A DNA stretch of 63,956 bases, counting the filler, from Platydemus manokwari (taxonomy: Eukaryota), in the NCBI GenBank assembly GCA_037951405.1. It is 5 parts of 5 records of this genome, joined end to end, with 100 filler letters (N's around TTAATTAATTAA, not from the genome) between each part and the next. Parts side by side here need not be neighbours in the genome. Positions count along the whole stretch, not along the records: positions 38,941 to 51,484 come from JBBMOY010086676.1; 4 more parts are not named here. One strand, given 5' to 3'. Below, piece after piece: positions 1 to 63,956 of this stretch; within the stretch, counting starts at the first letter, position 1, and each line of letters opens with the position of its first letter. The translations under genes were made by a program, and so were the position numbers. A model generated the notes under the pieces. The model had not been told where the DNA came from. It ran no database searches and was given only the letters and a program-made list of their open reading frames with translations.

Positions 1-1213
1 TCAACCAGTTCAAAATATGTGTTTAGAAGTAGAAATTTTTTTTATTTAAAATCAGTATTGATCATTGAATAATATCTAAAAATAATGAATATTTCGACTT
101 CATATGGATAAAATCGATATGTGCAAAAAATTAACGTATGACAGAAACCACGGAGTAACTGACAAAGCATGACATTTTTCAGCTGACTAAAGAAAACCCA
201 GAAATGAGTGTCAAGTATATATTTTTTTCATTGAAAAATCCTCATTGGTTTCCACTCCATTTCCATACAACATTCTTGAAAATACTACATTAGAAATCAG
301 ATCATTGGAAAGAAATCTGAACAAAACCAAGTCAATTGAAGCTCTTGAAGTAATTTATTTTTGTCATATTATTCATATCGAAATGATAAATCAGATGTTG
401 TGATTATATATTGTGATTGTATGATTATGAATTGTTTTAAGAACGTTTGAGAAACAAAAAAATAATTTGGTGATCTTGTACACCAATTGATATTGATCTG
501 AATTAGTATTGTTAAATACGAGTAGTTTTGATTTTTGTTCTTGTCTTGATTTACGATTTATGTTTTTCAAATCAATTTAACAATCATTTTGATCTGAAAT
601 ATTATCAATATTATTGTTATAATTCTGGTAAGCTTTGTTCTTGTTATTGTTTTAATTTACCAATGTTGTTTTTATACCAGATTAAGATATTTTAATTAAA
701 ATTTTTAAGATTTTTCTCATTTGATTTATAATCATAAATATTTTATTTTCGAGAATATTTTAAAACTTTTTAAACAAAAGCAAATTTCAGAATTCGATTA
801 CAAATAATATTGATTGCTTTTGGGTTTTATTTTATTGAATCATTAAAGTTGTTGACACGACTTCTTCAATTAGGCATAGAAATTAACGAAACCCGGTTAT
901 ATGATATTTTTGTATAACTGGTCTTATATATTTCTTAAAAAATTGAGATGAAAATTTCATGAAGATCTTGCTATGCACAAAATTAGACTTTGTGAAAAGA
1001 CATGCAGATCAATTTTAGGCAACTAAATAATTGGTCGAAAAGTTTTGAATTTCAAAAGATCTAAAAAATTATATATTCGAGTAAATATAAAATCGAATAT
1101 AAATATTAAATTCGTTTAAGTATAACCAATTATAAATCCCCTTGATTCGTTTGAACCAGTATCAATATTTATAAACTTCAAGTACTTCTCAATATTTAAC
1201 ATATTTTTAATTA

Positions 1214-2490
1214 CAGTATTCCTCCTCCTAACCCCACTTTTAGGGAATTGGAAAAATGTGGCGATTAAGATTATTTTTAAAGAAATAATAAAGAAGAACA
1301 ATCAAATGAAATTTTTATTTTTTTTATTATTCAATTGTCAAGTATGCAAATAGTTTTATTCTTCTTAAAGGCTTCTGAGATTTGGTTTTAGCTTTAAAAT
1401 CAAACATGTCGGGCTGGTCAAAGTACTTTTTATCAATTGAATAAAATTCCTTTCTAAAAATACTTACAAAGTTATGAACGTCATCATTTGATGATTCTTT
1501 TTCATCATTATCTAACTTAGTGGTTCTCAACACCGGAGTTGGAACTCCAAATGAGGTGGGCAAACTTTTTTAAAGAGGACACCGAATTATGGTAGGTGTA
1601 CAAACCATTACATGTGAAAAATCGTGTTATATGATGCTGTTAAATAAATAGTCTGTGATGGTGATTAAACCACTTCTGTGCAAAATTACCTTGATTTCTA
1701 CAGTAAAGTATTTTATCGGTAATGTTATTATCTGATAATCTTATTATTATAGGTAATTCATTGCTTGTTGTAAATCAATGAAATGTTGTAAATTGATTTT
1801 ATTAAATATGGAGAGTTATTACATATTTTTAGTAATATTGATTTTCGTTGGGGTAGCCAAGATCTTAAAAATGAGTTGCCATTGAAAAAAATTTGAGAAC
1901 TGCTTATCTAACTTATTATTACTTATAATAACTTCTTGAAATCCATCGATTTCTTTCAAATTTTTACTTTCAAATTCAAATTCTTCTTCAAAAATTACAT
2001 CGCCTTTAGTGAAACCTAAATACATAAATTCATATTCACCAAGAGAATCAAGTATCCGTGGTTTAGAAACGAATTCATTAAAATTATCAAACCATTCTAT
2101 TGTGAAATCACCACTTTCCTCATTGGTCCATTTTGGGTACAAGACCAACCGTTTGAATAAAAAATTCTTGTTTCTTCTGATATCATTGAAATTTCGTTTT
2201 TAAATTTACTGGTGAAAGCCTCTGCTACTCTGTTATCTGAATATGGAGGATAAGACGCATTGTACTTCAAAATTTCAATTTTTTCAGCAACAGATAACTT
2301 TACACACTTTCTTTTTACCCTAAATAAGGTCCAATGTAATTTTTTTCATAAACTATTAATATTAAAACAACGTGATCATGCCAAAAATAAAAATAAATCA
2401 TTAAAATATTCTTTTAAAAATGTGGCGGTTAGGAGTATTCTATTATAATTTTTAAACTTCCTAAAAAATTAGTGGTTAGGGGAGTGGCTG
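1214..2490 (-). mobile_element. Degenerate pogo/Tigger-like DNA transposon (internally deleted)
   Basis: Imperfect TIRs: ta|CAGTATTCCTCCTCCTAACC at 1214 versus reverse complement CAGCCACTCCCCTAACC ending at 2490. Subterminal repeats AAAAATGTGGCG(A/G)TTA occur near both ends. Minus-strand translation near 2320-2200 gives a CENP-B/psq HTH (KRKCVKLSVAEKIEILKY...NRVAEAF), followed after a frameshift by a DDE_1-like patch (FTIEWFDNFNEFVSKPRIL). Confidence 0.65.
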
Positions 2491-3714
2491 TTAAGAAGAA
2501 AGAAACTGAATTTTTTTGTCAATGTGTCGACTAATAAAATGTTTCGTAATAACCGTTTTAAAATTATCACATTAATTTTAAAGCATAAATTATTTTGCTC
2601 CCAATGAGACAATATTATATCAATTTTAGCTTAATCAATTATAGATTAATTATTTATTTGAGATATATTGATATTTCATCACATTCACGAGTAGCAAATG
2701 AAATGTTTTACCTATTGCTTTCATGTAGTGTTCATGGGTGGTTTGGAATTACTGTTATTTTTCATATCAACAGAACTAAGATAAAATTCCCAAAGAAAAA
2801 CATCAGAGGATTATACACACTTATAAATGTATTTGAAGCTTTTATTCAGTGAATATAGTATAATATATTACTCACTGGTGTTTAATAGTGTATATTTCAA
2901 TATTTATTGAGTGATTTTAAGAGTCCTAAAGACGACTCACTTCATAAATAAGCAAAACAAGATTTACTGGAAAAGAAAGAATTTAAAAAGGCACAAAAGC
3001 TCAATATTATTGATTACCTTTAAAATATACTGTTTTTATATTATTGTAATCCGCTCTCAAGTTTTGCTGTTATAATATTGAAACCACGTTTCATTCTACT
3101 TATTGAACCACACATTTGCATATATTTGACATTTTAAGCAGTACTAAATCCACAAATAATTCCAAACAATTTAGTTTTTAATTTATGGATTAAATCAATC
3201 GGTGTCCTTTTTTGTATTTCTTCGCATTTCAGTTTTTCGGACTTTTCTCTGTGAGTTCCACCAGAATTTTTATCCCTACAGCATAATCGGGTACATATTC
3301 ATTTTGAATTTAATAATATAATCGTATTATAATAGATTGATCACATATTTTTGGTAATCAATATTTTCCTCTGGATCTAGTAGACTTATGGTAAATAAAT
3401 TTCCTTTAAAATGACACCTGTTAGAGTTTTTGAGCTGTGATGATTGAATCGTAGAGAATTCCTCTAGTCGGTGTTTCTTTTAAGCAGGTTTCAGAGTTAA
3501 ATGGGAAATAATACTCACCATTCCGTAATCCACTGATTTAGATTCGAAGTTGATTCATTATCATTCACCACTTTATTGTAGACAGTTGTTGCAATGGTCA
3601 CACTTAATCAAATAATTTATTGTTGATCTTAAATTTTGCACGATTAAAATTAAAATGCGTTTTTTCTATTCGAACATTTTTATTGAAATTTATATAAAAT
3701 TTGATGTCCTAAGC

Positions 3715-4060
3715 GATCCTAATGGCCATTGAAAATCTGAAGGGGCAGCTAACAATTTCGATTCAGGCCGTACCAGAAGCAGATCTCCATGGTTAGCATC
3801 CTATAGCCTTAGAACAATGTAGGTAAAGGAAGTCCGCAAATTAGATTTGTACTTATGAAATGATTGGCTATTAGGGCAGGGTACGGTGGGATTAATCAAC
3901 AAGTCGATTGAATTGATTTAGAGCTGTTTTGATTGTGATATTTCTATTATTTCGTAATTGAAATTGAAGTCTATCAAATCGATTGATGGGCGAGTTTACC
4001 TATGATTTACAAGTTTTCGAATTTGTGATTCCTCGTCATACAACTAACTTAGATCTGGCG
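3715..4060 (+). pseudogene. Decayed 28S (LSU) rRNA gene fragment spanning the D8 region
   Basis: GGCCGTACC...GCAGATCTCCATGGTTAGCATCCT...AGAACAATGTAGGTAAAGGAAGTCCGCAAATTAGAT...GATTGGCT..TAGGGC and CTTAGATCTGG match the conserved eukaryotic LSU core (GCAGGTCTCCAAGGTGAACAGCCTCT...GAACAATGTAGGTAAGGGAAGTCGGCAA...CTTAGAACTGG), with many substitutions at normally invariant sites. Confidence 0.8.
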
Positions 4061-4064
4061 TATG

Positions 4065-4495
4065 TATTGCTGGGTTACAGAAGAATCGAAGGTTGCAATC
4101 TGCATTTTAGTAGAACGTATGAACACGAATAGCTCTAAACTCAACATAGACTTAACATAAAACATCAACATAAAATTTGCTTTCCATCCGGTAGTTGGCA
4201 TCTTTACATTAGTATTTAATCATATTTTCGTGTAATTTTTGCATCATGTTTTGATTTAATCTTTTATTTATTGGATTTATTGATTTTGTATGTTAGGAAT
4301 TGATCAACCCCTTTGCGTGTGTTACTTTGGCTATTTCCCTTTTTGGAATTATAATTTTCAATTTATGTCGGCTGTGATTGGTTAGTTGTTATGCATGCTT
4401 GGTTGTGTAGGCATGTAAATTCTTAAAGTACTAAAATGAATGTTCCAAGGTGCGAAATCGTTTTTTCTTTTTGTGAAATTTCAACTTTACTCAAC
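4065..4495 (+). repeat. Unclassified ~430-bp interspersed repeat, copy 1
   Basis: Aligns by eye to 59760-60180 (reverse), 36640-37122 (forward) and 38290-38490 (reverse). Shared cores include GTGATTGG..GTTG.TA, TTGTGTAGGCATG and TTTTTCTTTTTG..GAA.TTTCA. Confidence 0.75.
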
Positions 4496-5278
4496 AATAT
4501 ATGAAATCATTTTGTGAAAGATGCTTTTTTAATTGTGAAATGTAATTTTTCATTAAAGAATTTCACATTGTAAGAATTCATTCCTTAAAAAATCGACAAA
4601 GAAATTAATTATTTAATTGGTTTGGACCTAGACCAATCATTTCTCAGATCTTTTATGGACTAACTAACAAAGAAATTTGAATTTCAATAACAATAATAAT
4701 TAGAATCTAAACTATGTCATAAAATCAAGGTAACAAAATATAATTAGTAGTTTTGTGTGTCAATTCACATTGATCTGAAATATTATTTTTATTATATGAG
4801 TAGGTTTTGTTTGTGATTTTGATTTTATTAATAATTTTCGCTTTTTATATGAACTTAAAATGTTTTAAATAAGATTTTTAAGATTCGCAATTATAAATAC
4901 TTTATTTATTTTCTAAAGTAGTTTCAAGCCATTAAAACCTAAACCAATATTTACTTAATATTGAATATTTTTGTTTTGGATTTATTGTATCAGTGACGTT
5001 TTCAATTCGAAATTTGCAATTAGCACGATCTTTAATTATATACAAGTCAGATAGAACATTTTTCATTGGTTAAGGTAAGAGCAACTAGAGTCCCATATGT
5101 TTTATGAATTTACAAGTAAATCATTCTCAATCGAATAACAATGAAAATTCCAGTGTATTGTTTTATTTCTTAAGATTGTTAATATCGAAAAATGTTTTAA
5201 TTTAATTGGTAATGTATAACCATGAAATAATTTTGATTCAATATCCTTCATTTAAGTAAATCGATAATTTTATTAAGA

Positions 5279-6655
5279 ATGGAAAACTTCAATGCCGATT
5301 CACGATTGTCTGCTGACAATATTCCATATTCTTCTACAATAACTGCTTGGCATTGGGTCGTTATCATTGGAACAGCAGTTGGAACGGTTATTGATGGATT
5401 AATTCCACATAGTTTTGGAACATTTATTGCCAATTTTAAATCATCACCAAATAATCATTCAAATCCGTCTTTTTACCAAGCTTCACAATTTCAATTGGAC
5501 TGGATTCCTGCTTTATCCAGTGCTTTTCCATGTCTACTTTTACCATTGTTCACGATTCTCATTGAAAATCTGAATATTTCATATCAACTCTTTAGTGGAT
5601 TCAGTTTTCTAATAGTATCAGTCAGCTGTGGTTTGAGCTCAATTGTTAAATCATGGCCAATGCTTATTATTACTTATAGTCTCTTTTATTCAATGGGTTC
5701 ATGCTTATTCCTTGCTATAACAGTCGTGTTAGCTGCGGAATATTTCCCAATTAAACATCGGCTTTATGTATTTGCAACCAGTCTCTATCAGATTGGTTAT
5801 CCGCTAGCTTCTCTAATTGGCAATCCATTGATGGCTACTTTGATAATAAATTATGATTGGCACAATGCCTTCAAATTTATTGCCGTAGTTGATATAATAT
5901 GCGGTTTGGTGATTTCTTGTTTTATGAAACCTCTTAAAAATGAAAGCATTTTCAAATGTTTTCAAAATCAATCTCAAAAGGAAAAATGCCATGAAGAAGA
6001 AAACCAAAACAAGGAACAGTCCAGTGCAAAAGATATTTTGAAATATTTATTCTCTCATTGTGAGATATGGTCATGGTTTTTTGGAAAATATATCAATTAC
6101 ATGTGTTGGTATGGATTGAGAACAAATGTTGTTACATACCTTGTCAAATCAACGGAGTTCGGACTGACCAAGTCATCGGCATTGGTGTCAATATATGCTA
6201 GTGTGGAGATTGTTGTTGCACTCATTGCTTCAATAAGTGGAGATAGATTTCGAAAATGGCTCATACATATTCATATATTAGCAGCGATTTCTTTAGCTAT
6301 TCACACGGCTATCTATACATACGTTTTACACAATTATATTAGCGCTATTTGTCTCATGATCGGAATAGGAATTTCCATTCAGTTATCTTTGAGTTTTGGA
6401 TATCCTGCTTCAGTTCAAGTATGGAATTCGGAATCAAATATGAAAATTGGATGGGTTTTTACCAATGTTGCAGCTGGTCTTGGAATACTGACGAGTCCAT
6501 TGTTCAGTGGTATTTTAATGGATACATATGGTTTAAGATTTCTGTTTTATGCACAATTTTGTGGATGGACAATTCAAACTCTGCTATATGTATTGACTCT
6601 CGTCATTATGAAATACACTCGATCAGAGTTAAAGTATGACAAAATAGTAGAATAA
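5279..6655 (+). CDS. MFS transporter, monocarboxylate transporter (SLC16)-like, single exon, 458 aa
   Basis: Open ORF with about 12 hydrophobic segments in two bundles separated by a charged loop. N-terminal AWHWVVIIG...SFG resembles SLC16 TM1; EYF and SGDRF loop motifs; C-terminal SPLFSGILMDTYG. Confidence 0.85.
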   Translation: MENFNADSRLSADNIPYSSTITAWHWVVIIGTAVGTVIDGLIPHSFGTFIANFKSSPNNHSNPSFYQASQFQLDWIPALSSAFPCLLLPLFTILIENLNISYQLFSGFSFLIVSVSCGLSSIVKSWPMLIITYSLFYSMGSCLFLAITVVLAAEYFPIKHRLYVFATSLYQIGYPLASLIGNPLMATLIINYDWHNAFKFIAVVDIICGLVISCFMKPLKNESIFKCFQNQSQKEKCHEEENQNKEQSSAKDILKYLFSHCEIWSWFFGKYINYMCWYGLRTNVVTYLVKSTEFGLTKSSALVSIYASVEIVVALIASISGDRFRKWLIHIHILAAISLAIHTAIYTYVLHNYISAICLMIGIGISIQLSLSFGYPASVQVWNSESNMKIGWVFTNVAAGLGILTSPLFSGILMDTYGLRFLFYAQFCGWTIQTLLYVLTLVIMKYTRSELKYDKIVE

Positions 6656-9030
6656 ACAAACATTTTCTGAATTTGATTGATACCAGTTTTAAGCTTTCAT
6701 TTGTTAATTACGTTTTTTGGTTGTATTTTTATCAGAGTTATATTTTATGTTGTCGAAAAAATGATATTTTAATGGAAAATCTAGAAATACAAATCTTGAT
6801 CATGATTTTCTAAGATCATTAAGTATTAAAGTTCAGAAATGTTTTCAATATGTCAGTCATCTCTTTCATCAATGCTGTATTACGATTTTATTATACGAGT
6901 TTGACTGTTTATGCTGTTTAATTTTCACTGTTCCCTTGGTGAACAGTAACACAAGTGATTTTATCTGTACATAATTTGAATGGAAAAATCACTGGAAAAG
7001 AACGATTCGTATCGAGGAGATTATACGTAGTGATCGTATTGTATTCAGTGTATGTATTGAGCTGACTTTAATGATTTTATTTGCTGATGAACGTGCTATT
7101 TCATTAAGATAACTCACTTCTATATATTGTATTTAATTCAGTTCAATATTAGTTTGCTTGTTTAAGATGGTGTGGTTATTTGCTCAGACTAATTTAATCG
7201 TTTCAATGATATCGATCAATAAATTATAATTGATTGTTTCTACTGATAGATTTCTACAATAATTTTCTTATTGCTAATGTGGTGTTGGTTGAATAATGTT
7301 CGTCTCCTAATAATTCTTGTTATTTTGGTTATTTAATATTTCATTCTAATAATATTTTCCATTATTCCATTATGTTTTACCAATTTTCAATGTTCTTTAC
7401 TCTAGTATTTTTTTCACTGCACAATCCATTATACTTATTTTATTTTATATTAAATTAATATTTCTATGCTCAATATTTTGAACAAACTTCGCTACTTGTG
7501 TTGACATTGACCATTATGAAATACAATGTATTGTAGATCTAAATCAATCAAAATGATTATAAGAGCCAAGGAAAGAACTCTAAAAAAAGTCGATACACAC
7601 AGACCCGATAAGCACATGTGTCGTCCGCCAATCAGATTCGTTTTAATATTAATCCATATTTAGAAGCTAAGAATCGACAGGCACATATCTACAGATGGCA
7701 GGAAGCTCAAATAACTGTCAATGGCATGAGAGATGAAATGGAAATTTCAAGTAGACCAATCTACGAATAAATTCATCAAATAGAAAACGAAGACCCGTGA
7801 CATCAAGCTGGTATAACAGATAAGTCTATGAAAGAGGTTGAGTTCCATGAATAACTGCAGTCTTTTTGGTAGGTACCTTACTTGTTAAAGTTATGTTTGT
7901 GTGATCTTCAGTAATCAGTCTTTTTGATTACCTTTCATTCTATTTTTGACTTTCGGGTGCTGATCCCGTCTTGTGTGATTAACCATTGCGAGTTGTAAAG
8001 AGGTTTACTTGTAATTGTTGAGATTACGATTGTGATATTTTGCGTAATATAGTTTTCACATCTAACAACTCGATACTAGCGAAAAACTATAAAAGATAAA
8101 ATTTTAAAAATTAACAAACATATGTGGCATAAATAATTAAAAAAAAATTAAATTAAATTAACCTATAATATCTAAAATCGTGTAAAAGTATAAGGAAATA
8201 TACACGTTTATTTCATTTTTTTTATAAAGAACGTCCGTATTGATTATATGTATCGATGCATTGAAAAAGTTTATTATATGGCATCCTCTAATTTTAATAG
8301 GAAATAAGTAATCAAACTTAAAGATCAAGAATTTTTGTCTAAATTTAGTAAGAGTGATAATTTATTGACAAAATATTTATCTTGCAATATAATTACTACC
8401 ACAAATATTTATTCATAAACATTGATTATCGAGATACAAACACATTGAAATATGGGATATGTAAAGTTTTTTCCTTCAATCTCTTCATGAATGACAATTC
8501 GCTAGTTCAATCATGCAATCAATTAATTATGTCTCCACCTTTCAGTTGATGTTGTCTGGGATATCAGATTCCTCTATTTTTAGAGCTTCCTTTTTTGCTG
8601 TTTTCTTTTCCCTGTGGAGCCACCATTGAAGATAGCTCACATTAATATTCGACTTTTTACAAGCAAGAGCTATTTTATTTGTCATATAAATCAATAATAA
8701 TTTGAAAAATAATTTTTAATAAAAATAAACTTAAAATAAAGCTAAACTAAAATCGGACACCTTAAAATGATAAATAGAGCGAATAAATTAATAACAAAAA
8801 TAAAAATTTATTTATAAAAATTGAAATTTATTTAAGTACGCTAATTTTATATAGAAATTCCAAAATTAATTCATTATAATTTCTAAAAATTCACGGAATT
8901 TCTATAATAATAGATTTAATAAAACAAATTTTCTAAAATTAATTAAATTAATTTTTGGAAAATAAAAACAATTTTAATTTCGAAGTGGGAAAATAAAAAT
9001 ATTTTAATTTTCTTAATTAGAATTTTCACT

Positions 9031-10620
9031 TGTGGAATAGTATTAAAAGACTGCGAAAATTAGAATTTTCGTTCACGGAATCTAAGCGATAAAATCTTGA
9101 AATTAACGAGGAAAGCCTAGAGGTGTCTACGACAATACTTGTAGAGAGACAATTAATCAATAAGTTGAGAAAACTACATCGGAAAAAACTTGAGAATCTT
9201 TGGTAATATTGGGTGCTACACCAAAAAGGAGTCAATAGCAAGGTGCGAAGGATCAAGAAATTTACTTGATATAATATTTAAAAATCTATATTATTAAAAT
9301 CATATTTATATCATCCGATTCGTCAAATTAGAATGAACCACTACTCCCAATCACAAATTACTTGAGTTAAAATAACTTGGTTGGAAAAATTAAAGTGTTT
9401 GTTCTGCGAATAATTAACTAAAATAATTTTGGTAATTTGTAATTGTAATTTATCGAAGAAGTTGTAATTTCATTTGATTGTTTCAATGGAGGATTTTTCA
9501 TAAAACACTTTGATTTATAAAAATAGTTAATTGTTAAAAGAGAGTTAAATAATATTTGTTAAATAGATTCGTATTAGAACTCGTTAAACAATTTAATAGA
9601 CTGATAGCCGAGATGGCTAATTGGACTCACTTGTTGGGAACAGTATATATGCCCCAAAACCCAACATATAAATTTGGTGCCCCGAATGAGGACTAATTTA
9701 TCAAATAATTTGTGTGTACAATTCGTTAAATTCGAATTCGTTTTGTGATATAAAAGTATTGTTTGCTTTCAAAAATCGTTGATAATTAAATACAATCAGT
9801 GACGTTGGAAATTCGAATTATTCATAGGTTAAGAAATAGAGATACTTACGAAATAGAGAATATGGATGATAATAGATTAAATAATGTTGTTAAATTACCT
9901 ACAATTGAAGCATATTCCGAAAAACCAGAGGACTTTTTTGATAAATATGAAGCAACTTCTAAAGTTTACGGCTGGAATGACGTGCAGAGACTGACTAGAT
10001 TACCATTTCATTAAAAAGAATACACATTATATGTTCATAAGAATTTGATAAAAGGCAATCAATTACAACCTTTATTTTATGATGGGGTTAAAAAGGCTAT
10101 GAAGCGAGAAATGGTTATGGAAGAGGATTTACAAGCGATGTATACTGAATCATTTAGAAATAGATTTCAAGGATTAAATGAGTCTGAAGGTGCTTATGAA
10201 TTGGCATTAAATAAATTAGTTCGAGCATTTCAAATTGTGAGAGCGCTAGTAGGTCAACCACCATTACCACCTATGCCGATAGAATTTGTAAAGCAAATTG
10301 TCAGAAATCAATTTATGAGTGAAACACATGAATATATCAGAAACACATTGTTAACAATAGCTGTAAATAGTTTAGAGACTCTGGTAAAGAGAGCAAAGAA
10401 CATTGAAGTCCAGTATGGCAACAGAGATAATGAAATTAATCAAGTTAGATTTACTGACGATATAAAACCAATTTTTAAAAAAGAGTACGCCTGAAAATGA
10501 GGAAGATGATCAAAAGAAATTAGATGATAATGTAAAGTGGCATGATTTTAAAAGTTTATTAGAGCGATTCAAGTAGGAACAAAATACGGGAAATATGTTT
10601 AATAATAATGGGAATTGAAA
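9031..10620 (+). mobile_element. Gypsy-type LTR retrotransposon 5' part: LTR (~9031-9666), PBS, degenerate gag; truncated by the contig end
   Basis: Putative LTR TGTGG...CCAACA; PBS TGGTGCCCCGAATGAGG at 9675-9691. Gag-like frame 9862-10494 (PEDFFDKYEATSKVYGWND..RLTRLPFH*K...FRNRFQGLNES) has one in-frame stop. Confidence 0.75.
9675..9691 (+). promoter_or_regulatory. Primer-binding site, similar to the complement of the elongator tRNA-Met 3' end
   Basis: TGGTGCCCCGAATGAGG versus TGGTGCCCCGTGTGAGG (complement of the metazoan elongator tRNA-Met 3' end), located just after the LTR-ending CA. Confidence 0.6.
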
Positions 10621-10720
10621 NNNNNNNNNNNNNNNNNNNNNNNNNNNNNNNNNNNNNNNNNNNNTTAATTAATTAANNNNNNNNNNNNNNNNNNNNNNNN
10701 NNNNNNNNNNNNNNNNNNNN
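10621..10720. other. Artificial contig spacer (44N-TTAATTAATTAA-44N)
   Basis: Identical 100-nt structure occurs at four places; the 12-mer gives stop codons in all six frames. Confidence 0.95.
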
Positions 10721-11949
10721 TAATAAATTACAATATAAAATTACTTTATTAATACAAAATAATAATGATTATTTACATATATTTATAATCTCAAAAATTA
10801 TTATTATTTGAAATAAACATTTTTTAATAAAATTTTAGAAATAAATGTCATCGGTAATATTTTATTGATTTTTCAAAGAAAAAAATAGAATATGCAAACG
10901 AGATTAAAATGGTTGTTATAGAGAAAATTGTCGTCTAATGAGCTAGATCGGTCTCAATCAACATATGTGAAGCAATTAAAATTTATTCAATTTTCAATGA
11001 TATCAAATTTTGTTTTGCTGTCAAATTCTCCATTAACATTATCAAGTTTCTATTGATGATAAATTGAATGATCGAACCGGTTAATTATAAATATGAAATC
11101 ATTTTTCAACTCATCTGTTTGTTTTTAATGATATTCTCTGAAGAATTTCTGAGATTCAGTTTTATTAGACAGTTGAACAAAAGGATCAGAGAGGGTATTT
11201 GCAGTTGATATAACATGGGCTTCCAAGTAGTTTACTGGCCCAGTTTTAGCTGTAATATATTCCAAGTTTGTCTTACAGCGCTTTATGTCGATATTTTATT
11301 TGATATTAATCTAATTGTGTGTGTGAGGAATATGTTGGTATGGAAACAAGAATCGAGTAAAGCAGGTGCCAACGGTAAGTAATTGAAATAACGATAGGTT
11401 CTTTTATTTTTAATAGTGTATTCGAGATTCTATTCGATATTGATGAGTAGAAACAACCACAAAATCGGTCTCCATTAGTCTACTACCTCTAGGAATTGTT
11501 GCTGGTAAAATCGATATAGTGTAATGAAACTATAAAATATTACTTGATGATCATCAAATAAAGAAAAATCTAATTTTAAATTTACAGAAATAATTATTTA
11601 TATGATCACTTTGGCCGTCTTATTAAGATCATGTGCAAATACAAAACAATTTAAAAATAATTGAAATATATTAAAATCGATATTTAATTGACTTAGAAAT
11701 TTATGATATAAATCATTTCAATTTAATAGTAGTATAATTTTCGTAGAAATATCCTTACACATTATACGAGATATTATATTAAATCTGAGGTTATTATCAT
11801 AGATTTTATATAATTTATTCATCTAAATGGAAAAAATAGAAAAAGGCCTCGATGTCAATTGAAATTTTTTTTCCAACGCATTAAACTACTGACTAAGAAA
11901 TTATATTTTATATGAATAAAAATCAACGACAGCATAATGATCGTATTTA

Positions 11950-12450
11950 AATTCGATGTTGTTGTGATGACAAATAGAATACTCACTTCATTTACAAAAG
12001 ATGATTCTTTATCAAAGAAAAACCTAAAGACGGCTACTTGATATGCAGCCCATGCACAGAATTATGTTTTGAATATGAAGTTGATTTTGATAAAAAAAAT
12101 TAATATATTGTATAAAAGATTTTTTGTGAGAAAAATTTAACCAGAAAACTATATATCTACTCACGAGTAACTATAGCAACAACTTATGGAGGCAAAAGGA
12201 AAAACTTTCCATACAAGTTGTATACGGCGTCAGAGACAAGGTGATCCAAAATTCCATTAATAATGTCTTCTTGCTGACATTTAAAACCTAGGATAATATT
12301 TTGTAATCTCAAAGGAAACATAAGCTTTTTACTCTGAGTTAATCGATTATGTAGAGGAGTAGAATTTAATTAAATTAGCATTAACAGACATTAGATGAGA
12401 TTACACAATTGTTTCAATTAAACACCATGGATACCATTACAAAATTTGAA
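11950..12450 (+). mobile_element. Highly decayed LINE reverse-transcriptase remnant
   Basis: GGCGTCAGA..CAAGGTGATCCA (GVR-QGDP, RT motif 4) near 12227-12248 and an IDFDK-like patch near 12082; many stops. Confidence 0.35.
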
Positions 12451-12676
12451 TTCTAAAATCATTAACTCAGATAGGCACTGTAAAGTCATAAAAATTAAAA
12501 TGATTGGGTCTCAGAAACTGAGGAAATTCTTTATGAAAATCCATATGATTTACACAAGTGTTCTCTATAATCTTATCATTTAATAACTAAAACAAATACA
12601 TGTGCATGTATAAAGCCAATTACATTTGTAAGGGATATGGTTGCCAATGGTTTCGAATTAAATCAGAGAGAAATTA

Positions 12677-13520
12677 AGTAATAGAATGAGCAAAAATATC
12701 AATTGTTCCCATCAAAATCACACGCGTTTATTCAAATATTTAAACAAATCTAAAATATATCTAACTTCCCTCTCCTGTAGTTTTTGAGATCTTTTTAAGA
12801 AACTACATTCTTCGACGTTTTGGCTGTCCGTAGAAATCAAGAAGTACTTGATGTGGTATTAAAAATTTCAAAATTCTGTGAGGATATTCCTTCTTCACTA
12901 AAACTTCTTCACCAAACCCGAAAATTTTATGACCTCATTTTTCAGCATCGATTTTAACTGGTTTTCCGATTAATTGATGATCTGGTCTTGGTGACCGGGT
13001 TCATTTAATTGCAACCCATGCAAATTGATTCGTCGTCCAAATAATATTTCAAAATGTGAATGTCGAATTGAACTCTGATATGTTGCATCGATGATAAATT
13101 CTATCCGAGTTATTAATTTATCTCAATGTTGCTACCACGATGTCTCGGGCCGTCCTAATCATCCTTTTGGCTAAGCCATTTGCTTGGTGTTGGTATGGTG
13201 AATAAATCCCTGGTTTATCGTATCGCTATTTATCTAACTGAATGCGTTCTTGAACCCAGTAAAGAGCCAACTACTTAGTTATGCTTTCGATGTTTAATAC
13301 TGATGAGAAGATAATTACATAACCGCTGTATCGATAGATTGACTATTGAAATTGTTAGTTAGCATTTTTTTATTAACAACTTCAAGATTAAATAATTTTT
13401 TTTTAAATAGATAAGAATAAATTTAATTCAGTAAAAACGCCACCCAATTTCATAAATATTTATCATTTCAAAAGCACACGTCATTCAGAATATTTAAACA
13501 AATCTAAGATTTATCTAAAA
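12677..13520 (-). mobile_element. Short-LTR Gypsy-like remnant: LTR (13430-13520), integrase fragment, PPT, LTR (12677-12766)
   Basis: Two ~90-bp direct repeats. Minus-strand integrase-core motif YSPYQHQANGLAKRMIRT near 13205-13152. Polypurine tract AGGAGAGGGA immediately precedes the AGTTAGATA...TATTACT LTR. Confidence 0.65.
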
Positions 13521-15043
13521 ATTTCGAAAACCAATAATTTGAATTTAAAATAAAATCCAAAGGTATTTTGATAACAAGTCTTTAAATTTGAGATATTAAT
13601 TGTATCTCTTATATCAAATTCACATCTATGATCAATTTTTAATAATACGAGCGCTAACAAATCGAATAAAAATATATTTAACTCCAAATCATAAAATAGT
13701 AACGAAAAATTCCCATATTATTTTATATATCTTTGTTTACAAGAATTTTCGACTTAATTTCCCAAGATTGATTGATGGCTATTTTGACAAGCAAAAAAGA
13801 TCAGACTTCCATTTAGATATTTAGGAAAAATGAAAATTTATTAGCGAAGAAATGTGATTGATTCATTTATAAAACCCTCAACGCTGACCCGTTAAGGAGA
13901 AAATATTTGATCAACTACAAGCTACCAAAAAACAATTTCAAATATTTGATACAAGATTTCTAATTTATCATTTTTTTCTTCACCAAGCTTAACTCGACAA
14001 GCGATAATGACGTCATCACAATAAATTTTATTATTATGAATCGATATTTTATTTATTGACATACATAAATGTAACAGCCAACGATAGCTTGTTTCAATGA
14101 AATTTACCGAAAACAGTTTAAATAAAATGTCAAATCAAAACTGTCGAAATTTTCATCAATAAGAAACAATTCGAAAAATTATCAAAAATTATGAACAATT
14201 ATTTTGACATTCCTCACTAATTATATCAAATATAAAAGAAGAATAGCGATTTTTTTCGGTTTTCGAAGAATAAATGATGTCTTTTTCAAATAAACAACGT
14301 AAATTTTATTTTTAACTGATGGTAATAATAATAAAAATGTTAATTATAATGATTTTAACGATAATATGATAAATAAATGCATATATTCGTGAAGAATATG
14401 CATAAATGAAACCAAAACTAAGTAACTAGTTCAGTAAGTGGATCGTATTATAAAATATGACACCAAAGAAATAATAAAATATTAGATTGAATACCAAGAA
14501 ATAACCACAAATCATATCAATCGATGGACTATCAGTTGAGACAATCAATCAATTCAATCACCAAACCAAAATAACCCGTCATATAATAATAATAATGAAT
14601 AATAATAACAATCGTTAATAATAATTATAATTCATTATAAAAATTAATCTCTTACTTTTCATCCATTTTAATCATTTCATTTTCCGTCTGCAATATCCTC
14701 TTCAATTTCAAATCCAATTCTGGAAAATCAGCTAGAAATGCAAATTAATCCGATATTAATCAAAACAACAAAGAAAATTTAAAAATAACACAACCATTAT
14801 ACATAAAGGAAATATTTGTGTTTAATCGATATGTTTAAATTTTTAGAGTTGGGATTGAAGAACATCTGTCCAGGATATTATTGACAACAAATTCATGAAC
14901 AATAATAAAAATTATTATTACTATTAATTATTATTAAAGAAATTATTTTAAAATAATAGATTATATGATAAAAATCTATCAGTTCGAAAATTCTGAAAAA
15001 TCAAAATCTTCAAAAATAAAATTTATAAATAAAAATCAATTTT

Positions 15044-15611
15044 CGGTTAAAGTTAAGAAAAGGAGTCCTAAAATAAAATTTTAAATTTGTTGGGCGTATT
15101 TCAAAATTCTATATAGTTTATTTAATTATATTCTTTAAAAACGTTTTGAATTTTTTATTGAAGTACTTAAGAAGAATTTTAGTTGTTCGAAATCAAATAT
15201 TAAATACATTAGAGCTTAAAAGTCCCCTGAAATTTATTGTTTGAAAAAATTTAAAAAAAGGTAGAATTGCAATTTATTGAAAATTAGCGAGGACCCCTTT
15301 TTAACATTAGAAGCAAATTGAGAGATATTCTCAATTTTTACAATTAATTTATAAAATAAGCAATGATATTATAAAACATGTCTGTAATTAACTTACTCGA
15401 TTTATAAAGAAAGTTTAAATTTAAAAACTCAAATAATCACATAGAAATATTGTGATTAGAATAAGAACTTGGTTTTAAAACTATGTTTTGTCACTATTAG
15501 ACATCCTAAAACCTGAGATATTAAATGAATTATTCGAATAAATCAAACATAGTAGTTATACATAAAATGAAGTTATAAAATTATCCCATGTCCTTTTCTT
15601 AACTTAAGCCC
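15044..15611. mobile_element. PIF/Harbinger-like MITE with TIR GGGCTTAAGTTAAGAAAAGG
   Basis: Left CGGTTAAAGTTAAGAAAAGGA and right TCCTTTTCTTAACTTAAGCCC are inverted repeats. Internal 15160-15330 matches 51250-51420 in reverse. The superfamily call rests only on the GGGC TIR start and A/T 3-bp flanks. Confidence 0.65.
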
Positions 15612-16654
15612 AAAATTGAGCGGTATTTAACTAATCGAGAAAGATATCGACTTTAAAATTTTGATCTTATCACAGCCATTTGAAATAATATCACTGTAAA
15701 AATAAATTAACTAGATATTCGAATAAATGTTTCAAAAATATTTCTTGGAAACATCAAAATAGATAATCGTGGCTTTTGCATCTCCAAAACAAACTCAAAA
15801 TTGGAAAAAAGTCTTGATTTGGTTTCCCGCTTCATTATTATCAAATAAATTTTTTTTAAAAAGTAGTAATAGATTCATTGAAAATATAATGAGAGAGTAA
15901 TAACAATATGTGTTATGATAAAAAATTTATAAATAATTATTCCCTCAACCTTTCAACAATAATTTTAACTGGATACATAGAATCGAATGGGTATTTTTGA
16001 GATTAAATATTTCATAATCGACCCAAAAATAATCCCACTGATGTGTCAATATTAAACCATGAGACACGGGAAATAAAAGTAAATAAAACCTCATTGATTT
16101 CTTGAATAATAATTTTTGTCTCTGAACTCCAACACCAATCGAAACCAGTGAAGTAATTTTTTGTCTTTTAAATTAATAAATAAATAAAAAGTTTATCTCT
16201 AAACCAAAGAAAATCTTGACAGCTGGTAAATTTTTATTTCAATGGAACTCATTCGAAAATTTAGATAAAAAAAACTATATTTCAAAGCAAAAGAATTTTT
16301 TCTCGTTTTTATCTGTTTATGTGACGTAAAAGGAAATATCAATTAGCAAATACTTTTCAGATCGATTTTTTGTGAAATTTTCTTTATTTCTTTGAAGATT
16401 AAAAGAAAATATTTTACTTTACAAGTTTTTTTTACAGGTAAATTTCGTATATCTGTTTGGTGAAGTTTTTTTGTATTAATTTCAAATTCTTAATTAATTA
16501 TAAAAATTTTAAAATTATATATTTATATTTATAAGCTATGAGCATATTAAAATTGGATTAAATTTTTATAGATTAAATTTCTTATAAAGTTTAAATATGT
16601 ATAGAATTTAATTTTATTTAATTTTAATATTGATTTGTTTATTGATTTATTTGA

Positions 16655-17137
16655 ATACATTTTTATTGTCGTGTCTTTTCAGTTCGTTTATAATGTGTGG
16701 TTTTTAAAAATAGTAGTGGTTAACATGGCGACTACACATCTGGATTCGATTCTGAGAAGATCAATGACTGTAGATTATGGATAAGAAGGAAGAAGAGGTT
16801 GAGACCATATAGAGGATATACAAAGAAGATGTAGATTAGATATAAAGAAGATATATAGAGAAGACATGAAGAAAATGTAGAGAAGATATAATAAAGACAA
16901 AAGAATTGGAGATTTGTACATAGATAAATATGTAGAATATTCGATACAATGTCATTAAAGACGACAAAGAAAATCAAAGATTTTGAAGTAAGGGGATGTA
17001 AGAATATTAAAATGGAATTATTTTTTTACACATTTAATTTTGTATAACGCTTAATTTTGTATAAAATACATTTTTATTGTCGTGTCTTTTCATTTCGTCT
17101 TTTAATGGGGTTTTGAAAATCATATCGGGTAACATAC
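16655..17137 (+). repeat. Purine-rich segment flanked by ~70-bp imperfect direct repeats
   Basis: ATACATTTTTATTGTCGTGTCTTTTCA.TTCGT.T..AATG..G.TTT..AAAAT....GG.TAACAT at 16655-16726 and 17067-17136; a third diverged copy lies at ~21762-21820. Confidence 0.6.
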
Positions 17138-17242
17138 GTATTTGTATTTATAAATTTAAGGATGTACATTTCAGAAATTAAACTTTGCTTAAGAAATAAT
17201 CTAGAGATTCATAAATGAATTTTATCCATTTTTAATAATTAT

Positions 17243-18150
17243 CCCTTCGCCATTGACTTCCACCCCAGGAGGTCTATTTCCTAAATGTAGATTATATATA
17301 TATTACCTCAGAATATTTGCCTCGATGTACTCATTTCATTTCACCAACAAAAAGTACACTATTTTCAATATAGCAGAGTGTATGAAGAATATTTCAAATC
17401 GATATAGTTAACACTTTTCGTAGAGAAAATATTTAAGAACTTTCGTTGAGTTATGTATTGCGATGCACTTCGAAAATTCCATCTGAACGTTGGTGTCAGA
17501 AATTAATTGTGAAGGTTATAGTGTGTATTTTAGACGTTCTATGAGGTTAAACAAGTGCAACGTCATTTTTCTTGCTTTTAATCGATCTTCTCTTATGACA
17601 GTTGATTTATGTATCATGAATGGCTGTACAGGAGCTAAAACAAGTTTGTAACAAGCAAAGATTGATACTAAAGATTGATAAAAAATCACAAATAGTTAAG
17701 CAGATAGAATAGAACCACAACAGAGCATATGTACTGCTCTTGTGAAATTCCAAACAACAATACTAACTTTGTGCGAAATCCATAATTTTATATTTAATAC
17801 CAGTGAACTTCGCTAATGAGTGCCTTGATAAAGCAATAAAGTATCCACTAGATTTTATTTTTTTCTGCTTTAATGGATATCATATTTATTTCATATTGAC
17901 CACTATTATTGCATCATAAGGTGGAAACCAATTCGAATAAAAGCATTGAGTGATAACGTTTCGTTGCGGCTACAACAATATCGGTACTCTTTATTCCCCT
18001 ACTGCAGGACTGATGTCTTGTCAAAGGATTTTTCATTCAATTGGCCTTGCTATGACCCATGCTGGCTCATTAGGAATCGATGCAGACCTTCTATTTGACT
18101 ACCAAAAAATATTCCTTCAGTTCCAAAGCAACAAATATAAGGTTTTTCTT
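17243..18150 (-). mobile_element. Possible decayed piggyBac transposase remnant
   Basis: Minus-strand patches resembling piggyBac motifs occur in the expected order (FGTEGIFF; CFYSNWF; VSIVVWN..RAVHM; MEFSKCIAIHN) with a CCCTT terminus at ~17243; heavily disrupted. Confidence 0.3.
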
Positions 18151-18807
18151 TTTCCATTAATAAATAAATAACTTTTAATTGCAAATTTCTTAATCAATAA
18201 CAAAAGTCGGAAAACTATTTCAGAAATTAACAAAAACTCATCGGTAGTTAATTAATGATTGGCAATTTAAAAATCCTCTAATTTAATTCGAAGAAAATCT
18301 CCGATTATTTTTTTCATATATTTATTGAAGTTATTGATGTGTGCCGCTAGATAATGCAAACATATTGTTTGTCAATATATGGATGATGAAGTGATAATTG
18401 AAATTAAAAATCACAATAAATAGAAAGCTGATTTATTGATTGTAATTGTCGCTTTAAAGATTCATTAAAAACAAAAGATATTTTATTAAGTTGAAGAAAG
18501 CTTTTACTATTATTATTAATAATATTATTATTAATATTATTATTATTATTATTGTAAGCTAGATTCGTAAATGGAAATATGAATATGGTATGTATGATAT
18601 ATGTATGCTATTCGATTGCTTTTTTATTATTGATTGCGCAATTGTCAGTCGCTACAATTCCATAAACCTCCCAAGTCGTTATTACATCATCAATAATAAT
18701 ATCTTAATTGTGTTAAATAAATCATTCCCTATAAAAAGACATTTCTTAAAATCATTATTTTATTATTATTATCACTATTATTTTTATTAACATTATTATT
18801 ATTCTTA

Positions 18808-18957
18808 NNNNNNNNNNNNNNNNNNNNNNNNNNNNNNNNNNNNNNNNNNNNNNNNNNNNNNNNNNNNNNNNNNNNNNNNNNNNNNNNNNNNNNNNNNNNN
18901 NNNNNNNNNNNNNNNNNNNNNNNNNNNNNNNNNNNNNNNNNNNNNNNNNNNNNNNNN
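18808..18957. other. Assembly gap (150 N)
   Basis: Plain N run without the linker 12-mer. Confidence 0.95.
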
Positions 18958-21347
18958 GATATTGAAGCTATTTCTATGGATTTTAGATTTAAAATGTTGA
19001 GGTTGGAATAGTTTTATTGATGTATCATTTTCGTTCCAACGTCGTATGTATGTCTGTTGACGGCAATTTTCTAGTATTCTTATTTTCAACATCTGAGAAG
19101 CCTGAATAGACTGATATGGAATCAATAGATGACAGACAAGATTTATTGGATTACATATGCTTAATTATAGAAATGGTGTCTAAAGGTTTTTGATTGTTGT
19201 TTGAAATAAGGGGTTATTAGCTAATATAGATAGATCTGATGATTATTGGTTAGGCTTTTGTTCAGGCAAAAAACTTTGAGTTGACAGGTTTTTTTTTGTG
19301 TTTTTCATTGTCACGGAACATATGACACAGGACAACATTTATAGTTTAGACGTTGATGGGTTTTGACTAGTTTTTAGGGAATGACTTTGTTCTCACAAAT
19401 TATCTTAGTGTTATTAGGGATAATAAATGAGTCATGCAACAAATAGGATAGCGGAAAATGGATTTTGTTATTGCCAATTTTGAAAGGATCGAATAATTTA
19501 CCAAAATTTACAGACAACTAAAGCAGTTGCAGTTTAAAGCATTTAATATGTTGTAGGGTTTCAAACGCAAAGGAAGATTTGGGATTGTTTGAAGTACAAC
19601 GAAGGACTGATTAATAGATCAAATCTAATTTACTACAGAATTATGATAAAACATCAAAACTAAATTTACATTTACTAAAACAACTCGAAAACAAGTCCAA
19701 ACGAAGAATATGTAAAAGGTTACCAAACATAAAATGATAGTTATCTATTGGTTGTTTACTGATCTCAATTCTGTATGTATCAACCGATGTCTTGTGCATT
19801 GATTTTTATGGAGTGTTTTGATTGGAGGATTATCTTAATGTTTCATCGACGTTGGCCCATTTGATGTTTCATTTCAGTAAGCATGCATCAATAAAAAACT
19901 AATGTAGAACATTGAGGTGCAACACAGTAATTTAAAGTTAATCTCACTAATACAAATAAAATGAAAGGTCGAAACCCATTTAAGAAAATCAATAGAAAAA
20001 TAATTTAAAATATAAACATTTATTACCAATAATGGAACTAGAATATACTGGAACTGGTATGCATAATACTTCCTCATAAGATCATAAGCTAAGTTTTGAT
20101 ATGAAATATTACATGCGACTTATCGACGTAACGCATAAAATAATAAGTGAAACATAAATATTATTATTTGTTTTATGCACTATCTATAGAAATAAGGGTT
20201 TCTCCATATTCATTACAGTAGCCAGAGTTTTGAGTCTTTTTATCCTACTCTAACAAAATTTAAATTTTGGTGTTTCATCCCCATATATTAAGCGATACGT
20301 GTAGTACTCATGTATCTCAAACCAATCTGTTTGAATTTTTAGATCCTTTATTTGCTACTTAGTAGAAGGCTTAATTGAGATATTTTTGCAATTTCGAATA
20401 AATAAGTTTTTCTCAGTTATTAAATTTTCCACCGGTTATTATCATTGATAATATTATACCAGATATGAAACTAATGATAACAGAACAATTTAACTTGCCA
20501 ACATGTATTCCGATAGTAAACCGACAATTTAGAAGAATTCAAACCCTAGAAAATTTCACTCACAAATTCTATTTATATTATTTTAAATACCTTTAGGTTA
20601 TTTTATAACTTTCTATCCACAATTATAATTATTTTTAGTATTTTTATTATTTTTATTATTGTTAATATTATTATTATTATTATTAATATTAAGTTTGTCA
20701 CCATCAGCAAACTTAAATAATTATTAAACCGACTCTGTTACCCTTTAAATCCACATTGTTTTATAACAATGATATTATCAAATAAACACAGAGAATAAGT
20801 AGCCAAATATAAAATATCTGTTGAAGATTAATTGAACCCATTGAAGTATTCTTTTATTAGTACACCTTTCAAACTATAGTGTTCATAATAAATTTACCTT
20901 TAATAATGACAATATTCGTTATACTTATTCTCTATCATCTTTTTTTTCTGCTTATTTACCTCTAATATGAAAACTTAACAGCTACATTGAAAATATATAA
21001 AAAACCTGTCATCACTATTTTGCTTGGTTATTTATATTAATTTTCTTATAAATGTTTTCGAATTATTATTTATTATTTTTTAATAATTATTATTCTCAGG
21101 CCAACCCATTCAGCATCCACAAAATAAGGGCTTTGGTTTTCATTAATTAGTAATAAAACATGGTTTAAGTGATCTCTGTATTCTCAATTAATTACAATTA
21201 ATATTTTTTAGAAAACAGAAAATTTATGTGCATAGCAAATTTTATTATATACGGATTTTTATTCTATTCAATTGATTCGAGGTATTATTTATATTTTAAA
21301 CTTCATAGATGTATTATATGGACTTATTATTATTTTTTTTAATTATT

Positions 21348-21447
21348 NNNNNNNNNNNNNNNNNNNNNNNNNNNNNNNNNNNNNNNNNNNNTTAATTAAT
21401 TAANNNNNNNNNNNNNNNNNNNNNNNNNNNNNNNNNNNNNNNNNNNN
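21348..21447. other. Artificial contig spacer
   Basis: 44N-TTAATTAATTAA-44N. Confidence 0.95.
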
Positions 21448-21703
21448 CAACAAATATTGACAATTTTTATTAAAATAAAACCAACAATTTAAAAATTATT
21501 TATTGAGATACAACAAAATTTGTATATTCCTCGCCAATTAAAAAATATCTTGGCATAGAAATATCATTGAAGATCCAAATATCGCTGTAAAAATTGTCGA
21601 GGAATGTTTTGAAAATGCCAAATATAGTAGCGAGGATCGAAGACATGGTTACAAAATTGACTTTAAAATTGGGTCAAAGGACCCTTTTTCTTAACTTAAG
21701 CCC
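21448..21703. mobile_element. Harbinger-like MITE terminus (same family as 15044 and 50537)
   Basis: Reverse-complement match to 50537-50900 with an internal deletion; ends in CTTTTTCTTAACTTAAGCCC. Confidence 0.75.
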
Positions 21704-21965
21704 AAATTTTATATTAAATATTATATTAATTTGTTTATAATTGCATTTAATATATAATTTAGTGTAGTGACTTTTCAGGTCGCTTTTAACGCGTATTTTA
21801 TGAAACAGCAGTGGCTTACAATTAGAATATTAGTTAGAATGTGAATTAATATTTGAAATGAATGAAGGGTCCTATTTGATGAAATTAATATTACACAATA
21901 TCCATAATCATGTTATATAGCTTCATTTTCGTTTGTTCTACTGAGCCAGTTTAATTTTCTTTTCT

Positions 21966-23796
21966 ATGAAATTCAAAAACAGTGAAAATAAAATTATTGA
22001 AATCCCTGTTTTAAAGAATGACAACATCGTTAAGATTAAAATGGAACTTAGTAAGGTTACTAACATAAGTCCTAAGAAAATGAAATTAATTTTGGAATGC
22101 AATTTTTTAAATGATAATTCATTTATTAGCGATTTTGGTCAAATAAGTTTGCCTATAATTTATTGCTATGATACTTCAGATACGCCAAAGTGAATATTTT
22201 TTTAATATTTTTGCCTAAAATAATTTTATCAATAGCATAATCTTAAAAGTTCAAGGCTGCGAAGGACTCCCTGAATATATCCAAATTGATCATAACCATG
22301 CAGTGAAAGATATTAAAGATATTTTACAAAATGTTTGTCATAGTTATGATAATAATTATTTTATTTATAATAATGCTGGTGATCGTCTTCACGATGGTAG
22401 TGTTTTGAGCGAAATTGGTTTAGTTGATTATTCGATAATTTTGGTTTATCATGAGTAAGTCAAAATAATTTCATTGATTAAAAAAATCGATAAAGATATT
22501 TAATTGAAATTGATTTTTAAATGTGTTTACAGATCACATTTAGATGGTCGGTTATCATTAGAACCTATGCTTCGAAATCATGAAACAATACAAGTTAATT
22601 ACTGTATAGAAGACAGCATTGAAATTTTGAAAGCGAATATATCGGAACTAATCAAACACAATGTGGATAGTTTCGTCTTGTTTTACGATGATGTTTGTTT
22701 GGATGACAGCAGGAAATTATTGCATTATTCCCTGAAAAAAATTCCTTTCACAATATCTTATGTTCTCCTTCTGAGGTGACATTTTTAATGGCTTTTCTCT
22801 CCATTAACATGGTTGAAAATCGTTTGTAGTTTGACTGATTTAGAAGATCCACATTTTATCGCTCGTGGGAGAATCGCTAAGATTTATACATACAAAACTC
22901 GCACGACTGATGAAATTTTCGCTGTCAAGCGATACCATTTGACAGACCAAGGCAAATTGCAAAATTTCCAAGCAGTTATCAAGGAAATGATTCATATTTC
23001 ATATTTGCAAGATCATGACAACATTATTCGAATACTGAATTACTATAAAAATGAAAAACATTTCTTTATCGCCATGGAGTTTTTGAATCAGGTTAATTGG
23101 TTTCACTGTTCAATTATTCTCCATTCATTCTATGTTTTCATCTGATAGCGATCTCTCCGAGATTATCTCGACACCAATGACAAACGACCTTTGCCGGAAA
23201 GTCGTATTTTACCCATATGCAAAAAAGTGCTTCTTGGTCTGGAATTCATTCATTCTCGGAAAGTAATCCACTGTGACATCAAATGTTCGCACGTACTTCC
23301 ATTTGAATTTTGAAATTTTATCGTTTGTAGGCAGCAAAATTCTTCTCGGACAAAATGACAGCATCAAGATTTCTGGATTTGGTTTGTCGAAATATTTACG
23401 AGATTACGACAGCGATAATATTTTGAGCGGTATTCAAACAAAGGAAGGCTCTCGTAACTTCTTGTACAATTGGACAGCTCCAGAAATCATTGCTAGAGAG
23501 CCATTTGGAACAAAGGTTGACATTTGGTCATTTGGTGCAATGGTAATCGAATTGGTTACAGGTTTTATCGTGTTTCATTATTTCCGTGTTGACACTCTTC
23601 AGGTTACCCACCATATTGGAAATTGCACCATTTTGAACTCCTCAAAAAAGTCACACAAGATAGAACGATTTTCTATCAACCAACACAGCCAATCTCTGAC
23701 GGACTTTCAGATTTCATTGGTGCTTGTCTTCAGCATGCTGATCAGCGCCCAACAGCCAGTAGTCTCGTCAACCACGATTTTCTTGCTATCCGGTGA
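21966..23796 (+). CDS. Three tandem ubiquitin-like domains fused to a STE/MAP3K-like protein (pseudo)kinase, ~502 aa, 7 exons
   Basis: Exons 21966-22189, 22236-22454, 22533-22775, 22830-23091, 23149-23284, 23331-23561, 23603-23796 are all GT-AG and give one continuous frame of 1509 nt. Exons 1-3 each read as a UBL (D.I..IK..L...KLI..C..L.D). Kinase motifs: FAVK, KE, HCDIKCSK, SGFG, WTAPE, DIWSFG, QRPTA. An additional upstream exon cannot be excluded. Confidence 0.85.
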
Positions 23797-25502
23797 CATG
23801 CAAACAGTATTGATTTGCCAAGTGCTTGTGTGTGTATTACGTGATTGTGAACACATTAGTGATTAATTGAAAATTTTGAAGAAAAATATATTTTCGGTTT
23901 TATTAAACTTTATAATATCTATGATCGAGTCTGGCAATTTTGCTTGGATTTCTTTAGCTTCCTGGTTAAATAATTTATGCATGCAACGGTGCTTCCGACT
24001 TTTCCCTGTATCTTAAAAAATATATAATTAATTTAGAAAATCATTTGTATTACTTTAAATCAATTTTTACATAATATGAACGCGCTCACTCAATTATTCT
24101 AACTGTCGTTAATCCAATTACAATTATTCAATAAACACTAAATTATGTATGTTACTGATGCTTGATAAAATAATTACTTTTTTGTTTATTCGATTTAATT
24201 TTTTTTATTTATCAATTTTAACACTATAATTTTTATTAAAAATAGTATTTTATATATAAAATTTAACATAATCATTGTTTTTGTTTATTAAAGTAAATAT
24301 TTTATTAATCACAGTTAAGATAATTATTACTTTAATTATTTGTTTTAATATTATTTTTGTTTATTTATTATAGTTAATATTTTTTTATCTTTATTATATA
24401 ATAACATTTTAATCACATTTATTAATTTTATTTATTTTGAATTTATTTTATCAATGAGATTAATTTTTATTTCAAAATAAATCAGCTTTTTTCATTTTTT
24501 ATTCATAATTGACCTAAAATTTTAAAAAAAAGATCAAGAATGTGCAATGTTTGGATTCCACAATTTCAAAATCATTGTTGCATTTCTCAGCATTAGTTAG
24601 CGTTAGTTCGTGCTGTTTTGATTGGTGTTAAAATTTCATTTGTTGAGTTGAAGTAATTTTCGTTTATAAATTTATCAGTGTGTACGTCGGTGTGATCTAC
24701 CTGTTCAAATTACCATTGTGATCGTAGCTCGCACCAGTATTCCACTCTTAATCTGTAATTTTTGGTGGACTGCCAAATTAATGAATGATGCCTGTGAAAA
24801 ATTAAAGTCAATATAATGATTAGTTTTTCTCCAATAAAATTTAAAATTACAGATATTTTCTTATCTTCTGCACGTTGTCATCGAAACAATAGTAGTGAAT
24901 TTCAATACTAACTTACCCTTTGTTTCTTTTTTCAGTAAACATTAGAAATATACTTTTTTCGTAGGCTATTAGATATCAATTTGGATCATAATGGTCATAT
25001 TCTATTAAAATTATCTCATATGAGTTATGAATAACAAAGATTTCATAATTTTACATATGGATTTTAGTAAGTTAGCTCTTTAAAATTATGTCCTTCTTTG
25101 TGTCCGAGTTTTGTGTTAACTTTAAGCTTTAATTCATAGTGCAATCTACATGAAACACTAGTAAATTGATCTATTTGAATCTTGTTTCTAACATCCTTTG
25201 CCTGGATGTGAGCTGTTTGTAGAGAGTCTGACCATTTATACAATTTCCTATGTAATTCCCATTTGATATATAATTTAATAAAAAAGTTTTCGGAAAAACC
25301 TTATGAAAAATATTTTATCTATCTAAATCAAAAAAACATCTCGAAAATAATAACAATAAATAACGAAATGAATTCATATAATAATGAAATTCACATTGTT
25401 CATTATAAAATAAAAATTCACACTAAAATATAAATTCATAATATAAAAATCAATTAATTTGAAAAAGTGTATTAAAATAATATCCTGAAAATGATCCATC
25501 AC

Positions 25503-26060
25503 AGTTAGATAAAAAATGAGATTTGTTTTAATATTAAAAACAAATGCATGTGACTTAAAATATAAATATTGATGGAAGCAACTTACGTTTTTACTGGCGA
25601 CCACGCTCTGACTAGAGCTAAACGAGAAGAGAAGCAAAAAATGTTGCGAATCTGCCACAAAAAACTCATGAGTTATTAATTCCGAAACCGTCATTCTTCG
25701 ATTCATCAATCCAAGATGCTTAGAAATGGTTCCAAACAACCAAAGATTTCGCGACATTTAATCAAATGGAACTATCATTTACATTTGACATGCTGTTAAG
25801 AGATGACGCCAAACAACTGCAGCAATAATTCAGCAGTTTCAAAGAGGCTGTTTCAAATGAAGAAATTTTTTATGAAGTCTTTAAACCTAATCAAGCTTTT
25901 AAAGCTCATCAAAAATATAAAAATCACATAGAGAAATTAAATACTATGATTTAAGTTCAGTCTTTAATAATAGTCGATGAATTGATCATTTCAGATATTT
26001 ATAAAACTTTTACTATTAGTGAAAGATCTCGACCAAAAAATAATTTATCGTAGCGCAGGT
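25503..26060 (+). mobile_element. Short-LTR Gypsy-like element 5' end: 93-bp LTR, tRNA-Arg-like PBS, leader, degenerate gag start
   Basis: AGTTAGATA...TTTTTACT (25503-25595), then TGGCGACCACG. The leader is shared with 45296-45565. A disrupted frame MELSFTFDMLLRDDAKQLQQ*... starts at ~25766. Confidence 0.65.
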
Positions 26061-26884
26061 GAATCTAATAAAATTTTAAAATTCTTAAATAAATATTGAA
26101 ACATTAAAATACAATTAAAAGTTAAGATTCTTCAAGAAAATACAAATGGAAATGATTATATTACAATAAAAATAAGATCAAATCAAAATTAAACAACAAG
26201 AAATTAATGAAAATCATTAATTAGAAATTATTGAAGGTTTCTAATAAAAATTACATGATTATTTAATGGACGTTTTAGGAAGATGTTGGAATATATCCGA
26301 ATTAGAAATAATAAAAATAAATATTTCAGAGGTAAATTAATTATCTGAAAGAAGTTATTTATCTTTATTGTTTAATTAATAATTTAATTAGAGCTTAAAA
26401 TTATGATGACAAATAATTTATTTGCTAAATAGGCTGGCTTATAGAAAGGGTTAATGTGATTTTACGTCACATTAATCTCAAACAAACTCAATTGTTGGAT
26501 AAAGTAAATAAGTCCCAATATCCAACCTACATATGTTGATAATGAAAAGAAATTACAGCGATATAACTACGAATAATCTTCAATACACATAATACACATC
26601 GACTCAATCAGTTCTTGTGCCAATAGCCAATCAGATGCTTCCAAAATGGCAATCTATACATCGAATTTGATTATCAATTTCCACACATGAACAAAAGCAG
26701 TATACACTAAGATAAGTCAATGGTACGGGAGTTAGAAGAGAACTCATTAACAAACTGATAGAATCTAGTAACAAACTTAGTTATTTTAGTGAATAGAAAT
26801 GGTTCAGCCAACAGACAAAAAGACGCAGGAATAAAGAAATCAGATTATACAACAAATTAAAAATAATTATTTTAAAGTTTCTAT

Positions 26885-29800
26885 GTTTTACCGTATCAAT
26901 TTTATGCTTAAATATGCATACTGTATGCATTTCATCGCTAATTTTTGGATGATTTGATGACTAAGTACCGATTTTCGTAGAATTCCATCATTTAACTTCA
27001 CCTATGTTCTGAGCACGCACACGATCAAAATCTGAAGTTCGGCCGTGAATTTTAGCATGTTCTTTTTGACCTCTTTTTTGAGAGTGTTGTTCTTGGCGAG
27101 GTTTTCCTGATTTGCTTCATCAATTAGCCTTGGCTCGTCCATGGGGCATTTGATGTCAATTAACATGATGGTATATTTTCTGTCATTTGTAAGTCCACTC
27201 TTAGGTTGGAATTGGAAAATTGACATTTCTGATCTATAAGGATTCTATAATCGGTATGATATTCCACACACTTTGCTACAATATCCATAAGTTCATTGTG
27301 CGTAAAAGTTAAAAACTAGTTAGATGGTTTATACACTGTGAAAATGTGTGTCTGTGATTTCGTTGGGTACCGACATTTAGTGCACACCATTCGGCTCATG
27401 TATTTTTTATTCAAGGTCTGTAAGGTATCCGTTTTGGCTTTGTGGATGAATTCGAACTCTGCAATTGTTAAGTAGTCATGGAATACTGTCTTGCTCCACA
27501 TAGAGCTAACCGTACTACATAAGATATTGTATCGCCGACTTCTGATTGGTTCATTCCATTGGATTTGATACGATTGAATGAAACACCGTCGAAGAAGTTT
27601 TGGAGCTTGTTTAATATTCTTGGTTCCACTGTCGCTATTTTTGTATAACTAAGACCATTAGAGCTGATATTTTGATCGATTCTGAGCATGTGGGCATCAT
27701 TGATTGTCTCAAAGCAAGCAACTGTGTGGAGTTTATTCGATACATATTTGATAGCCTCATGGACTTTGCTCCACCAATTTTTGCTTCTGCGAGTCTCATA
27801 AATGTGGGAGTTCATCCAATTGAGTGCGTCGTTGATGTCATTGACCTCTATTTCAATTTTAACTGATTAACATAGAGTGCACTGCTGTCAGTTTGATAAC
27901 ATCATGCTTGCTCGTGAGGAGATAGTAGCCATGGATTATTGATTGAATTGTAAAACCTTCTGTCATATGGCTTAGACCGCGTCCCCATTAGCTTTGAAGG
28001 TATATAAGTAATTTGTACAGCAATATTTTGGTACACTCAGTATTTTCTTCCGGTATTTTATTAAGAGATTTTATTATTAGCCAATAATAATGCACCCATT
28101 CGATTTTTATTCATCTTGACAAGAATCGGTTAATTGAATTATTGAATAACAACATTGATATTGGGCAACCTTGACGAACCCCACGTTTCTTTTCGATCGA
28201 ACACGTCTCATAATCTCCACATTTTAACGTTGTTGTATAGGCATTTGATCATTTTTATAGCATTTTCAACAAGGCTCATGTATACCAATATTTCCATCAT
28301 TGTTGTGATGTTTATTGAAGAAAAGGCCTCCTCAATATCCATCAATGAGATGTGAATGTCATCTTTTCCTTTCCTTGAATAATTTTCTAACATAGCTCGA
28401 AGAATAAAGTTGTGCTCCGCACACCCATCAGTTGGCCCTAGACTCTTTTGCAATGGATGAATTATGTTGTTCTCATCGATCCAACTCCGAAGTTGTTGGC
28501 ATAGGATTGTTTTTAGTATTTTGTAATCATAATCCTGGAGTGCGATCGGTCTCCATGATCCGACCCTGTCAAATTCACGTTCTTCATCGGTTTAGGGATC
28601 ATGATCGTAGAATATGTTTTCCATTCTTCAGGAATTCCATTTAGCTCCATGTAATTATCAAATAGTACTTTCAATAATTCACAGTTTGAGTCGGCATAAG
28701 ATATTGTTCTTTCCCGGAGCTGTTGAATCCTTTTGACGTAAAATTTTATAAATTGTTTCAATGTCGATAATTCAAAATGAGAATTTTGAGCCTCTGTTCG
28801 TATACCTTTTTAATTCACAGAATTCATTGCATTGAGTCACATAGGGTCTAATATATTATGGTAATTTCAATGGATCGACTTGTTTGTTTCTGTAATGTAT
28901 TTCGAAGTCTTCCTTTTTTGCCCAAGTATTTGCATGAGTAGATTTGGTATTTATTCCAAAAGCAGCTGATGGGGCGATATTGAACAAATTTCGAAGTTTC
29001 ATATCTGTTTTACCATTTCTATTTCTTTTGTTGCTTTACCGAAGAATGGATGCCCTGGTGGTCTAATCACTGTCATAGTTCTGATAAATTCGCAGATGCT
29101 TTTATATGTCTCGTTTAATGAATCTTTCACAAAGTTATTTGCCAGATTGTGAGCCAGACTTTACCTGATCTGAATTGTATCTTTTGGAGCATCTTTAGCA
29201 ATAGCTAGGAGTTGTTCACCTTTCATCGTTCGTTTTTGATGATCAATAATCGCTTCGTTGGCATTCACCTTAATTGCCGTTGTATTAATTCGGAACATAT
29301 TACTATTTTTGCAAGTATTGGGTATATACCCGAAGACCAGTGGTCCGCTTTCTCCAAAGTTTATTTGCAACGCTCTGTTGTGGTTAGCCTCGACGATATT
29401 AAATCCTTTTTTATTCCATACTAGAATTGAGAGATTTTCATTTACGTTATTTTGTATACTTGTCTTCTCATCGTACTTCGAGTTCCCTTCTGGATCAAGT
29501 TTTATTATTATGTTCGTTATAATGTCTGACATCACTAATATCTATTTATTACACTTCGTCAGTAATGAGCAGAAGATAATCTCTCTATTGTTAAAATATT
29601 TAAAGGATAGGAATTCCTTGATTTCTTCTGTGTTGTGATTGGCAAGCGCTTTACTCAGAAACGGATCTAGAACCAGAAACCTTCGGCTTATAATCTCTCT
29701 CCTAGATTGTACGATTATATGCTTATCTGTGTATAGTAGGTGGTCATATTAGTATTTGGTGATTTGCATTTGTTCTGAATGATCACCTCCAACATTACTT

Positions 29801-31350
29801 GGTTTACTCCAGTCTCTCTCAGTTTCTGATATAACCTCGATTCGAATGTCTATGGCATTGATTTCATTGATATTGCGATTGTTGGAAGATTTACTGCATA
29901 ACCTCAAACGAAGGGTCCACAGTCAACATTGTCTTTCTAACATTGTTTTGACTGGTAAATATGAGGAAGGCTTAGTACTGAATTATTCTATCCTTCGAAC
30001 TGTTTAATAAAATCTATTAGTTTGTTCGATTTGATCGAGACACTGAGTATGAAAGCCATGTTATCTTCCATTGGATCAATGATTTCCTTCCCATTATCTT
30101 TGTTTCCGATCAGCAGTGACCAATGAGTATTATTCATATTGATAGGAGTCTGAAAGGTTTTGTACTATGCTCAGTGTTTGTTGGCATATCATTGAGTGTG
30201 AAATATCAAATTAGTGGACAACAATGCATTCAGTAATATATGATTGGAGATAGAATATTTCATCTGGTATTCGGTTTTTAATGTAATTGTTAATTTCGTA
30301 ACCGGAAAATCAAGAACAATACGGATTGTCATGCAATGGGGGGGTCATATTTTGAAGCACTGGTTTCACTTTCAGTGCTATCCATCAATTATGTTCGGGG
30401 TCAGTTAACAACTGGATTTTATCGTGGAACATATTGGCCTTTTTTCCTTTGATTGGACTCAATTGGATCCTTATTGGAGTTGACGTTCTTATTCTTTGAC
30501 TTGGACTGGTAAATAGTTCTCTGGATTTTCTGCTTCTCCTTGTATCCGTTGAGAGGTCAATACTTTCAATGCTTTGATCTGGTTGTTTGTCTCCATCGAT
30601 AGTTGGAATCTTGGAGTTGTTCATTATTTCTTTGAGTTTGCATTAGTGGAGATTGACTTGCCGGATTTGTCAATATCAACATCATTATTTGGATTTATGG
30701 TATTATCGAGTTTGTTCGTGTTGTCTTTCTTTTCCTTTCCTTTTCCTCATTTTTCGTTGCCTTTTCACTATCGTTTCTTTTGAGGCTCTTCCATTCTTTC
30801 TACTTTTATATTTTTCCTTTGATGTTTACGTTTCTTGTATCTGACTTCTTGAAAGCCATCATCATCAATTAGTTTGGGTCTAATTTTCTGTTTATCATTT
30901 CTTTGTTTATATTCATTCGATTTTATATTAAATTCCATTGCGTCAGCATATGATCTGGGTTTCGATTTTTTCCTTTATCGTGACCAGGATTCATCATATC
31001 TGGTTCTTGATTTTGACTGTCCCTGTCTCTGTGCCTACTCACTTACGATCTTTGCCAGGTCCGACTTTTCTGTGATTTTCAAAATTTTGACCTTTTTGGC
31101 ATCTCGGACCTCGGATCGCTTTTAAATGACTATTTCTGGGGACTGGCGGTATACAACCTGTCATCCTTGTTGAGAACTCTTTTTTCCTGTACAACCTTCT
31201 CGGTTGCCTCGCCTGCCCGGAAAATTTTGGTTTTTCCCTCCAGGTAAGTTTAGATTTTCCACCATAAAAAAATTTAGGTTGTTTGGAAAACCGCTCTGAG
31301 TGTCTCCTGGGACTGGGAGCATAATTAGTCCCGTCATCTCACTGAGCATA
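26885..31350 (-). mobile_element. Degenerate NeSL-clade-like RLE non-LTR retrotransposon with Ulp1-like cysteine protease, RT, CCHC-like motif and restriction-like endonuclease
   Basis: Minus-strand order: Ulp1-like motifs (FSGYEINNYI, PINMNNTHWSLLIG, DNVDCGPFV at 30320-29900); RT motifs GIPEEWK..TIMIPK, GCAEHNFIL, MDIEEAFSSI, RGVRQGCPIS (YADD region deleted); CTKC...THI and IMLIDIKCPMD. Many stops and frameshifts. Confidence 0.85.
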
Positions 31351-31785
31351 CTCTTTTTTAAATCCTTGATAAGTCTAATATAAAATTGAGAAAGTGCAAA
31401 AGCATTATAGCGCTTAATTTTTATGTAGTTTAATCCCAGTGGTTTCATAATTATAAACTGTAATTAATATAACTGAGTTTGTACCAGACATTAAAATCTT
31501 AATTTGTCACGACTTTTAATGGAATTTATTTAATGACATCTATAATATAAAATCAGTTTTCGCAAATATTTTTAATGAATAAAAAGAATTCAAATTTTCT
31601 AAAATATTCTTAAATAACTGCAATATCAGGGAAAACAAATACCACAATGGAATCCCACAAATCCAGTAAAGATTAGTACAAAATACAATCAATATAAATC
31701 ACTGACAAAAATGTCAATAAATCAAGAACCAAAACAACAAGACGATATTTAATTATGGTACAAACATGAAAAATCTGGACAAAAA

Positions 31786-33475
31786 TCACTCGCTGAAACT
31801 CTCGTCGTCTGAAATGATTCTCGCTTTCTTTCCTTTCTTTTTCGGTGGCGGATCGGAAAACTAAAAAATAAAAAATCCTCAGAATTTATAAGCAGCCAGA
31901 TGTTTTAAAATTCCACTAAAAACTGCTTAGCAACGCATTCCAAGGGTTCCTTAATTAATCGATCTAAATACTTACATCGCTCATTGAATCGTCTTCTTCT
32001 TCGTCAGTAGAAGACATATCGATCGTTCCTAAACCAATGTATCGATATTAGTTTTCTTTCAAATTAGAACAAACTTTTCTTTTTTATGGAGGAACTCGGC
32101 CTTGCTTTCTTCTTGATATCTGAAATCGAAATTGCGTGGGGATTAGTTTCGTCGTCTTTCTGTTGTTCGAGAAATGCAGCAGTCAATTCTTTGTGACTCG
32201 CTCTTTCTAACATGCGTCGACGTTGATTTTCGCGTCGGAGAGAAACTTTCATTCGTTCTTCTTCGCGCTTGATCATTTCCTGTTGGCGCACATCGGGGTT
32301 CTCTCCAGCAAATGGCAACAATTTCACTTTGGCTGCTTTGTGCGTTTTGTCGGCCAACGACAAAGTGAGCTTACGATGCGTGAATGAATCTGTCGAGTGC
32401 GGCCGGAAAGCAAGCTTGCTCGAAAACACGGCCTGAGCCTGAAGCCCACTACCTTCACGCACAAACAAATGGTTGTGATCGGCACTAATATCCATGGTAT
32501 GGACATCAAATATTTCCCGACCAAGATGTAATGACAAGCTTCCGTCAGACCATCGAACCATTCTAGCATTACTCTCTCGAATAGGTTGATCATTGGCATC
32601 CAACAGTGGTTGGCCCTCACCATCTCGAGCTACACGCCATCTAATAGTATTTTCCACTTTCAATTTCAATCTCGTCCGACCTTCTTCGTCTTGAACCTCT
32701 GATTCATCCATTTCATCTTCATAATACATTGGATCGAAAGGCCTCGTTTCGACAGACAAGAAATTTGGCAATTTAACAAGATGCATCTCTCTAATATTAA
32801 GATATTGTACCTCAAAATTTTTAAAAAATCTGTTTAATACTCTCCAAGATCAGCTTTAATAACCGGGAAATCCACCTCAATAGCTCCGTCGTCGCCGACC
32901 TCATCCACATCACCTTCAACTTGAGCATGATCTGATTCGAATGGCATTCGATACATCTGATTACCTTCTCCACCAGACTAAGCAACAAATCATCAATATT
33001 TCATCAGATTTGGAACAGGACAATATTTTACACATTATCAAGAATTATTACTTCTTCACTAGCTTCCATTATATCTTTTATATTATGTCGATTTTTATCT
33101 TTAACTTTATCTTCATCTTCTATGACGCTTGATTATGTTTTTTAATATCTACAAAAATTATTATCTACCTGTATCACTACCAAAAACATCCTTTTGAGTT
33201 AAATTTACATCATCTGAATCATCACTTTCATTCGAATCCAATCCCAAACTTTTTGCCGTGAGATTATTATTTGTAATTTCTACATCCGAATCATCGCCTG
33301 AACTTAATTGTTTATTTTTATTTCTGGTTGATTTTTCAACATAGCTATCTGAAGAATCGTCACTTATCTCTGTTAGTACAAAATAAGTTCAGTGAAATAA
33401 TAAAATCTTCAAACCTATTTTGCGACTACTAAATTTTTCCGTTTTAATATTTTGATCTTCTGAATCAGAACTCAT
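31786..33475 (-). CDS. LEO1: RNA polymerase II-associated PAF1 complex subunit Leo1, ~436 aa, 7 exons
   Basis: Diagnostic [21 protein letters not shown]...[13 protein letters not shown]...[19 protein letters not shown]...[20 protein letters not shown]. Exons 33415-33475, 33169-33369, 33052-33119, 32841-32977, 32075-32790, 31976-32028, 31786-31860 splice in frame (1311 nt). Confidence 0.93.
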
Positions 33476-36400
33476 TATATAATTCTAAATAATTAAAAAT
33501 GGTTAATTTTCAAATCAAAATATTTAATATTTAAACAAACACCAATTTTGCAAGCTTTATTAGGTGGTGAACTTTATTTGAAAGTGAAAATATGACTATA
33601 AATGAAAGATTTCTTTTTATGAAAATTTAATAAATTTTTATCCGTATTTCAAATATCTTTAATATACTACTTATGGAACAAGTTCAGTTTTATGATATAG
33701 TAACCAATTGAAAATTATTATGTTGATTTATTTGCATTGGAATGTAAAGATATTTCAAGCTATTTAGTAAATGTCTTTGAAACAGTTATATGAAAACTAT
33801 CATTAAGGTTACAAATTAACTTATTTTGGCTTTCTGAGATTTATTATCGAAATTGTGAATTTAAAATATTTGTTCAACGATTTGGCTGACCAATTGCTAC
33901 TTGTCAAGTTAATCAGTGTCCAATAAACAACGAATATGAAATGCATTATTATACTAAATTTCCCACTAATGTTTACCTATATTTATGAATAACTAGACAC
34001 AAGAATTTTTAATTTTAAATTTATTGATTAACAAAATTTCAAGACTTTGATTATAAAAGTGCACCACAAATGCCCACACAATTTATCACGTTCCATATAA
34101 TTAGTATGAGATTCAGTGGGCTGTTTGCAAACCTACGGACAGTTAGACATTTCATAACTGGTAAATACGTTATTATTTATTTGACACATAACTATTACAT
34201 GTGGTTTATCGCCCAGTCTGGCGAAAGCTTAATCTTTTCCTTTAAAATGTTCATTTTATGATACATTTAAATGAAGCTTTTAGTGTGATTTAATTCCTTT
34301 TGTCGCTACTTGTAGTAAGCTTTTTATCTTCAATAAAGCTGTTTTTCGCAATTTATTAACAAAGGTTTTTTGTTATCTGAATTGAATTAGGGAACTTTCG
34401 TAGGTTAACAATTAATTAATAATGGTTTTTGGGCACTATTGAAACAATAATAATTATTTCATAAATATTAAGCCTATCCATTGGCGATTACAAATAAGAT
34501 ACTTCTTTGAATGTGAACATTTTTTATGTGTTCTGCTATTTCTTTTGTTTTCTTCTCCCGTTTGCCATTGATAGTGATTAGCTCTTACAATTCATTAACT
34601 TAATAATTTATTTCTCGGTTACCTTATTTCCGTTTGATCATTATTATGTATTGATGAAATGTGGTGGTCTGTTATAATTACTACTAGGATTGGGATACTA
34701 ATGTATACAAATGTTTATAATATATTTAGTCTGAGCAAGGTAATAATACGATTTGCGACATAAATTCAGTACATTAAGCAAGTAATATACATATTATAAA
34801 AGATCGAAAATCTAAAATGTTAATAAATTCCTGTCAAATGAAGATTGGAGAATGTGACAATTAAATATCACTTATGAAATGCCAATTCATGGGTATTTGA
34901 AAAAGAAATATTTTATGAATCCGGATGTAGAGACAAGCAGTATGCATGTTAATAAAAATCATTACAAGTAATGCGTTTGGACCTTATATGATTTTTTAAT
35001 TTATTACTATTACCAAATGATTTTTGGACTAAGATCATCGTTGACTTGATCAGTCTTCGTGAGTGTAACTTTATTGTAACTATTTTTCGTCACCTCATGC
35101 TTACTACCGCGTGGAGACGACGAAAGCCGTAACGATGTCTTATTAATTAGTGCGAAAACTCTAATCAGTCTCTTAATATCTCTAAATGCTATTTCTAATC
35201 ATATCATTCTATTTCAATTATTCTAATCAATCAAAAATCAATTCTTTGATTTCATAAATATTTATTACAATTACATAAATGACACCAATAAATAAAAATT
35301 ATACTAATAATACAATTGATTTTACCAATACAATATACGAATAATCCTATGATGTAACCTTAGCAAATTTAAGAGTAAGTTACGGTTAATATACTTCACG
35401 CTCTTGGAGCAAAACCATGTACCAAAAGATATTTGAGACAAAGATTGGTAGTAAAAGATTGCAAATAGTATAATATCAATCAGTTGGTTACAGCATTAAA
35501 AGCTTACTCAACTTTACGTTGGGGTCCTGATAATTACATTGATCATTAGTAAATATCTAGAGAATAAACACTGATTTATCATTTTGATTAAGAGTAACAT
35601 TTTTTATGTATAAATGTATCAGTAAAAGTAGCGATGAATTATAAATGTATAAATGAATCAATAAGTGTAACATTTTAAGCTGAAACAATTTTTACGAATT
35701 TAATTTTTTATTGAAAAAGCCTTAGTAAAATTTTGGATAAATAATTAATTACGAAGAAAATAATAATTGAAAAATAATATTTATAATTATTTTTAAAATG
35801 AAACGGTTAATAAAATATAATTACGTAAAATATTGTGAAAAATAATAATATTAGTTAGTGAGTTTAATAATAATAACAGCAATTTGATCACTCTTATAAT
35901 ACGTATAAAAATAGAACAATAGAATTAAAATTAAATCCCTGAAGTATAAACTTTACTGTAACAAAATAAATAATATAAGACAATAAAAGCTCACCTATCG
36001 AAAGTGTATATGGAAGTTAAAATCATCAGAACCTTTGCCTAAAACTCCTAATTGGAAATCATCATTTCAGTCAACTTGAGTGCGATTTTCTTTTAAACAA
36101 TTGATATGTATTATATATCTATCGTGTATCATCTTACTATAGAGCTTTGTCTCACAAACATCCCTTCAGATATATGGTTTTGTTCTAAGAACCGTTTCTT
36201 TGATTCAGAATTTGTTAAGGCTTTCGTTAAGGTATTTTTATTAAGTATATGCTGTAGTTGCCAAAATCATTGTTATGTTTAATTTTTATATTTTAGTTGT
36301 TGTAATAATTGTGCTTATCAATAAATCTTAGTGCATTTAATCGACTTTTCATTGATTAAAGTATAAAGAAATAGTAAATAGTATAAGTATTAAGGTGCCA

Positions 36401-36639
36401 TAGAAATAAGGACTAATAAAACAAACCCTACAGAATAATTGTTGCCACACATATTATCTCCATATAATATCGTTGAGTGCGGTGAAGCAAGAAAAACAAT
36501 AAGGTCAATAGTTGTAATTAAGGCCTTGAGACAGATCAAGACGACAGTGATCTACAACAAAATTCGAACTATAAAGTTAAATAAAAAACCAATAGGCTGC
36601 AAAATCAACACTTATAGGGTTACTGGCAATGGTCTGCAA

Positions 36640-37122
36640 ACTCGTAATGCATGAAACTGCTGTGTTCTTTAAATAATTAATTAAACTCTGGCTCCAAAAT
36701 GGAAGGAAAGTATTATATTTCCTTGTGTACTACTCAATACACTTACACAAATTTTGCTTCACAAAATATCAACAAAAATCTGGGTTCCAACTGGCAGTTG
36801 GCCTCTTTACATAGATTTTTATATTCGAGATCTCTGTATAATTTTTGTGTCATGTTGTGTCATATTTTTATTTTATATTTGCTTTTTCATGTTGTCATTG
36901 GATTTTTAAATTTTTACATGAATAGGATTGGTCAATCCCTATTTACACGTTGATTTGTAGGTATGGCCTCTTTTCAATTGTCTTTTACCACCTAACTGTG
37001 TAATGATTGGCTGGTTGCTACATCTGTATGATTGTGTAGGCATGCAAATGTTTAAAGTGCTTAATCAAGGATTCTAAAGTTCAAATCCGTTTTTCTTTTT
37101 GCAGAATTTCATCACACTCAAC
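36640..37122 (+). repeat. Unclassified ~430-bp interspersed repeat, copy 2
   Basis: Similar to 4065-4495 (e.g. TTCCAACTGGCAGTTGGCCTCTTTACAT; ATTGTGTAGGCATGCAAAT; TTTTTCTTTTTGCAGAATTTCA..CTCAAC). Confidence 0.7.
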
Positions 37123-38289
37123 AAAACAAATGGTTGTAGATGTTGATTAATTTACACTTTTCGAATTGATAGAGTTATTCCTAGAGGTTTCTCCAACAAT
37201 GACTATAGACCATTGAACTTTCCCATTATATGTACAATTTCTTTTGCGCGGGTGTTTTATTCTTTCCATTTTTAAAATTCTCCAAAGATTTACAAATAAA
37301 ACGCTATTATTTACTTTTTGAAAGAAAATACTGCCCGTTATCATTACAAAGTTATGTTGTTTATATAATTTCCGATGCTAACTTATTCAAAGATATTTTC
37401 TTATTAATATTATTTCTATATTTTATTTGCCAAGGTTTTCTGTCAAAGGATTAAATTGTTTTGCTAGATTATTAAAATAAAATATCTAAAATATTTCTCA
37501 CTACAATAAAAATAATGTTCCATTTGTCAATCAATATAGCCATTTAAACAAATATTATTTTGAGTAAGTAGGTAAGTTTAAATTACAATGCTACATAGAC
37601 ATATAGTTTTAAGTAAGTGAATAAATATGCATTAGTGTTAATGGTATGATTGTCTTTAAATAAAAAATTACAGATATACAACTATAAGAATGTTCATGCA
37701 ATTACTACCAAATAATCATTTATAAATTATCCTTAAGTCAGCTTTTTGAAAGCTCCAACACAAGCATGAAAAGGAAAAAGGAAGGAAGGGAAAAATAGAC
37801 AGAATTTGAAAATCATTAATGACCTCTAGCTAAAAACGAATAATTTTTCAATTGAATATATTAATGTTAATCATCTCTATTAAATCAATCATAACTGCAA
37901 TCAACTCTGTTAGATAAATCATACCTGTAATAATATCTATTAGATCATGTCCTGTAAGAGAGTTAATCAACTAGTAAACATGTTAGTGAAAACTTGCAAA
38001 TCAGGTTATTTACACTATTTATTAATTATTGTATTAATTGTTATTGTATTAATTAATTTATTATATTAATTAATGTTTGATTCGGCACTTAATTTATATT
38101 TTGTCTCTAAATCGATTTATTTTGTTATTTTGCGCGTGTCTGTATACTTGCTTAGTTTTCAGTTTTATAATATAATTCTCGGTAATTGAATGTTTTGTGG
38201 GCCAAATAATTGATTGTATACATTTTGAAATTAAAGTCATCTGTAAAATAAAATAACAAAGTACGTTTTGAATTCATTAACCTAATGTT

Positions 38290-38490
38290 TAGTGAGATTA
38301 AATTCTGCAAAAGAAAAACGGATTTGCACTTTGAAACCCTTGTGTTAGCATTTTAAACATTTGCATTGTCTACACAACCATACAGGCATAGCAACTAGCC
38401 AATCACAGCGGAGTTAGATGGTAAACGACAATTGAAAAAAAGGACATAGCTGCACGGCAACACACACATAGAGATTGACCATTCCCACTC
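38290..38490 (-). repeat. Unclassified interspersed repeat, partial copy 3 (inverted relative to copy 2)
   Basis: AATTCTGCAAAAGAAAAACGGATTTG...CTACACAACCATACAG..ATAGCAACTAGCCAATCA is the reverse complement of 36920-37120. Confidence 0.75.
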
Positions 38491-38840
38491 TTGCAGAGAC
38501 TAATAGGTTCAACGGGAACATGGAAAAGCAAAGATCGAATCAAAATGCGATACAAACCTGACACAAAAATTTGAGTAGCAGTTTTTGAGTATTACAAGTA
38601 TTAGTGTATTCTTGTAAGTCGTATTAATCAATTGGCAAGTTGAAAATAAGGTCTGTGGCCTTCGAGTTTTGGAGTCAGTGATTATTCGATTATTCATAAT
38701 GTTGGGGTTCATTAATCAACATTAATCAACACGGCCACGCTACATCAATTGGAAAAGACAAATCATTTAAATTTCAATTCGACACACAGTAGAAGATCGT
38801 CTGGTGCAGAAGACCAATATTCCCGTATATATTCGGTATT

Positions 38841-38940
38841 NNNNNNNNNNNNNNNNNNNNNNNNNNNNNNNNNNNNNNNNNNNNTTAATTAATTAANNNN
38901 NNNNNNNNNNNNNNNNNNNNNNNNNNNNNNNNNNNNNNNN
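38841..38940. other. Artificial contig spacer
   Basis: 44N-TTAATTAATTAA-44N. Confidence 0.95.
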
Positions 38941-40234
38941 TATACTATTTTTGATTTCTATTTTTGGGCTTAATTCTATTTATTTATTTATTAATTTCCA
39001 CTTTAGATCTGTTTTCTATTTATTTGTTTATTTTTCCATATTTTTGAATAAATTTTATATTTATTTATTTGTTAATTTCCTTTTTTAGATCTGTATAATC
39101 TATTTCTGAATCTATTTCTATTTTTATCACAATGATTAATCCTGATATTTTTCTAATTATTATGTTCACATTATTATTAATTATCTGTCATTAACTCTTG
39201 TTATTTTGTTGTTTTGTTTTAATCTATTATTATCTGTAGTTGTTATACATGTTCTATTTTTATTATATTATTTATTATCTATTTGTTATATTATTATTTT
39301 ATATTATTGTTATCCCAACAAAATAAATAAAACTGAAAGAAAATAATAATTGTTAAAATAAAATTATTATTATTTAAAATAAATATTTAAATAAAATAAT
39401 ATTTAATATTGTACACTGAGAGTCTGTACAGTGTTACACGAAATAAATCTTAGTGATCAACTTATTTGTCTTTGGAGTCAGAGTATAATGTTATAATTAT
39501 AAAAATCAATGTTAAAATTTTTGTGAAATCATATAAACCACATTATGCTGTAATAGAACTCGAGGCTCTATCAATTGTGTAAGCCATTGAACAATTTCGC
39601 ACCCTTGTCTATGGACAGGAAATCCATGTTCTCACTGATCATCGGCAGCTGCAATGGCTGCTACAGCATCGAGACACGGCCTCGCGACTGAGCAGATTGG
39701 CTCTCAAACCGCAGCAATATGACATCAAAATGTTATAGAAAGGGAAAAACTAATCCATCAGCTTACGAAATTGATCATGAAACTATATTCATTGCCACGC
39801 AAGTATTGCAAAATGAAACCGATATCAGTGTGCTACAACAGCAAGATCCGGAAGTAAGAAATTATCTCACTTTGATGGATCGCATACCGGCATTATGGAG
39901 CCATCTAATTAATCTTGGAGAACCAGACGAACATTGGCTTAAACCTATGAGGCAATACCACGGGGGAGCAGTGATCGAGACAAACATGATGAAACTAACC
40001 GATAACGATCAACGAATTAGCAAGGCCATTTAAGAGCCCTTATGTCATCGAAAGAGTTAAGGAGACTAATTTTGTCATTCGACCAATGAACAAATCCGCT
40101 GTTGAGCCAATCTGGGTGCATGCAAGTAGGTGCAAGAAATATGAAGAAACCGCCTCTCAACTAGTGAGCACCACAGCACATAAACGAAGAAAGGAGCAGG
40201 ATGTCCTGAAAGCATCAGGAGGCAGATATCCTCT

Positions 40235-41304
40235 CCGATCACAGTTGATCCCGCTCACAATATTGAACCTTCTCAGTATTTATTGGGCACAAACAGAAGA
40301 AGTGCATCACTCGCCTCCATTAGTCGAACCAAATTGGACATACGATTGGGGAGTATTCTGGCTAGGAGTTACTGCTCACCAGGAGCCGCAATATCATTAC
40401 AGCACAACAATTGTCGGTCAAGATGGGATTGGCCGAACACAACATTACACCGCACGATGCATCTTTAATCAACTGCGAAATGGTCAGATCAATGGGCTAG
40501 GAAAAATAACACTTATCATGAAACAGATAAAAGCGAAGCCCGAATACAACTCGCAAGGTTTAAGAAGGGTGTAAATATTACGACTACCGATTCACATATT
40601 ATTATCACAAAGGAACTAAACCCTTTAAACCTGATTATAGGATTCATCACGAACAAGTAAAACGATGAGCACATCTTTATCATATCGAATAAAGAAGGAA
40701 AATATCGCTTCCCACGAAATCAATGTAACACATATTTCATCTCCATTCGTTATCAGCTGATTGAAACAATGGAAATATAAGATCACACGGTAACGACGAT
40801 AACAAACTTGATGAATTGTTCTGTCATCACTACTCCGTAAAGCATCCTGGAGAATACTACCAACAATAATAGCTAAGCCCTTGGAAGGCACTATTGCACT
40901 AATGCGCTCGTAAATTACTAATGACAGCAGCACTATGAACTTCACCACGGTCGTCGTTTCACGGCCAATCAATCGATTGTTACCAGACATCTGGCGAAAA
41001 GTCCAGAAGAAAAAGCACATTATCAACTGCAGCACCCAGCACAACGAACAAGCGCACAGTAATCAACAGGGAAATTAAGCCTGTCATTATGGAAAATCAG
41101 GCACTGTAGGAAGCCGAACAACGAGCCAGTGCAATGGTCATCATCATTTGCAGCTGTGTATTAGTTATGGCTATTGCCACACCAATTGTGATATTCCAGT
41201 GCAAAAGGAAAACTTATCACAGAATCCGATATACTTGGTATGAGGGAAATGACCCTCCAGCCTCCATGCTTACAGCACTAACACACCAAGTCACTACCAT
41301 ATGA
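40235..41304 (+). pseudogene. env-like membrane protein ORF in frame with the pol C-terminus (disrupted)
   Basis: Signal-peptide-like LIPLTILNLLSIYWAQ directly follows RYPLRSQ. Ectodomain fragments contain Cys. C-terminal hydrophobic anchor SAMVIIICSCVLVMAIATPIVIFQC is followed by basic KRK. Confidence 0.6.
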
Positions 41305-41486
41305 CAACTACAGTATAACGATATTAAAGTTAATATCGTCACTAAACTCTATATATTTATTTATATCTACAGCGTACTCTGCAATGAGCAATTTTTAATG
41401 TTGACTTTCAACTATTATTATTGCCCACCAATTAATTACTATGTTTTAGATTCCTGAACGTACAAAATTCAACAATACAATCATTA

Positions 41487-43478
41487 TGGAGTAGAAGCTA
41501 ACGCAGGGGGTCGACCCATGAGTATCAGTTCTTATGCGGTTGAACCAATCATCGCCACCAACTTTCATAAAGAGATGAAACAATCGACGTTGGCGATATT
41601 ACGATAATCAAACGCTTCTACTGAATAATCTCAAATTTGAAGGGCGAGGACCTCGCCACATATCTTTGGTCTTCATAGACCAAGCTGAAATCAAAGATTT
41701 GGTAACCTACTTTCCGAAAGCAAACCAATCGCACAACAAGGAAGTAATTCATCTCACTATTACCGTCCAGCCAATCGAAACCAGAATCGCCGGCGTCTAT
41801 CAAACTAGAAAAAGCCTCTACCTTAGAAGTCCTGCAAAGCAACATGAGGCTCAAATCGGGGCTAATCGTTAGACATCGCGTACCAAACACATTGGTACTA
41901 GAATGGGATATCATCAATATTCCTCGAATTCCCCTTTCTTACTACGACAACACTATCTCTAAACAAGTGATTCACAGTTATCACTCATTTCTGCGTCAAA
42001 TAGTATCCATCGAGGATCTGAAGTCACAGACACTGTTCATTGCTGCCAGAATCGCATCTGCAGCCCCTCGAATTAAGAACACGTACACTAAAACTGTCGC
42101 ATTAGCCGTCACCATCTGGAACTACGAAGGTCACGAACTACTCAACACTAAAATCACTCCACGTGAATACATCCGGCATTGGAGAAACGATGGAACAGAT
42201 GTGTGGCGAGAAGCGGATTGGACAAATGGACGAAATTAAATGTATTCGTCGAGTCAATGCCATAGTGGATCAACATTTATTAGTAGGCTATAAAGTAGCC
42301 GAACTATTGGAACCCTTCCGTATACCTTCCAACCGACTGTTAGGTATACGAGACCTATATCGAGCCAAAAAGCCTCGCGGAATATGGAATAGTGCATGCA
42401 GCCCACTTTGCATGGCATAAAATCCTGAAACAGGTAGTTCCGAATTACCAACTTGGCCGACTGCGCCCGAACCGAACCGTCAATATACTAGAGGAAATTC
42501 GTAGCGTCTACCTCGAACTGGAATACAAGTGGATTGATCACTACTCAATACCAGATGATGAACTTTTAAACAACGGAGAAGCTAACGAAAGCGCGTTACA
42601 ATTTCTGTTGAGTTTAATACCACAGAAATCGAAAAAGAAAACTGAAGAACCAGCAGTCAAACGATCCAAAGCATCAACTAGCAATGAAAGCGGTGAAACA
42701 CGGACCGCCTTTCCGTTCATTAAACCTCGAGTAAAAGTAACTCCTGACCAATCTGAACGAGTAAAACCCGTTTCACAGGTTAGGCAGGTAGAAATTGAAC
42801 CCTCGAGTTGTAATCGTGGATCCATCTACGACGGTCGCTCTCAAAAAAGCAATCCAAGCTATTCCACTCAATCAATCAAGAGTTGTAGAGGTGGATAAAT
42901 CTAAAACAGTAACGTTGAAGAAGACAACAAAAGGAAAGCCATTAAAACTATCGGCATCCAATGAGACAATACACGCCCACATTGCGCAAAAGAAGCCGCA
43001 AGAAAAACGACTGCGTCATAATTACGTCGACCTAGATGCAACCGAAGATGAACAGGAGTCGGAACCACCCAGTGAGCAACTTCGGAAGACATCGTCAGTA
43101 AAAAGCAATTCGGCATCGAACCCCAATTGCTTCCATTAGACAACTCAAGTCATCGATTACTCGGGTCTACCATATCTTCCACAGGATATCTTAACATCTT
43201 TCGAAAATGACAATAAACTATGGTTTCTTACTCAGCTTATCTACACCTGTTCCGACCAGCTCTTTCCAGGAACAGTAAGCTTAGAGTTCGCCAACAGAGA
43301 TCTTGAAATCGCAAGACAATATCCGGAGCAAGCGCAACCTACCGCGCTACCAACGTCAACCACCGATCAACGAGACAGTTGTATCTGGTGCAATCCAAAT
43401 CTCTCTATCAATCCAAGCACTTCTCAAGAGAAGCCATGCCAATGGTGTCAGCCATCCAAATCAAGAAGTTTGAACTAA
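41487..43478 (+). pseudogene. Accessory ORF with a REX4/ISG20-like DEDDh exonuclease-fold region, internal repeat and C-terminal CxxC pair (frameshifted)
   Basis: VALAVTIWNYEGHELLNTKITPREYI and VNAIVDQHLLVGYKV...LLGIRDL parallel REX4 LARVSIVN..G.V.YD.YVKP and L.GRILVGH...IRDT. Overlapping ORF pieces span 41666-43139; the terminus is CIWC...CQWC. Confidence 0.6.
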
Positions 43479-43791
43479 TTAACGATATATGATTATCCTA
43501 TGATTTGACGGCATTATTATTTATTGACTATTCGCCATGTGGCATCTGCATCAAATCTCTCATGTAACCTGACCACTTGACATTTATAGGGACGTAAATG
43601 CTTAAGGGGGGGGGAGATATGTTAGGGATACAATTATAATGTAGAATAAATATAATAATATGTTAAATAAAAATTTCAAGTTTAAACCCAAATTCTTTAT
43701 TATTATTTACAAATCAATTTACTTACAAAATTCTTATGTAAATCAATTTACTCAGCAGGCGTTAAGAAAGAATAAATAAAGCAAGCAATAT

Positions 43792-43950
43792 AAACAAAGC
43801 ACATGTCGTAAAACTAAACAAACACAACTAAGGCAAACAAAGCACATTTCGTAAAATTAAACAAACATAACTAAGGCAAACAAAGCACATTTCGTAAAAA
43901 TAAAACAAACAGAAAGACACAACTAAAGCAAACAAAGCCCAATCTGTAAA
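43792..43950 (+). repeat. 43-bp tandem repeat (about 3.5 units) inside the 3' LTR
   Basis: AAACAAAGCACAT(G/T)TCGTAAAA.TAAACAAACA.AACTAAGGC starts at 43792, 43835, 43878 and, partially, ~43930. Confidence 0.85.
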
Positions 43951-45295
43951 ATTTTAAGGAAATATAAACAAAAATACGCAAATAAAGCCATGCTGTATTC
44001 CATATAGAGCCTTACCCAAAATTAGTATAAATACTGAGCATTTTCTCAGTATAAACGCCTTACAGCGCTATAGTTAGTCAACTATTGAATAATCTTAGCG
44101 ACTTCACTGCAACTGACAATGAGTAATTTTTTCTTTATTCATTCTTCATTTTACAACTGCCCTACACGGGCTTGTCAGCTCTTATAACTCCTTTCTTTCT
44201 AAGCTTTTATCGGGTCTGAGTCTGTGTCCGGGCTATTAGGCGGCACCGACAATACCCATCCTCTTTAGGGATAGGAATCGAAACGTATCTTGTAGAACCC
44301 TTGCAATTTAATTCAGCTCATACGCTGTTGTAATTATTCAGTTTGTATATTTTGTGATTCATTCAATAAATATTATTATCTATGTTGCGTTTTGTTTGTA
44401 TTGTAATTGTCATAATGGTTATATAAGAGTGCTAGTATCCGCAATCCTTGGAGTCAGATTGCCAAACCGCTCAATCCTTGAGATACGAAATCTCCACAAT
44501 GTAATACTATTGTTGGTGTCTGTTATGTATGATTTACTATTTTTAATTAATGTGGTTATTTATAATATCATTTGAGATCATTATATTTTTGTATATTAAG
44601 TGACTTCTGTTTTTGGATATTTGTTAAATTTTTTCTTATGACACCGAGGTCGATTAAACAACTTTTAATTTTGATGCGATTGAACAAAACTTTTCAAATT
44701 TTATGCATATTTTCCGTTGAATAATTAATTTAGTTTTTATTTTATTTCAAAATTTTTCTATGCTTATTGTTTGTGATTGTTTAATGACTCATATGGCTCG
44801 TTATAATCTCCAAAAGAAATTCAGATATCAATATTATCCATTTCTATAAGTTTATTTGAAAATTGAAGATTATGTTATTTTATTAACATATTTTTAAAAA
44901 GAAATTGGTCTAAGTCAAGAAAATGGTTATATGACTTGTCTTCATTAGTACAAATTTTCGACTATGAATTAATCTTATGTATATTTTTCTAAAATTTTAA
45001 TTCAAAGATTCATTTTAATCAAAATTTTTAATTCTTCTCCGTTACTATGTTTGTAAATGCCTTGTTTTCGTGAAATGATGAAACACTCTGGAAGGTTAAC
45101 AGTGAAATATTGATAACTGTGGCATGTAAAACTTAAGGTATTATCTATCTTCAATTAAATATAAAGGAATACAACATGTGTTAATTAATTCATATATGAT
45201 AATCAGTTCAGTTATGAATTGAAATTAAGAAGCAATATTTTACCATTTTGTGAGGGTTCATTTAGTACTACAAAATTTTAAGTCTTAAATGAAGA

Positions 45296-45565
45296 AGTTA
45301 GATAAAAAATGAGATTTGCTTTAATATTAAAAACAAACGCGTGTGATTTTTAAATAAAAAATTAAATATTGATGGAAACATTTTGTTTTTAGTGGCAACC
45401 ACGCCGAAATAAACGCTCTGACTAGAGCTAAACGAGAAGAGAGGCAGAATAATTTTGCGAATCTGCCACCAAAAACCTCAGGAGCTATTAATTCCGAAAC
45501 CGTCATTCTTCGATTCATCAATCCAAGGTGCTGAGAAATGTTTCCAAACAACCAAATATTTCGCG
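45296..45565 (+). mobile_element. Short-LTR Gypsy-like element 5' end (LTR, PBS, leader), truncated
   Basis: Closely similar to 25503-25753; PBS TGGCAACCACG at 45393-45403. Confidence 0.7.
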
Positions 45566-46016
45566 GTTAGGGTTAGGATAACAAAGCAGAAATTCTATTT
45601 CAGTAATACCTATTTAAAAATGTTCGATAGAATAACTAAACGTAGCTCTAAGTTGAAAAATCAATGTAACTTAAAATCACAGCTAAAACTATTACATTGA
45701 ATTAATAACATATAATCCTTTAAATTATAGTAATACATACTTTTCAGTTAGTAAAAATTGAAAAATTATACTACTATAAACGTTTGGTACCTATTATAGT
45801 CTTATTACTATCAACATTAATTCTCAATCAAAATGAAGTGATATATAGCTATTAAAAAATTATATTTGAATTTTTAAAATAATTTCAGTAGCACAATTAA
45901 ATTTTCAAATTTCTTAAATAAAGAAAGACAGTGTATCTGAGTTAATTCCAATTATTCAAAGCTATTAATAAATATTAAAATCACAATTTTATAACTAGAA
46001 ATTTAGAAAATCAATG

Positions 46017-49000
46017 TCATTTTCTTTTATTTAAATTCAAACGAGGTATTGATTCGAGTTGACTGATAGGATCATAGAAGTAAATAGTTTTAGAATTCGC
46101 AACAAGTTGAATTGAATTTGTTTTGTTATTAAAGTTATAGTAATTAGCTGCATTTGACCTTTTCTTGTAGTTTGTATCTGATCTCAAGTAATCTATTTTA
46201 GAAAAATCATTCAAATTATAAAAATTGGAATTTGGTTTTGAGTTTTGATTTTTACTTTGATTAACAATACCGGGTAAAACGTTGTTATCAGCATTTTCAT
46301 CTATATTTGATTCAACTTTGTATCTTTCGTCTTCTGTAATTTCTATTCCATCTATCATTAATAAAGTAGGAATCATATGAATCAAATATGGTCGATGTTG
46401 ATGTCTTCTGCTGATAGGATTTCCAAACAATGATATATCAACAAGCGATTCAAAAGAATAGAATAAATCCAAGTCATGCAAATCGGTAATTTTGTTGTTT
46501 ACTAAATATAATCTTTTTAAATATTTTAGATGATAAATCGATGTTAAACTTTTAATACGATTATCATCAAGATGAATTTCTTGTAAATAAATATTATTAT
46601 TAAATGAATTATCAGATATGTATTTTATTCTATTTTGATCTAAAACTAGCTCTGTTAAATTTATCAAACTTCCTAAACCATCTATTGTAGAAATATCATT
46701 TCCTTGCAAAAATAGAGCTCTCAGTGATGGAATATCATTCAAACCCAGCTGAATAATGCTTTTAATATTGTTATACCCTAGATGTAAAACTTCTAGAGAT
46801 CTTAAATTTACTTTATGATTATTATCAGTCTTCGGAATAGGTTGAACAAGCGTTTTGTTACTCCTTGATATGATGGATTCGATTGAATTACTGTTTAGAC
46901 ATAGAACTTTCAAATTACTCATAGCAATTAATCCTGAAAATGAAGTCAAGTTATTATTTTCTAAATTTATGCTTCGTAGATTTTGTAATTTCTCCACTGG
47001 AGTTAAATCAACACTTTTCAAGCAGCAATTTGGAACATCCAATTCTGTTAGAGCATTATAATTTTCATTTCCAAATCTTTCCCGTATAAATTCCAAATTA
47101 AGTCGTCCACCTAATACATCTTTAGAATGATAAATTTCATAATTCTCCACACAGATACCATCAAGACCTTTCAAATGTTTCAGATTATAAATCATATTTA
47201 ATCGATAGTTTTTAATTGTGTGTACCACAGGATTATTATGAAGATCTAATATTACAAGATTTGTAAGATTCTTCAAAATAAAAATTTCTGTTGATTCGCA
47301 TACACAATTATTAGCGGCATATAATTCAGTTAAACAATTACAATCTTCAATTCCACTAAAAGATGACAATTTATTTGTGTGAATTGAAAGAACTTGTAGA
47401 TTAGTCAAGTTTCTTAAATATGAAATAGATGTTACATAATTTTCATTAAGCGATATTCTTTTTAATTTTTTCATTTTTGACAGGTTTTCAATATCTGTAA
47501 TTGTATTGTTGTCTAAAATCAATTCTTCCAAATGACTACAATTATCCAAACATTCTATTTTTGAGATAAGATTATTAGATAAAGATACATATTTTAAATT
47601 TACCAATCTTTCAATGTTGGAGATTTTTGTAATATATTGATTATCTAAACATAAAGACGTTATTCTCATAAATTCGGAATGTTCTTTGATTTGATTTGAA
47701 ATGCTATTGTCACTACAAATCATTAAAATATTTGCCATATTATCCAATAACAATGTGCGTGGATTAAGTGTATCAGTTCTTCCATAATTCATAATTTGTA
47801 TGTCTAATATTCGCCATTTACTCGCCAGATCATTGGCTAATTTTATTTCACAATCTTCAATGTCTTCATCATTAAACATTTTTAAATATTTCAATCCACT
47901 TATTATTCTCAATCGAACACTTTTTGGTTTCTGAAATAAATTGTATTTCACATTCAATTTGATTAAATTAGGAACACATCTGTGTAATGTTGATATTTCC
48001 TCCTTTGTTTTCACTAAAAAATTATTTTGAATATTAAGACTCATCAATTTTGGTAATTCGTGCATTTCAAACAAAGTTTGGATTTGATTAAAACTAACAT
48101 CAAGAATTTTCAGTTTTCGATTACCAATATCCTTCAAACTTAATAAATTATTGAACGGCATGAACAATTCTTTCAAATTTATTAATAATGATAATTCCGA
48201 TACATTTTGTAAATAAGAATTTGTAAGATTTAATATGGTTATATTTTCCAGTGAACATTCTAGTGTCCTAAATATTGATGTGAGACAATTATTTTTTATT
48301 TCATCAAAGTTCAATTTTTTCTTGATATTATCAAAATCTCTATCCAATTCGTCTATTGAAGGAATTTCAGACATGAAATCTTTTTGAATCCCATGATATA
48401 TATAATAAAACTTGGACCTTTCTGACTCTCTCAATACATATTCATAATCAACAATGTATTCTGGCACTAATAATTTATTCGTTTTAAAATACCAGTCATA
48501 CTTATATTTTGAGCATGAACAAATATTTTGATGTTCTCGTTTTGTAGTTGCGATTTTATAAGTTTCAAACAATGAATTGGTAGTGAGGAAATTTTCAAAT
48601 TCACTATTCAAAACTGGATTCGATTTCGATAGTCCCACGAAAGATTTCACTAGAATCACTCGTCCATAGTAAACATTGTTATTGGAACTTCCTTTCATTT
48701 TTATCAAATCACCATTGTATAAACTATTGGTCAATTTAATCACTCCGCTATCAGAAGATGAATACAAAGTATCCAGTATGGATAACGGACATTTGTTGCC
48801 ATTTTCGTCAATAAAAAGAAATAAATAATCTTGGATTTTACAATCATCAATGCCAAATTTTTCATTTCTCTCAACATTCTCGTAAAGCTTTTGAATCAAT
48901 TTGACATAATTGGATTCAATTTGAAAATTTTTTATCTTTATAACTCGATGGGTTTTTATTTGTAGGAAATCATCAAATCCAAATTCAGAATTACAAAATC

Positions 49001-50215
49001 GAGAACTGATCAATTCATTGCAAAGATTTACCCAAATCTTATCTGAACTCAATTCGAATCTAAAATTACCGCAGCTTGAGAATTCTAATTGAAATAAGCT
49101 TTTGATTTCACTTTTATATATTTCAATTTTTTTTAAATAAAATTTTATTTCGGTTTGATATGATTTTATAAACTTTTCCACACTTTCAATTCTATCATTA
49201 ATTTCTTTTATTTCATGACTATTGTACATATCTTTCCTCGGCGAAGGCAAAGAAAAGACATCAGTAGGTTTGGTTTTCGAATATTGGAAATTCAGATTCA
49301 TTAGCATTGATAATTTTGATAAATTTTGTAATCTTGTTTTTTGATATTCACACAATTTATCATAATTTATTTTTAATTGAAGCTTTATAAATGACATATC
49401 TCTGTCAACAGATTCCAGTTTCATAAAGTAGAATAACTTCTTCTTATTAATGGTATTTAAAACAAGTTCTTTTAAGTAATTTGAAGTAATATCAAAAGTA
49501 TCTAAACGTTTCAAATTCGGAAAGTGATAAATAAAAAATATGAAATAGTTTATATGATGAAACACCGGATTAGGTACATAATCTGGTCCATTTATGCTTA
49601 GATATTTCAGCTTAGGTAATCCACGCAGGTTCAATAAGTCATCGACATATTCTAGTTGGTTACCCGAAATGTCAAGTTTTATAATTGAAGTATTATTAAT
49701 TAGACTGTTTCCAATGTACTTAATCTCGTTTCCTGCTACATTTAATTCTCTTAATAGAATAAGTTCATCCAATCCCTCAATAAGTTCAATTTTGTTATTA
49801 TTCAGCCAAATAACTTCTAAAGATTTTAAAGAATATAAATTCTTAATTTTTCTAATTTTGTTTCCATATAAATATAAATTTTTAATCTGGTTACAGAGGC
49901 TTAAGCCTTCAATATCTGTAATACTACATTCACATATCCATAAACTTACTAAATTAGTACACATTTCTAAATTTTCAATAATCGTAATTGGCTGATTGAT
50001 TATTATTAACTGACTCAGACTTGGAAATGAAAACATTTTCACAATTCTCGGAAATCCTGAAAAAAATATTTCTAACTTTTCAAATTTGAACCCTTCATTA
50101 GTTAAAGAGGTAGGTTCTATGCCATTGGCACTGCATAAATTGTTAAAAATAACATCATCTTCCTCATGATTTGTATCCTAAAAATAAATTTATTCGAAGT
50201 TATTTATTTTACCAT
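46017..50215 (-). CDS. LRRC9: Leucine-rich repeat-containing protein 9, ~1387 aa
   Basis: The frame is open upstream of the tracked GTG to an acceptor at 50178-50179. An ATG-only first exon at 50213-50215 and a 35-nt intron give MDTNHEEDDVIFNNLCSANG...KLEIFFSGFPRIV, matching the LRRC9 N-terminus (LC..NG...KLEMFF.GYPRIV). SDS22-type LRR clusters flank a non-LRR middle region. Confidence 0.9.
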
Positions 50216-50536
50216 ATAGTCAATAAATTAATCCAAGTGTATCTAACCATTTATAATTTCGCTTCACGAATAGGCTTGTATAGCAATAATTTAAACACAC
50301 ACATATATTTTTATAAATCTTTACTATGTGAACTTATTTGTATATAGAAATTATAAGTAATTTAATATACTTAACTTTATTTTTTGGCTTATTATCGTTA
50401 AAGAAAATATAAATTTGTGTTTTGCAAAAATAGTTTTTATACTTTAAAAATACCACGACTAATATGCACCTAAATGATTTATTTTAACTTCAATAATGTG
50501 AAAATATTCAAAAAATTGGCATCGTATAACAATTTA

Positions 50537-51484
50537 GGGCTTAAGTTAAGAAAAAGGATCCTTTGACCCAATTTTAAAGTAATGACTTTTCGTGAGTTAT
50601 TTGATATTAGAATTTATTTGTAATCATATTTTATTGAAATTTTTACATAAAATTCAATTTTAGATTAAAAACCAAAAATCAACTCTAACAATCAAAAACC
50701 ATGTATTCGATGCCCGCTACTATAGTGAGACTTCAAAACATTCCTCGACGATTTTTACGACGATATTTGCATCTTCAATAATATTTTTATGCCAAGATAT
50801 TTCTTAATTGGCGAGGAATCTACAATTTTTGTTGTATCTCAATAAATAACTTTTAAATTGTTGGTTTTATTTTAATAAAAATTGTCAATATTTGTTGATT
50901 GTTAGTTTACTAAATTATTTGTAAATATAATATATTTTTAAATATAAATTTTTGTGTGAGTCCGTGCACCAAAATTACTTTATTCAGAAGGTCAAAAAGG
51001 AACAAGGCTGAATTGTTGAACCAAAGCCCTATCTGAATTCCGAAACTTATATATTTATGGCATCTTCACCTGTCCGATTTATTTGATTTGGATCAAATCT
51101 TCATTTCATTACGACATCGACAAATATGGTATCTATGTATCCAATCTATTAAATGATATTAACATACTTATTTTGAGAGTAAACGTTAGTACCTTGTTCC
51201 TTGCACTTCTCAATAATTTAGAAATCACTTTTTTATAAAATAACTCTAAAAATCTTAGATATCATTCCAATTGCTTCTAGTGTTAAAGAAGGGGTCCTCG
51301 CTGATTTTCAATTAATTGCATTTTGACCTGCTTTGACGCGTTTTTAAAATAATTAATTTTTAGGAGATGTTAAAAATCCTGTGCATGTATTATTTGATTT
51401 TGAATAACTATTAGGTGTATTAGTATGATTCCGGCTTTTACAAAAATGAGTTAAAATTTGTATTTCAATGAATAAATTTAATTG
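50537..51484. mobile_element. Harbinger-like MITE, longest copy, truncated by the contig end
   Basis: tta|GGGCTTAAGTTAAGAAAAAGGATCC at 50537; contains segments matching both 21448-21703 and 15160-15330. Confidence 0.75.
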
Positions 51485-51584
51485 NNNNNNNNNNNNNNNN
51501 NNNNNNNNNNNNNNNNNNNNNNNNNNNNTTAATTAATTAANNNNNNNNNNNNNNNNNNNNNNNNNNNNNNNNNNNNNNNNNNNN
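51485..51584. other. Artificial contig spacer
   Basis: 44N-TTAATTAATTAA-44N. Confidence 0.95.
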
Positions 51585-52739
51585 TTCAAAATTGTAAGAA
51601 GGTAAAAAAAAATATTAAAGAGTCCTTGATTTCATTTTTACCCTCTTTTTTAAAGCCAGGTAATATAAATCAATTCTACTTCACCTTTTATTTTAAATTT
51701 AAAATATATTTATTATAATATATTTCTCAACATTAGATTAGAGATGTATGAACTTAGATAAGATTCGTGCATGGTGTTATTTAATGAGAATATTCAGGTA
51801 AAAAATATAACCGCTATCAAATGAAGTTCTGGGCACTTCGATGTATGTAACTCAATGGTTGATAAATATGGGTCGATTATTTATAAATCCTTGATAAAAC
51901 TGAAAACTATGTAACGGATTATTGTAAGCACTTCTAAGACTTTTTTATTTAAATATTTTGAAATTAACTCTACTATATGATATCATTGTATTATGTTTGT
52001 TTGCACTTGCTTGGCACATTTCAATAAACCCATCAAAATAACTCGCATATATTTTTTCAAGTGAAAGAGATCGAAATAGATTTCATTCAGCTATTTTTTA
52101 TTTTCAAATGTATTCTCTTCATTTTAGATTTTCAATACTCGATATATCTTGTGTAATAAAAGATGAGGAAAATATAAATCAACTAATTAATATGAGAAAT
52201 ATATTTTGTGATTTATTCAGAAATTATTTATTAAAATTATTGCATTCGCAGTCAAATATCAGATAACTCGAATATCAGAGAAAACATCAATAACAGAAAC
52301 TAATTTAAAATAGATATCAGTTTACAATTTTGTTTAATATATCTCATTGAGATGTTTTTTTTTTCAATTTTGATGTTTTAAGTTCAACATCGAGATTAGA
52401 TCACATATCGAATATAACAGACAGTAAGCCATGAGCAATTTTAATGGATAAAAAAAATATAATTTGTGATCGGTTATACCGATTGACATGAAGGAATCAT
52501 ACAACTTCAACGGGCGTTAATATTTTTAAATTTCTAGAAACGATGTTGATTTTCTTTTAATTTTTGTAGTTTTGTTCTTCATGTTAGTTAAATTATACAT
52601 CCATCTAATTGTTTTTAGATCTTCTGTTTATATTAGGAAAATAATTACAGTAAAGTCACTCATTAGTCTAAGTTTATTTTTGAAAATCTAACTCGTTTTA
52701 CATTCAGTATATTAGAACAAAGATTATCAATATAATTTA

Positions 52740-55480
52740 ACTTCCTTCTTCAGCCACTCTACTCTTCTTGGCTTGATTTGTCATGGAAAATCAATTAAAA
52801 CTTGAAGTGAACTCAAGAATATTAAAATTTGCATTGGGCCTTCGTATCGTCTTTGTGAATCTTGTTGGATTCTTTTTAAACCGCCACCTTTTCTTCACTG
52901 CGAAAAACCTAGATCATTCTTCTGGGCGCGTTTCCTCTCTTCTGCGTCATTTATTGTAGTTCCGTGTTTCTCTCATTTTTAGCCTATGTAAGAATCTCAG
53001 CCTTTCAAAAAGAATCTCATAGGGTGAGTGTTTGGTGAGTGGCATTGATTATGAATTTTATTACTGGTGAAAGTTTACCCCAACTTGAGATGATGTCATC
53101 CGACGTCTTTGTCGTTACTGCCTTGTCGCTTACGAAACTTACTTTTTTCAAATCCATTTGCGTGGTGAGCAATGCCTTGTTACAATATTAGTGTTTTCAT
53201 TCAATAAAACTGATCTCGGTGTTCCATATTGATAAATTCACTGGTTGATAATGGTTTCAGGGGTTTCATGGACAACGGCCTCATTCTGGTTGGTTAACGG
53301 TGTCCGGATTATTAGTTGGCTGAAATGATCGATAATTGCTAATAAATACTTAAATTTGGACTTAATATGTATATATTCTTCTCTATTTAGCATTACTTCT
53401 TGCTGTAACCCTTCAATTTAGAGCAAAATTTTTAACCCTGTACTTGGTGTTCTATATTACATTACATGCTGGCCAAAAATAGATATTCTGTACATAATCC
53501 AATAACTTTCGGTGGAAGTAACTTGTCATATTCTGTGCTTGAGCTACAGATATAATTTCTTTCTTCCTTCATGGTTATACACGGCTAGATTATCTATCCG
53601 AGTATATTTTTCGATATTGGATCTTCTTCACATCTGGGTTAACCACTTCTTTATTGAGTTTATGACTTTATCTTTTGACTGTATATCTTCCAAGTCATTA
53701 ACACTTTTACATTCAAGCACTTTAATAAATCCAGTATCAGGTTTGCACATTTTTTAGACTTGGTGTACTGATAAACATTGAGAGCATAATTTTTTCTCAA
53801 TGTTATTAATTCATCAGCGTTAGCATGAAGGCTGCCTTTCAGGTATGAAACTAGGTTTGAAAATGTAGATTTGTTTATTGGCTTTCTGCATGTATGTCAA
53901 CGCTTTGTGATGCATTCTAATTAAAAGCTTTTTCGCATGCAGAAAATGTTTAAACTGTATTGTGAATTCATGGATTGCTAGTAACCCCGTCTTTTAACAT
54001 TTATTGCTCTGAAACATACATCTGTATCCAGAATCGTTTGTTTGCCTAAATATAGATATGATGATAGTACTGATGTTGATGAAAAAGATTTTTTGAGTTT
54101 CCTTGAAGACTCAGCACATTCATTTCACCATTTGATTTTCATATTTTGTCGAGTTTAAACTGAATACAACAGTGCCGATATCTATGCGTAATATTTGCTG
54201 AGTCCCCTGTAATAGTTACATAGTTTCATGAATGATTGCAACTATGGCTTATAATTCGGTATTTTTGTCTTTTTGATTTTTTATCTTGCATATTAACTTC
54301 CGTATATTAAAATACCATCAAGATAAACTGGGATACAATCATATATTACTTCTTTGAATATTATATTCATTAGTTTCGGGTATGTCACTGGAACTGCACA
54401 TAATTCAAATGGTTATCTGTTGAAGCAGTACCGTTTGTTATTTGTACTGAACGGGGTTTCATGGGGCTACTACACTGTCATATAAAATTGCTCACTAAGA
54501 GATTCCTTATTAACTCCTGGATCTTCTCCGAATGTAATGGCTGCCGTTTGGGATTTTAGTGAGACGGTCCTTTATTTAGTATTGTTATTCAGTGGTCGGA
54601 TATAAATGCCTTGAAAATTGAGGCATATTCTCGAATGTACTTTAGAAGAGTGGAATCATCTTACATAGCGATACTTTTCTTTGCAAGTATGAGTCTGTGA
54701 CTATGGTGATGGTTTATTCTAGTATCTGCAGTATCACTGATCTTAATTTCTGTAAAAAATTCCCCGTTTGATTTTGTCATTACAAGTTTCCAGATTCTTT
54801 CCCAGTTTTCTTCGTTCATTAAGACTATGGATGATCATAACATTTCGAACTCTCTATCATTGCATGTTATCCAACATAATACTATACACTTTTTGTAACA
54901 TTTGTGAGCTCTCCACCATTTACCCTCTCTCAAATTTTCAATCTTCCCTTTCCAAATGGCTTATTGCTTCAATCCCACTGACGAGATAGATTCAAGAATT
55001 TAGTATTCGTTTTTGACAACTTCGTCTGAGTGCCTTCCGTCTTTACTTACACTCTCTAATTGCAATATTTTTTATCTTCTGGTCTTTGGTCAATCTCGAA
55101 ACACTTGCTTTTCTGTTTCAAGGCAGAGTGGACACTAGTTTTTTCTGTTTCTCTTCTCCACAACAATCTTATTTGATACATTGATTTCTCATCGTGAGTA
55201 TACTTCTTCATTGATTATATTATCTTGTTGCAGTCATCTTTAATTATATTCACTGATAGCAGCCCATTGGCCAAACGCCTGTTAAGTTTGAAACAGTTAA
55301 CAGTATCCGGATTCTAGTGTATTAGAAAATTGATGTTTTTTATCATCATTGGAATACGATTTCTTAATTTCATTGACCTGGTGAGTGGGGACCGGTTTCG
55401 TTTAATTACCAGTCATTCTCTTCGCCTATCATCCTTTATGGAAAGGTCTAAAGAGAAGGATTCCATCAGGTTGAATAGAG
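52740..55480 (-). mobile_element. Second, more decayed NeSL-like non-LTR element (5' half, ends before RT)
   Basis: Same strand skew and layout as 26885-31350. Ulp1-like patches (TDNHLNY, QFILMVF, TQQ....DIGTVV) lie at 54440-54165. It shares the 5' motif AAGGATGAYAGG...CCRGTCCCCA with the first element. Confidence 0.5.
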
Positions 55481-58400
55481 AATCGTGAAATTTCTTCTTC
55501 GATCATTTTTCTTTTACCGAAAATTCTTTATACTAATTTCTTAAATCACATTTCGAAAGTGCGATATTTTTCATTTGGCTTCTGTCTCATTGCTGCCAAA
55601 TATTGAATCTTGTCACAGACAATTTTATTATAGAGAACACGTTGGAGAACTAATATTTTATGACATCATTAACTTTTTTGCATTCATCATATTAAAATAA
55701 AGATAATTGATATTACTTAAACGTTACAAAGCAAAAGATCTAAGATTAATTTGTGTTTTCATATTTTAAACGAAATGAATTAGAATCAGTATAAACCTAT
55801 TTAAAACAAAACTCATAATGTTTTTAAATTTAATGGAATTGATTTCTGGACAAAAATAAGTTCTCAACTTTTTTCTTTAAATTTTTAAATAGTCATCCCT
55901 GAAACTTACTTTTTAGAGATTTTATCAACTTTGTGTGACTTGATTGAAAAATAAGTCAAAACATGGAATAGAAATGCCTGAGCTTTAGTTTTCTAAATGT
56001 CTTTTTTCATGTTTCGAAAAACTTTTATTTAACAAATTCATTTAACTCAGTTCATTCGTTGATATTGAAAAAACTCACACACTTAACACGGTTGTATTCA
56101 CCAATGGATTATACATCATGTCAGCCTTATGTCTAAATATTTTCGACAATAAAATAATAAATAAAAATAACTTATCTTTTGAAATTATTATTAAAAACTG
56201 AAAGAATAAAATTAAAACCTGCTTCTTGAAAAAATCATCATAAAAATGTCCTTCACATATGTACTAGACTAAAACATTCTCACAGATATTGAAAGTTTTG
56301 CAAAACATATTTATTAATATTAATCGATTTCAGCTAATTTATTACTTAAAGTTAAAATTCAAATGTTCTTATTAAGAATTACAAATTATTATCATATAAA
56401 TGATAATATAAAAAGATAATATCTTCATAACATGGAACTTAAAAATTTCACGATATTCAATGCAAGAAATATATAAGCTTCATTTTATAATGTCATAAAT
56501 ATTGCATTAAAAGTAAACGAAAACTTAACCAGGAAAATTTCGTTTTAAAAATGTGAAGTATCGAACAAAAAGTTGCCTGCGGTTCGATAATACAATTTTA
56601 TTACTTGAAAGCAGAGTGCGGTTTTACAAAATAAACTTGTTTTAATTGTATTGAACCGATGTAAACAAAAAAGTGAAATAACAATTCAAAACAAGTTGCT
56701 ATAAAACGAAAAAATCTCATTTCAGTTTATTTAAGCCTAATAAAGAAGTAAAAATGTCTTATTTTGAACAATTATACAGTTTTAAAACGAATTATTAATA
56801 GCATTCCATTTAACGTAGCAAGTATACGATTGTCACTCACCTTTCTTTGGCTCCGGTAGAGCTTATAAGGGTCGGGCAAACATCTGTCTTCATCCCTGTC
56901 CATCCTACACTTATTCGACGTGTTATGCGATTCATAAATTCGGCATTAAGAAGATTCATCGATAAAAATTGTCATCATGAATTTACTGATAAAAGTAGCT
57001 ACCGAATTGGTTTTTATTGAATATTTTTTGGACTAAATAATCTAATTATTGTTGTTTATTTTACTGGTTATTACAATTTTTTATTTGCAATCTAATTATT
57101 TTTGAGCACTCATTCAATGGTTTGGAAGAAAATTGTCAAGCTAATCTATGTAATTCAACGTCGTCCTTCGGTGGCCATAATATAACCTAGCTGATAAGAA
57201 TCTAATTTCATACTTGCACAGTTCATTTATTAATTATCAGTTTCACATAGGAGTTGCCTAAACTTCTAATTAAGAAACCTCTTAATCAGAAATCTTTTCC
57301 GAAAACTTTTATTTGTCTCAATTTTTATTTCAAATAGTAAAAAATGGCCTGATGAAAAAGTCGTCGCCAATTTATTGTTTTTGTTCAGTAGTTTCTATTT
57401 AAGATTATTTTAGGTTTTATGCCTATCCAACAAATAACAATTGACTTCCGATAGTTCTCGACTAACTTGCCAATTAAAAAATAGTTGATTAGCTTTTTTG
57501 TTCAATAGTATTTCCAACTTCAGTTTTATCTCGAATATTTGAAAACTTTTTAAAATAACTTGACACAGATATTTAATGATTTATTTAAACAATTTTCAAT
57601 TCAATTGACAAAATAAAAATTTAAGATTTACATTTAAAATTTTTAACTAACAAATAAAATGGATTTCACTTAATATTAATTAAGCTTTTTTAATTTTAAA
57701 AATTGTGTTATCTTGACAAATCGTCAGTCTTTAAATAAATCTTTCAAAAATAAGCTATGATTTCTATTATTAAGAAAAGTAAATAATTAACTTATAAAAC
57801 GTTGGTTTCATGGTTCATGTAAAAAAGTGTTATTATAAAAACTGTTATTGTACGAATTTATAATAACTATTAATTTTAAATTTAAATTATAATAAATTTT
57901 CTGAATGATCCAGCCTCAAATTAAACTAATAATTATAATTACAATAAAATATCAAGTAATCATTTTGCAAAATCTGCACGAGGATTTAATCATGGCAGTC
58001 CTACCCAGAGTCCTAAAATAAAAATATTAAGCAAATTCTATTAAAGAACTTCCTTTATTAGATTGGTATAAGTAAAGAAATATATTCTATAGATAAATTA
58101 TTTGAATTGATAAAATATTCGCTGAGATCTACCATTCAATCATATTCCATTGTAGAACTTAATTTAATTATTAAAAAAAAATCATTTTCGAGTTTAAATT
58201 ATTTAAGGATTAAAATCATCCTCATTCAAAATTTTCTTTGATTAGGGATCGAGAAATGGTTATAAAATGAATAGAGAACTTAAGAATAATAAAAGTATAC
58301 GACAAATGACTAAAGGAAATCGAAAAGTTTAAAGTGGATGTAAATGAAATGCAAAAAACTCTGTAAGACAAATTGAAAAAAAATCCCAAGCTCTTAAATA

Positions 58401-59169
58401 AATTGAAGTAGTTGACTCAGTAATTGCCAACAATGACTGTCGAAAAATAGAAAACCATCAAAAAATTATCAGACCGATTTCTGGATTTAAGACATCTCAC
58501 GAAAGAACACATGAAATACGTATGGAAAAACTGAACAGAAAAAATTCACGATTTAGACGAAAAAGCCAAGCCAACAAACAGTTGGATATGTTACTGACAA
58601 TTAACAATTCGATGTTTTATTTATCTGTGTTATGATTTTAAATCTCTCAGTTCTTTTCGTTCTATATATCAGTATTACTTTTTATGGACCATCTGTACAT
58701 TTAATGATTTGTATATTAACAAATTTTAGTTAATTATTTTTATTTTACAATCATCGATTTTTAGTATAAAAATGATTTAGATATTTTTGCTACCGAATTC
58801 AAGATGAACATCATGATTTAGTAAAAAATATTACAAATATTTGATTTATTATAATGACATATTGTAGTAAAATAAAAATTATTATTTTCCTGCAAAATAG
58901 AGCCAAATAAAACCATTATTATAAAATAAAAAAGTTCGCGAGAAAATTAACATTGAAAAATGCATAAATAAAGTCAGCGAAAATATCAAACAATGAGAAA
59001 GTATTCGATTTTAAAATGCACTAAAAATTTAATTTTAAAAATTCGATGAAATTTAAAATTTCACAAATTATTAAGTCGAAAATTAAAATAAATTAAATTA
59101 ATTCATGAATAATGGGGAAAGTTACCGTATATAAAATGTGAATTTTCCATTAAAAAAGTGCAAATATTA

Positions 59170-59400
59170 ATATCTAAACATATCTTTATACTCATAAAGC
59201 CTATTGAAACTACTATTAAAACTACTGAACAGTTGAGAAAAGAAAAACTTCATATTACTATCTTAGATTCATCTTAAAGAGACCTAATACTACTTAAACG
59301 AGGATACCAAAGGGATATTATTCTACCTCAAACAATTATTTCAGCCAAAGAGAACTTACTACTCATTTATGAACTTAACGTCCCTAGATAATTAGTGAAA
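59170..59400 (+). mobile_element. Possible Penelope-like RT C-terminal remnant
   Basis: LKRGYQRDII-like patch (L..RGYP..II) and an upstream LYTHK-P patch; very decayed. Confidence 0.25.
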
Positions 59401-59759
59401 TGTTTTATATCATTACATTTTTATTAGTGTTAAAGATTCTATTTTCGGTTTCCATGATATATGCGGGATAAACCAATTCGTTTGAATAATATAATAATTA
59501 GTGAGCTAATCTGTGAGCCTTTTTGTGTGATTAATTAATTATGTGTTTATTTTATTTGATATTCAATTTAAGTTTTTTAAGTAGTCTTTGGATTTTTATT
59601 TGTCTTACTACTTTCCCAAAGGTTGAAGCACTGAGATTGATCTATAGATTTATTATATTAATTTTTGTTACTTGAAATATTGGATTTGGCTGACCTGGAT
59701 ATTGCATTGATGGTATTAAATTTGTGGAATCGGATTGAGCTCAAATTTGAGAATTTTTG

Positions 59760-60180
59760 CCATTGTGTTGAGAAACGAAAAAGAAAAGAAAAAAAGAAAA
59801 GCGACAGAAAAAAACGATTTCTCATAATTTATACTTTACTCTGGCACTTTAAGCATGTGTCATGTCTACACAATTATACAGGCCTAGCAATCAACGAATC
59901 ACAACTGACATAAATGGAAAATTATAATTCTAAAAATAGTCATAAATCAATAAATTCAATTGGAATTTTAGAAAAAAGATTAAATCAAAACGTTATGCTA
60001 AAGTTACACACAAATCTCAAGGATAAATGATGATCCCTAACTGCAAGCTGGAAGCCAAGTTTTATGTTGATGTTTTATGTTAATGCTTTGTTAAGTTTAC
60101 AGTTATTCGTGTACGTATTGTATAGTACATTCTAGTGATATATGGGTTGCAAACTTCGGTTCCTTTGGAACTCAACAATT
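59760..60180 (-). repeat. Unclassified ~430-bp interspersed repeat, copy 4
   Basis: Reverse complement of 4065-4495 (e.g. TTTATGTTGATGTTTTATGTTAA versus TTAACATAAAACATCAACATAAA; GACATAAATGGAAAATTATAATTC). Confidence 0.75.
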
Positions 60181-61342
60181 GGATGGGTGTCATTGCTTTG
60201 GAATAATATTGCATTTATTGGATTTAACATTGTTTATCTTGGATTAATTGAGGTAAGGTTACTATGTTAATTTATTCTGGGTCTGGATTTAAAATAGATG
60301 ATGTTGGGTTAAGCGTAGACAATCGTGAAGACAATCTTTTGGAAATATAAAAATTAATTTTTAAAATATGATGAGTTAGATAATTTCAATAGGTGTAACT
60401 ATAAGTATCAATTGAATACTTTTTATAATATTAGACAACTCCGATAATACAAAAAAGTTTAGTATTATTAAGGTGTATTAATCGAATAATTGATATTATT
60501 ATGAGCAATATACAAATTAACGATGAAAATATTAAAATGGTAAACTATAACCAGATGATATAACGCACTGTTTTACAAGATAAGAGGAGAAATGTGAAAA
60601 TTCAGAGTATCTATAGTTTTTTTGTATGCAATAAAGTCAATATCAAAAAAATTAAGTAAAGATGAATTATTTACTAAGCATTTAATAAAAGTAGTAGACT
60701 TTAATATGTAGACTTCACAGTTTCGCTTGCAAAATACTTTATTATTTGAAACCGGACAATTTTCTTGCTTTTTTTAAAAAACTCCTGAACAAAGTCGATC
60801 ACAAAAATTATCATGGATATGTTATGTCTTGTAAGGTTTGCTAATAAGTTAGATTCCAACATATTTATAAATAAATGTTCAAGATGAACTTTATTAAACT
60901 TATTAACTAGTCACGATTAGTCGATGGACACCCTTATATATACGCATTCTCATAAAGTATTTCAAGAAATTATTGACCAAACAAAACACAAGTGATGGAA
61001 ACTAGAGAACAGCCTGGCTATTATATTTGGTGTCATTTTCATTTAATAATCTATCTATTGTTGATTTTGTCTTCAAATAATTAATTTATATAATTAATTC
61101 TATAGTTACTACAGATACTGTTTGATTCATTTGGTCGCCAGTGAGGCCATTTATTCATACAAAACACCTTATAATAGTTTATATTCCTCTAACTTGCTGG
61201 TTAGAAGTGCGTAGCTATGCATATTGGTGAGTACTCGATAATATAATATCAATTATATATTATAATTATATATTATTTAATATTTTATAAAACTAAAAAG
61301 ACAAACAATGATTTTTTTTTATAAAATATGTCTCGAAATATT

Positions 61343-61956
61343 TCACCAATCTTTAATCGCATAACGCTCGCTTGTGAAAGCTCGAATAATGGCGATTATT
61401 TCAGTAAAAAAAGGAATCAAAACCGTAAATCCGAAAATATACCAATAAACCGACCATGACCAAACACTCAATGTGTAAATTAATAGCGCCGCTGAACCCA
61501 CTAAATGGCTTAAAATAGCTTTAATATTTATAGGAAAATAATTATTTCTATATTAATTTATAATTTTTTAAATAGTGTTATAAATTATTAATATAAAATT
61601 AAAAGGATACAAATCAATGATTGTGTCAACAAAAACATTGACCGAATGGAGAAACACAGCCATTCAAATGTTAATAAACCTATAGAAATTGCCAAAGTAA
61701 TATTCATTCTAAAATAAATATTAAAAAACCTTAGTAATAATAAAAATACGTTTACTCTGTTGATATTTGGGCAGCTGTCAAAGGGAAGGGACTTAAAGCA
61801 ATTGTTTGTTTTACATAAACATTCTAATGGATAAAAAACAATAAAAAACAATTAGAATCATAAGTATACTTTGATAATTAATAAGTTTATTGTAAGAATC
61901 AACTGTAATACAAGAACGACAAATCTAACAGCTGCAAAACCTTGTAAAGATAACAT
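61343..61956 (-). CDS. TMEM107: Transmembrane protein 107 (ciliary transition zone), 142 aa, 4 exons
   Basis: Exons 61870-61956, 61756-61823, 61611-61708, 61343-61518 are GT-AG and total 429 nt. Translation MLSLQGFAAVRFVVLVLQLILTINLL...ISIGLLTFEW...SMFLLTQSLISILSHLVG...YWYIFGFTVLIPFFTE matches the TMEM107 hallmarks RF, SMF..TQSLISI.AH and YWYIF.F...P..TE. Confidence 0.85.
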
Positions 61957-63416
61957 TACATATGAAATAAACTTTGTAACTATAGACAATAATTGTATAT
62001 TAAAACAACGGTTTTTTAATTTTAATTTGATCACTAATATAATTATTTGATTGAGCAATATTATTTCAGTTACTTGAAAAGAATTATATACATATATATA
62101 TAATAGATTTAAATTAAATAAATTTATAATAACTAGTTTAAAGCAATGACATTATAATTTTAAACCATTTTGAAATTATAATGAAATATGTTATTTTGAA
62201 AAATTGGATAATAAATAATAAATAAATAATAGGATAAACTGGTCTCTTTTCTATATTTTACCCAACAATTAATCTTTGATGACTTTTACATTGCATTTTA
62301 CATGACTTCATGTTAAGTATAAACTTTGAATTATAGGTACGACATTAATCTTAATGTACATATTGTGCAACGGTATAATATGATTGAAAACTTAAGATCT
62401 TTGTTATTTCTGATTTAATAAGCATTTTTTACTATAATGACATCGACTTTATTTTTAACGATTAATTACTGTTTTTTCTAGAAATGGCTTGAATTTCGAT
62501 AATAATCGAAAGAATATTTTTTACTTTTATTGATTTAGGTGCTTGAGCTTAATGTAAGAAGAGAAGTATAATGATCAAAGCTTTATGAATTATCTCAATT
62601 TTAATTTTTAGATACTTTTAATAAATCTTTATAAAGAATACTTTGAGTCTTCCAATCAATTAAACACGTGAGCTTTATAAGTTTTGGTATTCATAAGCAA
62701 ATTCGATATATATGATATCAGATGTGGCACTAACTTCTATTGAATGCAGCTCTCATATGAATCCAATTTAATTTTTATTCTTTTTGAATTATTGAAACTT
62801 AAATGATATCATTAGGTTATTTGTATTATAATGGAAAACCTGTAAGTTGCCTTATTGACTTTCAGGGTCGGTATTTCTGATCATTTGTATCATACACAGT
62901 CAAGTCGTTCTCTTTATTATCAGGTAAAAATATTTGTAGATATATTTAACTCAACTTGGTGATATTCATATCTCACAAGAAGAAAGATTTAAATTATCAA
63001 GGTTGGGATTTAAGAATAATTCTAATAAATTAATCATTTTAAATCATTTTCTATGCCGTAAAAAGATTTTTGGTTCGTATGACCGGCGAAAATTGAAAAA
63101 TATTATCGACAAAATTCATATTTAGTAAATTAATTTATGTTTATATGAAAAAGCCTTGGAGTGAGAAATTCAAACGAAGTTTACAGAAAAGAAATTTAAT
63201 ATTATCAAAGTAAGTAGCTGGTATTTTAAAGAATTATGTCTCATAGATTGGTAAACATTTCAAAATATCAATGCAAATGATCACTACAAAACATATATTG
63301 ATTATCAACACATAAATATTTCCCCAAACACAGTCACAGAGAAAAACACAAGAACACTCTAATTAGTGATGTTGATTCCAAAAATCTATTTAACAGAATG
63401 ATATTAAATCACTCAA

Positions 63417-63858
63417 TTAAACCAATTTATGCTCATGTTTTGGATCGTGGAGGCATTCATAATCTAGATGAACGAAACATCTTCCCACTTCATCTAAGCA
63501 TTCAATTCGTTTCTGCAGTGATTCTCCAATATCATGCGCATATTTCAGAGGCATGTTTTCGTCTAAAACAATGTCCACTTCAACAAGGAAATTAACTCCG
63601 AAATGAAATGCTCTGACAGTATCGATAAATTTGATATCTGGATGATGGTTGACAGCGATAAATGCCATTTTCTGCAAAAAAGAAGATGAAGCAGTGTGGC
63701 CGGTTAGTGTCTTTACGTGTTCTGATTATATTGAAATAATAATTACTGTATAATAATCCGAAGAAATTTACCATAACCGCTTCGTATCCATCCCACTAGA
63801 ATATATATCGAAATAACAATGGCTCCGCACGGATCCAGGTACTTTAAATTCTCAATAT
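63417..63858 (-). CDS. Cation diffusion facilitator (Mn-CDF / metal tolerance protein-like), last two exons; 5' part lies outside the window
   Basis: Exons 63772-63858 and 63417-63721 translate as YLDPCGAIVISIYIL..W...EHVKTLTGHTA...IDTVRAFHFG..FLVEVDIVLDENMPLKYAHDIGESLQKRIECLDEVGRCFVHLDYECLHDPKHEH, typical of the MTP8-11-like C-terminus. Confidence 0.9.
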
Positions 63859-63956
63859 CTTAATAGATAATTTTATTATTGTAAGGGAGATTCGTAAATG
63901 GAAATGTGATTGCGGTATGTATGATGTGTGTATGTTGTTTGATTGCATGTTGATTA

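Follow-up and report, generated by a model that had tools for sequence, protein, structure and literature searches.

The window, meaning the whole stretch of 63,956 nucleotides analyzed here, is AT-rich, with a GC content of 0.23-0.42 in 1-kb windows. Its plus strand carries, between positions 21966 and 23796, a gene of seven exons that join into a 1509-nt coding sequence of 502 codons without an internal stop (three-frame translation of 21900-23900). The first three exons each encode a ubiquitin-like (UBL) module, and the remaining four encode a kinase domain (Table 1). The introns measure 46, 78, 54, 57, 46, and 41 nt from first to last, and all six have GT..AG ends. Since introns 1-3 are each in phase 2, exons 2 and 3 are symmetric and each form a self-contained module. 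The only unusual splice signal is the weak donor of intron 5, which was picked by reading frame. The strand opposite the gene held no ORF of at least 60 aa, a second copy of the gene was not found elsewhere in the window, and an Rfam scan of the whole window gave no match. We note that database searches, family scans, and structure predictions were run with single exons or with two database proteins (P0001 and P0002, described below), and that the joined 502-aa model was used only for pairwise alignment, local tblastn, and the tree.

Table 1. Features of the gene and its surroundings, with positions counted from the first letter of the window
Feature	Position	Strand	Description
Exon 1	21966-22189	+	Start codon (ATG at 21966) and UBL1; Pfam ubiquitin PF00240, 29.2 bits, residues 2-57 on profile 2-57
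Exon 2	22236-22454	+	UBL2, phase-2 introns on both sides; predicted structure
Exon 3	22533-22775	+	UBL3, adjoins the kinase directly; Pfam ubiquitin E 2.6e-4 and predicted structure
Exon 4	22830-23091	+	Kinase N-lobe; Pkinase E 3.9e-11, profile 7-81
Gly loop, ARGRIA	22861-22878	+	First Gly to Ala, second Gly kept, third Gly to Ala against the MAP3K2/3 alignment
beta3 Lys (AVK)	22927-22929	+	Present
alphaC Glu	22984-22986	+	Present
Exon 5	23149-23284	+	alphaD-alphaE and start of catalytic loop; Pkinase E 3.3e-7, profile 84-125
Catalytic loop, HCDIK	23269-23283	+	Asp and Lys kept, Arg to Cys; the next C is a split codon
Intron 5 donor, GTTCGC	23285	+	Weak
Exon 6	23331-23561	+	End of catalytic loop, GFG, long activation segment, APE, alphaF DIWSFG; Pkinase E 5.3e-12, profile 129-192
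S-K of HCDIKCSK	23333-23338	+	Lys (23336-23338) replaces the Mg-binding Asn
GFG in place of DFG	23375-23383	+	Asp lost
APE	23477-23485	+	Present
Exon 7	23603-23796	+	Kinase C-lobe, alphaG to subdomain XI Arg, and stop; Pkinase E 0.024, profile 215-263
Stop codon, TGA	23794-23796	+	End of coding sequence
ATTAAA	23902		3' of the stop codon
Low-complexity stretch	24100-24520		~400 nt downstream of the gene, GC ~0.15-0.2, many short T/A-rich repeats
GC-richer block	26500-32900		GC 0.34-0.42 against ~0.25 in the flanks; several broken ORFs of 80-125 aa
ORFs in the GC-richer block	27468-27815, 28208-28453, 28513-28761, 29161-29535	mainly -	Reverse-transcriptase-like motifs by eye
Leo1 ORF	32064-32786	-	Single 240-aa ORF, Leo1 domain of the Paf1 complex (Pfam PF04004, 174 bits)

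Two further parts of the window drew our attention. The closest database protein to the Leo1 ORF is 95% identical and comes from a Logan contig, and its named relatives are from animals. In a small tree, the window sequence grouped with trematode, cestode, and monogenean Leo1 proteins (100/98 support) on long branches. The host of the gene is thus an animal and probably a flatworm, or else another spiralian that evolves fast. The broken ORFs of the GC-richer block contain, by eye, motifs resembling reverse transcriptase (IPKP... and ...MDIEEAFSSI...), and the ORF pieces had no Pfam match at E <=0.01. The motifs suggest that the block is a decayed non-LTR retrotransposon.

Relatives and the splice model

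Close relatives of the gene are very rare in the collections that we searched. An HMMER search with exon 4 against 1.84 billion cluster representatives returned only two close relatives, with none at E <1e-30, and both are ~46% identical to the window protein across the whole protein. The first, P0001 (UniParc UPI0005FF39FA, 339 aa), joins UBL3 to the kinase in a gene model without the catalytic-loop piece. The second, P0002 (436 aa), is encoded by L001, a 1561-nt Logan contig of SRR21676451, in which UBL2, UBL3, and the entire kinase lie in a single uninterrupted ORF. No further family members were recovered by a word search with P0002, a profile search with P0001 and P0002, or one scan of metagenome contigs, in which the matches were generic kinases of 24-30% identity, with one short segment at 50%. 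The original prediction had described the gene as lineage-specific, and the near absence of relatives in these searches agrees with that description.

Comparison with L001 also bears on the exon structure. Upstream of its ORF, the contig has coding sequence for the last 44 residues of a UBL1. Between this piece and the ORF lies a GT..AG stretch of 41 nt (L001 133-173) whose position and phase are identical to those of intron 1 in the window gene. The MFVI with which P0002 begins is therefore translated from this intron. Over 464 residues, the window model is 45% identical to the spliced L001 product, with no gaps at junctions 2-6. At the weak donor of intron 5, the window model (HCDIKC|SK) is colinear with HCDIKCAS in the intron-less ORF of L001, which backs the choice of this donor. 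This alignment is the strongest check that we have on the splice model. The seven-exon frame that had been predicted is supported, with exact coordinates and canonical intron ends throughout.

Of the six introns, L001 has only the equivalent of intron 1. The contig may be a transcript with one retained intron, or else five introns were lost there or gained in the lineage of the window. We also observed a 5'-to-3' GC gradient common to both sequences. In the window gene, exon GC climbs from 0.25 to 0.44 along the gene, and in L001 (160-1470) third-position GC rises from 31% to 76% and is then 54% in the last stretch.

Identity to the relatives extended through every part of the protein. The C-terminal 44 aa of UBL1 are 37% identical to L001:2-136, UBL2 is 39% identical to P0002:8-82, UBL3 is 47-50% identical to its equivalents, and the kinase is 32-57% identical by exon, with exon 7 at 43% to the C-terminus of P0002. 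By these comparisons, the degree of conservation is similar in all domains.

An unusual domain combination of this kind could be a gene-model artefact, with UBL and kinase exons drawn from different genes, or a decaying pseudogene, and its odd kinase motifs could stem from decay or assembly error. The weak donor of exon 5 counts toward an artefact, as do the sequencing runs, among which no RNA run covered the gene and one DNA-like run matched only short low-complexity stretches. Against this reading stand the 502-codon frame, kept through seven exons without a stop, and the two relatives. Because L001 joins UBL2, UBL3, and kinase in one ORF, with a partial UBL1 upstream past an intron that matches intron 1 in position and phase, the UBL-kinase fusion is no annotation artefact, and P0001 likewise joins UBL3 to a kinase. 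In addition, the same degenerate kinase residues occur in species whose proteins are only ~46% identical. An artefact or pseudogene is already largely refuted by these observations, and we consider it highly improbable. We interpret the window gene, on its sequence, as a real and intact animal gene.

Ubiquitin-like modules

UBL1 scored above the Pfam gathering cut-off for ubiquitin (25.4 bits for PF00240), and a sequence search of the PDB with this module led to ubiquitin and NEDD8 chains. We assign it to the ubiquitin family by its Pfam profile. For UBL3, the Pfam ubiquitin match of the window module and those of its equivalents in P0001 and P0002 (E 8.7e-4 and 7e-3, respectively) were all sub-threshold. 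Its AF2 model (pLDDT 70) has the beta-grasp order of elements, and the best 50 Foldseek matches in the PDB were ubiquitin and its variants, ISG15, or ubiquitin-containing complexes, with TM 0.60-0.66, rmsd mostly ~2-2.5 A, and identity mostly 26-31%. The weak profile match and the predicted ubiquitin fold place UBL3 in the ubiquitin family.

UBL2 had no significant Pfam match, the best being Rad60-SLD at E 0.03. Its AF2 model (pLDDT 64) has the element order beta-beta-alpha-beta-beta-alpha-beta, and the best 50 Foldseek matches in the PDB were ubiquitin, ISG15, FAT10, SUMO, or ubiquitin-containing complexes (TM ~0.6, E ~0.01). We therefore call UBL2 ubiquitin-like by predicted structure only and with modest confidence, the weakest of the three assignments. 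We note that the AF2 models of UBL2 and UBL3 took orthologues as alignment input, and that the UBL2 model was made from two sequences.

All three modules lack a C-terminal Gly-Gly, which makes them integral UBLs rather than conjugatable modifiers. Their C-termini (...YDTSDTPN, ...ILVYHE, and ...YVLLLS) each continue straight into the next domain. The original prediction of three beta-grasp modules of ubiquitin type without a terminal Gly-Gly is borne out, by the Pfam cut-off for UBL1, by a weak Pfam match and a predicted ubiquitin-family fold for UBL3, and by a modest match of the predicted fold for UBL2. We found no significant pair when the three modules were compared with each other by hhalign (E 0.04-0.3), and the shared phase-2 introns are the one feature that hints at a shared origin of the modules through exon duplication.

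The PB1 domain is also a beta-grasp fold. This favors another reading of the gene, as a diverged orthologue of MEKK2 or MEKK3 whose N-terminal modules are derived PB1 domains and which still takes part in a MEK5-type PB1 docking cascade. The modules themselves speak against it. At E up to 10, Pfam gave no PB1 match for any module of the window protein, P0001, or P0002, and the same scan recovered PB1 from the N-terminus of Octopus MAP3K2 at E 1.1e-10. PB1 structures were also absent from the best 50 Foldseek matches for UBL2 and UBL3, which were of the ubiquitin family with up to 31% identity. We reject a PB1 origin of the N-terminal modules on the Pfam scan, with its working control, and on the ubiquitin-family Foldseek matches of UBL2 and UBL3. 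The kinase domain provides further evidence on MEKK2/3 orthology, which we weigh below.

Kinase domain and its group

Exons 4-7 match consecutive segments of the Pkinase profile (PF00069; Table 1), and chance cannot account for four exons that are colinear on one profile. In the orthologue P0002, the match covers the whole domain (154 bits, profile 6-263). The full kinase fold in the original prediction is supported by this pattern, and its motif readings were correct on every point, including the altered ARGRIA, HCDIKCSK, and GFG as well as the retained beta3 Lys, alphaC Glu, catalytic Asp, and APE.

Kinases bind the two Mg ions of Mg-ATP through the catalytic-loop Asn and the DFG Asp. The window kinase has an incomplete canonical catalytic set, with a degraded Gly loop, Lys in place of the Asn, and GFG in place of DFG, and with the Lys, Glu, and Asp present. 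The DIWSFG motif and the subdomain XI Arg are kept along with APE, and the GT of the P+1 loop, just before APE, is replaced when compared with the MAP3K2/3 alignment. By sequence, a pseudokinase is defined by the absence of at least one of the beta3 Lys, the HRD Asp, and the DFG Asp (PMC13519141, PMC4718504), and the DFG Asp is missing from the window protein, P0001, and P0002.

These degenerate residues recur across the family. GFG lies within ISGFGLSKY, which is identical in all three proteins. The Gly loops of P0002 (VDEGRFAKIF) and P0001 (IDKGRYAKIY) keep the middle Gly alone and have Asp at the position of the first. The catalytic loop of P0002, HCDIKCAS, has Ser at the Asn position, and P0001 lacks that stretch. 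Since GFG and a degenerate Gly loop recur at ~46% identity, the pattern has been maintained in a functional gene and is not a product of decay or of an assembly error. We interpret the degenerate active site as a selected pseudokinase state.

Sequence searches placed the kinase in the STE group. When the PDB was searched with the kinase domain of P0002, the first 28 of the 60 chains listed were STE kinases (STK10, MAP3K2, OSR1, SLK, MST3, and PAK), and PLK2, PLK3, and Lyn were mixed with more STE chains below them. A search with the family profile gave only STE kinases in its best 60 chains, including PAK1 (149 bits), MST3 (136), MAP3K2 (136), TAO, and SLK. In a large protein collection, searched by words so that only candidates sharing exact words are scored, the best full-length matches after the family itself were all animal MAP3K2 or MAP3K3 (~32% identity, E 1e-24 to 1e-34, the lowest values with the profile of P0001 and P0002). 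A maximum-likelihood tree of the sequences on hand grouped the window protein, P0001, and P0002 as a clade (100/99) on a long branch. This clade was sister to a group formed by a fungal PAK-like kinase and MAP3K2/3, a placement with weak support (84/80) in a tree with one STE20 reference only. Exon-level PDB searches were too weak to assign a subfamily, and the whole-domain search, the profile search, and the tree split between STE11 and STE20.

We regard membership of the STE group as established by these comparisons, and membership of the MAP3Ks as not. The original label of STE/MAP3K-like therefore stands in its first half, given the best PDB matches. The second half is supported in part: MAP3K2/3 gave the best full-length matches, but PAK1 scored above MAP3K2 in the profile search and the tree, with its weak support, left the family outside MAP3K2/3.

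The same results bear on MEKK2/3 orthology. Likeness to MAP3K2 and MAP3K3 consists of an STE kinase with an N-terminal beta-grasp module, the best full-length matches outside the family, and motifs that look MEKK-like by eye (DIKxA.IL and FG.SK). However, MEKK2/3 combine a single PB1 domain and a long linker with a fully canonical active site (GxGxFG, HRD..N, and DFG), whereas the window family has three ubiquitin-family domains and has lost the Asn, the DFG Asp, and two glycines of the Gly loop. The linker of MAP3K2/3 is ~250 aa long, whereas UBL3 of the window family adjoins the kinase with no linker. With the profile scores and the tree also against it, we consider a diverged MEKK2/3 orthologue quite unlikely.

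Possible function and significance

We favor, with moderate confidence, the reading of the gene as lineage-restricted, encoding three non-conjugatable ubiquitin-family domains and an STE pseudokinase that is likely non-catalytic, may bind nucleotide in a metal-free manner, and would act as a docking or allosteric partner. The kinase domain is predicted to perform ordinary Mg-ATP phosphotransfer no longer. It may instead provide a docking or allosteric module to an active kinase of an STE pathway or to the substrate of that kinase, in the manner of STRADalpha or KSR, possibly with nucleotide bound in the absence of metal. The three UBLs would be docking surfaces to which ubiquitin-binding domains or partner kinases attach, or through which the protein associates with itself, as the ubiquitin-like domain of PKD does. 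The original prediction of a scaffold or cation-independent kinase that would connect ubiquitin or proteasome recognition with MAPK or immune signalling is a hypothesis.

Among known pseudokinases, STRADalpha, of the STE20 group, offers a comparison by residue pattern, which does not imply specific sequence kinship. Both have an STE-group fold without the DFG Asp and the catalytic-loop Asn, and the Asn is replaced by a basic residue in each, by His in STRADalpha and by Lys in the window kinase. STRADalpha needs no cation to bind ATP, for which it uses basic residues in place of the Asn and at the DFG position, and it activates its partner kinase LKB1 allosterically (PMC4718504). It differs in having also lost the beta3 Lys and the catalytic Asp (VTVR and HRS; PMC2639636), which are kept in the window family, and in having no UBLs.

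The retained residues allow for a different outcome. With the beta3 Lys, alphaC Glu, catalytic Asp, and catalytic-loop Lys all kept and conserved, nucleotide binding or catalysis could persist, and these residues favor an active, unconventional kinase of the CASK type, which would transfer phosphate without a divalent cation while the UBLs bring in substrates such as ubiquitin receptors. The Mg-binding Asn that is lost from the window kinase is also replaced in CASK. CASK, whose activity is Mg-independent (PMC2639636, PMC4718504), shares with the window kinase the change of DFG to GFG and has likewise kept the beta3 Lys and the catalytic Asp (PMC2639636). The Lys at the Asn position is also basic, comparable with the His that substitutes for a cation in STRADalpha (PMC4718504).

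The Gly loop counts against activity of this type. CASK, active with GFG, has an intact loop (GKGPFS; PMC2639636), whereas the window family keeps only the middle Gly, with Asp at the first position in two members. Residual activity is best predicted by an intact Gly loop together with the beta3 motif. In most pseudokinases the Gly loop is degraded and often contains acidic replacements, a pattern that goes with lost ATP binding or positioning (PMC2639636). VRK3, which combines GFG with a degraded loop, is inactive (PMC2639636). Moreover, P0002 has Ser where the window kinase has Lys for the Asn, so that this Lys is not conserved, and the replaced GT of the P+1 loop is a further point against. 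CASK also belongs to the CAMK group, unlike the STE kinase of the window family, and its Mg-free activity has been demonstrated. Two features of CASK, GFG and loss of the Asn, are therefore found in the window kinase and the third, an intact Gly loop, is not. We consider a CASK-type kinase unlikely and retain the pseudokinase with a docking or allosteric role as the preferred reading.

Other kinases also carry ubiquitin-fold modules in one chain with the kinase domain, and these serve in dimerisation or in intramolecular regulation. IKK and TBK1 carry a ubiquitin-like domain (ULD) after the kinase domain, and the type II PI4K-gamma proteins of plants and ciliates carry UBLs before a lipid kinase. 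PKD has an N-terminal ULD (PMC9962925). These proteins have one or two UBLs and are active kinases of other groups (CAMK, IKK-related, and lipid), and none has a tandem triple UBL array on an STE pseudokinase. In full-text literature searches, we found no tandem triple array of ubiquitin-family domains fused directly to an STE-group pseudokinase.

A bolder proposal combines a metal-independent STE kinase, still catalytic or nucleotide-sensing, with UBLs that dock it on ubiquitin receptors, for instance the proteasome or shuttle factors. We hold this combination to be very unlikely. If it were true, ubiquitin recognition would be tied directly to an STE/MAPK-type module in a flatworm-like lineage, a connection that has not been described before.

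Pseudokinases are well known, as are kinases with a single ubiquitin-fold domain. What appears to be new here is the tandem triple array of ubiquitin-family domains on an STE-group pseudokinase, an architecture that is very rare in current databases. We judge its value to be moderate, as a clear and testable new architecture that brings no new principle. At ~46% identity, the family members share both the kept residues (Lys, Glu, and Asp) and the losses (Asn, DFG Asp, and two Gly), so the family provides a natural test case for which kinase residues are important in roles that are non-catalytic or free of metal. If the host proves to be a flatworm or a related spiralian, the gene would be a lineage-specific signalling component relevant to the biology of that group.

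Follow-up and report, generated by a model that had tools for sequence, protein, structure and literature searches.

What are the two extra ORFs that follow pol in a Gypsy-type element of Platydemus manokwari, and is the first of them an envelope? The original prediction read this locus as a decayed copy of a potentially infectious lineage, with an env-like protein of unassigned class fused to pol and an accessory ORF behind it. We analyzed the locus in its window, i.e., the whole stretch of 63,956 nucleotides along which all positions are counted here.

A decayed copy and its family

The locus holds a dead copy of a Gypsy element, of which the 3' half is left in decayed form. RNase H, integrase tail, polypurine tract and LTR are present and the frames are broken, in agreement with the decayed Gypsy-type copy that had been predicted. 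The following features were assigned.

39523..39735, plus strand: C-terminal part of a Gypsy-type RNase H with one in-frame stop (PF17917, E 1.5e-14)
39736..40004, plus strand: remnant of the RNase H–integrase interval, zinc finger and catalytic core gone
40005..40241, plus strand: integrase C-terminal GPY/F tail ending in RYPLRS (profile of relatives)
40242..40289, plus strand: putative internal signal sequence that continues the frame of the integrase tail (hydropathy and shuffle control)
40290..41136, plus strand: ectodomain (broken, about 280 codons) of a putative type I membrane protein
41137..41304, plus strand: predicted transmembrane anchor (41137–41193), followed up to the next stop by a short, basic cytoplasmic tail (hydropathy)
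41518..43478, plus strand: broken third gene of about 653 codons, with barrel, exonuclease domain and low-complexity C-terminal part
43604–43617, plus strand: polypurine tract preceding the LTR
43620–44498, plus strand: 3' LTR of 879 bp, TG...CA, 3' end provisional

The window is AT-rich, mostly 21–35% GC, and also holds a Leo1 host gene (32064–32849, minus strand; PF04004, E 6e-51) and a long leucine-rich-repeat gene (46017–50177, minus strand). The element at 39521–43619 has 42% GC between flanks of 17% and 25%, and its 5' boundary appears near 39550 as a climb in GC from about 0.2 to 0.4–0.6. The copy is 5'-truncated: it starts inside RNase H with AT-rich host DNA further upstream, and tblastn with two intact relatives found neither RT nor protease upstream of RNase H in the window. 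A repeat search of the window found no 5' LTR or second LTR copy, and the 3' end of the LTR is placed by this one LTR and a drop in GC from 0.39 to 0.19. The LTR contains a 43-bp tandem repeat (43792–43911). A polypurine tract before the 3' LTR, listed as a feature of Metaviridae (PMC7879559), was found as the original prediction had it, and at the junction of tract and LTR a 14-base run is common to the window and L003, one of five metagenome loci (L001 to L005) that carry relatives of the third gene.

The window RNase H was 48–51% identical over 69 aa to L001 and L004, the two relatives compared. RNase H followed by the integrase tail is the pol order of Metaviridae, and L001 and L004 have the full series of RT, RNase H and integrase. 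An RNase H–integrase profile of these two loci aligned to the window at positions 68–116 and 539–587 only; profile positions 117–538 (422 positions) stand against about 94 codons in the window, so about 330 codons are missing. Pfam gave no match to rve or H2C2 in the pol remnant, integrase zinc finger and core being absent. The GPY/F tail, recovered at about 40005–40157 by a profile of the same two relatives (E 6e-6), belongs to an ORF at 39999–40574 that stays open through RYPLRS (40224–40241) and into the signal-like stretch, as had been claimed. RNase H had been placed in one frame with the tail (ORF 40086–40574), but it lies in a different frame and outside the ORF. The motif [RN]YxLR comes 43 aa after GPY in L001 and L004 and 63 aa after it in the window.

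Other copies were found in one public DNA run that contains the stretch and is possibly its source sample, with depth not being equal to copy number. In that run, 402 contigs aligned to 39470–43630 at 80–100% identity and covered 30/30 bins (55 contigs at 99% or above, 75 at 95–99%, 116 at 90–95% and 156 under 90%); given their degree of divergence, the divergent contigs would be other copies and not alleles. Among the eight of 425 pieces that were listed, one contig, about 16% diverged, spans integrase tail, signal and ectodomain (40099–40302 and 40381–40553), one runs from the cytoplasmic tail into the third ORF (41284–41858, 88 differences), and one joins the ectodomain to the exonuclease across a 1,651-base deletion. 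Since diverged copies connect each of the two ORFs with the integrase tail and with the other ORF, both are genuine cargo of a multi-copy family. The outcome that the original prediction had named as speaking against it, accessory ORFs absent from other copies as in a one-off insertion, did not occur, both being present in diverged copies.

The third gene

The ORF of about 2 kb that had been predicted before the polypurine tract and 3' LTR is not open, being broken over three frames with a longest open run of 184/653 codons, but homology shows that it was originally one gene. Its identity, an ISG20-like exonuclease that is likely dead, had been missed in the original prediction.

A full HMMER search with the piece 41748–42239 among 1.84 billion representatives returned four unnamed proteins (E 1e-5 to 2e-4). 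When the relative P0003 was searched back, it gave four collinear matches at about 41793–43307 in three frames (E 4e-19). A profile search added six relatives and a metagenome scan five loci. The third ORF has at least 11 relatives, and it takes the same place in other elements. When 11 relatives were made into a profile without any window row, four third-ORF pieces ranked first and in the correct order among 1,361 six-frame segments (E 2e-20, 6e-14, 0.002 and 0.08). Single third-ORF pieces, also when read across one frameshift with X, matched no Pfam family and gave chance RelE matches in PDB; a word-index search with a third-ORF piece among longer proteins, in itself weak evidence, gave no match.

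The gene was identified through its relatives, to which the window is linked by the P0003 back-search and the 11-relative profile. P0004 scored above the Pfam cut-off for RNase_T, and the family profile matched ISG20L2 (7yw5, E 3e-16), ISG20 and SDN1. The AlphaFold model of P0009 (pLDDT 72.8) aligned with ISG20 at Z 19.4 and an rmsd of 2.1 over 159 residues, whereas RNase D ranked 33rd with Z 9.8. For the first 135 residues of P0009, AlkB-like and cupin barrels were tied at Z 9–10. The models identify the third gene as a predicted double-stranded beta-helix barrel (cupin/AlkB-like) joined to an ISG20/ISG20L2-like DEDDh exonuclease.

In one group of relatives the catalytic positions D-E-(D/E)-H-D were present in 7/7 aligned proteins; L002 and L005 show the same motifs, so that nine relatives keep the catalytic residues. 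The third motif has His in intact relatives, which makes the enzyme DEDDh, and the RNase D-like DEDDy motif of the rotifer type was not encountered. The window's exonuclease domain, at about 41980–42550, has no first catalytic Asp, nor have the three others, P0001, P0002 and P0003 (3/3). In the alignment the window covers the first two catalytic positions only, with A and R there. P0001–P0003 and the window form one clade (95/95), in which the window row fills 21% of the columns and sits on a long branch. Because the loss is common to open, intact-looking genes, the lost first Asp is likely a trait of the lineage and not decay of the window copy. The window's exonuclease likely had no cutting activity.

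The membrane protein behind the integrase

Hydropathy alone was used to call the signal sequence; its 11-residue value of 2.0 was attained in 223 of 10,000 shuffles. The ectodomain, put at about 350 codons in the original prediction, measures about 280–290 codons and is open for its first third only; the longest stop-free run is 101 codons counted from 40269, and runs after 40575 are 45–56 codons long. The predicted anchor was confirmed as a strong one, with a 19-residue hydropathy of 2.89 at 41137–41193; 16 of 1,346 stop-free six-frame segments of the window attained 2.8. No homologue of the ectodomain was found by word-index search among longer proteins, which is weak evidence, or in viral contigs, and none of four ectodomain pieces matched a Pfam fusogen family, with sensitivity limited by their decay. 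The open piece has one Cys and no furin site. The best match of a gB profile in the window had an E of 1.1 and fell outside the ectodomain, and the window holds no gB gene.

The five metagenome loci place such a protein in its context. All five belong to the catalytically intact exonuclease group, the window's three nearest relatives, P0001–P0003, lying outside the context data; the upstream reach was sufficient for pol in L001 and L004 and too short in L002 and L003. L001 and L004 are each one reading frame of more than 3,000 residues; a continuous gag-env-pro-pol frame was reportedly also seen by Sacco et al. in 2022. Upstream of protease and RT, both carry a gB-type fusion glycoprotein (PF24664; E 5e-94 in L001, 9e-84 in L004), which is followed by three or two proteases, RT, RNase H and integrase. 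After the integrase come [RN]YxLR and a signal, then an ectodomain (290 or 268 aa, similar in size to the window's) with its anchor and, before the 3' end, the exonuclease gene. Signal, ectodomain and anchor stand just before the exonuclease gene in 3/3 loci with enough upstream DNA (of five), L005 having a different, Cys-rich signal-to-anchor protein there. The N-terminal regions of L001 and L004 gave no match to any gag family. Of the hydrophobic segments of L004, the strongest four, at 506, 1074, 2602 and 2891, would pair as signal and anchor twice and so leave the enzymes cytosolic.

A 100-residue repeat makes up the ectodomains of L001 and L004. For the repeat model (pLDDT 71), nearly all listed Foldseek rows were fibronectin type III, with E 0.003 or weaker and none below 0.001; the best Z of 8.8 is near background for beta-sandwiches, and there was no clear viral structural match. 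The modeled fold resembles fibronectin III. Homology of the window ectodomain to this repeat is not supported, no match having been found. The post-integrase slot appears to be common to the window and its relatives; the ectodomains differ, and homology of the slot proteins is open to doubt.

From the predicted pol-fused env-like protein, a pol-fused type I membrane protein remains. Its role as an envelope fusogen is probably wrong, since no fusogen family matched and since in 2/2 long relatives the slot holds fibronectin-III-like repeats with the gB-type fusogen upstream of pol.

Interpretation and comparison with known systems

We consider it probable that the locus carries a dead copy, truncated at its 5' end and with an internal deletion, from a family with a pol-fused membrane protein and an ISG20-like gene, likely of a lineage with a gB-type fusogen upstream of pol. 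We infer that the relatives' layout carries over to the window's own family and, with it, the upstream gB gene, whose slot is missing from this copy. The protein behind the integrase is likely not the fusogen but an additional, variable surface protein, and the "potentially infectious lineage" of the original prediction is plausible by way of a gene outside the window.

In such an element, one polyprotein would be made. Its two ectodomains would each enter the ER by means of an internal signal paired with an anchor, while the enzymes would remain cytosolic and be released by the element's protease and signal peptidase. The gB protein would serve membrane fusion, and the post-integrase protein could act as a variable or exchangeable attachment protein or (immune) decoy. 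The third gene would have a message of its own. Its product in the intact group would be a predicted active 3'-5' RNA exonuclease; in the window's group it might be a nuclease-dead RNA-binding protein that shields element RNA from host decay or silencing. Herpesvirus gB-type fusogens require partner glycoproteins, and our literature search found no partner glycoprotein named for gB-carrying retroelements. It is tempting to speculate, with some reserve, that these are two-glycoprotein invertebrate endogenous retroviruses, in which a gB-type fusogen and, as its partner after the manner of herpesviruses, a fast-changing receptor-binding or decoy glycoprotein come from the same polyprotein and a captured relative of the antiviral nuclease ISG20 has in one branch become a dead, RNA-shielding decoy directed at host defence. 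In place of an "unknown fusogen" there is then a two-protein design for entry that can be tested.

Another reading, which we think rather unlikely, is a family with a post-integrase membrane protein and a pseudo-exonuclease but without gB, lost or never had; it would move within cells or through direct contact between them, with the membrane protein as the only accessory at the surface. The absence of gB from the window fits this, as does the fact that gB was seen in another exonuclease group than the window's, and Drosophila MDG1-group elements are described, in the available text of PMC11952523, as spreading independently of an envelope via a small membrane protein. The other landmarks, however, are common with the gB-carrying relatives, namely the post-integrase motif, signal, ectodomain size, anchor, exonuclease with the same N-domain and purine tract junction.

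We give little credence to the view of the original prediction that the pol-fused protein is itself an envelope fusogen of an unassigned class. It has a signal and an anchor, sits at the position after pol where some Metaviridae carry env genes (PMC7879559), and could differ from the relatives' fibronectin-like repeats, to which it has no detectable kinship. Against this, its ectodomain of about 280 codons compares with about 600 both for gB and for rotifer TelKA's F-type env (for the latter, available text of PMC5408684), no piece matched a fusogen family, the open piece has the single Cys and lacks the furin site noted above, and the relatives have non-fusogen folds in the slot and the fusogen elsewhere. 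According to the same available text, signal, anchor and glycosylation sites alone had led to several ORF3s being mislabelled as env (Rodriguez et al., PMC5408684), and a signal-plus-anchor ORF behind the integrase should with like caution not necessarily be annotated as env. Two ORFs that are not open in this copy, and an ectodomain without a homologue in the searches run, would fit a single nested insertion or frames arising by chance in decayed DNA, but this is very improbable and largely refuted by the linkage in diverged copies and by the third ORF, which has at least 11 relatives and is placed alike in other elements.

Among the nearest known systems are GAG-ENV-POL errantivirus-like Ty3/gypsy elements with HSV/gB-type env from Nematoda, Bryozoa and Platyhelminthes (Chary and Hayashi, PMC13524379, also citing Sacco et al. 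2022). Their gB-type env lies upstream of pol, as in L001 and L004 (2/2 long relatives), whereas the window copy has no region that would hold env. In the available text no second post-integrase membrane protein is described for them, and the words "exonuclease" and "fused" do not occur in the main text (PMC13524379). The family may already be catalogued in the supplement of that paper (1,512 elements), Repbase, Dfam or GyDB. Exonuclease cargo of the DEDDy type and the gag-env-pol order are each known, and we found no report of their combination as seen here; a literature search, with subscription journals and repeat databases outside its scope, found no ISG20-like DEDDh gene, barrel–exonuclease fusion or second post-integrase glycoprotein in Gypsy elements.

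The exonuclease domain has the same fold and sequence profile as human ISG20 and ISG20L2 (PDB 1wlj, 7yw5), to which it is about 20% identical; the differences are its location on an element, the extra barrel and, in the window's group, the absent first Asp. Two DEDD systems offer a functional analogy only: the arenavirus nucleoprotein ExoN, a viral exonuclease that dampens host RNA sensing, and Maelstrom, a DEDD-derived RNA-binding protein without the canonical site (both in the available text of PMC7968707). Neither was a top structural match, and homology does not reach beyond the superfamily fold.

A DEDDy exonuclease is a known accessory domain (available text of PMC6338049), and a counterpart in gene order is found in the Juno and Vesta LTR retrotransposons of bdelloid rotifers, whose ORF3 encodes an exonuclease (Rodriguez et al. 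2017, available text of PMC5408684). As here, a DnaQ-like exonuclease forms a separate ORF between pol and the 3' LTR, and the rotifer elements also have small membrane-protein ORF3s; the roles discussed for rotifer ORF3s in that text provide an analogy for the third gene. In the window's family, LTR elements would have acquired an RNA exonuclease independently, taking it from the ISG20 branch and not the RNase D/Rrp6 branch. With live and likely dead forms as a natural pair, one could test directly what makes retroelements retain genes of this kind. The Juno and Vesta enzymes are RNase D-like DEDDy with intact motifs ("DEDDh" has 0 occurrences in the available text of PMC5408684), whereas the window's family has an ISG20/ISG20L2-like DEDDh enzyme with an N-terminal barrel, a likely dead subgroup and, besides, a membrane protein fused to pol.

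The 5' end of the element and the filler gaps

N-filled gaps with the TTAATTAATTAA spacer were found at positions 38841-38940 of the window and also at 10620, 18830, 21348 and 51485. The Gypsy element and the nearest N-filled gap are separated by about 580 bases of AT-rich DNA, so the gap does not mark the point at which the element is truncated 5'.

Other genes and repeats in the window

Elsewhere in the window, the following features were observed:
46017-50177 (-), leucine-rich-repeat gene, 1,386 uninterrupted codons
53178-54457 (-), remains of a second Gypsy element, in which RT, RNase H and integrase are recognisable as traces
10015-10494, 159-codon ORF that looks by eye like part of a retroelement gag
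36971-37099 and 38309-38438, pair of ~130-bp inverted repeats, 82-86% similar, with 1.2-1.3 kb between them
21448-21714 and 50526-50897; 4118-4415 and 59861-60117, further dispersed inverted pairs of like kind

The leucine-rich-repeat gene, which we take to be LRRC9-like, is unusual in being intron-free across 4 kb. The second Gypsy remnant is far more decayed than the element at ~39523..44498, and a Pfam search with the 159-codon ORF matched no family. The pair of ~130-bp repeats is probably a MITE or a decayed DNA transposon.

The third gene and its intact relatives

In the two intact metagenome relatives, L001 and L004, an additional ORF, coiled-coil-like by eye, sits before or after the exonuclease gene:
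L004:9174-9842, 222 residues
L001:11613-12050, 145 residues

Neither ORF matched a family in a Pfam search. About 70 bases upstream of the ATG of the window's third ORF, a T-rich tract with a terminal AG (41440-41449) resembles a splice acceptor by eye, and a comparable tract precedes the 222-residue ORF; judged from sequence, the tract in the window would be compatible with a spliced message.

The polyproteins of the relatives differ in layout. While that of L001 (L001:1-9663) contains three protease domains and, between the second and third (~residues 1380-1565), an additional unit of signal, fibronectin-like repeat and anchor, that of L004 has two proteases and lacks this unit.

What the first reader, a model, noticed from the sequence alone, without database searches (positions are those of the whole stretch)
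42020..42545. Retroelement-captured REX4/ISG20-like exonuclease fold with catalytic acids apparently lost
Seen: TLFIAAR...VALAVTIWNYEGHELLNTKITPREYI...G...VNAIVDQHLLVGYKVAELL...IRDL. Established: REX4/ISG20 DEDDh nucleases read VALDCEM...LARVSIVN..G..LYD..VKP...LVGH...NDL...IRDT. The ExoI D-x-E position here reads A-A-R and the ExoII Asp is not evident. Inference: a pseudo-nuclease carried by the element, possibly an RNA-binding decoy or silencing suppressor rather than an enzyme.
Basis: partly seen in the sequence, partly recalled or inferred. Interest (0 to 1): 0.75.

Follow-up and report, generated by a model that had tools for sequence, protein, structure and literature searches.

The report
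Retrotransposon-borne dead ISG20-like exonuclease
A broken jumping gene in an animal-type genome carries an extra gene related to the RNA-trimming enzyme ISG20L2; most relatives keep the catalytic residues, but this copy belongs to a branch that lost them and likely serves the element as a non-cutting helper protein.

Summary
Confirmed and extended. The motifs are real but lie in three frames of a decayed ~650-codon ORF (41518-43478). The ORF sits between integrase/membrane-protein remnants and the polypurine tract and LTR start of a Ty3/gypsy element. The window pieces alone hit neither Pfam nor PDB. Twelve unbroken relatives do: their profile matches ISG20L2 (E 5.6e-19) and ISG20, and it matches the window pieces colinearly. 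Nine of 12 keep D-E-D/E-H-D. Three of 12, and the window (A-R-L-N-I), lack most or all of these residues. These four form one branch (100/100), and decay of this copy is too slight to explain the loss. Both relatives with long upstream flanks carry the gene downstream of an ENV-PR-RT-RH-IN polyprotein. So this is a DEDDh (ISG20/REX4-type) accessory gene of envelope-bearing retroelements, with a likely active branch and a pseudo-enzyme branch. DEDDy-type accessory exonucleases are known from rotifer LTR elements; ten literature searches found no DEDDh version. The decoy or silencing-suppressor role is untested, and no structure could be predicted. New variant of a known kind; interest 0.55.

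The parts
39523..39729 (+). RT-RNase H remnant of a Ty3/gypsy pol (one in-frame stop); nothing of gag, env, protease or RT was detected upstream
   Evidence: tblastn with the polyproteins of L001 and L004: 51% and 48% identity over 69 aa, E 4e-16 and 3e-14; translation
40005..40136 (+). integrase C-terminal remnant; the integrase core is missing
   Evidence: tblastn 41% and 34% identity, E 4e-5 and 0.009; the matched stretch of the relatives overlaps their MLVIN_C hit
40230..41304 (+). broken membrane-protein ORF directly after integrase (signal-like stretch near 40240-40295 by eye, transmembrane stretch 41119-41202); same position as the membrane module of L001 and L004, but homology not detected
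   Evidence: hydropathy and tblastn; no hit with the relatives' ectodomain profile
41518..43478 (+). accessory ORF of about 645 codons, broken by five frame changes and one in-frame stop
   Evidence: colinear tblastn with P0004 residues 52-592; profile hits; stop count
41600..42020 (+). N-terminal domain shared by the whole family; no Pfam or PDB match
42030..42550 (+). ISG20/ISG20L2/REX4-type DEDDh domain with all five catalytic positions replaced; frame changes between about 42190 and 42230 and near 42370
43170..43307 (+). C-terminal patch weakly shared with the inactive relative P0004
   Evidence: tblastn 37% over 46 aa, E 0.016; inactive-trio profile E 0.1
43604..43619 (+). polypurine tract; the 12 bases running into the LTR start are identical in relative L003, about 100 nt after its stop codon
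43620..44300 (+). likely 3' LTR starting with TG; the right end is not defined (44300 is a guess) and there is no second copy in the window; holds a 43-bp tandem repeat at 43792-43911

Best explanation
The stretch is the middle domain of a broken accessory gene at the 3' end of a Ty3/gypsy LTR element; it derives from an ISG20/REX4-type DEDDh exonuclease, belongs to a branch that lost the catalytic residues before this copy decayed, and likely acted as a non-cutting RNA-binding helper that shields the element's RNA. Shown by calls: the fold relationship by sequence profiles, the position between pol and the polypurine tract, a family with nine catalytically complete and four incomplete members, and one branch for the incomplete ones. 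Inferred: an ancestor of these envelope-bearing elements captured a host ISG20L2/REX4-like gene and fused it to a ~170-aa N-terminal domain. It likely worked first as an active 3'-5' RNA exonuclease, expressed from its own 3' message. One lineage then lost Mg binding but kept the fold under selection, much as Maelstrom and EXD1 did. Speculative (about 0.4 given the rest): the dead domain binds RNA 3' ends or RNA surfaces and protects element RNA from host trimming, decay or small-RNA silencing.
For: Fold: relatives' profile to ISG20L2 E 5.6e-19, ISG20 1.5e-9, SDN1 3.8e-6. The inactive trio alone hits ISG20L2 at E 2.1e-4. Six of 12 relatives pass the PF00929 cut-off. Atlas features of P0004 point to RNase_T clusters at score 0.90, a lead only. 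Loss of activity: five of five catalytic columns are changed in the window and in P0004, three of five in P0003, two of the three covered in P0006. Any single one of these substitutions abolishes ISG20L2 activity (PMC10899777, passages). Loss predates decay: at least 9 of 15 catalytic codon positions differ, against 1 stop in 645 codons (d about 0.01, upper 0.058; P at most 3e-8). P0003 (555 aa) and P0004 (609 aa) are unbroken ORFs. The branch has 100/100 support and survives removal of the catalytic columns and of either long row (100/98, 100/99). Selection on the dead fold: P0003 vs P0004 is 36% identical in the domain against 16% in the linker. Context: L001 and L004 carry the gene after ENV-PR-RT-RH-IN, and L003 shares the PPT/TG junction. 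The dead domains are more basic: net +9, +6, +2 (+1 for the truncated P0006) against -7 to +1 in the nine complete ones.
Against: No structure prediction was available and there are no expression data. Only the window ties the dead branch to an LTR element; the contigs of P0003, P0004 and P0006 (2.1-2.5 kb) could not be read. Only 2 of 6 loci were long enough to show pol. RNA-contact residues are not well kept: the ISG20L2 Trp229 equivalent is G, T, G in the three relatives and unaligned in the window, and the Arg226 equivalent is R in 2 of 4 dead members but in 0 of 9 complete ones. About four units of the charge shift come from the lost acids themselves. The window row is a long branch and the tree has only a midpoint root, so 'one branch' is not a rooted clade. 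There is no dN/dS for the dead branch (no DNA in hand). P0006 stops at 309 aa, before ExoIII.
Confidence: 0.6

Rival explanations
1. Same gene and history, but the dead domain works through proteins, not RNA: it is a decoy or dominant-negative mimic of a host DEDDh nuclease (ISG20L2/REX4/REXO-type) that occupies its partners or dimerises with it.
For: The catalytic centre and the base-stacking position are lost while the fold and two extra conserved domains are kept. Host DEDDh nucleases restrict retrotransposons in vertebrates (PMC10123124, abstract start in listing only).
Against: The family is far from ISG20L2 in sequence, which a close mimic would not be (alignments). The dead domains are more basic. 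No partner is known.
Confidence: 0.25
2. The nuclease domain is only a structural passenger; selection acts on the N-terminal or C-terminal domain (for example transcription, export or particle assembly), and the fold persists for stability.
For: The N-terminal domain is about as conserved as the nuclease-like domain (34% vs 36%, P0003 vs P0004) and the C-end is 33%.
Against: The nuclease-like domain is the best-conserved part between P0003 and P0006 (71% vs 63%) and keeps invariant motifs such as PR...I and GIRDL.
Confidence: 0.12
3. The gene was an active exonuclease when this copy inserted, and it lost its catalytic residues by neutral decay.
For: The copy is broken (five frame changes, one stop), and 9 of 12 relatives are catalytically complete.
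Against: At least 9 of 15 catalytic codon positions changed against a decay level of at most about 0.06 (P 3e-8; still 8e-5 at d 0.15). The nearest relatives are unbroken yet share the losses.
Confidence: 0.02
4. Chance resemblance; not a DEDDh derivative.
For: No Pfam, NCBIfam, PDB or Atlas support from the window pieces alone.
Against: Profile chain window - relatives - ISG20L2 with large margins and colinear pieces.
Confidence: 0.01

Closest known systems
DEDDy (RNase D-like) ORF3 of bdelloid rotifer Juno and Vesta LTR retrotransposons and Athena/Terminon elements (PMC5408684)
   Same: A DEDD-superfamily 3'-5' exonuclease as a separate ORF between pol and the 3' LTR. The paper reports DEDD changed to DEED; five of the nine complete relatives here also have Glu at ExoII.
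   Different: Here the donor is a DEDDh ISG20/REX4-type enzyme with an ExoIII His, so this is likely an independent capture. The elements also carry a fusion glycoprotein upstream of pol, the protein has an extra N-terminal domain, and one branch is catalytically dead; the rotifer ORFs were reported with invariant residues intact.
Human ISG20L2 and ISG20 (PDB 7yw5, 1wlj); REX4-type DEDDh exonucleases
   Same: Best structural-database hits over the whole domain, with the same motif order.
   Different: These are cellular, active enzymes. The window protein lacks all five catalytic residues, is element-borne and has unrelated flanking domains. REX4 itself was not compared directly (name recalled; PMC9157404 lists it in the same subgroup).
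ENV-before-POL Ty3/gypsy errantiviruses of nematodes, bryozoans and flatworms (PMC13524379)
   Same: L001 and L004 have a fusion glycoprotein (PF24664) upstream of PR-RT-RH-IN.
   Different: That paper's main text and seven supplements gave no hit for exonuclease or DEDD. The relatives here have one polyprotein of over 3000 aa that continues into a membrane module after integrase. The window copy has lost its 5' part, so its env is inferred only.
Maelstrom and EXD1 (as described in PMC5408684); Exuperantia (recalled)
   Same: Catalytically inactive DEDD derivatives said to keep RNA binding; a working analogy.
   Different: These are host proteins of the piRNA or mRNA-localisation pathways, not element-encoded; no sequence match to them was found.

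Membership tests
ISG20/ISG20L2/REX4-type DEDDh exonuclease | sequence-profile match to the DEDDh domain over ExoI-ExoIII | tested here: met
   via relatives; not from the window alone
ISG20/ISG20L2/REX4-type DEDDh exonuclease | catalytic D-E-D-H-D | tested here: not met
   window A-R-L-N-I; met (D or E at ExoII) in 9 of 12 relatives
ISG20/ISG20L2/REX4-type DEDDh exonuclease | RNA 3'-end contact residues (ISG20L2 Met186 main chain, Arg226, Trp229) | tested here: inconclusive
   window I, R, unaligned; not conserved even in the complete relatives
ISG20/ISG20L2/REX4-type DEDDh exonuclease | three-dimensional DEDD fold | not testable with these tools
ISG20/ISG20L2/REX4-type DEDDh exonuclease | 3'-5' exonuclease activity | not testable with these tools
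   needs an assay
Rotifer-type DEDDy ORF3 | separate ORF between pol and 3' LTR | tested here: met
Rotifer-type DEDDy ORF3 | RNase D-like domain with ExoIII Tyr | tested here: not met
   ExoIII His in 9 of 9 complete relatives; the Pfam hit is RNase_T
Ty3/gypsy LTR retrotransposon | RH before IN, gypsy-type RT-RNase H | tested here: met
   window remnants in that order; full order in L001 and L004
Ty3/gypsy LTR retrotransposon | PPT followed by TG-starting LTR | tested here: met
   43604-43621; same junction in L003
Ty3/gypsy LTR retrotransposon | two LTR copies, PBS and target-site duplication | tested here: inconclusive
   no second copy in the window; the element is 5'-truncated and there is an assembly gap at 38841-38940; no repeats within L001 or L004 as fetched, which start inside the polyprotein
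GAG-ENV-POL errantivirus | fusion glycoprotein upstream of pol | tested here: inconclusive
   met in 2 of 2 long relatives (PF24664, E 9e-84 and 5e-94); that part is absent from the window copy
GAG-ENV-POL errantivirus | gag upstream of env | not tested
   the loci begin inside the polyprotein; no gag family hit

The most novel reading that the evidence does not exclude
A lineage of envelope-bearing invertebrate retroelements captured a relative of the antiviral nuclease ISG20, then disarmed it into a dedicated counter-defence protein that blocks host RNA decay or piRNA trimming: an element-encoded pseudo-nuclease suppressor, the mirror image of host Maelstrom and EXD1.
Probability: 0.3. Interest if true: 0.8.

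Novelty: new variant of a known kind. Interest (0 to 1): 0.55.

Why it matters
Accessory genes of invertebrate retroelements are poorly understood, and counter-defence proteins of animal LTR elements are little known. This family offers a natural pair: unbroken, catalytically complete members and unbroken dead members of the same architecture, so what a captured DEDD nuclease does for an element can be tested directly. With the rotifer DEDDy ORFs it points to repeated, independent capture of RNA 3'-trimming enzymes by LTR elements. It also shows cargo that Pfam scans miss: 0 of 4 dead members hit PF00929.

Tried and rejected
Pfam, NCBIfam and PDB searches with window pieces or single-break X read-throughs gave nothing meaningful. 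The IraD hits (NCBIfam E 0.004, far below cut-off; PDB E 0.64) and RelE hits (E 0.36 or worse) were rejected as chance. Word-indexed homolog searches with window pieces found 0 of 393 and 0 of 30 candidates. The Atlas gave no usable hit for the window piece. Three scans of viral contigs found no relatives. No whole genome is held, so copy number and fixation across copies in this genome are open. The run search listed one run holding 0.49 of the words and no RNA holder; no read data were laid, so I cannot say whether the frame changes are in the reads. An intact 1386-codon ORF 2.5 kb away argues against pervasive assembly indels. No structure was predicted. The N-terminal domain and the post-integrase ectodomain matched nothing in PDB, and the N-terminal domain nothing credible in Pfam. 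I first read 40230-41304 as env and rejected that: in the relatives the fusion glycoprotein lies upstream of pol, and the post-integrase module is a different membrane protein. The X in P0001 was set about 30 nt downstream of where homology later placed the break; later alignments used the revised limits. One search set the first piece in the wrong frame and counted two false stops; one search corrects this. My recollection of an exonuclease in nematode Cer13 was not borne out by the one paper found. Look-ups of earlier findings by place and sequence were empty.

Full report
Observation. The window is AT-rich eukaryotic DNA (GC 0.21-0.44 per kb) with host genes such as Leo1, an MFS transporter and a long LRR protein; an animal host is inferred, not shown. 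Alone they match nothing. There is no Pfam family for the pieces or for two single-break read-throughs with X (0 of 2), PDB gives only chance hits, and the Atlas gives no usable hit.

Relatives. An exhaustive phmmer search with piece 41844-42236 returned 4 proteins at E up to 0.001 among 1.84 billion (P0003-P0006). A profile search added six more (P0008-P0013; 8 hits among 5998 candidates, two already known). A scan of metagenome contigs gave six loci, of which L002 and L006 are new sequences and the other four match proteins already held. The working set is 12 relatives; P0007 and P0014-P0017 were left out as near-duplicates or a fragment. All share an N-terminal domain of about 170 aa, a nuclease-like domain and a variable tail. 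Six of 12 pass the Pfam RNase_T cut-off, a seventh scores E 0.0013, and five give no hit. The profile of all 12 hits ISG20L2 (7yw5) at E 5.6e-19, ISG20 at 1.5e-9 and SDN1 at 3.8e-6. The three catalytically incomplete relatives alone hit ISG20L2 at E 2.1e-4. The 12-relative profile, which holds no window sequence, ranks four pieces of this ORF first among 1361 six-frame pieces of the window, in order along the profile (E 3e-20, 5.6e-14, 0.0023, 0.094). The X read-through scores 121.8 bits against at most 5.0 for 1000 shuffles. The fold assignment therefore rests on a two-step profile chain with wide margins, not on a structure.

Catalytic site. At the five DEDDh columns, 9 of 12 relatives read D-E-D/E-H-D (four with D and five with E at ExoII). 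P0003 reads A-E-F-L-D, P0004 S-S-I-L-M, P0006 A-E-F (it ends at 309 aa, before ExoIII), and the window A-R-L-N-I. In ISG20L2 each single substitution of these five residues abolishes activity (PMC10899777, passages). The four incomplete sequences form one side of a branch at 100/100. This holds with the catalytic columns removed (100/100) and with either long row dropped (100/98, 100/99). The root is only a midpoint and the window row is long.

Decay cannot explain the loss. At least 9 of the 15 catalytic codon positions differ from any codon of the expected residue, while the homologous frame path has 1 stop in 645 codons. That gives neutral divergence near 0.01 with an upper limit of 0.058 and P at most 3e-8; even at 0.15, P is 8e-5 (equal-rate model). 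P0003 and P0004 are unbroken ORFs of 555 and 609 aa, 36% identical in the dead domain and 16% in the linker, which indicates constraint at the protein level. Among the six loci with complete sites, all 15 pairs show near-saturated synonymous sites (pS 0.66-0.81) against pN 0.23-0.48. No dN/dS could be had for the dead branch.

Context. In the window the order is: RT-RNase H remnant (39523-39729), integrase C-terminal remnant (40005-40136), a broken membrane-protein ORF (transmembrane stretch 41119-41202), the accessory ORF (41518-43478, colinear with P0004 residues 52-592), a polypurine tract (43604-43619) and TG at 43620. The 5' part of the element is absent and no second LTR copy was found. 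[quoted passage not shown] L003 has the same PPT/TG junction about 100 nt after its stop codon. L002, L005 and L006 are 2-3 kb contigs that show no such context. ENV-before-POL Ty3/gypsy elements are described from nematodes, bryozoans and flatworms (PMC13524379; abstract, section 5 part 1 of 2, section 14 and passages). That the window element was of this type is inferred from the shared gene and layout; its RNase H identity to L001 and L004 (about 50%) does not prove it. Only the window links the dead branch to an LTR element.

Mechanism. Most likely an ancestral element captured a host ISG20L2/REX4-like gene, used it first as an active 3'-5' RNA exonuclease, and one lineage kept the fold without metal binding as an RNA-binding helper that shields element RNA. 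The capture, the active ancestry and selection on the dead fold are inferences with good support; the shielding role is speculative. For it: the dead domains are more basic (+9, +6, +2, and +1 for the truncated one, against -7 to +1), and host pseudo-nucleases Maelstrom and EXD1 are described as keeping RNA binding (PMC5408684). Against it: about four charge units come from the lost acids. The equivalent of the base-stacking Trp229 is lost in the three relatives and unaligned in the window, and the Arg226 equivalent is Arg in 2 of 4 dead and 0 of 9 complete members (roles from PMC10899777 section 28; ISG20 Met14/Arg53 from PMC9157404 passages). A protein-decoy role or a passenger role remains open.

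Comparison and novelty. LTR elements with a DEDD exonuclease ORF3 are known from bdelloid rotifers, but those are RNase D-like DEDDy enzymes with intact sites (PMC5408684, parts 1-3 of 5 read: main text and start of the references; echoed in passages of PMC6338049, PMC6431247 and PMC5718144). Ten searches of the held library showed no report of a DEDDh ISG20/REX4-type accessory gene or of a dead branch in LTR elements; most listed papers were seen as listings only. The main text and seven supplements of PMC13524379 gave no hit for exonuclease or DEDD (supplement cells over 400 characters are cut). Sacco et al. 2022 on nematode elements, subscription papers and Repbase annotations could not be seen and may mention it. 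Unchecked notes of this scan report Rrp6-like accessory genes, one called dead, in other invertebrate LTR elements. I did not test them; they lower the surprise by suggesting that such captures recur.

Verdict. A real, element-borne pseudo-nuclease gene in a decayed copy, from a family not found in print here that has both complete and dead branches. New variant of a known kind; interest 0.55.

Noticed in passing
L001:2-9040 and L004:1-9624: Single polyproteins of over 3000 aa: fusion glycoprotein (PF24664), two or three protease-like stretches, RT, RH and IN, then a signal-like stretch, an ectodomain and a transmembrane segment in the same frame after integrase. L004 has a second, related membrane module between its protease stretches (blastp E 0.002 to the L001 module). 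The ectodomain matched nothing in PDB. An unusual architecture worth its own look.
   Followed up: partly
L001:9207-9875 and 11418-11681; L004:11571-12008: Further small ORFs, coiled-coil-like by eye, flank the exonuclease gene in the two long relatives; no Pfam family at cut-off.
   Followed up: partly
41518-43478: All five frame changes in the accessory ORF step in the same direction; chance of 1 in 16 if directions were even. Unexplained.
   Followed up: no
46017-50177 (-): Unbroken 1386-codon leucine-rich-repeat ORF (LRR_4, LRR_8, LRR_9), LRRC9-like from recall, nearly or wholly intron-free.
   Followed up: no
27316-29541 (-): Decayed reverse-transcriptase element, likely non-LTR (RVT_1 E 6.7e-10 at 28211-28591).
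   Followed up: no
53178-53351 and 54302-54460 (-): Remnants of a second LTR element (integrase-core and RT matches to L001/L004, E 0.011-0.11 and 4e-4).
   Followed up: no
10015-10494 (+): 159-codon ORF next to an assembly gap that looks gag-like by eye; no Pfam support.
   Followed up: no
5237-6655, 22789-23866, 32064-32849, 63417-63725: Host genes: MFS transporter, protein kinase, Leo1, zinc-transporter dimerisation domain.
   Followed up: no
25503-25753 and 45296-45565; 21448-21613 and 50732-50897: Dispersed repeat pairs, 85-95% alike, direct and inverted; likely small non-autonomous elements.
   Followed up: no
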